From contig NC_081361.1 in NCBI RefSeq assembly GCF_030684315.1, forward strand, positions 51,753,553 through 51,817,552: a stretch of DNA of 64,000 bases. The letters run 5' to 3'. This document shows, one piece after another, positions 1 to 64,000 of the stretch. The stretch is from Stegostoma tigrinum (Eukaryota). The number at the start of each line of letters is the position of its first letter. The stretch's first letter is position 1. The translations under genes and the position numbers were made by a program. Below the pieces are notes generated by a model that saw only the letters and a list, made by a program, of their open reading frames with translations, was not told where the DNA came from and ran no database searches.

Positions 1-299
1 ATGGCAAAGATCATACAGCTATTTTAAAGTTTCTGGTACCATTGTTGATTACAAGTATTGCTAAGTGACCAAATGCAAAATGTTTCATGGGATATGGGCA
101 TCGTTGGCTAGGCAAGTATTTATTGCTAGCCCTTATTGCCCTGGAGTATTTATAACAACACCTATAAAATTCAGAATTCCCCTTAACATGTATTCCTTTA
201 GATATTCCTTTAATACTGCAAACTGAGTGATATAGCAATAATTTATCTGGAACAAAAATAGTTTACTGGAGTAATATGAATTTCAGGAAATTGATCATG

Positions 300-935
300 G
301 ATCCAGGTCAGGAAAATTAAGCCATGACTGGCATACAGGACGTAATACAGCAATGGGCAGCCTTTAAAGAGGAGATTATCAGGTTCATTCGAGGTACATA
401 GGGAGAGCAATCGAAGCCAGACAATGAAGCATTTATAGAGTAAAATGAAACAATTAAAAAAGGGCATATGATAGATATCAACTTGATATTAGAAAATAGA
501 TGAAAGCAGTCCAGAGAAAATTCACTAGGCTGACACCGGGTATGGAGGCATCATCTTACGAGGAGAGGTTGAGAAGGTCGGGCATGTGCTCATTAGAATT
601 TAGAAGACTGAGATGTGAATTTATTGAAACATACAGCATTCTTAGGGAACTTGAAAGGGTAGATGTGGAAAGGTTGTTGCCCATTGTCAGAGAGTTTTGG
701 ACCAAACAGCATAATCTCAAAATAAGGGGTCACACATTTAGGGCAAAGGAAAAATTTCTTCCCAAAGGGTAGTGAATCTGTGAAATTATTTATGGCAGAA
801 GGCAGGACAGGCTGGTTTATTAAATATAGTCAAGGCTGAGATAGAGAGATTTTTAATCAGTAAGGGAATCAAGTGTTATGGGGGAAAGGCAAGAAAGTGG
901 AGCTGAGGATTATCAGATCAGCCATGTTCTCATTG
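300..935 (+). mobile_element. Degraded CR1-type LINE fragment (ORF2 C-terminal region and 3'UTR)
   Basis: ORF 500-772 VQRKFTRLTPGMEASSYEERLRRSGMCSLEFRRLR resembles the CR1 ORF2 C-terminus; boundaries approximate. Confidence 0.7.
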
Positions 936-944
936 AATAGCACA

Positions 945-1378
945 GCAGTTCTCCCCTCCACCCACTGCATCCCAAAATCAGCCCAGCTCGTCCCTGCCTC
1001 CCTCGCCTGTTCTTCCTCTCTCCTATCCCCTCCTCCCACTTCAAGGCACACCTCCATTCCCTACCTCCTAACCTCATTCCGCCCCCTTGAACTGTCCGCC
1101 CTCCCCGGACTGACCTATCCTCTCCCTACCTCCCCACCTATACTCACCACTACAGGCTCCATCCCTACCCCTTTAACTTGTCTGTTTCTTCTCCACCTAT
1201 CTTCTCCTCTCTCCCTATTTATTTAAGAGCCCTCTCCCCATCCCCCTTTTCTGATGAAGGGTCTAGGCCTGAAATGTCAGCTTTTGTGCTCCTAAGATGC
1301 TGCTTGGCCTGCTGTGTTCATCCAGCTCCACATTTTGTTACCTCGGATTCTCCACCATCTGCAGTTCCCATTATCTCA
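945..1378 (+). mobile_element. Penelope-like element 3' terminal (pLTR) fragment
   Basis: Pyrimidine-rich tract, then CTGATGAAGGGTCTAGGCCTGAAATGTC and the shared tail ending CCCATTATCT; same sequence as the ends of the GIY-YIG-coding copies. Confidence 0.8.
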
Positions 1379-1384
1379 TCTCAA

Positions 1385-2230
1385 TAGGCCAAATGGCCTA
1401 CTTTAGCTCCCATATCTCACAGTCTTAGTAAATAGCAGAATCATGCAAAGAAGCTAATAGAAATGAAAAATGAATTCATAGAGGCAAGGATCAGTAAAAA
1501 AGATTATCAACTAACATAATAAGGAATCCAAGGTTGCCTGGCATATTAATGTGAAAAGGTTATCAAAGGAGTAGTGAAATTGATCGGAGAGCAAAGTAGT
1601 GATCTATTGTGGAAGCAGAAGGCAAGATTAGGAGATTAAATGGCACTTGGTACTAATGTTCACTAACGAGGAGGAGTTAGCTAAAGTTATTGTAAATGAA
1701 GAGGTTGCTGGGGTATCAGATGAGATAACCTAAATAAAAGGGAGAAATTAGGAAGGCTTATTTAAAATAGACAAGTTACCTGATCGGGATGAAATCAGTA
1801 AGAGTAGAAATTGCAAAGTCTCTGGCCACAAGCCTCTTTTGATAGAGTTGAGTCAAAAGACATAAGGATTGAAACTGTTAAAACCTTGTTTATACAAAGG
1901 GAAGCGGGTAATCCTGACAGTTACAATTCAGTATACTGTCAGAGGCAAATAAATTTTGAGAAACAATAATCCAGTAGATATTTATCAGCCACTTGGGCAA
2001 ACAAGGAGAAATTTAAACAAAAAAAACGTAATTTTTAAAGGCCAGTTGTGTTTGATTCACTTGATTAAGCTATGTGATTCAGTAACTGAGAGGATTGTTG
2101 AAAGCAGTGCAATTGTTGTCATGCGACTCAACTTTCAAGAGGGAAAATATCACATACCAGGCTAGTTAACAAAATTGAAGCTAGTGGATTAAAAGGGGAA
2201 ATATCAGTATAGATACAAAATTGGCCCTAA
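1385..2230 (+). mobile_element. Highly degraded CR1-type LINE fragment
   Basis: ORF 1956-2165 GQLCLIHLIKLCDSVTERIVESSAIVVMRLNFQ is a decayed match to CR1 RT GRSCLTNLIEFFEDVT...AVDVVYMDF. Confidence 0.55.
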
Positions 2231-2284
2231 CAGGGCTGTCTAACCTGATTAATATTTTGTTTAAGAGAGTAGACCCAAAATAGA

Positions 2285-2395
2285 AGAGCTCCTGTAGCAC
2301 AGTGGTAATGCCCCAACCTCTGGGCCTGAAGGTCTATATTCAGTCCCTACCAGTTTCAAATGTGTGTCACAGATGAGCAAGTTGATTGAATGTTA
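2285..2395 (+). mobile_element. Short tRNA-headed SINE fragment
   Basis: A-box-like TAGCACAGTGGT start; related copies at ~55118 and ~63449. Confidence 0.45.
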
Positions 2396-2424
2396 TCGAG
2401 ATATGGAATAGGAAACAGAAGGTA

Positions 2425-3892
2425 ATCATAGAATCACAGAATCTCTAGCGTGTGGTAGCAAGCCATTCAGCCCATCAAAGTCACACCACCCTCTAAAGAA
2501 CATCTCATCCAAACTCTGCCCACCACCCTATCCCTGTAAGATAACACAGCAGGAAAGCAGCATCTCAGGAGCACAAAAGCTGACATTTCCGGCCTAGGCC
2601 CTTCATCAGAAAAGGGGGATGGGGTGAGGGTTCTGGAATAAGTAGGGAACAAGGGGGAGCAGACTGAAGATAGATAGAGGAGAGGATAGGTGCAGAGGAG
2701 AGTACGGGTGGGGAGGTAGGGAGGGGACAGGTCAGTCCGGGGAGGACGGACAGGTCAACGGGGCGAGATGAGGTTAGTAGGTAGGAAATGGAGGTGTGGC
2801 TTGAGATGGGAGGAGGTTATAGGTGAGAGGAAGAACAGGTTAGGCAGGCGGAGATGAGCTGGGCTGGTTTTAGGATGCAGTGGGGGGAGGGGAGATTTTT
2901 GAAGCTGGTGAAATCCACATTGATACCATTGGGCTGCAGGGTTCCCTAGTGGAAAATGAGTTGCTGTTTCTGCAACCTACAGGTGGCATCATTATGGCAC
3001 TGCAGGAGGCCCAGGATGGACATGTCGTCTAAGGAATGGGAAGGGGAGCTGAAATGGTTCGCGACTGGGAGGTGCAGTTGTTTTCTGCGAACCGAGCGTA
3101 GGTGTTCTGCAAAGCGGTCCCCAAGCCTCCGCTTGGTTTCCCCAATGTAGAGGAAGCCACACCGGGTACAGTGGAGACAATGTACCACATTGGCAGATGT
3201 GCAGGTGAACCTCTGCTTGATATGGAAAGTCATCTTGGGGCCTGGGATGGGATTGAGGGAGGTGGTGTGGGTGCAGGTGTAGCACTTCCTGTGGTTGCAG
3301 GGGAAAATGCCAGGTGTGGTGGGATTGGAGGGGAGTGTGGAGCGGACAAGGGAGTTGCGGAGAGAGTGGTCTCTCCAGAGGGCAGCCAAGGGTGGGGTGG
3401 GAAAAATGCCTTTGGTGGTGGGGTCGGATTGTAGATGGCGGAAGTGTCAGAGGATGATGCGTTGTATGCGGAAGTTGGTGAGGTGGTATGTGAGGACTAG
3501 GGGGATTCTCTTTGGGTGGTTATTACGAGGGCAGGGTGTGAGAGACGAGGTGCGGGATATGCAGGAGACACGGTCGAGGGCGTTCTCGAGCACTGCAGGG
3601 GTAAGTAGAGGCCTTTGAAGAACGAGGACATCTGGGATGAGCGGGAGTGAAATGCCTCATCCTGGGAGCAGATGCGGCGAAGGCGAAGGAATGGGGAACA
3701 GGGGATGGAATTTTTGCAGGGAAGTGGGTGGGAGGAGGTGTATTCCAGGTAGCTATGGGAGTCAGTGGGCTTGAAATGGACATCAATTTGTAGGTGGTTG
3801 CCATCCCTGTAACCCTGCATTTCCCATGGCTAATCCACCCAGTCTGAAAATCCATGGACACGATCAGCAAATTAGCATGGCCAATCCACCTA
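2425..3892 (-). mobile_element. HE1-like SINE split by a Penelope insertion (SINE parts 2425-2539 and 3803-3892)
   Basis: (ATTCTATG)-type tail at 2425-2445; sequence on both sides of the insertion matches the SINE at 26855-27088. Confidence 0.65.
2540..3802 (-). mobile_element. 5'-truncated Penelope-like retroelement (RT C-terminus + GIY-YIG endonuclease), frameshifted
   Basis: ORFs DVHFKPTDSHSYLEYTSSHP and CTSANVVHCLHCTRCGFLYIGETKRRLGDRFAEH...VANHF; 10-bp TSD ATCCCTGTAA at 2530-2539 and 3803-3812. Confidence 0.9.
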
Positions 3893-4993
3893 AAATAAAT
3901 GGCGGTATTTTAGATTGAAATGAGGTATACAGTACTTTTCCAAAGATTCTGTATTTAAGGTCACTATTTTGTTAATATTTATTAGTGACTTTGATTTAAA
4001 GTTATAGCATGTAACTTTGAAATTTGAAAATGTCACAAAACTTAGAAGAATTATAAATGTTAAGATAATAGTAGAATTCAATGGGATAGACTTGTGACAG
4101 ATACAATTCAATGCAGAAAGCAATGAGATGATACATTATGGTCGAAAAAATGAGAAGAGAGATGCTAAATAGCACAATTAAATGGATATGTTAGCAGAGA
4201 GAGACCCGGAAACTAATTCGATTGGCTGGAAGGTCTGTAATCAAAGGGTACAGACTTAGGATGATTGACAAAAATTCGGAGGCAACATGAGGAAACATTT
4301 CTTTGCACAATTGATTTGGATTTGAATTACATTGATGTTAGAGTGATGGATACAGAGTCAATAGTGGACTGACAAAGGAGCAGCATACTGAAAATTTGTA
4401 ATTGAAAATAAGCCTGTTGGGCCATAACTTGTTGTCGTGAAACTTCTGACTTTGTCCACCCCAGTCCACATGGGCACCTGCCCATCGTGTCTCAATTTAC
4501 ATTGCTAAAACAGATCATTTGTTCATTAATTGCACTGCTATTAATGAGACATTCATGAGTGCAGTTTGGCTGCTGCAATACCCGACATTGCGCCTAGGTT
4601 GCGCTCCAAAATGCTTTGGCACATTCTGATTTGATGGAAAAGATGAAACCTGAATGCATGCTCCTTTGTAAAATGAACTGATTAGGCTTGTACTTATTAC
4701 TTTACGTGGAGTAGAATTGATAATGAAATTTTAATATATTGCAATAATTGAATATGCATTATTTGTAACTGATATTTGTATTACAGCTCTACACCTGTAC
4801 TGAGATGATTATGCAGACTTGAAATATATATGCTCACATTCTTGTCAACAGTTACATATGTTCTTAAAATATGCTCTTGAAACAGCAGTGATACAGGCAG
4901 GAACATGTTTAATTTCCACATTACTGACCCTGGTGGTCAGTCTGCTTGATGATAATGACACTGAGTGTTCCAATCAGGGCACAACGAGTGAAG

Positions 4994-6388
4994 AGAGATA
5001 ATGGGAACTGCAGATGCTGGAGAATCCAAGATAATAAAGTGTGAAGCTGGATGAACACAGCAGGCCAAGCAGCATCTCAGGAGCACAAAAGCTGACGTTT
5101 CGGGCCGAGACCCTTCATCAGAGAGGGGGATGGGGTGAGGGTTCTGGAATAAATAGGGAGAGAGGGGGAGGTGGATCGAAGATTGAGAAAAGAAGATAGG
5201 TGGAGAGGAGAGTATAGGTGGGTAGGTAGGGAGGGGATAAGTCAGTCCAGGGAAGACGGACAGGTCAAGGAGGTGGGATGAGGTTAATTGGTAGGAAACA
5301 GAGGTGCGGCTTGGGGTGGGAGGAAGGGATGGGTGAGAGGAAGAACAGGTTAGGGAGGCAGAGACAGGCTGGACTGGTTTTGGGATGCAGTAGGGGGAGG
5401 GGATGAGCTGCGCTGGTTGTGTGATGCAGTGAGGGGAGGGGACGAGCTGGGCTGGTTTTGGGATGCAGTGGGGCAGGGGGAGATTTTGAAGCTGATGAAG
5501 TCCACATTGATACCATTGGGCTGCAAGGTTCCCAAGCGGAATATGAGTTGCTGTTCCTGCAACCTTCGGGTGGCATCATTGTGGCACTGCAGGAGGCCCA
5601 TGATGGACATGTCATCTAAAGAATGAGAGGGGGAGTTGAAATGGTTAGCGACTGGGAGGTGCAGTTGTTTACTGTGAACCGAGCGGAGGTCCCCAAGCCT
5701 CCGCTTGGTTTCCCCAATGTAGAGGAAGCCACACCGGGTACAATGGATACAGTATACCACATTGGCAGATGTGCAGGTGAACCTCTGCTTAATATGGAAA
5801 GTCATCTTAGGGCCTGGGATAGGGGTGAGGGAGGAGGTGTGGGGGCAAGTGTAGCATTTCCTGCGGTTGCAGGGGAAGGTGCTGGGTGTGGTGGGGTTGG
5901 AGGGCAGTGTGGAGCTAACAAGGGAGTCACGGAGAGAGTGGTCTCTCCAGAAAGCAGACAAGGGTGGGGATGGAAAAATGTCTTGGGTGGTGGTGTCAGA
6001 TTGTAGATGGCGGAGGTGTCGGAGGATGATGCGTCGTATACGGAGGTTGGTGGGGTGGTGTGTGAGAACGAGGGGGATCCTCTTTGGGCGGTTGTGGCAG
6101 GGGCGGGGTGTGAGGGATGTGTTGCGGGAAATGCGGGAGACGTGGTCAAGGGCGTTCTCGACCACTGTGGGGGGAAAGTTGCGGCTCTTGAAGAACTTGG
6201 ACGTCTGGGATGTGCGGGAGTGGAATGCCTCATCGTGAGAGCAGATGCGGCGGAGGCGGAGGAATTGGGAATAGGGGATGGAATTTTTGCAGGAGGGTGG
6301 GTGGGAGGAGGTGTATCCTAGGTAGCTGTGGGAGTCAGTGGGCTTGAAATGGACATCAGTTACAAGCTGATTGCCTGAGATGGAGACG
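4994..6388 (-). mobile_element. 5'-truncated Penelope-like retroelement (RT C-terminus + GIY-YIG endonuclease)
   Basis: ORF 5350-6165 NVVYCIHCTRCGFLYIGETKRRLG...EQQLIFRLGTLQPNGIN; TSD ACGAGTGAAG at 4984-4993 and 6389-6398. Confidence 0.92.
5094..5121 (-). ncRNA. Minimal hammerhead-ribozyme motif in the Penelope terminus
   Basis: Minus strand reads CTGATGA A GGGTCTCGGCCC GAAAC GTC. Confidence 0.6.
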
Positions 6389-6915
6389 ACGAGTGAAGCT
6401 TGTGTTTACTTGGTGTCTTTCACAACCTTAGAATGTCCCAAGTGTTTTACAGTCAACTGACTACATTTAAAGCGTAGGAAATTCCAAGATATTGAACCAG
6501 CAATGATGAAGGAATGACTATCAACGCGCAATTACAGATGACGTGATTTGGAACTGAATGTGGAAGTGTTGGCGTTCCCTTAACATTGTTGCCCTTGTCC
6601 TTGGTGATAGACGTTGCAGTGGAGGTTTGTTTACTGTATCTACACATAGTGGACTTTTTTTTAAATATCACGTTTGACGTTAAACAAAGAATTAAGGCTT
6701 TTGCTTCTATGAATAATTTCGTCGGGCAATCCTACAATTTCCAAACATGGATACCGAAATGAGGAATGAGCATTGATTGATGTGTCGACCGCCCCAGTGA
6801 GCTGCGAGACAGACACGCTTCGGTATCCGCTCCAACCCTCCCCCCCACCACAAAACCCACCTCCCCCAGGGCTGACCCTTTGTCCCCAGCGGGTCAGGGT
6901 GAAAGCAAAGTCCTT

Positions 6916-6985
6916 ATTAGCATAAAGGACAACGACCAATGGCGGAGCGCCCATGCAAATAAGCGAGCACTGGGTTGGTTGGCTT
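6916..6985 (+). promoter_or_regulatory. GADD45A: GADD45A proximal promoter: octamer-CCAAT-octamer module in a CpG-rich region
   Basis: ATTAGCAT 6916-6923, CCAAT 6936-6940, ATGCAAAT 6953-6960; CpG density visibly raised over ~6760-8100. Confidence 0.75.
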
Positions 6986-7171
6986 TCCCTTGTTACATCC
7001 GGCCCCCTGGCTGTAACTCCGCCTTCAACGCCGCGAGCCTTCTCAGTGCCGGAGCTGACAGCAGCCGCTGCATTGAGCTGGATCGAGCCCACTAGCGCAC
7101 GCAAGGCACTGTCAATTGCAGGCAGAGAAAGCTGTAGCAACCTGAGAAACTCATTCACACCGACAAACAGA

Positions 7172-7212
7172 ATGACTTTTGAAGAACTTACAGGCGATCA
7201 GAAAGCAGACAG
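7172..7212 (+). CDS. GADD45A: GADD45 alpha, exon 1 (coding part)
   Basis: MTFEELTGDQKAD(R), 41 nt, followed by donor GTAAAA at 7213. Confidence 0.93.
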
Positions 7213-7513
7213 GTAAAAGCAATGCTATAAAGCGCACCGATTGCACTTTAAATAAACCCTATCTTTTTTTTAAAAAGTGAAACAGTGTTTGATTGAGCGT
7301 GCGGTGCAGATTCTTGGTTTGCGTTGTGCGTCGGTTAAAAGAAGTTTAATCTTCCTGTCATAGTAGAATTTTTTGTGAGATGAAGCACATACATTTGCAT
7401 TCATTTGACACAACCATAACGCAGAATTGTTAATCTCTGGAGTTAGATCCTGTTGTTGTTATTGATGAAGGAATTAATACTGTTTTTTTTAAAACTTCTG
7501 ATGCGGGTGGTAG

Positions 7514-7615
7514 GATGGACGTAGTGAGAAAAGCTTTGGAAGAAGTTTTGAGCTCCGCGCTGGCGCAAGGCTGCATCACAGTTGGAGTGTACGAAGCAGC
7601 AAAACTCCTCAACGC
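7514..7615 (+). CDS. GADD45A: GADD45 alpha, exon 2
   Basis: tag|G ATG..., [33 protein letters not shown](A), 102 nt, donor GTAAGT. Confidence 0.93.
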
Positions 7616-7707
7616 GTAAGTATCCACCAAGAACCAAAGTTTTCACATTTTTACTTTTTAAAAAATCAGTTTAAAAACGGACGGATTTTATTTATACTTT
7701 TCGACAG

Positions 7708-7921
7708 GGACCCTGACAACGTTGTTTTATGCTTGCTTGCGACGGATGAAGGGGATGATCTGGATGTGGCTTTACAAATTCATTTTACTCTGATCCAAGC
7801 TTTTTGCTGCGAAAACGATATTAACATAATGAGAGTGAACAACATGCACCGTCTAGCAGAGATCTTGGGCGGGATTGATGGGGCAGGCGAACCCAAAGAT
7901 CTCCATTGCATATTGATCACT
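7708..7921 (+). CDS. GADD45A: GADD45 alpha, exon 3
   Basis: cag|[44 protein letters not shown]...DLHCILIT, 214 nt, donor GTAAGT. Confidence 0.96.
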
Positions 7922-8353
7922 GTAAGTATTATACTAGTCACACCAGGAACGAATCCAATAACCGAGGCGTAAAACCGTCATCAGTTTTAAACAATGACAG
8001 AAATCTTACCTTTGTGAGGATTTAAATAAAGTTATTTGTAGACAGTATGAAACGAGTTACAGACGGTGACTGAAATCAGTCTAGGTTATTGCAAGTTGAC
8101 AATTGGACCCCTAGAAGCAGACGAAACTGTATATACCGATACTCAACTGATTGTTGTGATTGGATGTAAATGTGGTCGTGGTTGACGTAATGTCTTTTTG
8201 CACCAATAGATGGCATAAGTTAGAGAATAGCTAACATCATGATTTGAGATTACAAGTACAGTATTTTGGAAAGAAGGGGGCGGTGAGAATTAAATGATGC
8301 ACTTTTTAAAATATTTTGTTCCATAAGGATGATTTTATTTGTCTTCAATTCAG

Positions 8354-8464
8354 AGTCAAGTTGCACCATGGAAAGACGCAGCGTTGAGCAAAGTCAGCTG
8401 TTTCTGCAAAGAAAGTCGTTACTTGGACCAGTGGGTTCCAATCATCAACCTGCCCGAGCGGTGA
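8354..8464 (+). CDS. GADD45A: GADD45 alpha, exon 4 (coding part); spliced CDS 468 nt = 155 aa
   Basis: cag|SQVAPWKDAALSKVSCFCKESRYLDQWVPIINLPER*; the INLPER C-terminus and GNG12 neighbour indicate the alpha paralogue. Confidence 0.95.
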   Translation, partial: SQVAPWKDAALSKVSCFCKESRYLDQWVPIINLPER

Positions 8465-9099
8465 TCAATTTTAAATCACAGACCCTGGATTTAAGATTCG
8501 CTTTTGTTTCTCAGGAATTGCTCAGGAGATATTCTCAGTAGCTGTCCGAAAACTTGGCGCTGGAAAATTAGAGTTTTTATTTGTTGCTGAGAGCAGGCTA
8601 GACTGGACTTTCGATTGTCTGTAATTATTTTCTCTGAACGCTGGACTATGACTCAACTTGAGTTGTGCCTGGAAATAGTGACAATGACTAAGCAGACGGG
8701 AACCGAAGCAAGGGTTGGAACTGATTTCATAGCTGAGAGTAATAGAACTGCCGGAAGAATTGCGGGAATTACAGCTTCCATTTCGGGAACTAGAACTTTA
8801 AAAAAAAACTTGTGTTTTGACAGACTCATCGAATGGATAACAGAAGTGTTTGAATTTTGTTGTGAAAATGCAGTATTGCTGACTAATTACACGATGTCAC
8901 GGAGCTGAGGGGAAGTTTAAAAAACCAAAACCGAATAAGTTAAGGATTTTTACTGTACTTACTTACAAAATTGTACTTTATTACAAAAACCTTTTTTGCT
9001 GTTTTGTCTAAATATGAAATGACAAGTTATTTCACAATTTATATAAATTGACGATTATTTATATTTGTGAAAGAATTGACTATAATTTCTAAATCCATT

Positions 9100-9105
9100 A
9101 ATAAA
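9100..9105 (+). terminator. GADD45A: Probable GADD45A poly(A) signal at the end of an AU-rich 3'UTR
   Basis: AATAAA at 9100-9105, preceded by ATTTA motifs (~9037, ~9057) and followed by T-rich sequence. Confidence 0.65.
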
Positions 9106-10130
9106 TATTATTACTTTTATTCACTAGCTATTTAATGTTCTAGTCTGTTATAGATAATTTTAATTTGTATATTACTGAATTGTTTTAATTGGAAACAGTT
9201 TGCAATACAATACAATGGAATTGCCAATGGACTGATTTCAGCCTGTTTAATTGGGGTATATTGTCAGTATTTTAAGTCACATTTTATTCCTTCTGTCAGT
9301 TTGTACAGATGAGCAGTGTTAAAATTGCACCAGTGCTCTTGACAGGTGAGTTCAGAACTCAGCCGAACTTGTGATCAAAACAAAATGCAGTAACATATCA
9401 GTGCAGTAGTTTATTATTTAGTGACTATTTTGGCAATTTGATATCCTACTACACATATACAACACACAACATCCAACAGCTATACATCCTGAATATTTCC
9501 TACTATTGTCAAGATTGCAAATAATTGTAACAGCAATTGCATGTTCAACTTAGTCTATGAGAGTTAACTGACTGTGCTCAATTGTAGCAACTCCTCTTCC
9601 AGTTTTACAAAGAACCACTGGAATAGAGATGGAAAAAAAAAATCAGCCTGTGTCTTCATTTTGATCATTGAGTAACCACCACTGGAATTGCTTGTGTCTA
9701 GGTCAGTTGAGGATAAAAATATGCTTAGTGTTCAAATGGCATTTTTGGAGAGGAAAGTACAATTCACATTTCAGATTAATTATCTTTCATCAGAACCCTG
9801 ACAAAAGATCACCAATCTGAACAAATGTATCTATGGCTTTCCATTGAAACTGCATGGCCAGAATGTTTCTAGGATTTTCCAATGCAGAATTTTCCAACTA
9901 TTATTCCCTTCTTCATGCCCACTTAAATAACTGTACCACGGTTCTCAGAGACAGGCTGGACACCGCAACAAGGGATTCAAATTTATGCATGCTTAGCACT
10001 ATTCAAAAGGTGGCTTGCACAGTCAAAAGCCAGTCAGCACCTCTTCAAGGGGGAAGCAGAGCAGACAGTATACTCAAGGGCGTTTAACCTAACACTAAAG
10101 AATTTGGCAAATAAGGTGCATAGGAGGAGA

Positions 10131-10540
10131 TGGCAGTGCAACCAGATAGCCAGTGCTGTCAATATTGTCAAACAATGCATCCCAAAGATCTAGATGAGAT
10201 GTAGGAAAAGGTTTAATGATCTCATGAGTGCTCAAGGTCAATGAATGTTTCATCACATGCCATATCCTTAGAATAGAATGATGAGATTCAGATATTGCTC
10301 AACTCTAATACATCAATCACCGAGCAGCAATTTGTTTCTCAACTAGAACTCATACCTTCCTTTACAGCTTCAACTCAGTCTCACACACTTAACATTCTGT
10401 AATCTTCACATCCAGTTCTCAGCTCTTGACACTGTCCATAATTCAACTATGAAATCACATGCACTGATAGATATCTAATTAACCTGTTTAGGGACGTTAC
10501 ACACAACTCTCTTGCAGGTCAAGGTGGCTCACAATTGTGA
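10131..10540 (+). mobile_element. Harbinger-type Myb/SANT-like gene remnant (left part of an old Harbinger transposon)
   Basis: Reads WQCNQIASAVNIVKQCIPKI*MRCRKRFNDLMSAQ; probable intron, then cttgcag|VKVAHN at 10518. Confidence 0.55.
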
Positions 10541-10812
10541 AAACAGCACCATCTGCATGTCCTTAGCCCAGTTTAAATAGTGGGAATCCAAGAGAACCAC
10601 TTTGCACCAAAATCATTGCTGAAAGGTTCAGAATCAACAAATGCAACCAGCATAGTGATAAATCTCTAAGTTTGTAGAAATTTTAAAGAAATTAGCAGAA
10701 ACTTGCAGATTCAGAGACAACTTAAATGATGCTCAGAGACAGACTAGTGTGTGGTTAAGATGTGAAGAAATCTAGAAGACATCACTGACGGAAAGGAACC
10801 TATACTTGAAAG

Positions 10813-10900
10813 GTCAAGCAGCGTCACAGGAGCAGGAGTTATCATCCAGCTCTACACCTTGTTACCTCAGATTCTCCAGCATCTGCAGTTCCTACTATCT
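10813..10900. mobile_element. Short Penelope-terminus insertion with an inverted 5' piece
   Basis: 13-bp TSD CTATACTTGAAAG at 10800-10812 and 10901-10913. Confidence 0.75.
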
Positions 10901-12602
10901 CTATACTTGAAAGCACTGGAAATAGCAGTCTCAATTAAACTTACAGCCAAAGAAGTTTAATGCTAATCTCGAGGATGAGACCTCGCAAAATGGCAACCGA
11001 GAGGATTCACAGAATGTAGCTGAGAGATAAATACCAGAACTGTGACTGGTGAGGAAAACAGGTCACAGCAACAAATTACAGATATAAATGTATGCAGAAA
11101 CGGCAGCAATAAAAGGGCACATTAATCAGATGTGCTTGATGAAGGAACATGAACACATAGAAAAAGTACAGAAACTGAAGAGTGGAAAGAATCTACAAAA
11201 AGGCTACTTAGAAAAGCCGAGACTGTCAGTTTGAATGTTATTACGTGTACTGGCCATTGCCAACAACAAACTGACTCTGAGTCACTCCCTTATTGAATGG
11301 TAAACCTGTAGGAATTGAGGTGGATACTGGAACAGCAGTTTCATTGATACCTGAATGTGTGTCTCAGAAGTACATTGCATTGTAACCCTCAAAAATTGTA
11401 CTATGAATGTACACAGGTGTAGTGATGCCTTCAAGAGATTGTATCAATGTGAATGTTCAGGTAAACGATTAGTCTGAAGATACACATTGTCAAAGGAAAC
11501 CTTCCAGCTTTATCGGGAAGAATGTAGTTGAAGAAAGTCAAATTTACTGGGCTGAAATAAATCGCTTGTCAGACTCTGAGAATGATTAGAAATTCTAAAG
11601 AAAAGATGCTTTTAATCGGGATCTAGGAAGCAAAGATCTTGTCAAATTGGAAATCAAAGATCAGAATGTGGCGAGGCCAGATCACTGCCATATGTAATTA
11701 AAGCAAAGATCAAGGCAGAAATAGCAAGGCTGATTAAGATGGGAGTCCTTGAACATGTAAAATGAGAATAACTGGATCACAGCTATTGTATTAGAGACGA
11801 AGAAGGATAAATCAGTTCGCATCTGTGGTGATTTTAAACTCACTATTAATTTGGTGCTGTGTAATGAGCGGTATCCTTTGCCTTTCATTGATGACCTATT
11901 TGCTGGACTAGATGAGGTCAGCTTTTCAGTAAAATTGACCTTAGTCAAGCCTATCTCCAGACAAATGTAGACTGAGTAATAGAGCTACTTGACAATTGTA
12001 ATGGAAGCAGTTATTTTGCGCATGTTACCCAATGGTGAAGTGAAGCCAATAGCTTTTATATCAACACTATTAAACAAAGCAGAAATGAACTACCCAACCA
12101 TACAGAAAGAAACTACAGGAATCATTTTTGGCATTAGGTGTTCCATCAATACCTTTACAGCCAGGAATCTGCGCTATTAATAGACCACTGACCACAATAT
12201 TTGGACCTCATACAAGGATACCTTCTCTAGTAGCAAGCAGAGATTCTTGCCATCAGCTCACACTTACACAATTGTTTCTCATAGCAGTTGATGCACATAT
12301 AAAATGGTCTGGGTAGTCATTATGAAGACAACATGGGGGGAGATCCTTGTGAAGTTCAGTCATCCAGAACAACTTGTTAGAAATAATGATCCATAGTTTA
12401 TATGACAACAGTTTACAGTCTATTGAATGAAGAGCAGAAATCAACCTATCAATCAGCTCCTTATCACATAGCTACAAATGGTTTGATACAAAGGTTTGTT
12501 CAGAAAACAAAACATTCCTGAAAGGTAATTTAAGAACGAGGATCACAAAAGACTGAGCTAATTTTTGCTAACATTCTGGAACACAATCCACTTGACTCAA
12601 TG

Positions 12603-12766
12603 ATAACAAGGTGTAGAGTTGGATGAACACAGCAGGCCAAGCAGCATCAGAGAAGCAGGAAGGCTGATGTTTCGGGCCTAGACCGTTCTTCAGAAAAATG
12701 CTCATCCAGCTTCACACTGTGTTATCTCAGATTCTCCAGCATCTGCAGTTCCTACTACCTCTGAAA
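12603..12766. mobile_element. Inverted (two-arm) Penelope-terminus insertion
   Basis: 15-bp TSD CCACTTGACTCAATG at 12588-12602 and 12767-12781; left arm on -, right arm on +. Confidence 0.8.
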
Positions 12767-13383
12767 CCACTTGACTCAATGTTCTCCTGCCTTGCTCACG
12801 GTTAAGCGTCAGTTGTACGCAGTATTTGATTTGCTGTAACTGCCTGAGACAAAAGACGTTGTTGACACACAACAACAGAATCAAATTTGTCAACATGAGA
12901 GCAAGGCAACCGCTATGTTTTCGAAAAGGTCAGTGAGTGGCATGGAAATGTACCGCTGGTGACAAGTGGGTACCAGCCATGATTGTGGCATAGACTGGCC
13001 TGGACTCATAAATCATACAGGTGGGAGATGTAGTTCTATTGAGAAGACATGCAGATCAACTCTTGGCAACCTGAACAAACACCAGAAACATTAATTGAAG
13101 ATCCAGAAATAACTGTACCACAGAGACCTGGGTATACCTGAGGACAGAAGAGTAACTGGGGTACCTGACAAAGACAGTACCTTAGAGGAGAACACCACTA
13201 CGATGTCTGAACATTGAGACACTTCAGGAATTGACAATAACTGATGATGTTCCCAGTACACCCAAGACACAGAGATTAGAAGCGACGAGCAAAGTAGATG
13301 CTTCAGACGCACTTACAGCCACAAAGATTCAGCATCCTCCAGAACATTTAGCCTACTAACCATGTTATAAATGATTGTAGGCA

Positions 13384-14705
13384 GAGTCATAGAGTTACAT
13401 AGCATGGAAACAAACGCTTCATGCCAACTTTGTGCGAACCAGACATCCTAAACTGATCTAGTCCCATTTGCCAGCATTTGGCCCATACCCCTCTAAACAC
13501 TTCCTCCGCCCTCCAGACCAACCTCAGGGAATCTCTCTCCCACTGCAATCCATCTTTGGTCCGCCTCCCTCTCTCCCCATCCCCCTCTCTGAAGGAGGGT
13601 CTAGGCCCGAAACGTCAGCTTTTGTGCTCCTGAGATGCTGCTTGGCCTGCTGTGTTCATCCAGCTTCACACCTTGTTATCTCGGATTCTCCAGCATCTGC
13701 AGTTCCCATTATCTCTGATCACAGTTTTAACCTCACTGCAAAGCCTCTTCCAGGGATGCCTAACCTGAAGAAGTTACCCTCCTCCCTCTGGACCAACCTC
13801 AGGGAATTTCTCTCCCACTGCAACTCTCTATCCATCTTCGGTCCACATCCCCCTCTGCCTATTTCAGAACCCTCTCCCCATCCCCCTGTCTGATGAAGGG
13901 TCTAGGCCTGAAATGTCAGCTTTTGTGCTCCTGAGATGCTGCTTGGCCTGCTGTGTTCATTCAGCTTCACACTTTGTTACTTCCTATTCATGTACCTATC
14001 TGGATGTCTCTTAAATGTTGCAACTGTACCCACTTCCACCACCTCCTCTGGCAGTTTATTCTATACATGCACAACCCTCTGCATGAGAAGGTTGTCCTGC
14101 CCTCCCCCCCACTGACCCCTTTTAAATCTTTCTGGCCACACCTTATACCCATGCCCTCTAGTTTTAGACTCCCCTCCCCTGGGAAAAAGACCTTGGTATT
14201 TCAGCCTATCGATGCCCCTCATGATTTTAAAAACCAATATAAGGTCACCCTTCAGCCTTTGGCATTCCAGGGAAAAATGCCCTGGCCTATTCAGCCTCTC
14301 CCCATAACTCAAACCCTATAGTCCTGGCAACATCCTTGCAAATCTTTTCTGAAGCAAGATCTTTCCTATAGCACGAAGATGGGAATTGAATGCAGTATTC
14401 TAAAAATGGCCTCACTGATGTCCTGTAGAGGAGAAACATGATCTCCCAACTCCAATACTCAATGCACTGACTCTAAAAGGCATATGTGCCAAACACATAC
14501 TTCACAACCCTGTCTACCTAAAACTCCACCTTCACGGAACTATGCACATGCATCCTTAGGACCCTTTGTTTGGCATCGCTCCCCAGGGCCCTATTAGCTG
14601 TACAACTCCTGCCCTGATTTGCCTTGCCAAAAATGCAACACCTCACATTTACTGAAATTAAACATCATCTGCTACTCCTCAGCCCTCTGGCCAATCTGTT
14701 CAAGG
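13384..14705 (-). mobile_element. CR1 LINE 3' fragment inserted in the Gypsy remnant
   Basis: ORF 14061-14312 [35 protein letters not shown]...SKTRGH. Confidence 0.85.
13506..13978 (+). mobile_element. Tandem Penelope-terminus units (~300 nt period, two hammerhead motifs) inserted in CR1
   Basis: Motifs start at 13589 and 13890; ACTTCCT duplicated at 13499-13505 and 13979-13985. Confidence 0.75.
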
Positions 14706-14743
14706 TTGCACGTGAGCGTTTTTATTGCAGGAACTTCTGATGT

Positions 14744-15090
14744 AAAGGGAGGAGGGATGCTCTGGGATACAGTCTGTCGGCCAACATATGCAGGCTGCTG
14801 CCGTACTGAGATAGTGCAGTCTGAAGCTGGGCCTACTAGGACTCGAGCTGAGGAATATCTTGCGTATCCATCTGCAGTCTCCCCTGTAAATTTCAGCAAA
14901 TGCCCACTTCTATACTGTGACAATTGGAGAAGAACTGTATAGGAGTATTAAATCAAAGGTGCTAAGAAGAAACAAATTGCCGGGGATATGCAAGGATGAT
15001 TAGTTAACTATTGTGCAGCGTACTGGATTTTTTTTGTTGTATAAAGTTGGTTTGTAAAACTTGTTTTGTGGTGAGATTTATTTCAATATT
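14744..15090 (+). mobile_element. Putative polypurine tract and 3' LTR of the Gypsy element
   Basis: AAAGGGAGGAGGGA (14744-14757) directly followed by TG; no matching 5' LTR seen; right end uncertain. Confidence 0.4.
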
Positions 15091-15094
15091 GTCG

Positions 15095-15340
15095 CTGATG
15101 CATTCTCCTCTATTTGCATTAAACGCATTCGTCATTTCACTGTATAAAACAGATTGTGAACTGGTCATCATGAAGCTGCCTGCTCCATCCTTGAAGATCA
15201 TGACCAAGGTCCCTACCTTCATAGGTATTGCCATTATGCTCTGAGGCCACAGTTCTGGCTGCAACAAATGGCAGATTTCAGTGAGAACGTTGTGCCTGAA
15301 ATGGAGGCACCTCTCACACTGCTCCTCACTGCATGTAAGG
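15095..15340 (-). mobile_element. Harbinger (HARBI1-like) transposase N-terminal remnant
   Basis: ORF 15004-15399 SEEQCERCLHFRHNVLTEICHLLQPEL...GSF...EMTNAF resembles Harbinger transposase; convergent with the Myb-like remnant at 10.1 kb. Confidence 0.6.
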
Positions 15341-16829
15341 TAGGAGAATTGGAGAAAGTGGTTGAATTGAACATTTGAAGTGAAAGCTAAGGCTTTCACC
15401 AGTGCCTGCAGATTTCACCAAATTTCAAAGGCATAACAAATCACCAGATGTTTCTAATAACTCAGCAAGTAACTGAAATTAATCAGCAACTAATCTGTGA
15501 TTGGTTGATGATCCCTTTAAATAGCATTTGTTGCTGTTGAATATATGTTCAGCTGTGCAAGGTCAAAAGAGGCATTAGTTGGACATTGAAGCTAAAATGG
15601 CACCATGGGAGTCAACTTAGTATTTCTGGCTTTACAATCCGTCTATTCAACACATACCTGGAGCACACTTCTGCACAAGGACCACTGAGCTCACCAAAAG
15701 AGTGTTCATTGTGGCCCATATCAAAAGTGTTTGCACACAGCACAGGTGCCTTTTTTTGGTGCCCATAACACTGGAAATATACGTGGTACAGAGTGGAATT
15801 TGGCAGTTCATGTCATCAGGAAGGGACATTGATGAGGAAAAGCTAAATAACTATGTTTTGATGGTATTATAGAGCATTCACATAGTGAGACATTTGGAAT
15901 GGATTCAAAAAATCTAGGTTTGTCTTAGACTCATTGAACTCAGGAAGTGTATGAGCCGACTGCAAACATCAGATCCAAATTAGTTTGTTGGGACAAAGTC
16001 TAACAGAATAAATTAATTTATTGGCAGGAACCTGAACATTAAATATGTCATAGCTTGTCCTTTTACCTGGATTCCAATCTGGTGTTGCAGTTCAGAGGAA
16101 TGTATTCTCTGTGAGTCATGTCTCAGGCTGAAATTGATTTAGTAGTTATCAGTAATTGGTATCAGAAAGGGATAGGCAGGAAGAAAGTAAGACAAGGACA
16201 ATCCTACATTCCATTCAGCCTTGGTGATTGTGCTTGAATAGTAGGTGTGCACTGCAAATGCTTACATAACCATACAAGGTTAGCCCTCATTGCGAACGCA
16301 ATTAATATTCCGCACATACATTAGATACTGATTGTAACTATGCAAACCCTGGAAGAAATACTTCTGAATTATGTTGAAAGCAGATTAGTTTTAATTGATG
16401 CAACTGTATAAACACCATCACAGTGCTATGGTCTGGAATCACATATAGGCCAGACAAGTTAAGGACGGTACATTTTCATCCCTGAAGGACATTAGTGAAT
16501 CAGACAGGTTTTTACAATAATCAAGAATATTTTCATGGTTACCAGCTTTCAAACACAGTTATTCATAAATTTATATTTGATCAATTATCATCGTAGGATT
16601 TGAACCTGAAAAACAAACAAAAAACAAAAGTTGCTGGAGAAACTTAACTGGTCTGGCAGCATCTGTGCAGAGAAAACTGAGTTAACATTGAGCCCTTCTT
16701 CAGAACTGATGGTAGCTTGGTAAAGTTGGTATTTATGTTGATTATGGGGTGGGACAGATGAGTACTGGAGAAAAGGAGTGAAGAGATAGTTGGAACCCAG
16801 AGAGAGAGCGCGAGGTCAGCAGACAAACT

Positions 16830-16921
16830 CTCTGATGAAGGGTCTAGACCCGAAACGTCAGCTTTTGTGCTCCTGAGATGCTGCTTGGCCTGCTGCGTTC
16901 ATCCAGCTTCACACTTTATTA
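16830..16921 (+). mobile_element. Solo ~92-bp hammerhead-bearing mini-element
   Basis: 14-bp TSD TCAGCAGACAAACT at 16816-16829 and 16922-16935. Confidence 0.85.
16832..16859 (+). ncRNA. Minimal hammerhead-ribozyme motif
   Basis: CTGATGA A GGGTCTAGACCC GAAAC GTC; stem II is a perfect palindrome in this copy. Confidence 0.65.
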
Positions 16922-18499
16922 TCAGCAGACAAACTGTTGGCCGGAGCAAGTATTACAACAGAATCTAAATAGATGCTGATGGGAAGATGTATAGTTAAAA
17001 GTTAGTTGACTATGCTGAAAGCAACCTACAGGTCTTGGGGTGTGGAGTGGTGATAGACATGGAATGAGATGTTCATGCTATATAATTGTTGAACTCGAAT
17101 GTTGAGTCTTGAAGGAACTGAGGACCCCAAGTAAATGAGATGGTGTTTCCCTGGCTTGCATTGAGCCTTGCTGTAGCACTGCAGTAGGCCTGAGGCAAAA
17201 ATATTAGCTTGGGAATATGGCAGTGCATTCAAGTGGCAGGCAACTGAGAGCTCGGAGTCATTTTTGTGGACAGAGACCAGGTAGTCCACAAAGCAGTTAC
17301 CAGACTGTGTTTCATCTCCCCCAGTGTAGAGGAGACCACACTGTGAGCAGCAAACACAGAGATTAGATTGAGTGAGAGTGGAGGCAAATTATTGCCTCAC
17401 TTGGAAGGTGAGTCTGGGACTTTGATGGTGAGGAAGGAAGAAACAAATGGGAAAGTGTTGCACTTTTTGTGATTGCATGAGAAGATGCTGTGGGGTGTTT
17501 GGAATGGAGGAGGAATGGACCATCATGTCCCAAAGAAATGGTCCCTGCAGAAGGCTGACAAAGAAGCAGTACCGAGCATGTCATTGATGTACTAGAGAAA
17601 GAGCTGTGGGGAGGGACCCGATAGGATTGAAACAAGGAATGTTTAACATATCCCACAAAGAGAAAGGCATAACTGAGGGTCATGTCAGTACCCATTACCA
17701 CACCTTTAATCTGAAGAAAGTGGGAGGAGTTAAAGGAGATGATGTTCGAGTGAGGATGAACCAGGAAAATTGGGTAGAGGAGGATGAGAATGTCCCTGGA
17801 GCACAGCCTGGCCTTTGAGTCTAGTGATAAAAATGTCTGTTTGTTTTAATTCCTGTCATCTTAACATATTTAAAGAGAGAGAAAGAAATGCATTTATTAA
17901 AATCATTTGCGTTCTTACTATGCCTGAAGATGATCACAATTCAGTTTCTGGGCAGTTGGCTTCTTTCCAATTTTCTCTGCTCTCTCTGAAGGAACTGATT
18001 CTTATGCAACTGTCTTTGAAGTATTTTCTCATGGGAAGTGAAAATTTATTGCCCTTTCCTAATTGCCCTCAAGAAAATAGTGAGTCACCTTCTTACTCCT
18101 TTGCAGTCCACATTAGGTTAGTACACCCACACTGTTATTACGAAGGGAGTTCCAGAGTTTTGCTGCACAGATGATTGCTGCATTCTAGTACCTCAACTAG
18201 GCAGTCAGTCATTCTTTAAGCATGATTTGAAACAATGAGCAACAGAAGGCAGTCAGAGCTGGAACCCTCTCGCATTTATGTTGAAATTTATCTCAGTTTT
18301 GAAACTTGTGTGCATTATATTAATTAGGTAAATTAATTTGAGTTAATAACTTATGGTAAAATATTGCTTGTGGAATCCATTGTGTTCAATATACTGCACC
18401 ATCAATTCCTCTCAGCTACAACTTAGTCAATTCAGACTGATCAGAGCTTTACCAATTGAAAAGTAGAGATGAATATGACTGAAGGAGGGGATAGTTTCC

Positions 18500-20400
18500 A
18501 AACATTCAGCACAACAGTACAGATGAACGTATGACTGAGGAGTAAAATGGGCCATGTGTCTCTTCAAGCTTGCTCCCCTATTCAGAAAGATCTTGGCTGA
18601 TCTTTGTGGTTTGAATTCCACATTCTTAACTATTCCCAACAACTTCATTCCTTTGCCTAAGAATAATCTACTACCCCCATTAAAATTATTCAATGACTTC
18701 TTTCCTTCCACAGCCTTCTGAGGCAGAGAGTTCCAAAGCCGCATAGTTCTTAAAGGAAAACATTACACTCATGTCCACTTTGTCAAAAATGTTATTGCTC
18801 TTGCCAGCTTTCTCTCCTAAATGCAACAGAAGACACACATAGCCTGTTCAAATCTTGCTTCATAAGAAAGCCTGCATATTTCAGGTTTTCATTCAAATCT
18901 AATAAACCTTCTCTGAGCCACCTGCAATGTAATTACGTTATTCTTAAACTAAAAGGCCAAAACTAAACAATATTTGGAATGTGGTCATGTACTGTACAAC
19001 TGTATCAGAAAATTCTTGCTTTTATGCTCAGTTCCTCTCAAGGGGTAGCATTCCATTAGCTTTCTTAGTCATGTGCTGTACATGCATACTGACTCCTAGT
19101 GACTCATGCACTAGAATACCTAGATCCCTCTGCATTTTGGAATTCAGAAGATATTCACCATTTAAATAATACCCTGCTTTTTTATTCTTCCTGCCACATT
19201 AATACCATCTTCTAGATTTATGCCCACTCACTCAACCTATTTCTATTGGTCTGCATGTTTGGTATACTATCTTCATAATTTCCTTTCTGTGTCACCTACA
19301 TCCTTAGCCCACCATATTTTTGCTGTCCTCTAAGTCACTGATATAACTCGTAAAATATTGGGTCCCCACCACAGACCCTATGGAACTCTACTCACCACAT
19401 CTGCCAATCTGAAAAGTACCCATTTAATGATACTTCATTTTCTGCTAGCCAATCTTCTATGCGTGTCAGTGTATTATTGTCAATACCACAAACATATTTT
19501 ACACAATAACCCTTATATACCTTGGGAAATGCCATCTGGAAATCCAAGTATAGCAAATGAATATGTTCCCCTTTATTCACAACACATTAGAATTTTACTC
19601 CTTTTAAAGGAGTAATAAATCCAATAAATTGGTTAAACACAGCTCACTTTTTACAAAACAATGCTGATTCTTCTTGATAACCTTGAGTTTTCATGTGCCC
19701 AGTTATAACCTCCTTAATCATAAATCTCAACATTTCCCATGATTGACATCAAGATAATTGGTCTATAGTGTCCTGTCCCCCTTCCTTATTAGAGTTATAT
19801 CTGCTACTTTCCATCCTGTGAAATACTTCCAGAATCTAATGAATTTTGGAAAATTAACACTAATACATCCACTACCTCATTAGCAATGCCTTTTAAGATC
19901 CAAGGATGAAGACCATCAGGTTTATCAACATGCAGCTCCATCAGTTTGCTCATTTCCCAACTCATCACGTTCCTCTCTCCCTTTAACCGGTTTAGTGATT
20001 ACTTGGATATTTTCTTTCATCCTCTATAGTGAAAACAGAATTAAAAACTTTATTCATTACATAGGCCATTTCTTTATCACATACTATTACTTCCCCATGA
20101 TCAAACTCTAGAGAACTAATACTCTTCCCCTTTCTCGATACCTATGGAAATTCTCGCTGTTTCTTGATTTCTGGCTAGTTTCCTTTCCATGTTTGAATTT
20201 ATTAGTGTTGACTAGACATTGCCTGCCAATCTTTGTATTCTAATTAATCATCTGCCCTACTATGCATTTTTTGGGAATTATTTGTCTCTTCCTTAAGTTT
20301 GTTACTGTTCTTAACTTTTACTTGACCACAGATGGTGGTTTCTCCTCCTGGAATTTCTCTTTCAAGTAGGAATGTCCTTATTCTGGAATATCATTTGTCG
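18500..20400 (-). mobile_element. Degraded CR1-type LINE
   Basis: ORFs RLWNSLPQKAVEG and HLLYLDFQMAFPKV...TRIEDWLA; boundaries approximate. Confidence 0.65.
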
Positions 20401-21608
20401 CTGCTCTCAACCTTTTCTTATTCACTTATGGGACATAAGCCAGCATTCACTGCCTACCCCTAACTGACCTTGAGACAGTGGTGATGAGCTGCCCTCTTGA
20501 ATCACTGCAATCCATGTGCTGTAAGTAGACCCAAAATGCCATTAGGGTACCCCAGTTCTTTGACACAGCGGTATCGTTCCAAGTCTGTACAGAGGTGGCT
20601 TGGAGAGAAATTTGTAGATGGTGGAATTCCAATGTACTTGCTGACCTTTTCCTTCTAAGTTGGAATTGGTTTTGGGTTTAGAAGATGCTGTCTAGGAAAC
20701 AATGTGGAAACCCTGGAAAGGAGTTTGATTTATTTCATCCAAATTTTCCTCAGGTTTTCCAACATAGTTATGGAAGGATATCAGGTGAATCCCTCTATGT
20801 ATTCCCCCTTAGGGTCACTGGTTTTTAAATGGAGTGCCTTAATTTTCAACACTTCATCAGCAAAAACAATTTGTGCAAAGCAGCTTCAGACCAATTTAGT
20901 TCATCATTTTGAACACTTCCCTTTTAAGAACCAGAACAAACCTTTATTTTTCTCATCATTTAGTTTTATGAAGTCAGGCAAAATGTTGTTAAGTACTTTG
21001 TATTTGCTTTCACCGAGACGGGAGTGTGCTTCCCATAGACTAGTTTGAATTGTAGGCTACAACCTTTTCTCAAGAAGGTTCAGTATTGAATGCTTGGGTG
21101 TGGTTGCAGGACGTAATTAAGAATCATTGTACAGCAAAATTACATTCTATATATAGAAGTGATGTGATATTTTAATCACATTGAGTAATATGCACTATCA
21201 GTGTCCATTTAGAAAGCTTTAATTAAGGATTTGAGTCAAATTATAAGCACTGTTGGTTACACACCCTCTGATTCAAGACAGACATGTGCAATCCAAAATA
21301 ATTAACTGTTTTGATCTTATTGAGGTCCTTACATCAGATCATATTATGTGATTTGGATTATGGGAAACAAGGTGCATATAAGAATTCAGAACAGTCCCTT
21401 TGTGCGAAATTGGGATGGGAAAATACATTTTTTAAATTCACGGTCCTGTTCTTTTCTGAAGAAACTTGCTAGATTTGTGCAAGTAGTCAGTCTTTTGTAA
21501 GCTGAAATAGTTAGGTCCTGACATGAACCTGACGCATGTGAGCCAAGAATTTATTGGGAGTGGGTGCCAGAATGGGGGCAACCTGGAGGTCAACTGAAAC
21601 GGTTAGAA

Positions 21609-21816
21609 CAAATACAGAAGTTACTGGAAAAGCTCAGCAGATCTGGCAGCATCTGTGGAGGAGAAAACAGTTAACGTTTCGGGTCAGGGTCATCAGGCCC
21701 GAAATGTTAGCTCTGTTTTCTCCTCGACAGATGCTGCCAGACCTGCTGAGCTTTTCCAGTAACTTCTGTTTTTGTTCCTGATGTACAGGATCCGCAGTTC
21801 TTTTGGTTTTGCATTT
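21609..21816. mobile_element. Palindromic (inverted two-arm) terminus insertion of the second Penelope family
   Basis: CAGAAGTTACTGGAAAAGCTCAGCAG... mirrored by ...CTGCTGAGCTTTTCCAGTAACTTCTG; TSD TGAAA(C/G)GGTTAGAA at 21595-21608 and 21817-21830. Confidence 0.75.
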
Positions 21817-23519
21817 TGAAAGGGTTAGAATCTGTGATCTCAACTGAATTGTAGCAATTAAAGTTGACTTTCAGACTTCATATTTTAAAGTGGGATAGTA
21901 GGCATGATACATGCCCAAATGAGGTAATTTCAATTCTATTAAAAGGAACAACCCACAAATAAAGAAGTTGCTGGAAAAGCTCAGCAGGTCCGGCAGCATC
22001 TGTGAAGAAAAATCAGGACAATGTTAACTGAGTTATTTTGTAAAGCAACTTTGTTTTTGTTCCTGATTTACAGTTTTCAGTTTTTATACGCACAATTAGA
22101 AACTGGAGATGCTCAGAATGGATGGGGGACACAACAAAAGCAGTAGCCAGATTAAATGTTGCCTTGCTGGGATTACTGCAGGGTGCAGACAGAAGGAAAA
22201 AACACTTTGTCTAGTAACAGGAGAAGGAAACTGGTGGCTCCCTCAAGGCTTGCGCGGTTAGAACTAGCTCCGGAGGTGGTTAGCTGGAATGTTTTATCCA
22301 GATCAAAGCAATATTATAGGGAGTGGTTGAAAAGCTTAACCAGGTCACGATAAAGCGAGCATCTCTGGTAGTTCACCTAAAATGTACGGTTTAAGCCCTC
22401 CATTTCACTATTGTTTACTAAGCATTCTTCACATCAATCCTATTAACTAGGAAAAATTCACTTCCTATACATTCCACCACTTCCAAATTTATCCATCCAC
22501 TATCGACGATCACCCAAACTTTTACAGAATGCTACCTACTGGTTTGTAGTCACCACCACCAAATGGACTGCATTTACTGGCTGAACATTTCAACTTACTC
22601 CAAACTAATTCACAGATATGTTTAAACCCTTGTAAGAGAGGGCAAAACACGAGATAGTAGATGGACTGCCACAAATTGTTCAGCCTACAGATGCAGGGCA
22701 GGAACCCCAGGTTACCAGTAAAGAAAATCACATCTGAGACATTCAAGCTCTGACTTCACTGCAAAAAAATGAACAATGAGAAACTACCGTGACTAAATCA
22801 TACCTTTTCCATTTGTTTTGCAGAGTCTTCATGCATAAAGCAAATGCCACAGCTCATCCATGACCACACTTCCTCAGAGGACATTTAGACCGTTGCACAA
22901 CTTAGCATGAATTGGTAAATATTCAACATTTTAATTTGATCCAGTTGAACAGTTAGTTATTCAGGGTTTTCACTTGGTGTTTCACTCAATTCTATGCAGA
23001 ATATAAATGCTGGTCAACAGAAGTATGCTTCACCTTCATCCTTCTCATTCTCTAAATTCTCATGCATCAATGAGTGATGAAACTTTCTCCCCGCTACTTC
23101 GTGTGCAATCATCTCCGCTGCTAATACTGTACAGAATGCAACACACTTATTGTGGAAACCCTAGACATGCACCTTCAGCACTATTTAGGCTTCTGAAGCA
23201 CATATTCAACATTCCAATGGCTTGCCGGAAGACATGCATGGTGTGATAAGGGTCTTAAATTCACAGCTTCAATCTTATTGATAGAATTCCTCAGGCCACG
23301 GTTGAAGTTGATATCCTTTGTCTCCAATCAGCAGTTCCTGGAACAAAAAGGTCCAGGACATTAGGACCACTACAACATAAAAGCATCATTGCAGTTCCCA
23401 AGAAACTGTGGAAAATGATGGCATAATCAACCTTGTTGGATATGATAGTTTGAGAAGGGGCAAAAGCAGATCTTATCTGGAGAGGTTTGTAACTCTGAAG
23501 TTATTTCAATGATGTAAGA

Positions 23520-23890
23520 GAGAAGACTGAAAAACCTCCCAATACACCTTACAACACATGAAGTACTTTTGAAATGTAGTCGCTGTTGTAATATAAGAAA
23601 TACGGTAGGGAATGTGTACACCAAAAGCTCTCACAAACAGCAGTATGATGGCGACAAGAGAATCTATATCAGCAATTCTGAATGAAGGGTAAATATTAGT
23701 CAGGGCACTGAGAATAACTCTCTTGCTATTTTTCAAAAATAATGCCGTGGGATCTTTAATGTCCAACTAGGATATGGATAAAATCTCAAACCGCACAGCA
23801 CTCCCTTAGTATTACACAGGAGTAGAGCATCAGACAACATATTTGCACGCAAGCCTCTAGAACGAGAGCTGAATCCAGCTGAGCAACAGC
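23520..23890 (-). mobile_element. Ancient SINE, Deu/AmnSINE-like
   Basis: Minus strand has CATTTCAAAAGTACTTCATGTG...TAAGGTGTATTGGGA, resembling the Deu-SINE 3' part; recognised from memory only. Confidence 0.45.
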
Positions 23891-25395
23891 AATCAGTACT
23901 GGAGCTGGGAAATGGTATAATGAACACAAACCTCAGCTTACAGAAGTTGAAGACAGGCTAGGAACTGTAGAGAATGATGAAATGGTTACAGTAGAAGCAG
24001 CTATTCAGAGCTAGTGCCCTTGTCCACTCTCTGCATGAGCAACTCAGCTAGGCCTATTCACTGAATCTTCCCTTTGGTTCTGCAAATTATTTCTCTTCAG
24101 ATAATTATCCTTGGAAAGCACAAACAGATCAGTCTTCATCAGACTCCCAGCTGATGCAGTCCTGATCCTAATTGTTTCAGTTTTCTTCCAGTCACCAATA
24201 GTTTTTATTCTGCCATTCAGCTTAATTCAGTGACTTCTATTTTACAACAATTGTGCCAATAAAGCAGTTTTGATCTGCTGTCTAGACTCACTATTTTCAA
24301 CACAATCAAATCTCAAAAATAATTGAAAGAAACTTTTTTTAATGCATGAGCTGATATTACTCGTTTTGAGGAAAAGGGGAGATTGACTAAAGAGAGGGAA
24401 TCATTGATGATATTTGTTGAATGGGAACGAGATCAAGATGGAAGTGGGTTTGCAGCCAAATTGAGTTTGGAAAGACCATTTTATTCTTTCACGAGGCATG
24501 GATGTTTTATGTATTACTGTAAGTTATGTGCAGAACAAGATGTAGTGGCTCGGGCAGTATTTATTGCCTATCCTTAATTGCTAATTGCATCCACATTGCT
24601 ATGTCTGGATTCACATGTAAGCCAGACTAGGTCAGGATGATCATGTCCTTTAGGGAAGGAAATCTAAGTAATCAAATGGGATTTTATGACAATTGATAGT
24701 GGTTAGCTTTTTAAACCTTTTCTTAATTTAAGATTCAAATTTCACACAATGGTGTAATTCAATCCCAAGTCCCCAGAACAATAGCCTGGATTTTAAATTA
24801 CTCGTCTAGAGACATTACCAATATTCAATTAACTCCTGGATATTCAAGGCAAGGCTGGCAGAGGAAGTGGAGAGGGGGCCAAATAGGGTAAGTGCCAAGT
24901 AAAAGTGTAAATCAGCTACGACAGTATCTAGTATTGTTATGTTATCCCAAAAGTAGCGCTGAATCGTAAAGCAGTCTTGCTTATATGATAGCACTATATG
25001 AGACACTTAAACACTGAACAAGTGAGCAAGCCCAACATTATTTCAAAAATTAGAGGATTCTTGGCAAAGAAACAGGATCAAAAATTGAAAAATATAAATA
25101 GCTGATTAGAGTCTGAACATCTTTGAACAGGACTCAAAACAAAGCTCAGCCCCAGAAGGGTTTTCCTGATGTATTCACACATTGTAGGGTCCATTAAATG
25201 ACTGTTTAGTAGTTGGTTGCTCTACATGTGGGTCAAAGTAAAGCCTGTTATAAAACAACATGTAATTATGCAAAGCGTGTTTTTCTATGCAAAATGTACC
25301 AATAAACTGTGAAACCAAGTGTTGACATGTTCAGATAAAGTCCTTGTATACTCCTTAGAGGCTTTATTTTGAAAACAGGGAATGATAATTTCTGA

Positions 25396-25694
25396 GATAA
25401 TAAAATGTGAGGCTGGATGAACACAGCAGGCCAAGCAGCATCTCAGGAGCACAAAAGCTGACGTTTCGGGCCTAGACCCTTCATCAGAGGCTTTACGATT
25501 CAGCACTACTTTTGGGATAACATAACAATACTAGATACTGTCGTAGCTGATTTACACTTTTACTTGCTCTGACGAAGGGTCTAGGCCCGAAACGTCAGCT
25601 TTTGTGCTCCTGAGATGCTGCTTGGCCTGCTGTGTTCATCCAGCCTCACATTTTATTATCTTGGAATTCTCCAGCACCTGCAGTTCCCATTATC
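25396..25694. mobile_element. Inverted pair of hammerhead-bearing Penelope termini enclosing a 77-bp captured genomic segment
   Basis: Arms 25395-25489 (-) and 25567-25694 (+); 15-bp TSD AATGATAATTTCTGA at 25381-25395 and 25695-25709; spacer is the reverse complement of 24896-24972. Confidence 0.9.
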
Positions 25695-26854
25695 AATGAT
25701 AATTTCTGAACATGTTTTTAAGTGACTTAAAGGAAATTTGAGAGTCTGGTACGGGGACCCCCTTTACTCAGACTGATTGAAAGCCTGCGCCAAAGTTTTA
25801 GTATTACTCCTTCAGGCCATATTGTAACAATGTTAAGCCCACACAATGTGAAGCTTTGTTACAAAACTCTGCTCATTCATCCATATTAATATAATGCCTG
25901 ATTTCTGTAGTAAAGAAAACAAGTCAACACTTTAAATGATAAGTACATGCCTACCTAGTAGAAAATGAGTAATCACATTTGGGGACTAAAAGAACGATAG
26001 AAGGGATTTTTAGAAGCTTGTTGAGGTGGAGTAGGAAGTGAATGAGGCGATGTGATGAGAATTTTGTGGGAGAATACATAGGATGGGGCTATTGACATTG
26101 AAGAAATCAAAAGATTTTTCTCTTGACTAACTGGCAAATCAGAACATTCGATTGCTATGGAAACCTTTCTTTAAAGTCCACTGAAAATCAGTGGAATGAA
26201 AAGCAGGCAGGTTTTATAAAAGAGTAGACAAACGGAGTCACCAAGGATTTAAAGAAAATCTACCCTACGTCGAATTGCAAACATCACAACCAAGGTTCAA
26301 AGATAAGCACAATTTCACAGATGAGGTTATTATTTTGGCTGTAGATTTGCATAGTTGATTGAGAGGGTCAAGCAACTTAAAAATTAAAAATCCTACTTAC
26401 TCCACACTTTGCTCCTTTCTTATTTCTCTCAAAATTGACTGGTGTTCTCACGTCTCATCTGAACCTTTTTGGTAACTCCTAGATGAAAACTCTTCAAAGC
26501 AGCTTCACTGAAATGGCCATAAACAATATCCAAAAGAGATGCTTGACCATTTATCACTTCTCCAAATGGTAAAGCCAATGCGCTGCTACAACTTCCATTA
26601 ATTTTGTACATTTCACACTGACCAAGGATAGGAACCTTTTAATCCATACATCTCAGATCTTTACCTGACAAAATCAGAGCCAAAAGGTTGGATGAAAATG
26701 AATGCTCCAAAAGATGGAATTATTCACCCTCAAATACAGCACACAAAAAAGGCCCTTCAACTCAATGAGTCTGCACTGTTCAAAAAACAAGCAACTATCT
26801 ATTCTAATCACATTTCTCAGCACTTGGCTCAAGGCCTTGCTGGTCTCGACGTAC

Positions 26855-27088
26855 GGGCAGCATGCTGGCTCAGTGGTTAGCACTCTGCGTCCTCTGATCT
26901 GCTCTCAGTCCAAAGACATGCAGGATTGGTGGATTGCTCATAGTGTCCAGGAATGTGCAGGCTAGTTGGGAATGAAGGGTTATAGGGAGAGGGTAGGGAG
27001 ACAGTCTGGGTGGGATGCTCTTTGGAGTGTCGGTGTGGACTCTGTGGGTCAAATTGCCAGCTTCCACACTGTAGGAATTCTATGATTG
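26855..27088 (+). mobile_element. HE1-like tRNA-derived SINE (internally deleted)
   Basis: Starts GGGCAGCATGCTGGCTCAGTGGTTAGCACT (A box); ends CACACTGTAGGAATTCTATGATT. Confidence 0.75.
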
Positions 27089-27089
27089 A

Positions 27090-28650
27090 CATTGCAAGTG
27101 TACATTTAAATAATTCCTAAATATTATGAGGGTTTCTGCCTCTTTCAACCCTGCAGGCAACGAGTTTCAGCCTCCCAAAACTTCTGGATGAAAAAATGTT
27201 TCCTCACATTCCTTCTAAACCTCTTGCCTCTTCCCTAAAATCTACAGCCCTTGGTCATCCATCCCTCCAACAAGGAAGACAGTTGCATTATATCTACCCT
27301 ATCTACGCCCACAATGATTTTCATATTTCAATCATGTCCTTCAATCTTCTGCACTCCAAAGAAAAGAACGTCAGTCTATCAAATTCCTCAAGACAAACTC
27401 TTCAGCCCCAGCAACATCCTGGTAAATACCCTCTGCACCCTTTCCAATGCAATCACATCCCTTCTGTAAACTGCATTCCAGAACTTCACAATATTTTACA
27501 CCTAACCAATATTTTATACAGTTCCAGTATAACTTCCCCGCTCTGAAAGTTAATGCATTGGCTAATAAAAGGTAAGTATTCCAATGCTTTCTTAGCCACT
27601 ATTTTCCTGTTCCATTATTTTAAGGGACAGGGAAACTCGCACACCAAGGACTCTGATTCGTGGTGTTTCCCAGGGACCTATGGCTCATTCTGCTTTCCCC
27701 TGCTTTGTTGATCCTGCCCAAGTGCATTATCGCATGCTTATATGGATTGAATTTCATTTTCTCCTGATGTTGCTACAGTTTATTTCAATTATAATTTCAT
27801 GGCGATCTCTGCTAACCGATCCAACTGTCAATACTTTCTTCCCATTTGGACACAAAATGAAATCACGCTAATATCAGAAAGCAACAATGCCAAAATGTCC
27901 AAACATATCACCAGCACAACTTACTGGAAAGTAAACTCAAACTAGACATTTGGGTAATACTTTGGTTATTTGAACCAAGGAGTCCCAAGTTAAACTGATA
28001 CTCCACTAAGTCAGTGAACTAATAATACATTAATGACTGCCATGTGCAAAATTATTGCAGAGAAGACAGGTTGAAAAGAACATTTGATTATATGGGATTA
28101 GAGGCTTTATAAGGACATAGAAATTACAATAAACCTGTAGCAAATACTGGTTTGGGCTCAATTTGAGTATTCTCCCGAGTTCTGGGAGCAAACACTAAGA
28201 AGGTTGTGAAAGCAGTGCAGAAAAGATGGGAGAAGATTCAGAAGAATGGTTTCCAGAGTTGAGGAACATCAGTTAGATTGACAGATTGGAGCAACTCAGC
28301 TGTTCCTCGAGATAGAAGATGAAAAGGAGATTTTGTAGAGACACTCAAAGCCATGAGGGGGCCTGGATAAACAGGAATAAATGGTTCAATTTGACAGAAG
28401 GACCAAGTAGAGAAGAGAGATTTTACTGATTGGCAAAGGAAACAATGACAATGAGGATTTGTTTTGTGCAGGTAGTTAGTATCTGAATGCATTAAACAAC
28501 AGTGTGGTGCAGATTCAGTTGAGGTCTTTGAAAGATAATAAAATTATCAGAAGAGAAATATACAGATTATTGGGAAAAGAAAGTCACTTTGTAGAAAGCC
28601 ACCATGGACACAATGGACTTAATGTCTTCCTCTGCTCTGTAATTCTACAA
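27090..28650. mobile_element. Degraded CR1 fragments (about 27090-27760 on -, 27900-28650 on +)
   Basis: Decayed CR1 ORF2 C-terminal and 3'UTR sequence similar to younger copies in the window. Confidence 0.5.
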
Positions 28651-28993
28651 TTCAACCCATCCTCTTTCTATATCTGCTGCCAGAATATTCTGTCCATTTT
28701 CTCCAAATTCAGTCCTACTATACAATTTACCTCAGCTCAAAAAACAGAACTACCCTAATATCCTGCTAATTGCAACAATTCTCAAGGGAACAAACATTAC
28801 TAGGTGCTGCTTATGAAGATGTGTACCTTACTGGAGAGAGCCCTTAGATTCTGCAGGAAGTGGAAGATCTGGGAAAGCTTATGAGGCAGGTCCATTTTCA
28901 CTTATCTAATGCATTCTTACACTGCCATAAACATTTTAAAATTTAATTACTGCTCAATAAAATGGAGAAACAAATGTTATAAAATGCAATGAG

Positions 28994-28999
28994 TTTATT
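28994..28999 (-). terminator. GNG12: Candidate distal GNG12 poly(A) signal
   Basis: AATAAA on - followed by U/GU-rich sequence, close to where repeat-poor sequence gives way to CR1 debris. Confidence 0.45.
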
Positions 29000-31900
29000 A
29001 TTAAAATGCATTGAGTAACTGGAACCACAATACTGAACACATTCACAGCATTGAACAATTTCAGCATTTTCTTTTTCACAAAGTGAAATTAGTGAAATAA
29101 GGACAAAAACATACAAAATTATTTGCTGTCTAACAATTTGTTGTGTTGGCAAGTAGTTTGATATAAAATTAATTGCAAGTAGTAGTACTGATCTTTAGCT
29201 TCGAAAGGCAAATAGAAACTTATCTGTATAGCAGAACTTAACTTTTTTCAAGTGGATTAAATCAAAGGAAGAAAATAGGTCCAAGGTAGAAAGACAATAT
29301 TGACAGATTAAATGAATATACAACAACTCAGGCTTCCTACTCCATCCCATACTGATAAAGACCAGTGCCTAACAAAACGTTTTCTTTTTTACTACTAGCT
29401 TGTGAGATTTCATCTAAAACATGAAATAGTAAATATGTATGTAAATTCTGAGGCACAAAATAAACATTACCTCTGTGCAGCATGGTGTGTCATGGCTATA
29501 TGTTCTTATTAGCAAGCGGTACTCATGTATAAATATAAACAGACTCAAGTTCTAGAGTTACTTATTCTGTGAACAGGTTTAACCTTTTGAACTATTTTGG
29601 ACAATCAAGAGGAGTATCCACATTGGGAAAGACAGTATTCTATTTATTGGAACAGGTGTTCCAAATAAGTATGTCTAAGGTTGGGCATGATAGACATAGT
29701 GCCCTAATATATCTTAACCACTAAATATGCCAGTATGAGTTTTAAAATTTCAGTCATCTTTACAATCTTGGAATATATTAGGCAACAATGCTGAACTTCA
29801 GATTCACATCCATCTTGAATTAAACTGAAATTTCACAATTCTTAAATCTGCAGAGTCATCACACTACCCTGAACCAGACTGAAACCTAGATTCTACAGGT
29901 GAAAACCCAAAATGTCTAATGTACTGCATTCAAGCTAGGATTTATTGTCCATTTTCCAACAATCTTGTTGGTTTTCGACCATGGATGATAAATCTTCAAA
30001 TTTCTTTCAAGGTGCAGCTTTTAAATTCTATGGCACAATCAATATTATTAGCATGGCAATTAAGATTTTCTTCATCATGGGCATAAATAAGGCTTTTGAC
30101 AGTTATAGTTTGTATGCAAACTTTTCAAACTTCATACTTTTCCTTCAACGTGTGGCATTTAAAGCTGGACTTGTACATCAAATTTTTCACCCATGTAAAA
30201 TATAACTCAAACACCTTTTCTCTCTCTACTTGAACAAAATGAGATAACATATCTGTTTAAGGCATGAAAACAGACGTTCAGCCATGTTCTTAGCATAGCT
30301 GATAGCTAGTCCTCGTCATTCAGGTGCCAATTTACAAATCATTAATTAGAGTCAACTTATCTATTAAGAATTCAAGTCTGAAATCATGAGAAAATATAAT
30401 GGTTAAAGATAACAACTTTAATTTTATTTACAATTTTCTAATTTGAGCAATATTGAACCATTAAAATTCAAAAATGACTTGCAGCATAATTTAAATGAAA
30501 AGGAAGAAAGAGTGGACTTGTATAATAAATAAAATTGCTAAGATATTTAAGTCTATACTTTTCAACTTAATAAATGACACCTCCCAAAGAATTTGGCTAG
30601 TATTAAAAAAACAAAAAAGTGATTTTTTAAAAGAAAACTAAGATTAAAATAGTTGCAAGTGTACTCTTTAACTCAAGTGATAAACTTGATTCTCAGTCAT
30701 GAGTTTGAATTTTCTATTAGGTTTGTTTCTCAAATTATGTTGCTTAGAAATCCTAAGAATATGTAAGTTAGTGGAATGAGGTGGAAGGACCATCCTTGTT
30801 AGGAAAGAACTAACAGTGGTAGTGACAGGATATCACAAAGTGCCAGAAATAACATGGAAAATACACCAGCTTCCATTGCAATTTGCATAAATATCAAAGT
30901 GCTTCCTATGCTGCAAAGAAACGAGAAATGGATCTACAGCTTTGCAACCAATTCAGTGGGATGATGATGGAGGATTTCAGTCATTCACTTTCCAAAGTTG
31001 ACAAAACAAGAAGGAAGCCCAAAAAGAGATGGGAAAGCCCCCATTAAATATTTGCTGTTAGAATAAATGATTGCTTCTTAATTCAGTGTTGAGAACAACT
31101 ACTGGAGGGCAGTCTTAGAAATCAGTTATTGTAGCTATCTAAGAAATGGGAACATTTTTCTCAATTTAAAATAGGAGGCTGTAAAATGTTTTATGAAAGC
31201 AGAATGCATTTCTGCACTTTTCATTGATTTAGCTCATAGAAATAAAGACAGGAAACTTGATGTTTTTCTTTTAACATGAAGAAAACAATATCTTCATTAA
31301 GCCCTGAAAGGACGTGAAGTTTTTCAAATCCCTGAGGAGCTAATGATGACAAAGCCACAATGGTTTTGTGGAGATCTGAGTAACTTGCTTCCAAGGAAGT
31401 ATTTAAAAACTTAAGTTGGATAAGGAAAGGTGATGTTAACAGAATAGATCTAGAAGGAATACCGAATATAGTAAAAATAATTGGAAGGCACTTTTCGCTC
31501 GTTATGAATCAGAGGTCCATTTGAGGAGAAAAGCAGTAAAGTTGGTGGGTGATTTGGGAAGAATTATACATGTCAAAAGCACCGACAATTTGAATTTATA
31601 TACTTTGTATATGCTTTCCATAACCGGCCACTTCTACTCAAGTAAAATTCAAATTTAAATCAGTAACTTTACCATTAAAACAATGCAGACTAATTAAACT
31701 CAAGAAAATGACTGAAGAGGTTGGTGACACCATAATGAATATTTTCAGTATGTCACTAAGCTTCAGTTTAGATTTATTGCACAACTACCTTTCATGAGGG
31801 CGTTTCTGATTCAACTTTGGAATGAAAGACAGGTGCTGAAGTTTACCATTAAAGCTGCCATTAGAAATATAGGTAAATAGAGGAAATACCCTACTGAAAA

Positions 31901-34111
31901 TAAGTGATCCTAGTAACTACATTTGAGGGGAGCTAAGCTAATATTTGCACAGTTAAAAATCAGAAAATACAAGGAAATTTTGGCTTCAAAAATGATAAAC
32001 TCTATCACTTGCAAATCACCAGAAATAAATCATGGTCTACGTCAACACTGTTCAGTAAAGGATTCCATCAAACAGATTGCTTACTGTTTCACAAAAAAGG
32101 TGATTTTTATGGATGCAAGAGAGAGTTCTAATGGTCAAAATAAAACGTAGTTTCATTTGTATAATACTGCAGGTCACAGGGTTGTGTGTCCAAAGTGGCA
32201 ATTTTGGTACCAGGGTGGACATGCTGGTAAAATCCACTAGTCTTTCAGATGATGTCGGATTTTCAGACTTGGGATAAAGTGGACTCATAAGTCTGTAAAT
32301 GGCAATTAAAAATTGATTTAATAGCATTAATGCAAGGAGCTAGATCCTGGAATTCAAACAAAAAAAGAAGAGTGCTTGAAAGTACTTTGTTATAATCATT
32401 CCAACTATTCTACATTGTTCTTAGGCAATACAATATCAGTCATCCTTAAAACTGAAGTTTTCCATTTGGCAAGTTTTAACAAGTATTGTACCTTTATTGT
32501 GTTGATCTAAGGCAAAACCACATAATACTGCAGATTAAACATTCTTTGAACATTAGAAAATAAAATCATGCTGCCAATTTCCAAAATTTAGATACAAGGA
32601 TATGACAAGAATATGGACAGAGGTTTGATGCAACCACTGAGAAACAAAGATCCAAATTTATCCAATAGAAATATAAAAGTAAGGGCCAATAGTTTTGAAA
32701 TAGCCTTTCTTCCCACAAAACTAATCCAGTTGAGCAAAGTATAATTCTTACTGACCTCAAACTGCTTCCAATGGGTTTAATAATGAAGTACCTTTTGCAA
32801 CACTCAACTATCACCACCTATGGGTGTATTAGAGGACATTTTTTCTTTCTTTCATGTATCTGTACATCCCTTTTCTTTCACTGACACAAACAGATCTAAC
32901 CTGGATTCACATGCACACACAATCTTCAAACCTTTTGCATTTGCAATTGCATCACTAACACAGAGTCTGCCATCATAGGTTCTGTGCACTGTGCTTGAAA
33001 TGGACGAGTCCATTCCATGACAGGGGTGAATTAATTTGGTTACGTTACAAAGATAAGGTGGGTACAGGATGGGAGCTAGAACTGGTGTGATGGTTTCTAT
33101 TTCCAATAGTGATTGGATATTTAGCAACATTCAGGTGCTTAAACCCAATAATTGAGTCAGGAGCAATAGAGTGTGTGGTTGTGAAGTCTCTTTCGTACGT
33201 GTGAATTGGGCATTGGGTTGTTATACATTCCACGGTTTGTGGCAGGCAACCAGTGTTGTACACTGGAGGGTTTATATTTTTCCAGGTGTAGATCAACCAA
33301 CAGCTCTGGTTTGTGCAGATATAGTTTAAAGTTAACAATCTTCACAGATCTTCTACATCAAGAATTTCATGAGGCATTTTTGTGCATCCAGCTCTCCAAA
33401 CTTCAACAGGATTGAAGTTGCATTGTTAAAACTGAAATGTGTCAATCCATGTGTAATTTCAAAGTTGTAGAGGGACAGTGTTAAAGTTCAAATGAATGGG
33501 GAGACATCAACTTTCCCTAATTTGCTGGACTTTCTCAACAGATAGATATAGGTGAATGAATGGGGAAACAATAAACAACAGCACAGGCAGCAGGATGCTT
33601 GGAGTCAACTCAAGACTTTGTGGTAAACTGCATTGTAGCATTTGGTTCAACGACAAGTCGAATGTGGCAATTTCAGGTCAATTGGGAAAAAGCATTAAAA
33701 GGTTAACAATCAGGACGATGGTCGAAGTTTAGCATTTTTAACACATATATGCAAGTTTAAAAATTTCACACTTTTGCAATAACATAGGAAACTATGTAAA
33801 TATAAAGGCATAATACAAGTGTTATTCAGTACATTCGAACTTCATTTTCTTTCCTGGCACAGAAAACATTTTTAACATCTTTTTGGTCTGAATTCATAAG
33901 TTGTTCCCAACTCTAATCTAATTTGATGGGTTTTTTTTGGAAGGAAGGTGGGAGACAAAGAGAAAACAGGAAGATGAAGAGAAAAATAAGAAACCCAACA
34001 TGAGAAGAAACATGAATTTGGATTGTATGTGAATACCAGAGGGCATTAAAATTGCATCACCTATTCTAACATTGGTCAGTTTAAAAAGAAAAGCACAACG
34101 GTGATCTATAA

Positions 34112-34237
34112 CTATAATATAATGCAAGGCTTCTTATCCTTAAAGGGGTTTTCTGAAGTTGGAATGCCCATGAGCAGAGGGTCACTTTTGGCATGCTCCT
34201 CACAGTAGCGGACAAGATCTGCTGAAGCCTTTGAAAC
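34112..34237 (-). CDS. GNG12: G protein gamma-12, last coding exon
   Basis: cag|[41 protein letters not shown]; CaaX box CIIL; 126 nt. Confidence 0.93.
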
Positions 34238-34435
34238 CTGCCAAAGGAGGGGGAAAAAAGAATGAAGAATAAGTTTAAATTTGAGGATGTGCATAAGGAT
34301 ATAGGATGTAACTATTATCAGACAGTACAACAGTCTTACTAAAGTATCTTTCAAAAATGACATCTAATGCACATAACAGTTATTGTACAGAAAATGCAAG
34401 AGTTTACACAATAAGTCAGCCTGTGTCTAGAAGGT

Positions 34436-34656
34436 ATCAGAGATAATGGGAACTGCAGATGCTGGAGATTCCAAGATAATAAAATGCGAGGCTGGATGAA
34501 CACAGCAGGCCAAGCAGCATCTCAGGAGCACAAAAGCTGACGTTTCGGGCCTAGACCCTTCATCAGATGAAGGGTCTAGGCCCGAAACGTCAGCTTTTGT
34601 GCTCCTGAGATGCTGCTTGGCCTGCTGTGTTCATCCAGCCTCGCATTTTATTATCT
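34436..34656. mobile_element. Palindromic hammerhead-bearing Penelope-terminus insertion in the GNG12 intron
   Basis: 91-bp perfect inverted repeat 34474-34564 / 34566-34656; TSD (CT)GTGTCTAGAAGGT at 34421-34435 and 34655-34669. Confidence 0.9.
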
Positions 34657-37600
34657 GTGTCTAGAAGGTTATCGGTTTAGATGATGTTCTTGGTCATGTG
34701 GCCTGATTCTATCAAAAAAGTCAAAGTACCAGACCCTTGACTGTTTACTATTTTAGGAACAGATTGTTTATGTTCGCGTCTTCTTTCAAATTCTTACTCT
34801 TATTCTTAAAACATACCTACTATTTACTAAAGATGTTGAGTAGTCTTGGCATTTCATGGGCATTGCACCTCAAAGCACTAAGTTCTTGCTTAACTGTACT
34901 CCATTTAGTGATGTTTTGCTTTAAATTGTGCGAAGTTACCAGAAGCCAAAATCTATTTCAGCTTCCTGGAATTCATTTTAAATGTTGTTTACTGCATAAC
35001 CTGACTGTGGTATGAACACACTCTCTTCTGCCAGTACCAGTGGCGAGAAAGAAGAGTTCACATTTCAGGTTCAGTAACCATTCCCCAATTGAGTTCAGCA
35101 ATTTCTGTTTTTGTTTCTGATTTCCAGCATCGACAGTTCTTTCAATTTCCATTAAGCTGCAAGTAACACCTTTGAAGGACCAGATAATAAGCATCAAGCA
35201 CCTTCCCTTGGATATTCAATAGTGTATTATGATTGAATCCCCAAACATCACCATTATGAATAACATCACCGACAGCAAATCTAACTGGACAGGGCACAAA
35301 AATATTGGGGCTACAAGAACAGATCAGAGGCTGGGAATTCACAGATCAAATCAGACTAAGAGGAGAATCCCCATTCCAGAACAAGGTTTCCAGGTGACGT
35401 TCCCTCTCTCTGGATGTTTTACAATGTCTGAAGCACAAACTCCAGCTTATTAACTCTCATCTTCAGCTCCTTGAGCTATTGACATATGTGCTTAAGATCA
35501 TATTGGTGTCTATGAGCATTAACATCTGGCAGAGTCATCACCTGTCCTGCCACATTATTTTAAACAAAATTTTATGAAATGCCCCCAGAGACTTGATCGC
35601 GTTTATATTCTTACTATTTCTGTCAATGTTTTATTTACCATGATTGAAATTACCCAGTTTAATTAATAACGAAATACTAGTCAATTTTCTACCTACTTCC
35701 TTGTAGTATCACACTTTGTATTCAGCAAGAAAAAAACCACTGAGTTCATCTGGTTCTTTGCTCTTTAATATCCCTACTCTGGTCTTGGCCTTTCTGGTTG
35801 CTCACAGACTCTAGACTACACATCCATCCCTATCTTTCCTACATTAAGCAAAGAATACATTGGTTATTCCACACCACTACCATGTAAAATTCAGCTTGGT
35901 CATGCCACTAACTGTCCAATCAAAATAATTAATCCATGGGATCAGGGAAAACCTAGCAATTTTGGACCTTCTCTTGTTGCCTCAAGGGAGTAACGGGAGA
36001 ACCTTTTCTTCAATCACAGTGATGCATATGGTGAATATGCTCCCTCAACGCTGTAGAGTGTTCAGGGTTTTAGTCCAGTGACGATTTAGAGACTCGCGAC
36101 ATTTGAGCAAGTCTGAAAGTTGTGATTTAGTGGGGAATTTAGAGATGATGGTGCTCAGTGCACCCACAAATTTTGTCTTGAGTAGTGCAGTTTGTGGGAT
36201 CTGGAGGTTCTGCCAAAGGATCCTTAGGTATCCTGTGGATAGTACAGTTCATGCATAGGTAAGTGGAGGTGGTAGCAATTAAGCAGATTATTTTGTCCTG
36301 GACAATGATGAGCATCTCAAGTGCTGCAGTTTGACCTTGGCAGGTAAATGACAGAAGAGGTGTCAAGTGAGTGGCTCAGTTTTGAAGTCAAATCAAATCT
36401 AAAACATGAAAACACTGGGGCAGCTACCAACGTACATGTGGAATGTGACCCATGTCGGAGAATGAAGTTTGCAATAAACTCACATGAAGCTGGTTAGGAA
36501 AACCAGGAAAATGCTGTGCAGACTCTTTGGTGCTCAGATTCTCAGCTAAATTATATTGAGATGACAGAAACCCCAGCACTTCCCATTTTCAGACAATATT
36601 TACAGCATTAAAGCAGAATCTCATGTTAATTATATAATTGGAGAAGGCGGGGAAAGCGCGCTACGGGTCAGGGTGATGCTGAGTTTTAATTAGCAGATAT
36701 GGAAACTAGCTAAAAGCAATGGAACCCAATATTAAATGATCTTTCAGTGGGATATTATGTACAGTGGGATTTCCTTGCTAAAACTAGCACTAGGCCACAC
36801 ATATATCACATTCACCAGCAAAAAAAATTCCAATCTTGTAATTTTAATTATTGCATACACAACACTAATGTTGTTAAATTTTATATTCAGAATCAGTGCA
36901 ATGAATGTTTCAAAGTTGCCAATTATTGCCACAACAGAATAGAAGCATAGCTTCCCTGACACAGTAATAACTTTAACAGTAGTATAAATGCCCTCAATTA
37001 AGTGGCACTCGAAGCTGATTGGATTATTTTCAATAGTCACTCTAAAGCTGCAACTGAGAAAAAAGGACAAATGCACTTTCCAAACAATGCCTCCTGCATG
37101 GCTATAGATTAAAATGAAACAGACCATAAAACACTCGAACAAACTAGATTTGAGTCTGTTATGTGCAGAGTTAGCTAATCCTGTCCAATGCAACAACTAA
37201 TTTCAATTTTTTTTGGGGTGGCGCAAATTAGCTAGAATAAAACAACTTGCTGTTACTTGTACTCTAATCTACTCACAAGGAATGGTCGTTTGGAGATGGA
37301 TACCAGTGGAACCATATTATGTACCAAGATCTTAAAGAGAGGAGCAAAAAGCATAAAACTTGGCAAAAGTAAAAAGGAGCTTGAAAAAAACTGCCACATC
37401 CATTGGTTCTATCAGCTTAGTACAATTAAAGTACTAAATAAATGAACAATTACCTCTGTCAGTTGGCAAAAACCTTAAATGTGCAAGTTTGCGGTTAAAA
37501 TGTAAACAAGGTTCTCAGTTGTGCTCAAGCACCCAACTGACTCACCACTGCAATGCAACTTCTCAGTATCATCAGGTTAACTTGTTTGAAGCAAGAAAGA

Positions 37601-37670
37601 AAACTGTGCACTTAATTTCATATAACACTATAACAAAACCCCATCCTATTATGAAATTCAAATTCCTTAC

Positions 37671-37751
37671 CTTTATCCTGTCAATACTAGCTTCTACTTT
37701 AAGCTGTCGAACTGCCCTTTTCGCTTGCGCTATGCTATTTGTACTAGCCAT
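37671..37751 (-). CDS. GNG12: G protein gamma-12, first coding exon (exon starts at 37778)
   Basis: MASTNSIAQAKRAVRQLKVEASIDRIK|gtaagg, phase 0 with the last exon; acceptor ttttttgcttcag ends at 37779; ATG in strong Kozak context ACAATGG. Confidence 0.9.
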
Positions 37752-38789
37752 TGTTGACGATATTTTGAAAGTTAAAGCCTGAAGCAAAAAAACATAAGTA
37801 AGATAGTGAAACAAAGAAAATTTTAAAATAAATATATATTTTATGCAACATTGTGCTTGTAAAACACACCTAAACTTGGTTGAGAAGCCAACGATGTTTT
37901 TCAGAGATACGAAGGGCAAATTCTGCAAACGATAAATAATTTCCACATCAAGAAATGTGGAGGATCAAAACCCACTTTGTCCTTTACAGTAAACAATTGT
38001 TCAGACTGTTAGCTTGCATCTACTTCCAATTGCTTCTTTCCATTTCCACAAAGATATTTGATCAGATTTCCAAAAAAGGAGAATAATATTTTCAGCTGTC
38101 CTCCAGTGTGTGTCACTACAATCATTGATAATTTGATACCTCGACATGTTCATACAATACTAATTGCGACAATGTAGGATCACTGGCTTCTCCTTGTGAT
38201 GAATGGGAAATTAGAGAATCAAATTAATTTTTGATTTAAGCAGCCCAAGGTCAAATGTGAACTCTTATCTGTGGCATATTACTAAGCGTGAAAAGGGAGA
38301 CTTGCTTTTTTTTTGCAAAAATCTTATGTAACATTACAACATTCCAAAAGCCTTTACAGCCAATTAAACACTTCTCACACAAAAAAACAGAAAACGCAGA
38401 AACCAATGAACAAATCAAACATCTGTGGAGAAAGCAGAATTCATATTTCAGATTAACGAACTTGCATGAATTATCTTTCAACAAGTTTTTGAAACTGATT
38501 CCAAAAGTAGTAAGAGCAAGCACTTTTTTTCTTTAAAAAAAAATCTGATTTCCTCATCAGATAACACAATCATTCCAGGTACCAATCTAGTAAATCACTT
38601 TGAATTGTCTTCAACACATTTACATCTTTCCTTACATAAGGACATTAAAACCGCAAAGATTTGAGATGTGGTCTCACCGATTGCCCTGTCTAACCTAAGT
38701 TTAACATCCTTACTTCTATGTTCAATTCCTCTTGTAATTAGCCTTAATCGCCATACCCGCATGTCAACATTTTGATGATTGAATATCAA

Positions 38790-39920
38790 CAAGGTTCCAT
38801 GCAGTATACTGGTTAGTCATGTTAGATCATAAGGCATCCAGGGGGAGCTAACCAACTGGATACAAAATTGGCTTGAAGGTAGGAGACAAACGGTGGTGGT
38901 GGAGGGTTGTTTTCAGATTGGAGGCCTGTGACCAGCAGTGTGGCACAAGGATCGGTGCTGGGTCCACTGCTTTGAGTCATTTATCTAAATCATTTGGATA
39001 GAACATAGGAAATATGGTTAGTAAGTTTGCAGATGACAAAAAAGTAGGTGGTGTAATGAAGGGAGTTATCTCAGTACAATGGGATCTTGATTAGACGCGC
39101 CAATTAACCAAGGAGTGGCAAATGGAATTTAATTTAGATAAATGTGAAGTGCTGCATTTTGGTAAGGCAAACCAGGGCAGGGCTTCTACAGTTAATGATT
39201 GGACCCTGGGGAGTGTTGCCAAACAAAGTGACCTAGGGGTGCAGGTGCATAGCTCCTTGAAAGTAAAGTTGCAGGTAGACAGGATAGTGAAGGTGGCGTT
39301 TGGCACACCTGCCTTCATTGATCATAACATTGAGTAAGAGGGTTAGGATGCAAAGTTGCAGCTGTACAGGACATTAGCAAGGCCACTTTTGGAACACAGT
39401 GTACAATTCTGGTGGCCCTTCTATAGTAGTGGTGGTGGTATTGAACTCGAGGTGGTGCAGAAAAGATTTACCAGGATGTTGCTGGCACTGGAGGCTTTGA
39501 ATCATCGGGAGAGGCTGAACAAGCTGGGGCTACTTTCCTTCTAAGGTGGGAGGTGGAGGGGTGACCTTGCAGAAGTTAAAAAAAATCCTGAGGCACATGG
39601 ATAAGGTGAATACCCAAGGTTTTTTTACCCCTAGAGTGGGGTGAGTCCAAAGCTAGAGGGCACAGGTTTAAGATGAGAGGAGCAAGATTTAAAAAGGACT
39701 TGAGAGACACCTTTTTCATGCAGAGGGTGGTATGTGTACAGAATGAGCTGCCAGAGGAAGTGGTGGAGGTGAGTAGAATTACACATTTAAAAGGCATTTG
39801 TGATGGTTATATGAATAGGCAGTGTTTGGAGGGATAAGGACCATCTGCTGGCAAATGGGACTAGGTCAGATTGGGATGTCCAGTCAGCACAGATGAGTTG
39901 GGCTGAAGGGTCTGTTTCAG
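38790..39920 (+). mobile_element. CR1 LINE 3' fragment (RT C-terminal half and 3'UTR)
   Basis: VAQGSVLGPLL, SKFADDK, MEFNLDKCEVLHFG, LYRTLARPLLEHSVQFW; frameshifted. Confidence 0.88.
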
Positions 39921-40199
39921 AATCCTGCAGTTATCCTCAGTTTAGGTAATACTCTTCTTATTTGGTCTTCCTGAGAAAAATGAACAAATTCATTTTTTCA
40001 TAGATTACACTTCATCTGTCAGTTCTTCTCTAATTCAAAAATATTCACATCTGTCTACATCTTAATCACAAATACTTGCCTACCTCTGTGTCACCTGCAA
40101 ATTTAGGAATCAAATCTTCCCTCCCCTCATTCAAGTCACTAACCCAACAATAAAGAACTCAAGCCCTGGTAAAGCCCCCCTTTGGACTCGACTTAACAG

Positions 40200-40545
40200 T
40201 AGGTCATGGCCTAGTGGTATTATTGCTGGGCCTTCAAGAGGCTCAAGTTCTATTTTGGGAACCCAGGTTCGAATGCTGCCATGGCAGATGGTGGAATTTT
40301 AGTTCAATAAAAGCAAAAATCTGGAATTAAGACTCTAATGATGACAATTGTTGATTGTCAGACAATTCATCTGGTTCACTTATGTCCTTTAGAAAAGAAA
40401 CTGCCAGGCTTACCCGTCTGTCTACATGACTCCAGACCCATAGCAACGTGACTGACTCTTAACTGCCCTCTGGGAAAACTCCCCTCATGGACAATAAACG
40501 CTGGCTGACCAAGCAACATCTTCATCCCATGAACGAATAAAAAAA
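40200..40545 (+). mobile_element. tRNA-derived SINE; related copies on - at ~16430-16610, ~24550-24820, ~51715-52050
   Basis: A box TGGCCTAGTGG, B box GGTTCGAATGC, A-rich end CCCATGAACGAATAAAAAA. Confidence 0.7.
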
Positions 40546-42449
40546 TACAATGCTGAGATGTTTCCATTAGTGGGAGAATCCTGAACTAAGAAATATATTT
40601 ACAGAATAAGGGGACATTCATGACAGAGAAATTTCATCTCTCAGAGGGTAGCGAATGTCTGCAATTCTCTACTCAAAGTGTTGTGCAGGCTAGGTCATTG
40701 AAAATATTTAAACAGGTAGTAGGTACATTTGTGAAGTCAGGTCAAAGGTTATGAGGAACTGGCACTCTGTGGTTGATGCCTGGGACAAAATCAGCCATGA
40801 CCTTGTCGAATGGAAGGCTAGGCTTGAGGGCTGAATGGATTCCACTGCTTCTATTTCTAACTGTTTTATTCATCACATCCTGCCAGTCTGAAAAAGACCC
40901 ATTTATGCATACTCCATTTTTTGTCAGTCAACCAATCTCCCTTCCATATTGTGCAAAGCTCCTCTACCATGAGCTCCTATATTGTGGATTAGCATTTTTT
41001 GGGGCATCTGGTCAAATGCTTCTAGAAATCCAAGTACAGTAATTTACACACATTTATCCACAGCATGTTACTACTTCAAAACATTCCAATAAATGGTTAA
41101 ACATGAATTCATTTTCACAAATATGCTGTATCTGATTATCTTTATTATTTACCTTTACGGTTACCTTTATTTAAAATTTATTTTTATTTAAAATGCCCAG
41201 CTATAACTTCCTCAAATGAACTATATGAACACCCTGCCGACGACAATGTTGAGCTAAGTAGCCTGTGTTTTCTGCTTCCCTTCTTGACTAGAGGGGCTGT
41301 ACTTGCAAATATCCAATCTGCTGGAATCTTTCCTGATACTGGCATGTTTTGGGAAATTAACACCAAAACATCTACCTCATAAGCCTCCTCTTTTAAGGCC
41401 CTGGATGAAAGTTTATCTTTTTGCTTTGTATGAACATATTCAACTATACCCAAAGTATCTCCTCTTTAAAAGCAGCCCGTTTAAATTGTATTTCATTTTA
41501 CTGGGAGTGATCTATTCACTGAATTCAGGCCTCCTTCAAAAGATGCTCGTCTTGTTCCACAGCTAACCTAAACCTGAAGACACTTATGATCACTAAATAA
41601 CCCCCTACCAACACTCGATTCTCCAAAACCCAACTCAGCAATTCCTCGTTGGTCCAGAAATTTACGGATTAAAAAAATTCTTTGAATACTTCAGGAAGTC
41701 CCCTCTCAGATCTTTACACTATATTAAAATATTAAATCAATAATAAACATCAATATTAAAATAAATTAGCTACTTCAGTTGAGGACTCCTTTAGAATCTT
41801 TTTCTTCAATGGCTTTGAGGGTAAAAACCAAAGACAGTTTTGTGAACTAAAACATTTTAACCTCTCACCCCAAATTTACTTTTGCCAATGCACCCAAGCC
41901 ACCAGCAAGGCAGATGAACTAAATTTAAGTCTTTACCCAAAGTGGAGTTAGCAATGGAAAACAGATCAGAATGACCCAAATCCTGGTTTTCTTTGTTTCA
42001 CAATATCTTTTTGCAAGCCTACTGTCACTATCAGGCCTATGTCAAATCTCTACAATTGCACTTCATGTTTATCCAGGAAGATCTATATATCACTTAGGTA
42101 TCTGGTAACTTTCCTATCAGCAATGTCAGAACTTGACCTCAGCAAAAGATAGCAATTATTTCAGCAGTGAAATAACTAGGAATTTTCACAAGTGATTGAG
42201 GATACAGCTTTTGTAGGAAGTTTATTTCTCGGTCAATTCAATTTTCTTTTTCCTGATGCCCTTCTAATAAAAATAAAAATATTCTCCAAATATTTGATCA
42301 GCTTAGCAAAGATTCAAAATATATCTCAAATAACACACATTTTGCTACATTCTGTTAAATAAACATGCAAATGACATCAATGGACAGGGCTGTAATTTAT
42401 ACAGACATAAAATAAAGTTGTGACCTTGGGGCAACAGGGTATGCATTAA

Positions 42450-42809
42450 AGATAATGGGAACTGCAGATGCTGGAGAATTCCAAGATAATAAAATGTGAG
42501 GCTGTATGAACACAGCAGGCCAAGCAGCATCTCAGGAGCACAAAAGCTGACGTTTCGGGCCTAGACCCTTCATCAGAGAGGGGGATGGGGAGAGGGAACT
42601 GGAATAAATAGGGAGAGAGGGGGAGGCGGACCGAAGATGGAGAGTAAAGAAGATAGGTGGAGAGAGTGTAGGTGGGGATAGGTCAGTCCAGGGAAGACGG
42701 ACAGGTCAAGGAGGTGGGATGAGGTTAGTAGGTGGCTGGGGGTGTGGCTTAGGGTGGGAGGAAGGGATGGGTGAGAGGAAGAACCGGTTAGGGAGGCAGA
42801 GACAGGTTG
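42450..42809 (-). mobile_element. Penelope-like 3' terminal fragment with intact hammerhead motif (42549-42576)
   Basis: Near-identical to 4994-5370; minus strand CTGATGAAGGGTCTAGGCCCGAAACGTC. Confidence 0.85.
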
Positions 42810-43134
42810 ACAACTATATCTCACAAAGTTGAGCAGTTAATGCTGAAAAGCACATAACATTAGCCAAGGTAACAGTGTAATTTATGAAAATTATTTTCTT
42901 TCCGCCACTGATTTACATTTATATAGTGGAAAGCATCCAAAATCTCAAAACATAAGGACAACAAATAAGAATTAAATGGAGAGTATTTAGAGTCCCGACA
43001 ATTTTTCTCAACGTTAGTCAATTGCATGAAGCGTCTGGTGGGAACAAACTTAAACAACTTGCACACGTTTTGTTTCATCTAGGATTTGACATTTGTCAGG
43101 ATTTGATGGGTAAAAAAATTGGTACAGTCAAAAA

Positions 43135-44255
43135 TCATGTTATCAAAGAGCAAAGCAGCACAGGAACAAGCCCTTCATCTCTCCAAGCCCGCACCGACAC
43201 ATTTGCCCTTCCATGCTCACACCAGCTTCACTTACAGGATCCATTTCCCTCAATTCCCTTCTTATTCATGTATGTGCCCAGGTACATCTTGAATGCTATT
43301 GTGTCTGTTTCCACCATCTACTCTGGCAACCAGTTCCAGGCACTGACCACCCTTGATGTGAAAAACATGCCTCGCACATTGGACCTGTGACGCTTAGTAA
43401 TGACCGCTACACACCAAGGAAAAAGCCTCATACTTTCCACTATATTCATGCCATACACAATCTTATAAACTTGTCAGGTCACCCCTCAACCTCTTGCAAA
43501 CCAGTGAAAACAAACCCAGTCTATCTCCAAACTTTCTACATCGCTAAAATCCTCCACATCAGGCAACATACTGGTAAACCTTTTCTATACCCTCTTCATA
43601 TCTACATCCTTCCGGTAGGAGTGGTGAGCAGTACTGTATGCAATATACCAAAGTGTGGCCTAACTAAAGTTCCATACAACCGCAGAATTAACTTGTCTGT
43701 CCATATATGCTCAATGCCCCTTCCAAAGGTGGCAAGCACAACTACCTTGTCTACCTGCCACCTTCTGTGGATCTGCACACCCAGATTCCTCCACACATCA
43801 ATATTCCTAAAAAGGTTCTCCTTTCACTGCCTAATTCCACCTGCACTTGATTTTCCAAAATGCATCACCACACATTTGTCTGCATTAAAATCCATCTGCC
43901 ATTTTTCTGCCCATGCCTCCTACTGATCTACGTCCTGCTGTATCTCCTGACAATTCTCCTCACTATGTACAACTCCACCAATCTTTGTATCATCCACAAA
44001 CTTGCTAATTAGACCAGCTATGTTTTCTTCTAAATCACTTGCACAGACCACAGACAGAAGACCCGGCACTGTTCACTGTGGAACAAATTAGTCACAACCC
44101 TCCATTCCGAAAAGCATCCTTCCACCACTACCCTCAGTCTTCTATAACTAAGCCAGTTTTGTATCGATCTTGCCTGCTCACCATTGATACCATGTGACTT
44201 AGCTTTTTGTAGCAGTCTGCCAAGGGAGCTTATCAAAGGTTTTACTGAAGTCTGT
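43135..44255 (-). mobile_element. CR1 LINE 3' fragment
   Basis: ORFs GRLLQKAKSHGINGEQARSIQNWLSYRRLRVVVEG and LRLYGTLVRPH. Confidence 0.8.
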
Positions 44256-44595
44256 TATATTACGTATCAGCATATGTATGGAAAGTGAAGAAATATTTTT
44301 GGATAATGAGTGACAGGAAGCACGTAGATGAGAAAAGGTAGGGAAAAGGTAGATTTTGGGGAATGTCAAAAAGGTGCATGAAAATTATCATAACAGAAGA
44401 TACAAACTACATTTGGGCAAAGGAAGAGTGTTGCTAAAAGGACAATGCTACGGAGACAGAGAATGAAAGAAAACCGATAGGGTTTAAGTTTTTGACAAGC
44501 AGATTAACAGTCACGTTCCTTAATGATAAATGGTTCACACCTTTATAATTAGGTTTATTGTCATGTGCACTCAAGAACAGAGTATAATGAAAAGT

Positions 44596-45153
44596 GAGAT
44601 AACAAGGTGTGGAGATGGATGAACACAGCAAGCCAAGCAACATCAGAGGAGCAGGAAAGCTGACGTTTTGGGCCTGGACTCTTCAGAAATGGGGGCGGGA
44701 AAGGGAATTCTGAAATAAAGAAAGGGGGAGGCGGATGGAAGATGGATACAGAACCAGATAGGTAGAGAGGAGACAGACAGGTCAAAAGAGGCAAGGATGG
44801 AGCCATTTAATGTAAGTGTAGGTGGGGAGTTAGTGGCTGGTCTGATGGTAGTAGGGTATCAACGATAACCCACTACCAAACTCCCCACATACGCTCACCT
44901 TTCCTGGCTCCAACCCCACCTATTTGGCCTGTCAGTCTCCTCTCCACCTATCTGCTCCTTTATCCATCTTCTATCCGTCTCCCCCCGCTCTATTTATTTC
45001 AGAATCCCCTTCCCCTACCCCATTTCTGAAGAAGGGTCCAGACCTGTCACATCAGCCTTCCTGCTCCTCTGATGCTGCACAGCCTGCTGTGTTCATCCAG
45101 CTCTACACCTTGTTATCTCAGATTCTCCAGCATCGGCAATTCCCACTATCTCA
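44596..45153. mobile_element. Older, larger inverted two-arm Penelope-terminus insertion
   Basis: Left arm on -, right arm on +, centre near 44862; TSD AATGAAAAGT at 44586-44595 and 45154-45163. Confidence 0.75.
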
Positions 45154-47579
45154 AATGAAAAGTATACAAATGTAACCACACATGGTGCCAACTTAGGTAC
45201 AAAGTGCTAGCTACAAATCTTGGGTACTAAAATATACAAAGATACACAAATAGAGAAGTAAATAAAAATGCCAAAAGTTCTACATTGCAGTTCTTCATAG
45301 CATAAATTAGGAAAATAAGCAAATAAAGTCAAAAGATAGATGTCACAGTCCTTCTACAGCCAGCTGTTGTTCCATGCTGAGAACTTTCCACACCTGGTCT
45401 CACTCTATCCGACATTAAGCTGGTTCCATGCTCGCAAGCCGCTGACCGTCATCTATGACGGATGACTGCACTTGGTCCCAGCCCGCCAACCTCCAGCTGC
45501 CCTAATCTGGATCCCCAGCCTGCCAGCCACTCCGCTCCACTCTGGGGCTGTCCATTCCAGGCCACTGGCCTGGCTGTCCCAGCCTACCGACCACCCCGTT
45601 CTGCCAACTGCTAGCTAACTTGCTCTGTTCCAGCCTGCCAACCTCCCCATTTCAGTCCCTCAGCTACTACGATATTCTGATGCCATCACTGCTGCTCTGT
45701 CCACAATGTAAGTTTAAAAAAAAAAGAGATCCAGGATAAACAACATTTAAAAATTGAAGGGAAAAGAAGTGGACAGAAAGGATTAGGCCTAGGCTGAGCC
45801 TGGACACAGGCTTCACAGCCGCCAGCATCCTGGAAGCAAAGTTCAGTGAAACTGGCTCCTTGCCCTCGTGCCTATTGCAACAAATAATCTACTTGAACTT
45901 TGAAGTCATAAAGTGTGTGTAATAACCTGAAAAACCAGTTAAAAAGTTGACTAGTTTTCGGAAAACACAGTGGTATTTGATTCCCTGAAGTAGCGTCTGC
46001 CAGAACCACTGTTCTTCATCTGCAAATTAATATTGGCCTCAATTCACTGACTACTCATGTGAAATATATAGTGGTACAACACCATATGAAAACAACCGAC
46101 TTGGTTAAATGAATGGTCTATTTTTATCCCCTTGAACAAAATACTTGTGCATAGTTTAAATTTCTTTGGCATCACTGTTCGAACGCCAAAGCTGTGACAG
46201 TAGGGTGGAGGAATTCTTATGGGAATTTTACATGCACGATCTGAGTAATTGGCATACTTGTCTTTCAGCATTCTTGACAGCATTTAATGTTTGTTGTTCA
46301 TACAAAGAATCAGGCCGTTTACTACATTACCTATTAAGAATTTCAAGGGTATTTATTGCAGAATTCTGATTATACCAGTGATTGCTTTAATACTAATCTA
46401 AATTGTGTGTCAGGCATGCCAATCATCATTGTCCCAAGATATCAGAAGTTCCTCAGGAGAGTGTGTCCCAGGTCCAAACCACTTCAATTATTTCAAAAGA
46501 CCTTTCTGCCATCATAAGGGTCAGAATAAGAACGCTTCTTCAGGATCGCACAGATGTTTAGCATCATGCACAGCAATACCTAGACAACATTCAAGCTTGG
46601 GCTGATGAAGTGCCAGGTAGTTACCATCGCTGACAAGAGAATATAATTATTGCCCCTTAATGTTCACTGACAAAACAATTGATTAGTCCCCTACTAATGA
46701 TCCCAGCTTATGTTCACGTTATTACTGGAGAAGTCAGATCCCAGACTGATAGCTAGCTTGAAGGATCGGATTTTGTCTTGTTTTGGTTTTAGTGAAGCAG
46801 TCTCCCACTGAGACATAAATAAACATTGTTACAAATTTCGTTTCAACAAAATAATAAGTTTACTGAACAAAGAAATGAAGATAAAATATATTAAACTAAA
46901 CTAATTACTTACAACTCAAATTCAAAGAACTTTAAATAACAGTGCAAGTATAATCCCATTAAACAGAAAATGCTCTGTTATAAACAAACATTGAAAAATA
47001 AATTTGTATAATACCCAAAACACACCCCTGGTATAGTACCCAAAATACTGTACAATATTCAAAAACATCACTAATAAGATCCAAACCAGAGCCCCTACCT
47101 CTAATATCTTTGAAGATTTAAGCAGTGATTTTTAACTCCTAGACTGGAAATGCTGGTATGGTTTTCTTGGGCTTATGCTTATATTATAACTCTGTTTTAA
47201 GAAACCTCTTCATGGTTTAAATCCAACACAAACTGGGACTAACACTAACTCCTTACTCTAATTAGTCTAGTTTCACTGTATTCTACTCTTCTCAGATACA
47301 GTGGTCTATAATAGCATCTTTATCCAACTACTTTACAGGAGGCAAAACACTCCATCTTTCTCTCAGCTATGAGAGTACATGGAAGGGAAGGTCCTAGGGG
47401 AAGTCAATACAGTTTCAAAAGTAAGTAACCAGGCAGAGTAAAGAAACAGTCAGAAATCTTATTTCAGGTACTGCAGGTAATGGCAAAAATACAGGGGAAT
47501 AAACAGGTGAATAAAGCAATGCTGAAGGGCAGGTAACTCTATATGATCCAAATAAGAACTACATACATACATATAATTG

Positions 47580-48800
47580 TACAGAGTGCAAGGAATGAAT
47601 TTCATGAACTGCAGGCACAATATCAAATCATATTAATAATCATTACTGAAAAAACATCTGCAAAATGATTGAGACTGGTAACTAAATATACCAGTTTAAG
47701 GCTTACACGATAGATACAGAAAATAGCAGGGGAGTGAAGCAGCCTCACAAACAAAATTGCTACAACAGTACAGGAGGATATAATGAGGACAAAGCATTCA
47801 GTGGAGACTGTATGGGTGAAACTGAGGAACCTTAGTGAATCTAAAACTGTAATACGTATTGTGCACAGACCTCCCCTGGCACAGCACTAAAGTGCTGGAT
47901 TCTATAAATGCAGAAATTGGGCAAGTGGGTAGCAAAAGCAGAGTAGTCTTAATTAGAGATTTAAGTTTAACATTGATTGGTAGAGGCAGACAAGAACCCA
48001 GCAGAAAGGTAGTGAATTTTTGAAGTGCGCTTGGGATATTTAATAATGACTAAGATAATGGAACTGAAAGTCACATACACAAATTTGCTATGACACAAAA
48101 TTAGGCAGAATTGTAGACACCATAAAATTACAGAGGGATATTGACAGACTACATGAATAGGCAAAACAGTAGATGAAGTTAATGTAAGAAGGTGAGAGGT
48201 TATCCATTTTGGACCATCTGTACTTTCCAGATGGTCTGAAGTTAAGCACATGGTTATCCAAGCAGACTTGGATTTTGAGATGCACAGATTTTAAAACTGG
48301 CAAGAACAGGTATGAAAAATAATCCAAATGGTTATCAGTGTTGGCCTTTCCATCTTGAGGACTAGAGCACAAGGACACAGAAGTTACGCTGCAGCTACAC
48401 AAAACCCTGGCTGGATCCCAATTAGAGAACTAAGAGCAGATTTGGGCACCAGACGCAGGGAAGGATATACTGGACTCAGAGTGCACTGTAGGTTTACAAG
48501 AATGATGCATGGACTTCCGAGATGAGATGAGATGAGATTATACAGATTAGGTGTATTTTCTCTAGGATTTAGAAGATTAAGGGATGATCTGATCAAAGTC
48601 TTCAAAACAGGGTAAATAAAGATAAACCACCATTAGTTAGAGATTCTAGAATGACGACCAGACTTTTCAGAAGTTAGAGACCTCTAGACAAAGGGTGGTA
48701 GAGGTTTGGAACTCATTTACAAACAGCTGATGCTAGATTATTTGTTAATTTTAAATCAGAGTGTTTAATAGTTTTTCCTTGTTTGGTGGGATATAGGAAG
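47580..48800 (+). mobile_element. Degraded CR1-type LINE
   Basis: Decayed APE region (VETVWVKLRN) and ORF2 C-terminus (VHCRFTRMMHGL). Confidence 0.55.
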
Positions 48801-48809
48801 GAGAATACC

Positions 48810-49130
48810 AGTTTCAAAATCTCCCCACCTCTAGCCTCATTCCATGACCAACCCTCCCTCTCATCCCGGCCTCCTTGACCTGACACCTGTCCTTCTTCTC
48901 TCCCGCCTATCTGCCCCTCTCACTTCATTAACCAATTCCACCACTCCCTAACTGCCTCACCTATCACCATCCCACCTACCATTCACAGCACCACCAGTCC
49001 TCCCTCAATTTGTTTCAGAGCTCCCTACCCCCTCCCACATTTGTGAATGGTCCTGACCTGAAATGTAAACTTTCCTGCTCCTCTCTTGCTGCCTGGCCTG
49101 CTGTGTTCCTCCAGCTCCACACTCATCTTG
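48810..49130 (+). mobile_element. Old Penelope-like 3' terminal fragment
   Basis: TTTCAAAATCTCCCC...GACCTGAAATGT...CCTGCTGTGTTCCTCCAGC, colinear with younger termini. Confidence 0.65.
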
Positions 49131-49561
49131 GAAACCTCAAAATACTTTCCAGAATAAAATTCTCAAACTTTGAGAAATGAAGCTGAAATAAGTGAATCTA
49201 AAAACTACGTACCACTCACTTAGTATTTCCTGATGCAACTATACATAAATTAGATGTTGTTGACTGAATTAAGGGTCGAGGCCCGAAACATCAGCTTTTG
49301 TGCTCCTGAGATGCTGCTTGGCCTGCCGTGTTCATCCAGCTTCACACCAATGTTAAGTACATTTGTTTTGTAGGGGTGGATAGAGGGAGAAGAAGAATCT
49401 CTTACTTAGTGACTACCGTACACTAATGTTAGCTCATCACTCACACTGACGTCTGCTCATAACTGAACTTGCACTGCATTCTGATTCTACGTAAATGGCC
49501 CATTTTTCTGCTTAGATAGACCAGTCATTTTATTGATACCTCAATGTACAGGGCTGCAGGA

Positions 49562-50698
49562 CCGCAATTCCCACCCCCCACCCCCGCAATGGTCGAGAAT
49601 GCCCTTGACCGCGTCTCCCGCAACACATCCCTCACACACCGCCCCCAGAGGATCCCCTCGTTCTCACATACCACCCCACCAACCTCCGCATACAACGCAT
49701 CATCCTCCGACACTTCCACCATCTACAATCCGACCCCACCACCCAAGACATTTTTCCATCCCCACCCTTGTCTGCCTTCCGGAGAGACCACTCTCTCCGT
49801 GACTCCCTTGTTCGCTCCACACTGCCCTCCGACCCCACCACACCCGGCACCTTCCCCTGCAAACGCAGGAAATGCTACACTTGCCCCCACACCTCCTCCC
49901 TCACCCCTATCCCAGGCCCCAAGATGACTTTCCACATTAAGCAGAGGTTCACCTGCATATCTGCCAATGTGGTATACTGCATCCACAATGTGGTATACTG
50001 CATCCACGGTGTGGCTTCCTCTACATTGGGGAAACCAAGTGGAGGCTTGGGGACCGCTTTGCAGAACACCTCCGCTCGGTTTGCAACAAACAACTGCACC
50101 TCCCAGTCCCAAACCATTTTAACTCCCCCTCCCATCCCTCAGACTACACGTCCATCATGGGCCTCCTGCAGTGCCACAATGATGCCACCTGAAGGTTGCA
50201 AGAACAGCAACTCAGATTCCGCTTGGGAACCCTGCAGCCCAATGTTATCAATGTGGACTTCATAAGCTTCAAAAATCTCCCCTTCCCCTACTGCATCCCA
50301 AAACCAGCCCAGCTCGTCCCCTCCCCCAACTGCATCCCAAAACCAGCCCAGCCTGTTTCCGCTTCCCTAACCTGTTCTTCCTCTCACCCATCCCTTCCTC
50401 CCACCTCAAGCCGCACCTCCATTTCCTACCTACCACCTCGTCCCGCCTCGACCTGTCCGTCTTCCCTGGACTGACCTATCCCCTCCCTACCTCCTCACCT
50501 ATACTCTCCTCTCTACCTACCTGCTTTTCTCTCCATCTTCGGTCTGCCTCCCCCCCCCCCCCCCCGGAGGGGGGGGGGGGGGGTCGAGGCCCAAAATGTC
50601 AGCTTTTGTGCTCCTGAGATGCTGCTTGGCCTGCTGTGTTCATCCAGCTCCACACTTTGTTATCTTGGATTCTCCAGCATCTGCAGTTCCCATTATCA
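49562..50698 (+). mobile_element. 5'-truncated Penelope-like retroelement (GIY-YIG region), frameshifted
   Basis: ORF 49768-50265 AFRRDHSLRDSLVRS...CKRRKCYTC...NVVYCIH; 21-bp internal tandem duplication 49965-50006; TSD CTGCAGGA at 49554-49561 and 50699-50706. Confidence 0.88.
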
Positions 50699-52367
50699 CT
50701 GCAGGAGACCCATGTGCTTTGAACTCAATTATTTATTTGTTACATCCATATCAAATTCTACACTTGACCAGTTCTTTAACTGTAAGCATAGGAGCGAGAA
50801 ATAAGTCAACATGGGAACAGCTAGCCCGATGAAACAATTAGGCTCAAAGCCTTGAGTTGAGTCAACGACTCCTGAAAGTGAAGGCAAAAGACACAAATAT
50901 CCACTTCAGATCACAGGGGATACTATTTTAATAGCTCTAGTGCAACAGATACAGACTACACCACAATTATGGGCAATCAAAGAGAGTAATTCAACTAGTG
51001 TGGAGAATGCCTAGATTGCACAAGGGTATCACTGAACCCAAGATTTGTTAATAATATCATTCTTTAATAAGTGATAATTTCACCTATTTGCTTGCGCAGC
51101 TAAATTATTATTTCAAAGTGGTTTCATTTCTCAAACTACATAGAATCAAGTTCCTACAGTAAACACTGCATTGGAAGAAATAGTGTTTGTGTTTTGCCTC
51201 TAAATAACTTACAATGGTCACTTGTGCATTTTTTAAAAAACTCCGCAAATTCAAGTTTAAAATAAAACATAACATCATTTTGCTAATTGCTCTGGAATGG
51301 GTGGAGGAACTCCAGAATGCCTCACAAGAAACTTATCACTACATTACTGCTTGATTAGTAATTAGTGACATGTTACTCTGGCATTTTTGATAATATTCCT
51401 ATGAAGTGCATTAGGATGTTTCCCATATAAGTCCAAGCTGTTGGCACTGTTTATACTGACTACATCACCACTTAATCTTCACATACTAACAGCACCAACC
51501 TACTACCAATTTCCTGAAAGTGGTCTGCCACAGCAAATGAATAGTTAAAGAACATTTTTTTCTATTCTTTCTCCTGTTGAGGCACACTTTTCATAAAGAT
51601 CTCGTTTTTAATAAGAAGTTCTGTGAAACGGTATGTGACACAGCTATTGTACCAAAGAATGGCTCTAACTGATGAAAATCCAACCAGCTAACAGTGCAGC
51701 ATGGATAACAACTTTTTTTTGTTTGTTCACAGGGTGTGGGAGTTGCTGGCTGGGCCAGCATTTATTGCCCATTCCTAACTGTCCAGAGGGCAGTTAAGAG
51801 TCCAGCACTTTGCTGTGGGTCTGGACTTACACTTGGGCTAGGCCAGACCAGACCAGCTACAGATGGTAGATTTTGTTCCTTAAAAGGGCATCTAAATTAA
51901 TGATCCAAATTTTTGAAATTAACAGGGGTCATGTGGTCTCCATTTGGCCAGCCTTTGAAGTCAAATGTGAATTTGAACCCTGATCACTGAAACATTAGCC
52001 TGGCGTTTAGGATTTCTAGCCCAGTGACATTACCAATACACCACCTCCCCTAAACATCAGTTATCAACAAAACCGCATTAATGGAAACAGTGTCCTGCGC
52101 CACACAGGAGCCAAATCAGTCAAATAGGAACAAGCAATGACAAATCAATACGTATATGGAAGACAGCTGATTTTGAAGCATTAAAACATCAGCAGCTGCC
52201 TTCCTGCAACAAAGATGGTTGAGTGCTATTAGTGTCTGCTGACCAAGGACTGAAGCTGACACTGAACATGCAAGCCAATTAAACCATATTTGTAGTATTA
52301 AAGCTCTCTTTCAGACAGCGAGCACTCTGACTTCAATGGAAGTCTTGTGGCACATTCCTTTACGCAG

Positions 52368-52910
52368 TCAGAAAGTCACAGCATGGAAACAGACTCTTTG
52401 GTCCAACCAGTCCATGCTGGCCATGAGCCCAAACTAAACTTAATCCCACCTGCTTCTACTTGGTCCATATCCTTCCAAACATTTTTTATTCATGGACTTT
52501 TTGAAATGTATTTTAAACAGAAAACCCAACCCACATCCACCACTTCTTTGGGAAGTTCATTCCACACAAACCACACTTTTAAAAAAATTGCCCCTCATGT
52601 CATTTTTTTAAGATCAGTCTCCCTGGATCTTAAAAATATGCTCCCACAAGTCTTGAAATCCCCAATGGAATAGACACCTGCCATTCACCTTATCTATATC
52701 CCTCATTATTTTATAAACCTCTAAGGTCATCTCTTAATTTCCTACCCTCCTGTGCTAAGAGTCCCAGCCTAACCAGGCACTCCTTATAATTAAATCCTCC
52801 GGTCCCAATAACATCCTGGGAAATCTCATCTGAATCTTCCCTAACTTAATAATATCCTTCCTATAAATAAGGAAACTAGAACTGGATATTCTTTAGAAGA
52901 GGCCTCATTT
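52368..52910 (-). mobile_element. CR1 LINE 3' fragment
   Basis: Colinear with the CR1 3' ends at 13384 and 39920. Confidence 0.65.
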
Positions 52911-54554
52911 TCCTTCTGGGTCAGGCACTTTATGGGCATGGTCAGACGAGCAATAACGCAACTAAATTGTTCTATGTTCTATAAACTGGTTGTTACTTTG
53001 TTAATTGATGAATTATCATCCCTGAATCCTTCTGATACATGCATGACAGGTGCTAGGAGTAGGAGCACTTCCTAGTCAACCTATGTTAAAAGACTCCATG
53101 GGCAAGTTCTTTCTATGAGCAAGTGTCATCCTCAAAAGGGACTATACCACATACACACACAAACTTCAAACGTACTAAGTCTCAATAAACTAGATAGTTG
53201 TGCTACTGGCAAATACCCAGAAAAGAAGCTTTTTGGTATTGGCTTCTGCTAGGCTGTGCTCATCAGCACAGAGATATCTTAAGGCACTGCCCTATTTAAA
53301 AATGTTGGGAGTTCTCAAACACACATCACCACTTCAAAACAAATATTGAGAGAACACAGCAGTGTTAAAAATCACATATCTTACGAAAATTATGATTTAT
53401 TCACAGGATTTGTTTAGTGATCATCCATGTAAACTGATATTAAGGCTATCCTGTGCAGGAAAACATTCCGCATATCTCTTAATAATGTAGCTAAGAGCCA
53501 CAACAATGCCTTCAAAACACTTTTGGTGCATATTCCTATGTTAATTCTTCTTACGAACTTTAGCTTTATGAAGAACAATTCATGAGGGTGTTACGAAGCA
53601 TAAAGAGAAAACACCGCTTGCACAAGCACTGCAAACAGTTTCAGCCTTCAGTCAGAACTTGTCTATGTTAAAAATTCTGGCAATGTTCTTTGATATTACA
53701 AGATAGCTTATCCTATTTCATCTTCTCCCTTTTTTAGTTGACTTCTGCTAGTTTTTAAGAAGTTTCCCAATCCTGTGCTTTCCCACCAATCTTCACCTGT
53801 CTTGGACCAATTTGATTTTTCGTAACAACCATTACCACTACTTTTTTGTTCTAATGACACCCTTGATTTTGAATTTTATTTACCTTTTAACCTTTCCCTG
53901 ACATTCCCTTTGTTCCACTTGGCACTCTTCTTTCTCAATAGCATTAAATCTTCATATTTCTACCTCTTCCATTCTAACTAAATCATTTTGGACTGAAACA
54001 TGAACTGTTTCTCTCTCCACAGATGCTGCACAGCCTGATTATCCACAACACTTTATTATGAAAAGTCTCAGGTTTTTTTTCCACAGCAAGACTACCGTTT
54101 TAACGCAAAGCCATGCTCTTAGATACCCAAGATTAATGAGCATCTAACCACCCAAAATCCACAATGCAGGCAGTATATCATGGTTTAACATGACAAAAAA
54201 ACAAATCAACACTTCTACAGTTCTCAAACATTCACAATTTCTACATGGGATTTTAATCAAAAATAATATTTCAAAATAAAATTATTTCATCTCTGCAAAG
54301 ATCACTAATTCTAATAAAGATTACATTAACTACTTTTTAAAAAAAAGAAGTCTCATTAGTAATGCTTGGAGAAAATAATTTAAAATATTTCTGGAAATCA
54401 GCCAGAAGTCATGACTCATAGTGGTACCAAATGACAAGTAGGAAGAGGGATGAATCCTGAAGGCAGGTTTCAGGGATTCCAGAAGGAAATTAAAAAGCAG
54501 GACTTCAACAGAACCAGTCACATGCTAGTCAGCATAAGAACAGGAGGATTGATT

Positions 54555-55008
54555 AAGATTGTAAGGTATAGGAGCAGAATTAGGCTATTTGGCCCATTGT
54601 GTCTGCTCCACAATTCAATCACGGCTGTTGTGTTACTCCCTTCTCCTCTCAACACTTGATCCCATCTATCTCTGTCTTAAGTACACACAATGGCTTGGCC
54701 TCCACAGCACACTCTGACATTGAGTTCCATATATTCACCACTCTCTGGCTGAAGAAATTCCTTCTCACCCTAGTTCTAAAGAGTCAATTCCTTCATTCAG
54801 AGGTTATGCCCTCGGTTTCCAGTTTCTCCTACTAATGGAGGATCTTCTCCAAACATACTCCATCCAGGCTACTCAGTGTTCCATAAGTTTCAATGACAAT
54901 CGCCCCTTATCCTTCTTAACTCCAATGAGTACAGACCCAGAGTCCCCACTTGAAAAGTCCTTCAATCCCAGCATCATTCTTGTAAACCTCCTCTGGACCC
55001 CTGCAATG
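54555..55008 (-). mobile_element. CR1 LINE 3' fragment
   Basis: Minus strand LQGSRGGLQE/FFSQRVVNIWNS-type CR1 C-terminal sequence and 3'UTR. Confidence 0.6.
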
Positions 55009-55177
55009 CGTTAGCGGTTGGAGAACAGATGTCGGGAGGCACGGAATTAGATTTTGAGGAATTGGGTCAAGTTTTGGGGATGTTGGGATCTGTAAAAGCT
55101 GAATGGGACACCAGAAGGGCCTCTTGTGGTGCAGTGGCAGTGTCCTATCTCTGAGTCAGAAGACCAGAGTAAGTTAG

Positions 55178-58100
55178 TTTGTGGACAACACCAAAATTGG
55201 TGGCATAGTAGATGAAGAAGGTACTCTAAGATTACAGAGGGATCTAGAACAAATGGGTCAATGGGCTGAAAATGGCAGATGGAGTTCAATCTGGGATAAA
55301 TGCGAAGTACAGCACTTTGGCACAACAGACAAGGATAGGGCTTATACAATTAACGACAGGGCCTGGGGTAGTGTTGTAGAATAGAGAGACTTGGGGTGCA
55401 GATACATAATTCTTTGAAGTTTGCGTCAAATATGGACACGGTGGTTAAAAAGGCATTTGGCACACTTGCTTTCTCAAAAAAGGACTGAGCAATGGCGTTG
55501 GGAAGTCGTGTTGAGGTTGTACAGGATATTGTGAGGCCGCCTCTTCCAGTTCTGGTCACCCAGTTATAGAAAAGCTGTTACAAAGCTGGAGAGTGCTCAG
55601 AAGAGATCTAATAGGATATTGCCATGTATGGAAGAGGTGAATTATAAACAAAGCCTGAATAGCCGGGACTTTTTAATCAATGGAGCATCAGAGGTTGACA
55701 GGCAACCTGATAGAAGCTTATACAATGAGAGGTATAGAAAAAAAAAGTTAATGGCAGTTGCCCTTTCCCTAGGATGGAGGGATTTCAAGACTAGGGAGCA
55801 CATTTTCAAGGGGAGGGGAGAGAAATTTGAAAAAGGCAAAAAGAGGCTTTTTTTAAAAAAAGTAAACGGAGGGTGGTTCGTGTGTGGAATGAACTTCCTA
55901 AAAGTGGAGGATGCAGATACATAGAACATAGAACAGTACAGCACAGAACAGGCCCTTCAACCCACAATGTTGTGCCGACCATTGATCCTCATGTATGCAC
56001 CCTCAAATTTCTGTGACCATATACATGTCCAGCAGTCTCTTAAATGACCCCAATGACCTTGCTTCCACAACTGCTGCTGGCAACGCATTCCATGCTCTCA
56101 CAACTCTCTGCGTAAAGAACCTGCCTCTGACATCCCCTCTATACTTTCCACCAACCAGCTTAAAACTATGACCCCTCGTGCTAGCCATTTCTGCCCTGGA
56201 AATAGTCTCTGGCTATCAACTCTATCTATGCCTCTCATTATCTTGTATACCTCAATTAGGTCCCCTCTCCTCCTCCTTTTCTCCAATGAAAAGAGACCGA
56301 GCTCAGTCAACCTCTCTTCATAAGATAAGCCCTCCAGTCCAGGCAGCATCCTGGTAAACCTCTTCTGAACCCTCTCCAAAGCATCCACATCTTTCCTATA
56401 ATAGGGCGCCCAGAACTGGACACAGTATTCCAAGTGCGGTCTAACCAAAGTTTTAGAGATGCAACAAGATCTCACGACTCTTAAACTCAATCCCCCTGTT
56501 AATGAAAGCCAAAACACCATATGCTTTCTTAACAACACTGTCCACTTGGGTGGCCATTTTAAGGGATCTATGTATCTGCACACCAAGATCCCTCTGTTCC
56601 TCCACACTGCCAAGAATCCTATCCTTAATCCTGTACTCAGCTTTCAAATTCGACCTTCCAAAATGCATCACCTCGCATTTATCCAGGTTGAACTCCATCT
56701 GCCACCTCTCAGCCCATCTCTGCATCCTGTCAATGTCCCGCTGCAGCCTACAACAGCCCTCTACACTGTCAACGACACCTCCGACCTTTGTGTCGTCTGC
56801 AAACTTGCTGACCCATCCTTCAATTCCCTCGTCCAAGTCATTAATAAAAATTACAAACAGTAGAGGCCCAAGGACAGAGCCCTGTGGAACTCCACTCACC
56901 ACTGACTTCCAGGCAGAATATTTTCCTTCTACTACCACTCGCTGTCTTCTGTTGGCCAGCCAATTCTGTATCCAAGCAGCTAAGTTCCCCTGTATCCCAT
57001 TCCTCATGACCTTCTGAATGAGCCTACCATGGGGAACCTTATCAAATGCCTTACTGAAGTCCATATACACCACATCCACAGCTCGACCCTCATCAACTTT
57101 TCTAGTCACATCCTCAAAAAACTCGATAAGGTTTGTAAGGCATGACCTACCCCTCACAAAGCCGTGTTGACTGTATTTGATCAAGCCATGCTCTTCCAGA
57201 TGGTCATAAATCTTATCCCTCAGAATCCTTTCTAACACCTTGCAGACGACAGACGTGAGACTTACCGGTCTATAATTGCCGGGGATTTCCCTATTTCCTT
57301 TCTTGAAGAGAGGAATTACATTTGCCTCTCTCCAGTCCTCAGGTACGACTCCAGTGGAGAGCGAGGATGCAAAGATCTTCGCAAGTGGCGAAGCAATTGC
57401 ATTTCTCGCTTCCCAAAGCAGCCGAGGACAAATCTGATCTGGGCCTGGCGACTTGTCAATCTTAATGTTTGACAAAATTTTCAGCACATCAGCTTCGTCT
57501 ATCTCTATCCATTCCAGCATGCACACCTGCTCTTCAAAGGTTTCATTCACTACAAAGTTCGTTTCTTTCGTAAAGACAGAAGCAAAAAACTCATTTAGGG
57601 CTTCCCCTACCTCCTCAGGCTCCACACACAAGTTCCCTATGCCATCCCTGATCGGCCCTACTCTTTCTTTGACCATTCTCTTATTCCTCACGTAAGTGTA
57701 AAATGCCTTTGTGTTTTCCCGGATTCCTTCTGCCAAGCCTTTCTCGTGCCCCCTCCTGGCTCTCCTCAGACCATTTTTGAGCTCCTTCCTTGCCTGCATG
57801 TAATCCTCTCTAGCTGAACTTGACCCTAGCTTCCTCCACCTTATGTAAGCTACCTTCTTCCTTTTCACTAGAAGCTCCACCGCTCTCGTCATCCAAGGTT
57901 CCTTAATCTTACCCCTTCTTGCCCGTCTCAGAGGGACATATTTACTCATCACTCCCAACAACTGTTCCTTAAACCGTCTCCACATGTCTATAGTTCCCTT
58001 ACCATGGAACAACTGCTCCCAGTCCATGCTTCCTAACTCATGTCTAATCGCATCATAGTTTCCTCTTCCCCAATTAAATATCCTCCCATTCTGCCTAATC

Positions 58101-58720
58101 CTCTCCTTCTCCATAGCTATGTAGAATGTGAGGCAGTTACGGTCACTATCACCAAAATGCTCTCCCACCACAAGATCTGATACCTGCCCTGGCTCGTTTC
58201 CGAGCACCAAGTCTAGAATGGCCTCTCCCCTCGTCGGCCTGTCAACGTACTGCGTTAGGAAACCCTCCTGAACACACCTTACAAAAACAGCTCCATTCAA
58301 ATCTTCTGCTCGAAGGAGGTTCCAATCAATATTAGGAAAGTTAAAGTCACCCATTACAACAACCCTACTGCGTGCACACTTTTCCAAAATCTGTCGACCT
58401 ATGCTTTCTTCAATCTCCCTGCTGCTATTGGGGGGCCTGTAGTAAACCCCTAACGAGGTGACTACTCCCTTGCTGTTCCTAATTTCCACCCATACTGACT
58501 CAGTAGGCAGATCTTCCTCGACAAAGGAAGCTTCTGTAGCTGTGATACCCTCTCTGATTAGTAGTACAATTACAACTTTCAAAAGACATTTGATTAAGTA
58601 CACAAATAGGAAAGGTTTCAAGGGAAATGGGACAGGAGCAGGCAGTTGGGACTAGTTTAGTTTGGAATTATGTCTGGCGTGGACTGATTGGACTCAAGGA
58701 TCTGTGTCTGTGCTGACTCT
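55178..58720 (+). mobile_element. Older CR1 fragment (55178-55920 and 58566-58720) interrupted by a young CR1
   Basis: DNTKIGGIVDEEGTLRLQRDLEQMGQWAE; sequence resumes after 58565 (GATGCAGATAC...AATTACAACTTTCAAAAGACATTTG). Confidence 0.75.
55920..58565 (-). mobile_element. Young 5'-truncated CR1 LINE (partial APE endonuclease and RT) with (TTCTATG)n tail
   Basis: ~700 open codons: GVYYRPPN, VMGDFNFP, GVPQGSVLGPLLF, SKFADDTK; 1-nt deletions near 56456 and 56197; SDH motif reads SDR. Confidence 0.95.
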
Positions 58721-59216
58721 AGAAGCGTGTGTAATCACATCTGAGCAGGTGGGCTAGAAAATAAAGACACCTCAAATGGGGCTGGGATACCCTTACAGGG
58801 ATATTTGTTAGCGCTGGAGTGTTTTTAAACTAGCTTGTCAGGGAATGTGATAAGAAGGAACACAAATTGGAAGGAAGTAAAGCTGGTAACAGGAAGTCGA
58901 AGAGATGCTAGAGAGATTAGCAAACCAGTGAAACACAGTGTGCTTCGGGTATGTTTCAAAAGTAGAATGATATAAGGCGGCCAAAGTTAAGAGCACTCTA
59001 CCTGATTGCATTCTTATCAAGGTAGACGGTCTAAAGGCAGTAATGGATATGAGTTACGTATTTGCAATGAAATCAAGACTAGGACCAGCAACTGAACATT
59101 CAATGATATTCAAAATTTGGGAAGGACATATGAGAGAAAATGAGGTAGAGCTACACTGTTAACGCTTATGATTAGTACAGTCCTAAAGGAGGATCTCAAA
59201 TCAGAAGAACAATGCA

Positions 59217-59757
59217 CAGAGACCAAGCGGAGGCTCAGAGGCCGCTTTGAGTGTCTACACTCGGCTCGCGACAAACACCAACACCTCCTAGTCGCGAACC
59301 ACTTCAACTCCCCTTCCCACTCCCTGGATGACATGTCTATCCTGGGCCTCCTCCGGAGTCACAAATGATGCCACCAGGAAACAGGAGGAACAACACCTCA
59401 TATTCTGCCTTGGAACCCGACAACCCCAATGGCATCAATGTGGACTTTCCTTGCTTCAAAATCTCCCCGCCCCCAACCTCATCCCAAGACCAGTGCCCCC
59501 TCTCTCATTTTTGCCTCCTTGACCTGTCCGTCTTCTCTCCCACCTATCTGTTCCTCCCACCTCACCGCCTACCTACATACCATCGCTAGTTTCAGCCTCA
59601 CCTCCTTGACCTGTCTTCTCTCCCACCTATCTGCTCCACTATCACTGACCACCCCCCCGGCCATTTATTTCAGAGCCCCCTTCCCCATATCTGAAGGGTC
59701 CCGACCTGAAATGTCAGCTTTCCTACTCTGTTGCTGCAGCTCCATACCTTGTTATCT
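59217..59757 (+). mobile_element. Penelope-like 3' fragment (GIY-YIG C-terminus and terminus)
   Basis: ETKRRLRGRFECLHSARDKHQHLLVANHFNSPSHSLDDMSILGLL. Confidence 0.8.
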
Positions 59758-59759
59758 AA

Positions 59760-61152
59760 TGTATGGAATTTGTTTGGGTGGAGCTAAGCAGCATCAAGAG
59801 GCAGACATTAGACCACAGAACAGTCATAGTTGTGTGCAGCATTGCATTAATCAGGAGTTGAGGGAAACATTATCATAGTAGACTGAGTAAACCATTTGAG
59901 CAAATAAATCTGTGGAGGACTGGTTAAAGAGTGCATTAGGGCTGGCTAGTGCCATATGTTGCGAAGCCAACGAGATGACACATTCTATTACATTTAGTAT
60001 TGTGAAATGAAAAGGGCTAATTAACAACCTTATTGCAAAACAGCCTTAAGAGGGGAGTGGCAACATAACAGAATTTACATTATGGTTGAAAGTGAGGTAA
60101 TTCAATTGGAATAGGGGTGTTACAGTTGAATAAGGGAAATTATAAACACAATGTACAAATTAGCCCAGGCAGATTGGGAGAACATATTTAAAAGGGAGGA
60201 CAGTAACAAAAAAGGTAGCTGCCATTATTCTAGAGAACCACACAGCTGCTCTCTCATTAGAATGAGGTCATTCTTGATCATTTAACCAGAGGTTCACCAC
60301 ATGTCAGGCATTGGGATAGTCTGAGGAGTGGACTTCATGGTAACCTCAGCCAGTGATGGAAATGAACCATACTGCTAATATCTCACTGCATTGCAAGCCA
60401 CCCAAATGAGCTAATGAAGGAAAATAAGGTTATACACTTTGCCAGGAGAAACAGATATGCAGACTATTTCTTATATGGTAAGAGGTTGAAAAATGCAGAT
60501 GTACAAATGGGCTTGGGTGTCTTGTCAATAATTCATTGAAGGCTAACATGCAGCTGTAAGTCACTTGGAAGGCTAATGGAGGTCAGCCTCTATTGCAAGA
60601 GGATTCGAATATGGGAGTTGTAAAGTCTTGCCTCAGTGTTACAAGCTCAAGCAGGCAGCATCAAGAATACCAGGTGCAGCTTTGGTCTCATCACATTAAA
60701 GGTATTATTGCCACAGAAGGAGTTCAATAAAGATTCACCAGACTTGCTTCTACAATAGCAGAATTGTCCTTTACAGTTTTGAAGAATGAGAGGTCCCATT
60801 AAAACATACAAAATGCTTAAAGGGAATATACAAGGTAGATGTAGTCACAATGCTTCAGTTGATTGGAGAATCTAGAACAAGCAGGCACAATTTTAAAGTA
60901 AGTGGGATGCCACTTAGGAAAATCTCTTTTACCGAGACAATTGATTCTTGGGAATTCTCCACCACAGAGGGCTACTGAAGTTCAGCCTTTAAAAATGCTT
61001 ACAACAGCCACTGCTAGATTTCTCATTACCAATGGAGCACAGGTTTGTGGGAATGGCGTAGGGGTAAAGACAGTGAAGTAAATCGATCAGTCATGCTGGT
61101 GCGAAGGCTAGGGCAAGTTCAACTGGCCGAATGATCTACTCCTGTTTCTATG
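59760..61152 (+). mobile_element. Degraded CR1-type LINE (likely continuing from ~58860)
   Basis: Decayed APE and ORF2 C-terminal sequence; 3'UTR ending CTACTCCTGTTTCTATG. Confidence 0.5.
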
Positions 61153-63448
61153 TCAAACGTCGCATTGCAAGGAAAAGAATCAAAGTCAATATTCTTCAAT
61201 GAATCTCCCAAGTCCAAAGAGAATGTGTTTCAGGACAACCTTTAGACTACCCGAACTTGGGATTCACAGACTTGGGTGATGTAAAATTACAAACAAAAAA
61301 ATTATATTAATGTTGTAGGAAAAAAAAGGCTGACAGGAGTTGTTGTATAAGGTCTAAAGGTTCTGGAAGGGTTAACAATGACCGGTGCCTTAAGCAACAC
61401 CCACTTGGAAGAAGTCAGAAATTTGGAACAGCTCAGAATCTCAAAAGGAGTAACAGGTACCCCAGACCAGAAACGTCAGCTTTCCTGCTCCTCGGCCTGC
61501 TGTGTTCATCCAGTTCTACACCTTGTTATGACAGTTATCATATGGGTCTCTTTCACAGTCTCGAGAATAATGTCCTTCACATTATGGAACTTGCACATTA
61601 TCATCATGCAATAAACTATATCTTGTTTTAAAAAAAGCCTCTTCTCATTAAACTACAAATGGTTTGCCTCCATCAAACAGACCCTATAAATCCTTACCAG
61701 GTAAGAGTATAGTGGCAGCAAATCTATGAAACAGTATACTCATCATGACAGGCAGTGGTCGGCATTCATCTTCAAATTCATCTGTCTTCCACAACACAAA
61801 GAGAGAACCAAGGCACCAGAGGAGGAGAGTTTTAGTTGCCCAAGCTTTATACATGTTTGATAGTATGTTTTTCAAGGTAAAGGTTAGCAAAAAGGCACAT
61901 TCTTAGCTTCTTGTTGTTATTGAAGTTCTTTCTATTGCTGGCAACTACAAAATCTTTCCTGGCTTTAAGAAATGAGTTTACGTTGAGCTCAGTTATCTTT
62001 GCTGGAAGTTCAGATCAACAAAATGATGGTCAAGGCTAATGCCATGTGCCTTGTAAGTGGAATCACTGACTTTCCTCAACCATCCTTAGACACCCCGTCA
62101 AAGGTCATTTGTATTTTACCTAAAACATCAGTTTTATTAAAATGAGCATTTCAAAAATGGGAAATAAGATAATTTTCCCATGATAGACACACAAATCTAC
62201 CTAGCAGTGTGCATATGATACTTTTGATTCTGAGCATTTAAGCTGTCTCATTACACTGCTATAAAGGGAATGAGGGCATATCTTTTTCATTATAAATTTT
62301 CAGAATGCAGTCTATTTAAAGTAATAAACAAACAGCAATCCAAATATATAGAACTTAGATACGATTAATCCCTTCTTCAGATTACTTGCAAGTCGTAGAA
62401 AGGTCCAAACAACATAACAGACATTTTATCCATCTAAACACTATACTGGTTCTCAAAACCAAACACTAAGTTTTGCAAACTTAATTCAGTGACACATGTC
62501 ATAGGCACAAGTAAAACAGTAATCAATTTGGTTGGTATAAATAGGTTTTCAGAAAATCATCTACATGGATTTGAAAGTCCCTCCCAAAATACTGAAGATA
62601 AATGAAACCAAAGATATGTTACAGTCTATGAAATTCTAATATCATAACTAAAAAAGTTCTTCCACCCTTACAAAAAACCTACCAACATTCAGCAAGTTCA
62701 CTGCATGATGTAAAATTGTATCCAACAAATGACTGTAGTTACTGAGAAAGAAATAGATAATGTACATCTGTGGTGGACAAAGCTTAACTAAATGTTTTAA
62801 ATTACAGGATAGAAGATCTGCAGTAAGATTATTCCACAAATTGACATTTTCTACCTGAATGCTACAATGAAAAGATAGCTTGGAAGTAGTAAAATTGATG
62901 TACTAATGTGGAACAACTTCCTTCTCAAACAAACACACTATGAAAGGTTATAAATAATAATCTTCCTACTAATAAGTTTTTAGATGTTTAGTTTTCCATT
63001 TCACTTAGGTTTCCTCAATGCTTCTTGTGCTTACATTTTTCCACCAATCTTCTGCTGGTTTTAAAACATTGCCAAGTTATATGATCCTCATTGTTTTATT
63101 TGATAACTGCAATATATTCATCACATCACTGTAAAAGAAAACACGCTGTGAATGATAAAATAGTGGTGGTGAAGTTATTAAAATTAACAGCAAAACTCAG
63201 AGACCAAACACTAAACATGTTTAATACAATGGTACGTGAAAACAAAGCATTTGCTTTGACAAGCAAAACAATGCCATGTCAAGATGTCAACGCTCAATCC
63301 ATTACTAACACTGCTTATTCCATTCCGTTTGTACAATGTATTCATTTCATGACACTCTTATGCAGCTTTCAAACACAATGCTACAAAAGGAGGTAAACCA
63401 ACTAATTAGGCAGCTCCTGCATTTACAATCGAAATCTGAACCAACAAA

Positions 63449-63540
63449 GGCTCTTCTGGCACAGTGGTAGAGTCCTACTCCTGTGTCATAGGTTCAAGCT
63501 CTACCTGTCCAGGAGATGTGTCATACATCAGATTAGAAAA
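63449..63540 (+). mobile_element. Short tRNA-headed SINE fragment
   Basis: TGGCACAGTGGT A box and GGTTCAAGCTC B-box-like motif; related to the 2285 and 55118 copies. Confidence 0.5.
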
Positions 63541-64000
63541 GCTGAAGCATTGACTGCTTTTTAACTTTACCAGTTGAGAAAACGAAAGGGCAGGAGCAAT
63601 CCAAATAGCTTCATGCTAAATTTGGCCTAGTAGCCTTATAAAAAGTCACCTGAAATCCTGCTGCTGCGGAACTGTGTGCTTAAAATCCTAAAACCAATGA
63701 TTTCAATATAGAATTACACCAATTTAGGATTGTCAGTCAGGCTCGTAGCATGGCGCACTCGCATGTACTCTACATGTGTTAATAGATAGCACCCTGTTCC
63801 TTGCAGACAAAGGCAAGTGCACATATTCCATCTACTGCAACAACAAGTTAAGTGGCAGCAAGCTCTGGCTGACTTCTGAAGGCCATGCCTTGACCACAGT
63901 CAAACAACTTTGTTTATAATTTAAAAAAATTCTGGTAGTTAACTTTCAATCATTTTTAATGCATTTTTTACAGAAACACTTCCTGTCATACATATAAACA

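Follow-up and report, generated by a model that had tools for sequence, protein, structure and literature searches.

Penelope-like elements (PLEs) of the EN+ type form head-to-head insertions in which inverted, 5'-truncated pLTR arms with hammerhead motifs lie inside a target-site duplication (TSD) and one end carries a tail of 30–40 bp, as described in PMC8557442, PMC3846280 and PMC11167929. How these inverted insertions are completed is debated. Self-priming from palindromes at the junction was proposed in PMC3846280, whereas the one in vitro study, PMC11167929, shows extension of both strands. That work used the purified PLE protein of an anole, a predicted dimer. The protein cut and extended both strands, and its two RNA start sites delimit the tail; the later insertion steps are left unvalidated there. 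For Adineta vaga, PMC3846280 describes unrelated sequence between solo pLTRs inside a TSD.

Short local genomic copies inside a TSD are also known from L1, as fold-back or templated insertions (PMC10191854; bioRxiv 10.1101/2024.08.27.596794; PMC11702581). Upstream inverted duplications of about 52–220 bp are given in PMC10191854 as 3 plus 1 events (0.3% and 0.1%). The long-read study (bioRxiv 10.1101/2024.08.27.596794) reports 22 templated insertions, usually <250 bp and from within 15 bp, and the cell study (PMC11702581) reports 3. Break repair by SD-MMEJ, as described in PMC5728401, uses snap-back (inverted) or loop-out (direct) templating and leaves apparent blunt joins with junction-spanning repeats near the break.

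The focal insertion lies in a window of 64 kb, the whole stretch of DNA that was analysed. Its parts and the donor of its central segment (the cargo) are as follows.

24896..24972, + strand: donor of the cargo, a flank that is single-copy in the window apart from the cargo
25381..25395, + strand: left copy of the TSD, 15 bp, AATGATAATTTCTGA
25396..25489, - strand: short (left) arm without tail, 94 bp, covering the element 3' end between -2 and +91/92 (counted from hammerhead C3)
25460..25487, - strand: minimal hammerhead motif of the left arm
25490..25566, + strand: cargo, 77 bp, inverted copy of 24896-24972 (76/77)
25567..25694, + strand: long (right) arm, 128 bp of the element 3' end, from -2 to +124, with a 34-bp tail
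25569..25596, + strand: minimal hammerhead motif of the right arm, with C at N7, alone among the 12 matches in the window
25661-25694: tail of the long arm, 34 bp, the length difference between the focal arms
25695..25709, + strand: right copy of the TSD, 15 bp, AATGATAATTTCTGA

The order at this site is thus TSD, short arm, inverted local copy, long arm and TSD. The two TSD copies are identical (15/15) and are the only occurrences of AATGATAATTTCTGA in the 64-kb window. The initial annotation had placed a 15-bp TSD around two inverted Penelope termini. Its hammerhead coordinates were also exact. It had described two arms of about 95 bp; this holds for the left arm (94 bp), but the right arm measures 128 bp since it carries the tail. 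Over their shared 94 positions (25396-25489 and 25567-25660) the arms are reverse complements with a single difference, 25483/25573, which is position N7 of the hammerhead core. They are arranged head to head and both stop at the same element base (-2).

Alignment of the 77 bp between the arms to the reverse complement of 24896-24972 gave 76/77 identities (BLAST E 1e-31), as had been claimed. The mismatch, A at 25505 against G at 24957, is a CpG transition, with the CpG kept in the donor and decayed in the copy. The donor lies upstream of the insertion and ends 408 bp from the TSD, close to the estimated 410 bp, and its apparent uniqueness was borne out within the window, where no donor 12-mer has a further copy besides the cargo. 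An origin of the cargo as a normal part of the element was ruled out, as other family copies carry a different, C-rich element sequence upstream of -2; the comparison supports a cargo that is not part of the element. We conclude with high confidence that the cargo was copied from the local flank.

It is very unlikely that the 77-mer is a dispersed repeat, was brought along by the source element, or was copied from the loop into 24896, so that its nearness would be incidental. A third copy is absent from the 64 kb, the match stops exactly at both arm boundaries, the donor has kept its CpG and has no TSD, and other copies of the element have the C-rich sequence at this place. What speaks for such an origin is that the donor holds 3 CpG in 77 nt, a count reached by 24 of 507 tiles. 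The CpG observed/expected ratio of the window is 0.28, and the CpG content of the donor may be due to chance.

Several identities of the donor were tried and rejected. It is not a small RNA, tRNA or structured RNA by the searches used, which gave no overlapping Rfam match, no tRNA and fold z-scores of -1.0 and -0.25. It does not lie in a known repeat: tblastn with 120 listed PLE homologs gave no match in 23001-28000, a CR1-like ORF matched only near 27700, and sensitive blastn found old repeat pieces only to the left of 24823, outside the donor. Nor does it appear to be a separate insertion, as it is not flanked by a TSD (best flanking repeat 4 nt).

Inverted PLE structures are described in PMC8557442 as troublesome for assemblies, and an assembly or chimeric-read artefact must be weighed for this reason. 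We regard it as extremely improbable: the clean TSD, the family-typical 34-bp asymmetry, the single arm difference and the CpG-type difference of the cargo are unlike what fold-back reads produce.

In its arms, tail, TSD and hammerhead motifs the focal insertion resembles the EN+ PLE head-to-head insertions, but the inverted junctions described in PMC8557442, PMC3846280 and PMC11167929 carry palindromes or overlaps, whereas the focal arms are separated by 77 bp whose local donor can be traced. A junction palindrome of the self-priming type is absent from the spacer. The likeness to the L1 cases is that a non-element insert within the TSD duplicates nearby DNA and leaves the donor intact. It differs from those in the sources cited above in the class of retroelement, in the position of the patch between two element 3' ends and in the distance of the donor, 408 bp as against typically within 15 bp in the long-read study. 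In the Adineta vaga case unrelated sequence likewise lies between the arms, but it is read in PMC3846280 as mobilisation in trans with no local inverted donor described, while the focal cargo comes from the adjacent flank and no onward movement was seen. A literature search, whose poor coverage of subscription papers makes this a weak negative, found no PLE head-to-head junction for which a local inverted donor had been mapped. The class of event is known from L1; the mapped local inverted donor at the central join of a PLE is a new variation, seen once.

The family to which the arms belong is represented in the window by longer copies that share the same terminus.

2543-3802, - strand: longer family copy, decayed frame
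4995..6388, - strand: long 5'-truncated copy used as reference, with decayed RT-thumb, Cys-rich linker and GIY-YIG-like frame
49581-50698, + strand: longer family copy, decayed frame

All long copies in the window are 5'-truncated. The GIY-YIG-like frame 5620-6402 (-) reads VYCIHCTRCGFLYIGET, and the EN is preceded by CNRRKCYTCPH. The homolog search with the element protein returned 843 proteins among 1052 candidates, with E-values down to 4e-89; several of them bear PF01541, PF00078 or the name GIY-YIG domain protein, and the best named homologs, from stingray and bamboo shark, were 53–60% identical, so that the host is probably a cartilaginous fish. Direct Pfam scans of the decayed element frames gave no match. 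The focal insertion itself has the inverted terminal arms (94/128 bp), the 30–40 bp tail on one end (34 bp) and the TSD (15 bp) that mark EN+ PLEs, and as judged from sequence the parent family of the arms can be assigned to this type. The CNRRKCYTCPH linker would fit the Neptune/Nematis clades of PMC8557442, which we take as a lead only.

The terminal hammerhead-like motif was matched 12 times in the window against 0 expected. It has the CUGANGA and GAAA cores, a UH site, an extra base between 9 and 10.1, a G10.1-C11.1 closing pair and a palindromic 15.2-16.2 (helix III). These features are those of the PLE minimal hammerhead as described in PMC4209133, against which the motif was compared. 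Helix I is shorter than the 4–5 bp of this type, with 2 bp in the element context (CU/AG), or 3 bp in the right arm when a cargo base is counted; a 2-bp helix I is described in PMC4209133 for D. virilis Penelope. Together, motif features and family anatomy support the earlier reading of the arms as PLE termini with minimal hammerhead motifs. Rfam gave no hammerhead match at the gathering cut-off or at E<10. A match to MIR6136 at 25457-25599 (46.6 bits, far under the 99-bit cut-off) was rejected as a reflection of the hairpin. The consensus stem of MIR6136 has a CCGAAAC-like motif, and an inverted hammerhead repeat might be the origin of that family.

Mapping of all family copies in the window onto the longest one gave 21 arms. 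Their 3' ends, counted from hammerhead C3, fall at +89 to +92 in seven (including the arm at 12594, which was placed by eye since BLAST over-extends there), at +124 to +127 in nine and elsewhere in five. Five head-to-head insertions, at 10813, 12603, the focal site, 34436 and 44596, are flanked by TSDs of 10–15 bp. All four standard ones pair a short with a long end, the insertion at 10813 having an atypical internal piece. Only the focal insertion (1/5) contains a spacer such as described here. No local filler was found in the five head-to-head centres tested, where no non-element 10- or 11-mer matched within 3 kb; hits of this length in two centre regions matched element copies. By these controls, and in agreement with PMC8557442 and PMC3846280, head-to-head arms with a single tail are ordinary for PLEs. 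The 34-bp tail corresponds to the one described for PLEs, and only the cargo stands out.

A sister insertion of similar build served as an internal control.

34421..34669, strand not applicable: sister insertion, 15-bp TSD, long and short arms directly joined, no cargo

Its arms are identical over the 89/89 positions compared and form a near-perfect palindrome of 183 bp with one unpaired central base. Both arms carry a private variant that is absent from the focal arms, which is compatible with one template or with copying between arms. The centre reads TCATC-A-GATGA, which would be what two identical cDNA ends leave when they anneal across one A·A mismatch; a one-base hairpin loop seems a less likely origin.

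Other copies were noted in passing. A solo short arm without tail at 16816-16935 has a TSD of 13–14 bp and starts at the same -2/-4 position. The older head-to-head insertions at 10800-10913 and 12588-12781 have TSDs of 13 and 15 bp, and the former contains an inverted internal piece where a normal short arm is expected. A second family has a palindromic insertion at 21606-21777 with its own hammerhead-like motif (21696, -) and no spacer, as well as a partial copy at 21946-22016. At 13407-13979 there is a partial element tandem in which the tail continues, twice, into an apparent following 5' region. In one long copy the hammerhead start is replaced by a run of C and a subsequent run of G (50546-50590), possibly a small fold-back or a sequencing error.

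The preferred explanation for the focal site is a single PLE insertion whose central join was patched by templated synthesis, involving two cDNAs, opposite nicks and host-type joining; we consider its chances about even. In this scheme the endonuclease would first make a staggered break with 15-nt 3' overhangs, as the TSD suggests. Reverse transcription would then begin from both 3' ends, with the short start site used for one cDNA and the long (tail) site for the other, a step derived from the anatomy and the published biochemistry. At the staggered cut, the top strand would have primed the cDNA seen as the left arm and the bottom strand the one seen as the right arm, and both cDNAs would have stopped at one and the same element base, immediately upstream of the hammerhead. 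The identical cDNA ends would not have been directly joined, unlike in the sister copy. Instead, the left flank, unwound or resected, would have served as template for one of the ends, which probably reached it by way of AGAGGCTTTA or the 25238 site and gained an inverted copy of 77 nt from 24896-24972. Synthesis-dependent alternative end-joining by the host is the most likely way in which the ends would finally have been joined and the gaps filled.

Several observations count for this explanation. The TSD is perfect and unique in the window, and the sister junction TCATC-A-GATGA agrees with two identical cDNA ends. The two classes of 3' ends, which take in 16 of the 21 arms, match the two RT start sites and the extension of both strands described in vitro in PMC11167929. 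The local, inverted and upstream nature of the cargo counts through its likeness to the L1 fold-back duplications of PMC10191854. Since the anole protein extends both nicked strands and short and long ends are paired in 4/4 cases, the second arm is more plausibly the product of a separate priming event. This bears on the earlier proposal that the polymerase switched from the element template to host DNA and back: copying of the cargo from the neighbouring flank stands, but a single polymerase going out and back, though possible, is not favoured, as the 4/4 short/long pairs favour second priming.

At the junctions, direct microhomology of the arm with cargo or donor was found on neither side. 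Two short repeats span the junction of left arm and cargo.

25238..25246, - strand: 9-mer AGGCTTTAC (2+7), a possible stepping-stone template in the orientation of the donor
25357..25366, + strand: 10-mer AGAGGCTTTA (4+6), a possible bridging template

The 10-mer recurs 15–24 bp upstream of the TSD and occurs also at 28100. Random junctions matched this in 3/3000, 10/3000 and 39/3000 cases within 50, 150 and 400 bp, and in 21/20000 within 50 bp in a second run, giving a nominal p of about 0.001–0.013 in a post hoc test run over two junctions and several window sizes. For the 9-mer, 493/20000 random junctions reached at least 9 within 250 bp. At the right junction nothing rose above chance, the best score of 7 being reached by 37% of random junctions. 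Either left site would allow a possible two-step path with 6–7 nt of homology into the donor. The junction-spanning 10-mer near the target counts for the preferred explanation as the footprint predicted by SD-MMEJ in PMC5728401. The templates described in PMC5728401 lie within tens of bases and the inserts are one to tens of bases long, whereas the cargo measures 77 bp, its donor is 408 bp distant, and a repeat was found at one junction of the two. Against the explanation count the single event, the right junction at chance level, and the post hoc nature of the 10-mer and its further occurrence at 28100, as does the distance of 408 bp compared with about 30 bp for SD-MMEJ (PMC5728401) and 15 bp typical of L1 templated insertions. 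The blunt junctions, which fit RT jumping equally well, also weigh against it.

RT jumping is closest to the polymerase switch of the initial annotation. The PLE RT would have made the patch during integration by running off the element RNA at -2, jumping without homology to a local single-stranded DNA flap or nascent RNA, copying 77 nt, and then joining or jumping to the second cDNA. The lack of microhomology at both junctions agrees with this, as do the end of both focal arms at the same base and the 5' ends of 7 of the 21 arms between -4 and +3 by BLAST, a pattern that run-off would give. In PMC12203849 the R2 RT is described as jumping templates without sequence similarity and copying single-stranded DNA, and in PMC10191854 one L1 event co-inserted local pre-mRNA, but no template jumping by a PLE was found in the main text of PMC11167929. 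The focal insertion lies between convergent genes, a GADD45-family gene (exon on + near 7.5–8 kb, PF01248) and a G-protein gamma gene (exon on - at 34115-34237, PF00631), about 9 kb past the nearer stop, so that read-through RNA is possible on either strand. However, no splice, poly(A) or small-RNA feature was found in the donor, it lies ~9 kb past the nearest stop codon, and the junction-spanning 10-mer by the target would be a coincidence. On balance we consider RT jumping somewhat unlikely.

The clustered arm 5' ends, a few bases upstream of the hammerhead core, are at 12693, 16830, 25489, 25567, 34563-34567 and 49268. Hammerhead cleavage was rejected as their cause, as the cleavage site is at about +28 and the ends are at -2. 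Candidate causes of the -2 ends are run-off at the RNA 5' end and a stop at the C-rich tract.

Perfect palindromes are fragile at their centre. A spacer-free palindrome at the focal site could have broken there later and been mended with a templated local insertion, by ordinary break repair and not by transposition. Spacer-free head-to-head insertions are the rule in the window (4/5), and divergence cannot order the events, with 1/94 differences between arms, 1/77 between cargo and donor and 0/15 in the TSD (pooled 2/186 = 1.1%, 95% interval 0.13–3.8%). However, neither arm has lost a base relative to the -2 end of the solo arm at 16830, although trimming would be expected, and the sister palindrome is still intact. 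Such a later repair appears unlikely. An origin of the cargo in the same event as the insertion, by host-type joining or RT jumping, is fairly probable. Within such an event, the sequence is compatible with extension of either cDNA, with a DNA or a local RNA template, and with a PLE or host polymerase; the copying enzyme may have been a host repair polymerase.

A non-palindromic 77-bp spacer between arms that share their end base is hard to obtain by simple fold-back and easy from two cDNAs, which bears on the debate over self-priming (PMC3846280) and extension of both strands (PMC11167929). Because the donor can be mapped, the distance, side and orientation of such spacers are measurable genome-wide. 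A broader reading is that central joins regularly pick up inverted local DNA by RT jumping, with a dimer priming both nicks, run-off at a defined RNA 5' end and remobilisation of some arm-cargo-arm units. If regular capture and remobilisation were true, the spacers of a cartilaginous-fish genome would preserve an extensive fossil record able to tell dual priming from self-priming, and short host sequences could be shuffled by this route. We consider this joint reading quite improbable, and as it stands the focal case is one junction accident, probably a one-off. The arm-cargo-arm cassette of the initial annotation, and the remobilisation for which it had suggested a check, found no support in the window, as the cargo sequence occurs just twice in 64 kb and one of five TSD-flanked head-to-head insertions has a spacer.

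RNA across the insertion is predicted to fold into a 94-bp stem (-204 kcal/mol, z -24). Because this stem would bury both hammerheads, the insertion is probably inert. The head-to-head arms provide one sense motif per strand, so there is no same-sense partner for a hammerhead dimer, and no sign of function or onward movement was seen within the 64-kb window. Elsewhere in the window, a 732-aa open frame at 56453-58651 (-) is one that we take to resemble a CR1/L2-type LINE ORF2. At 40203-40286 (+) ARAGORN predicted a tRNA-Leu(CAA) that Rfam did not report at gathering score, and which may be a SINE head or a pseudogene.
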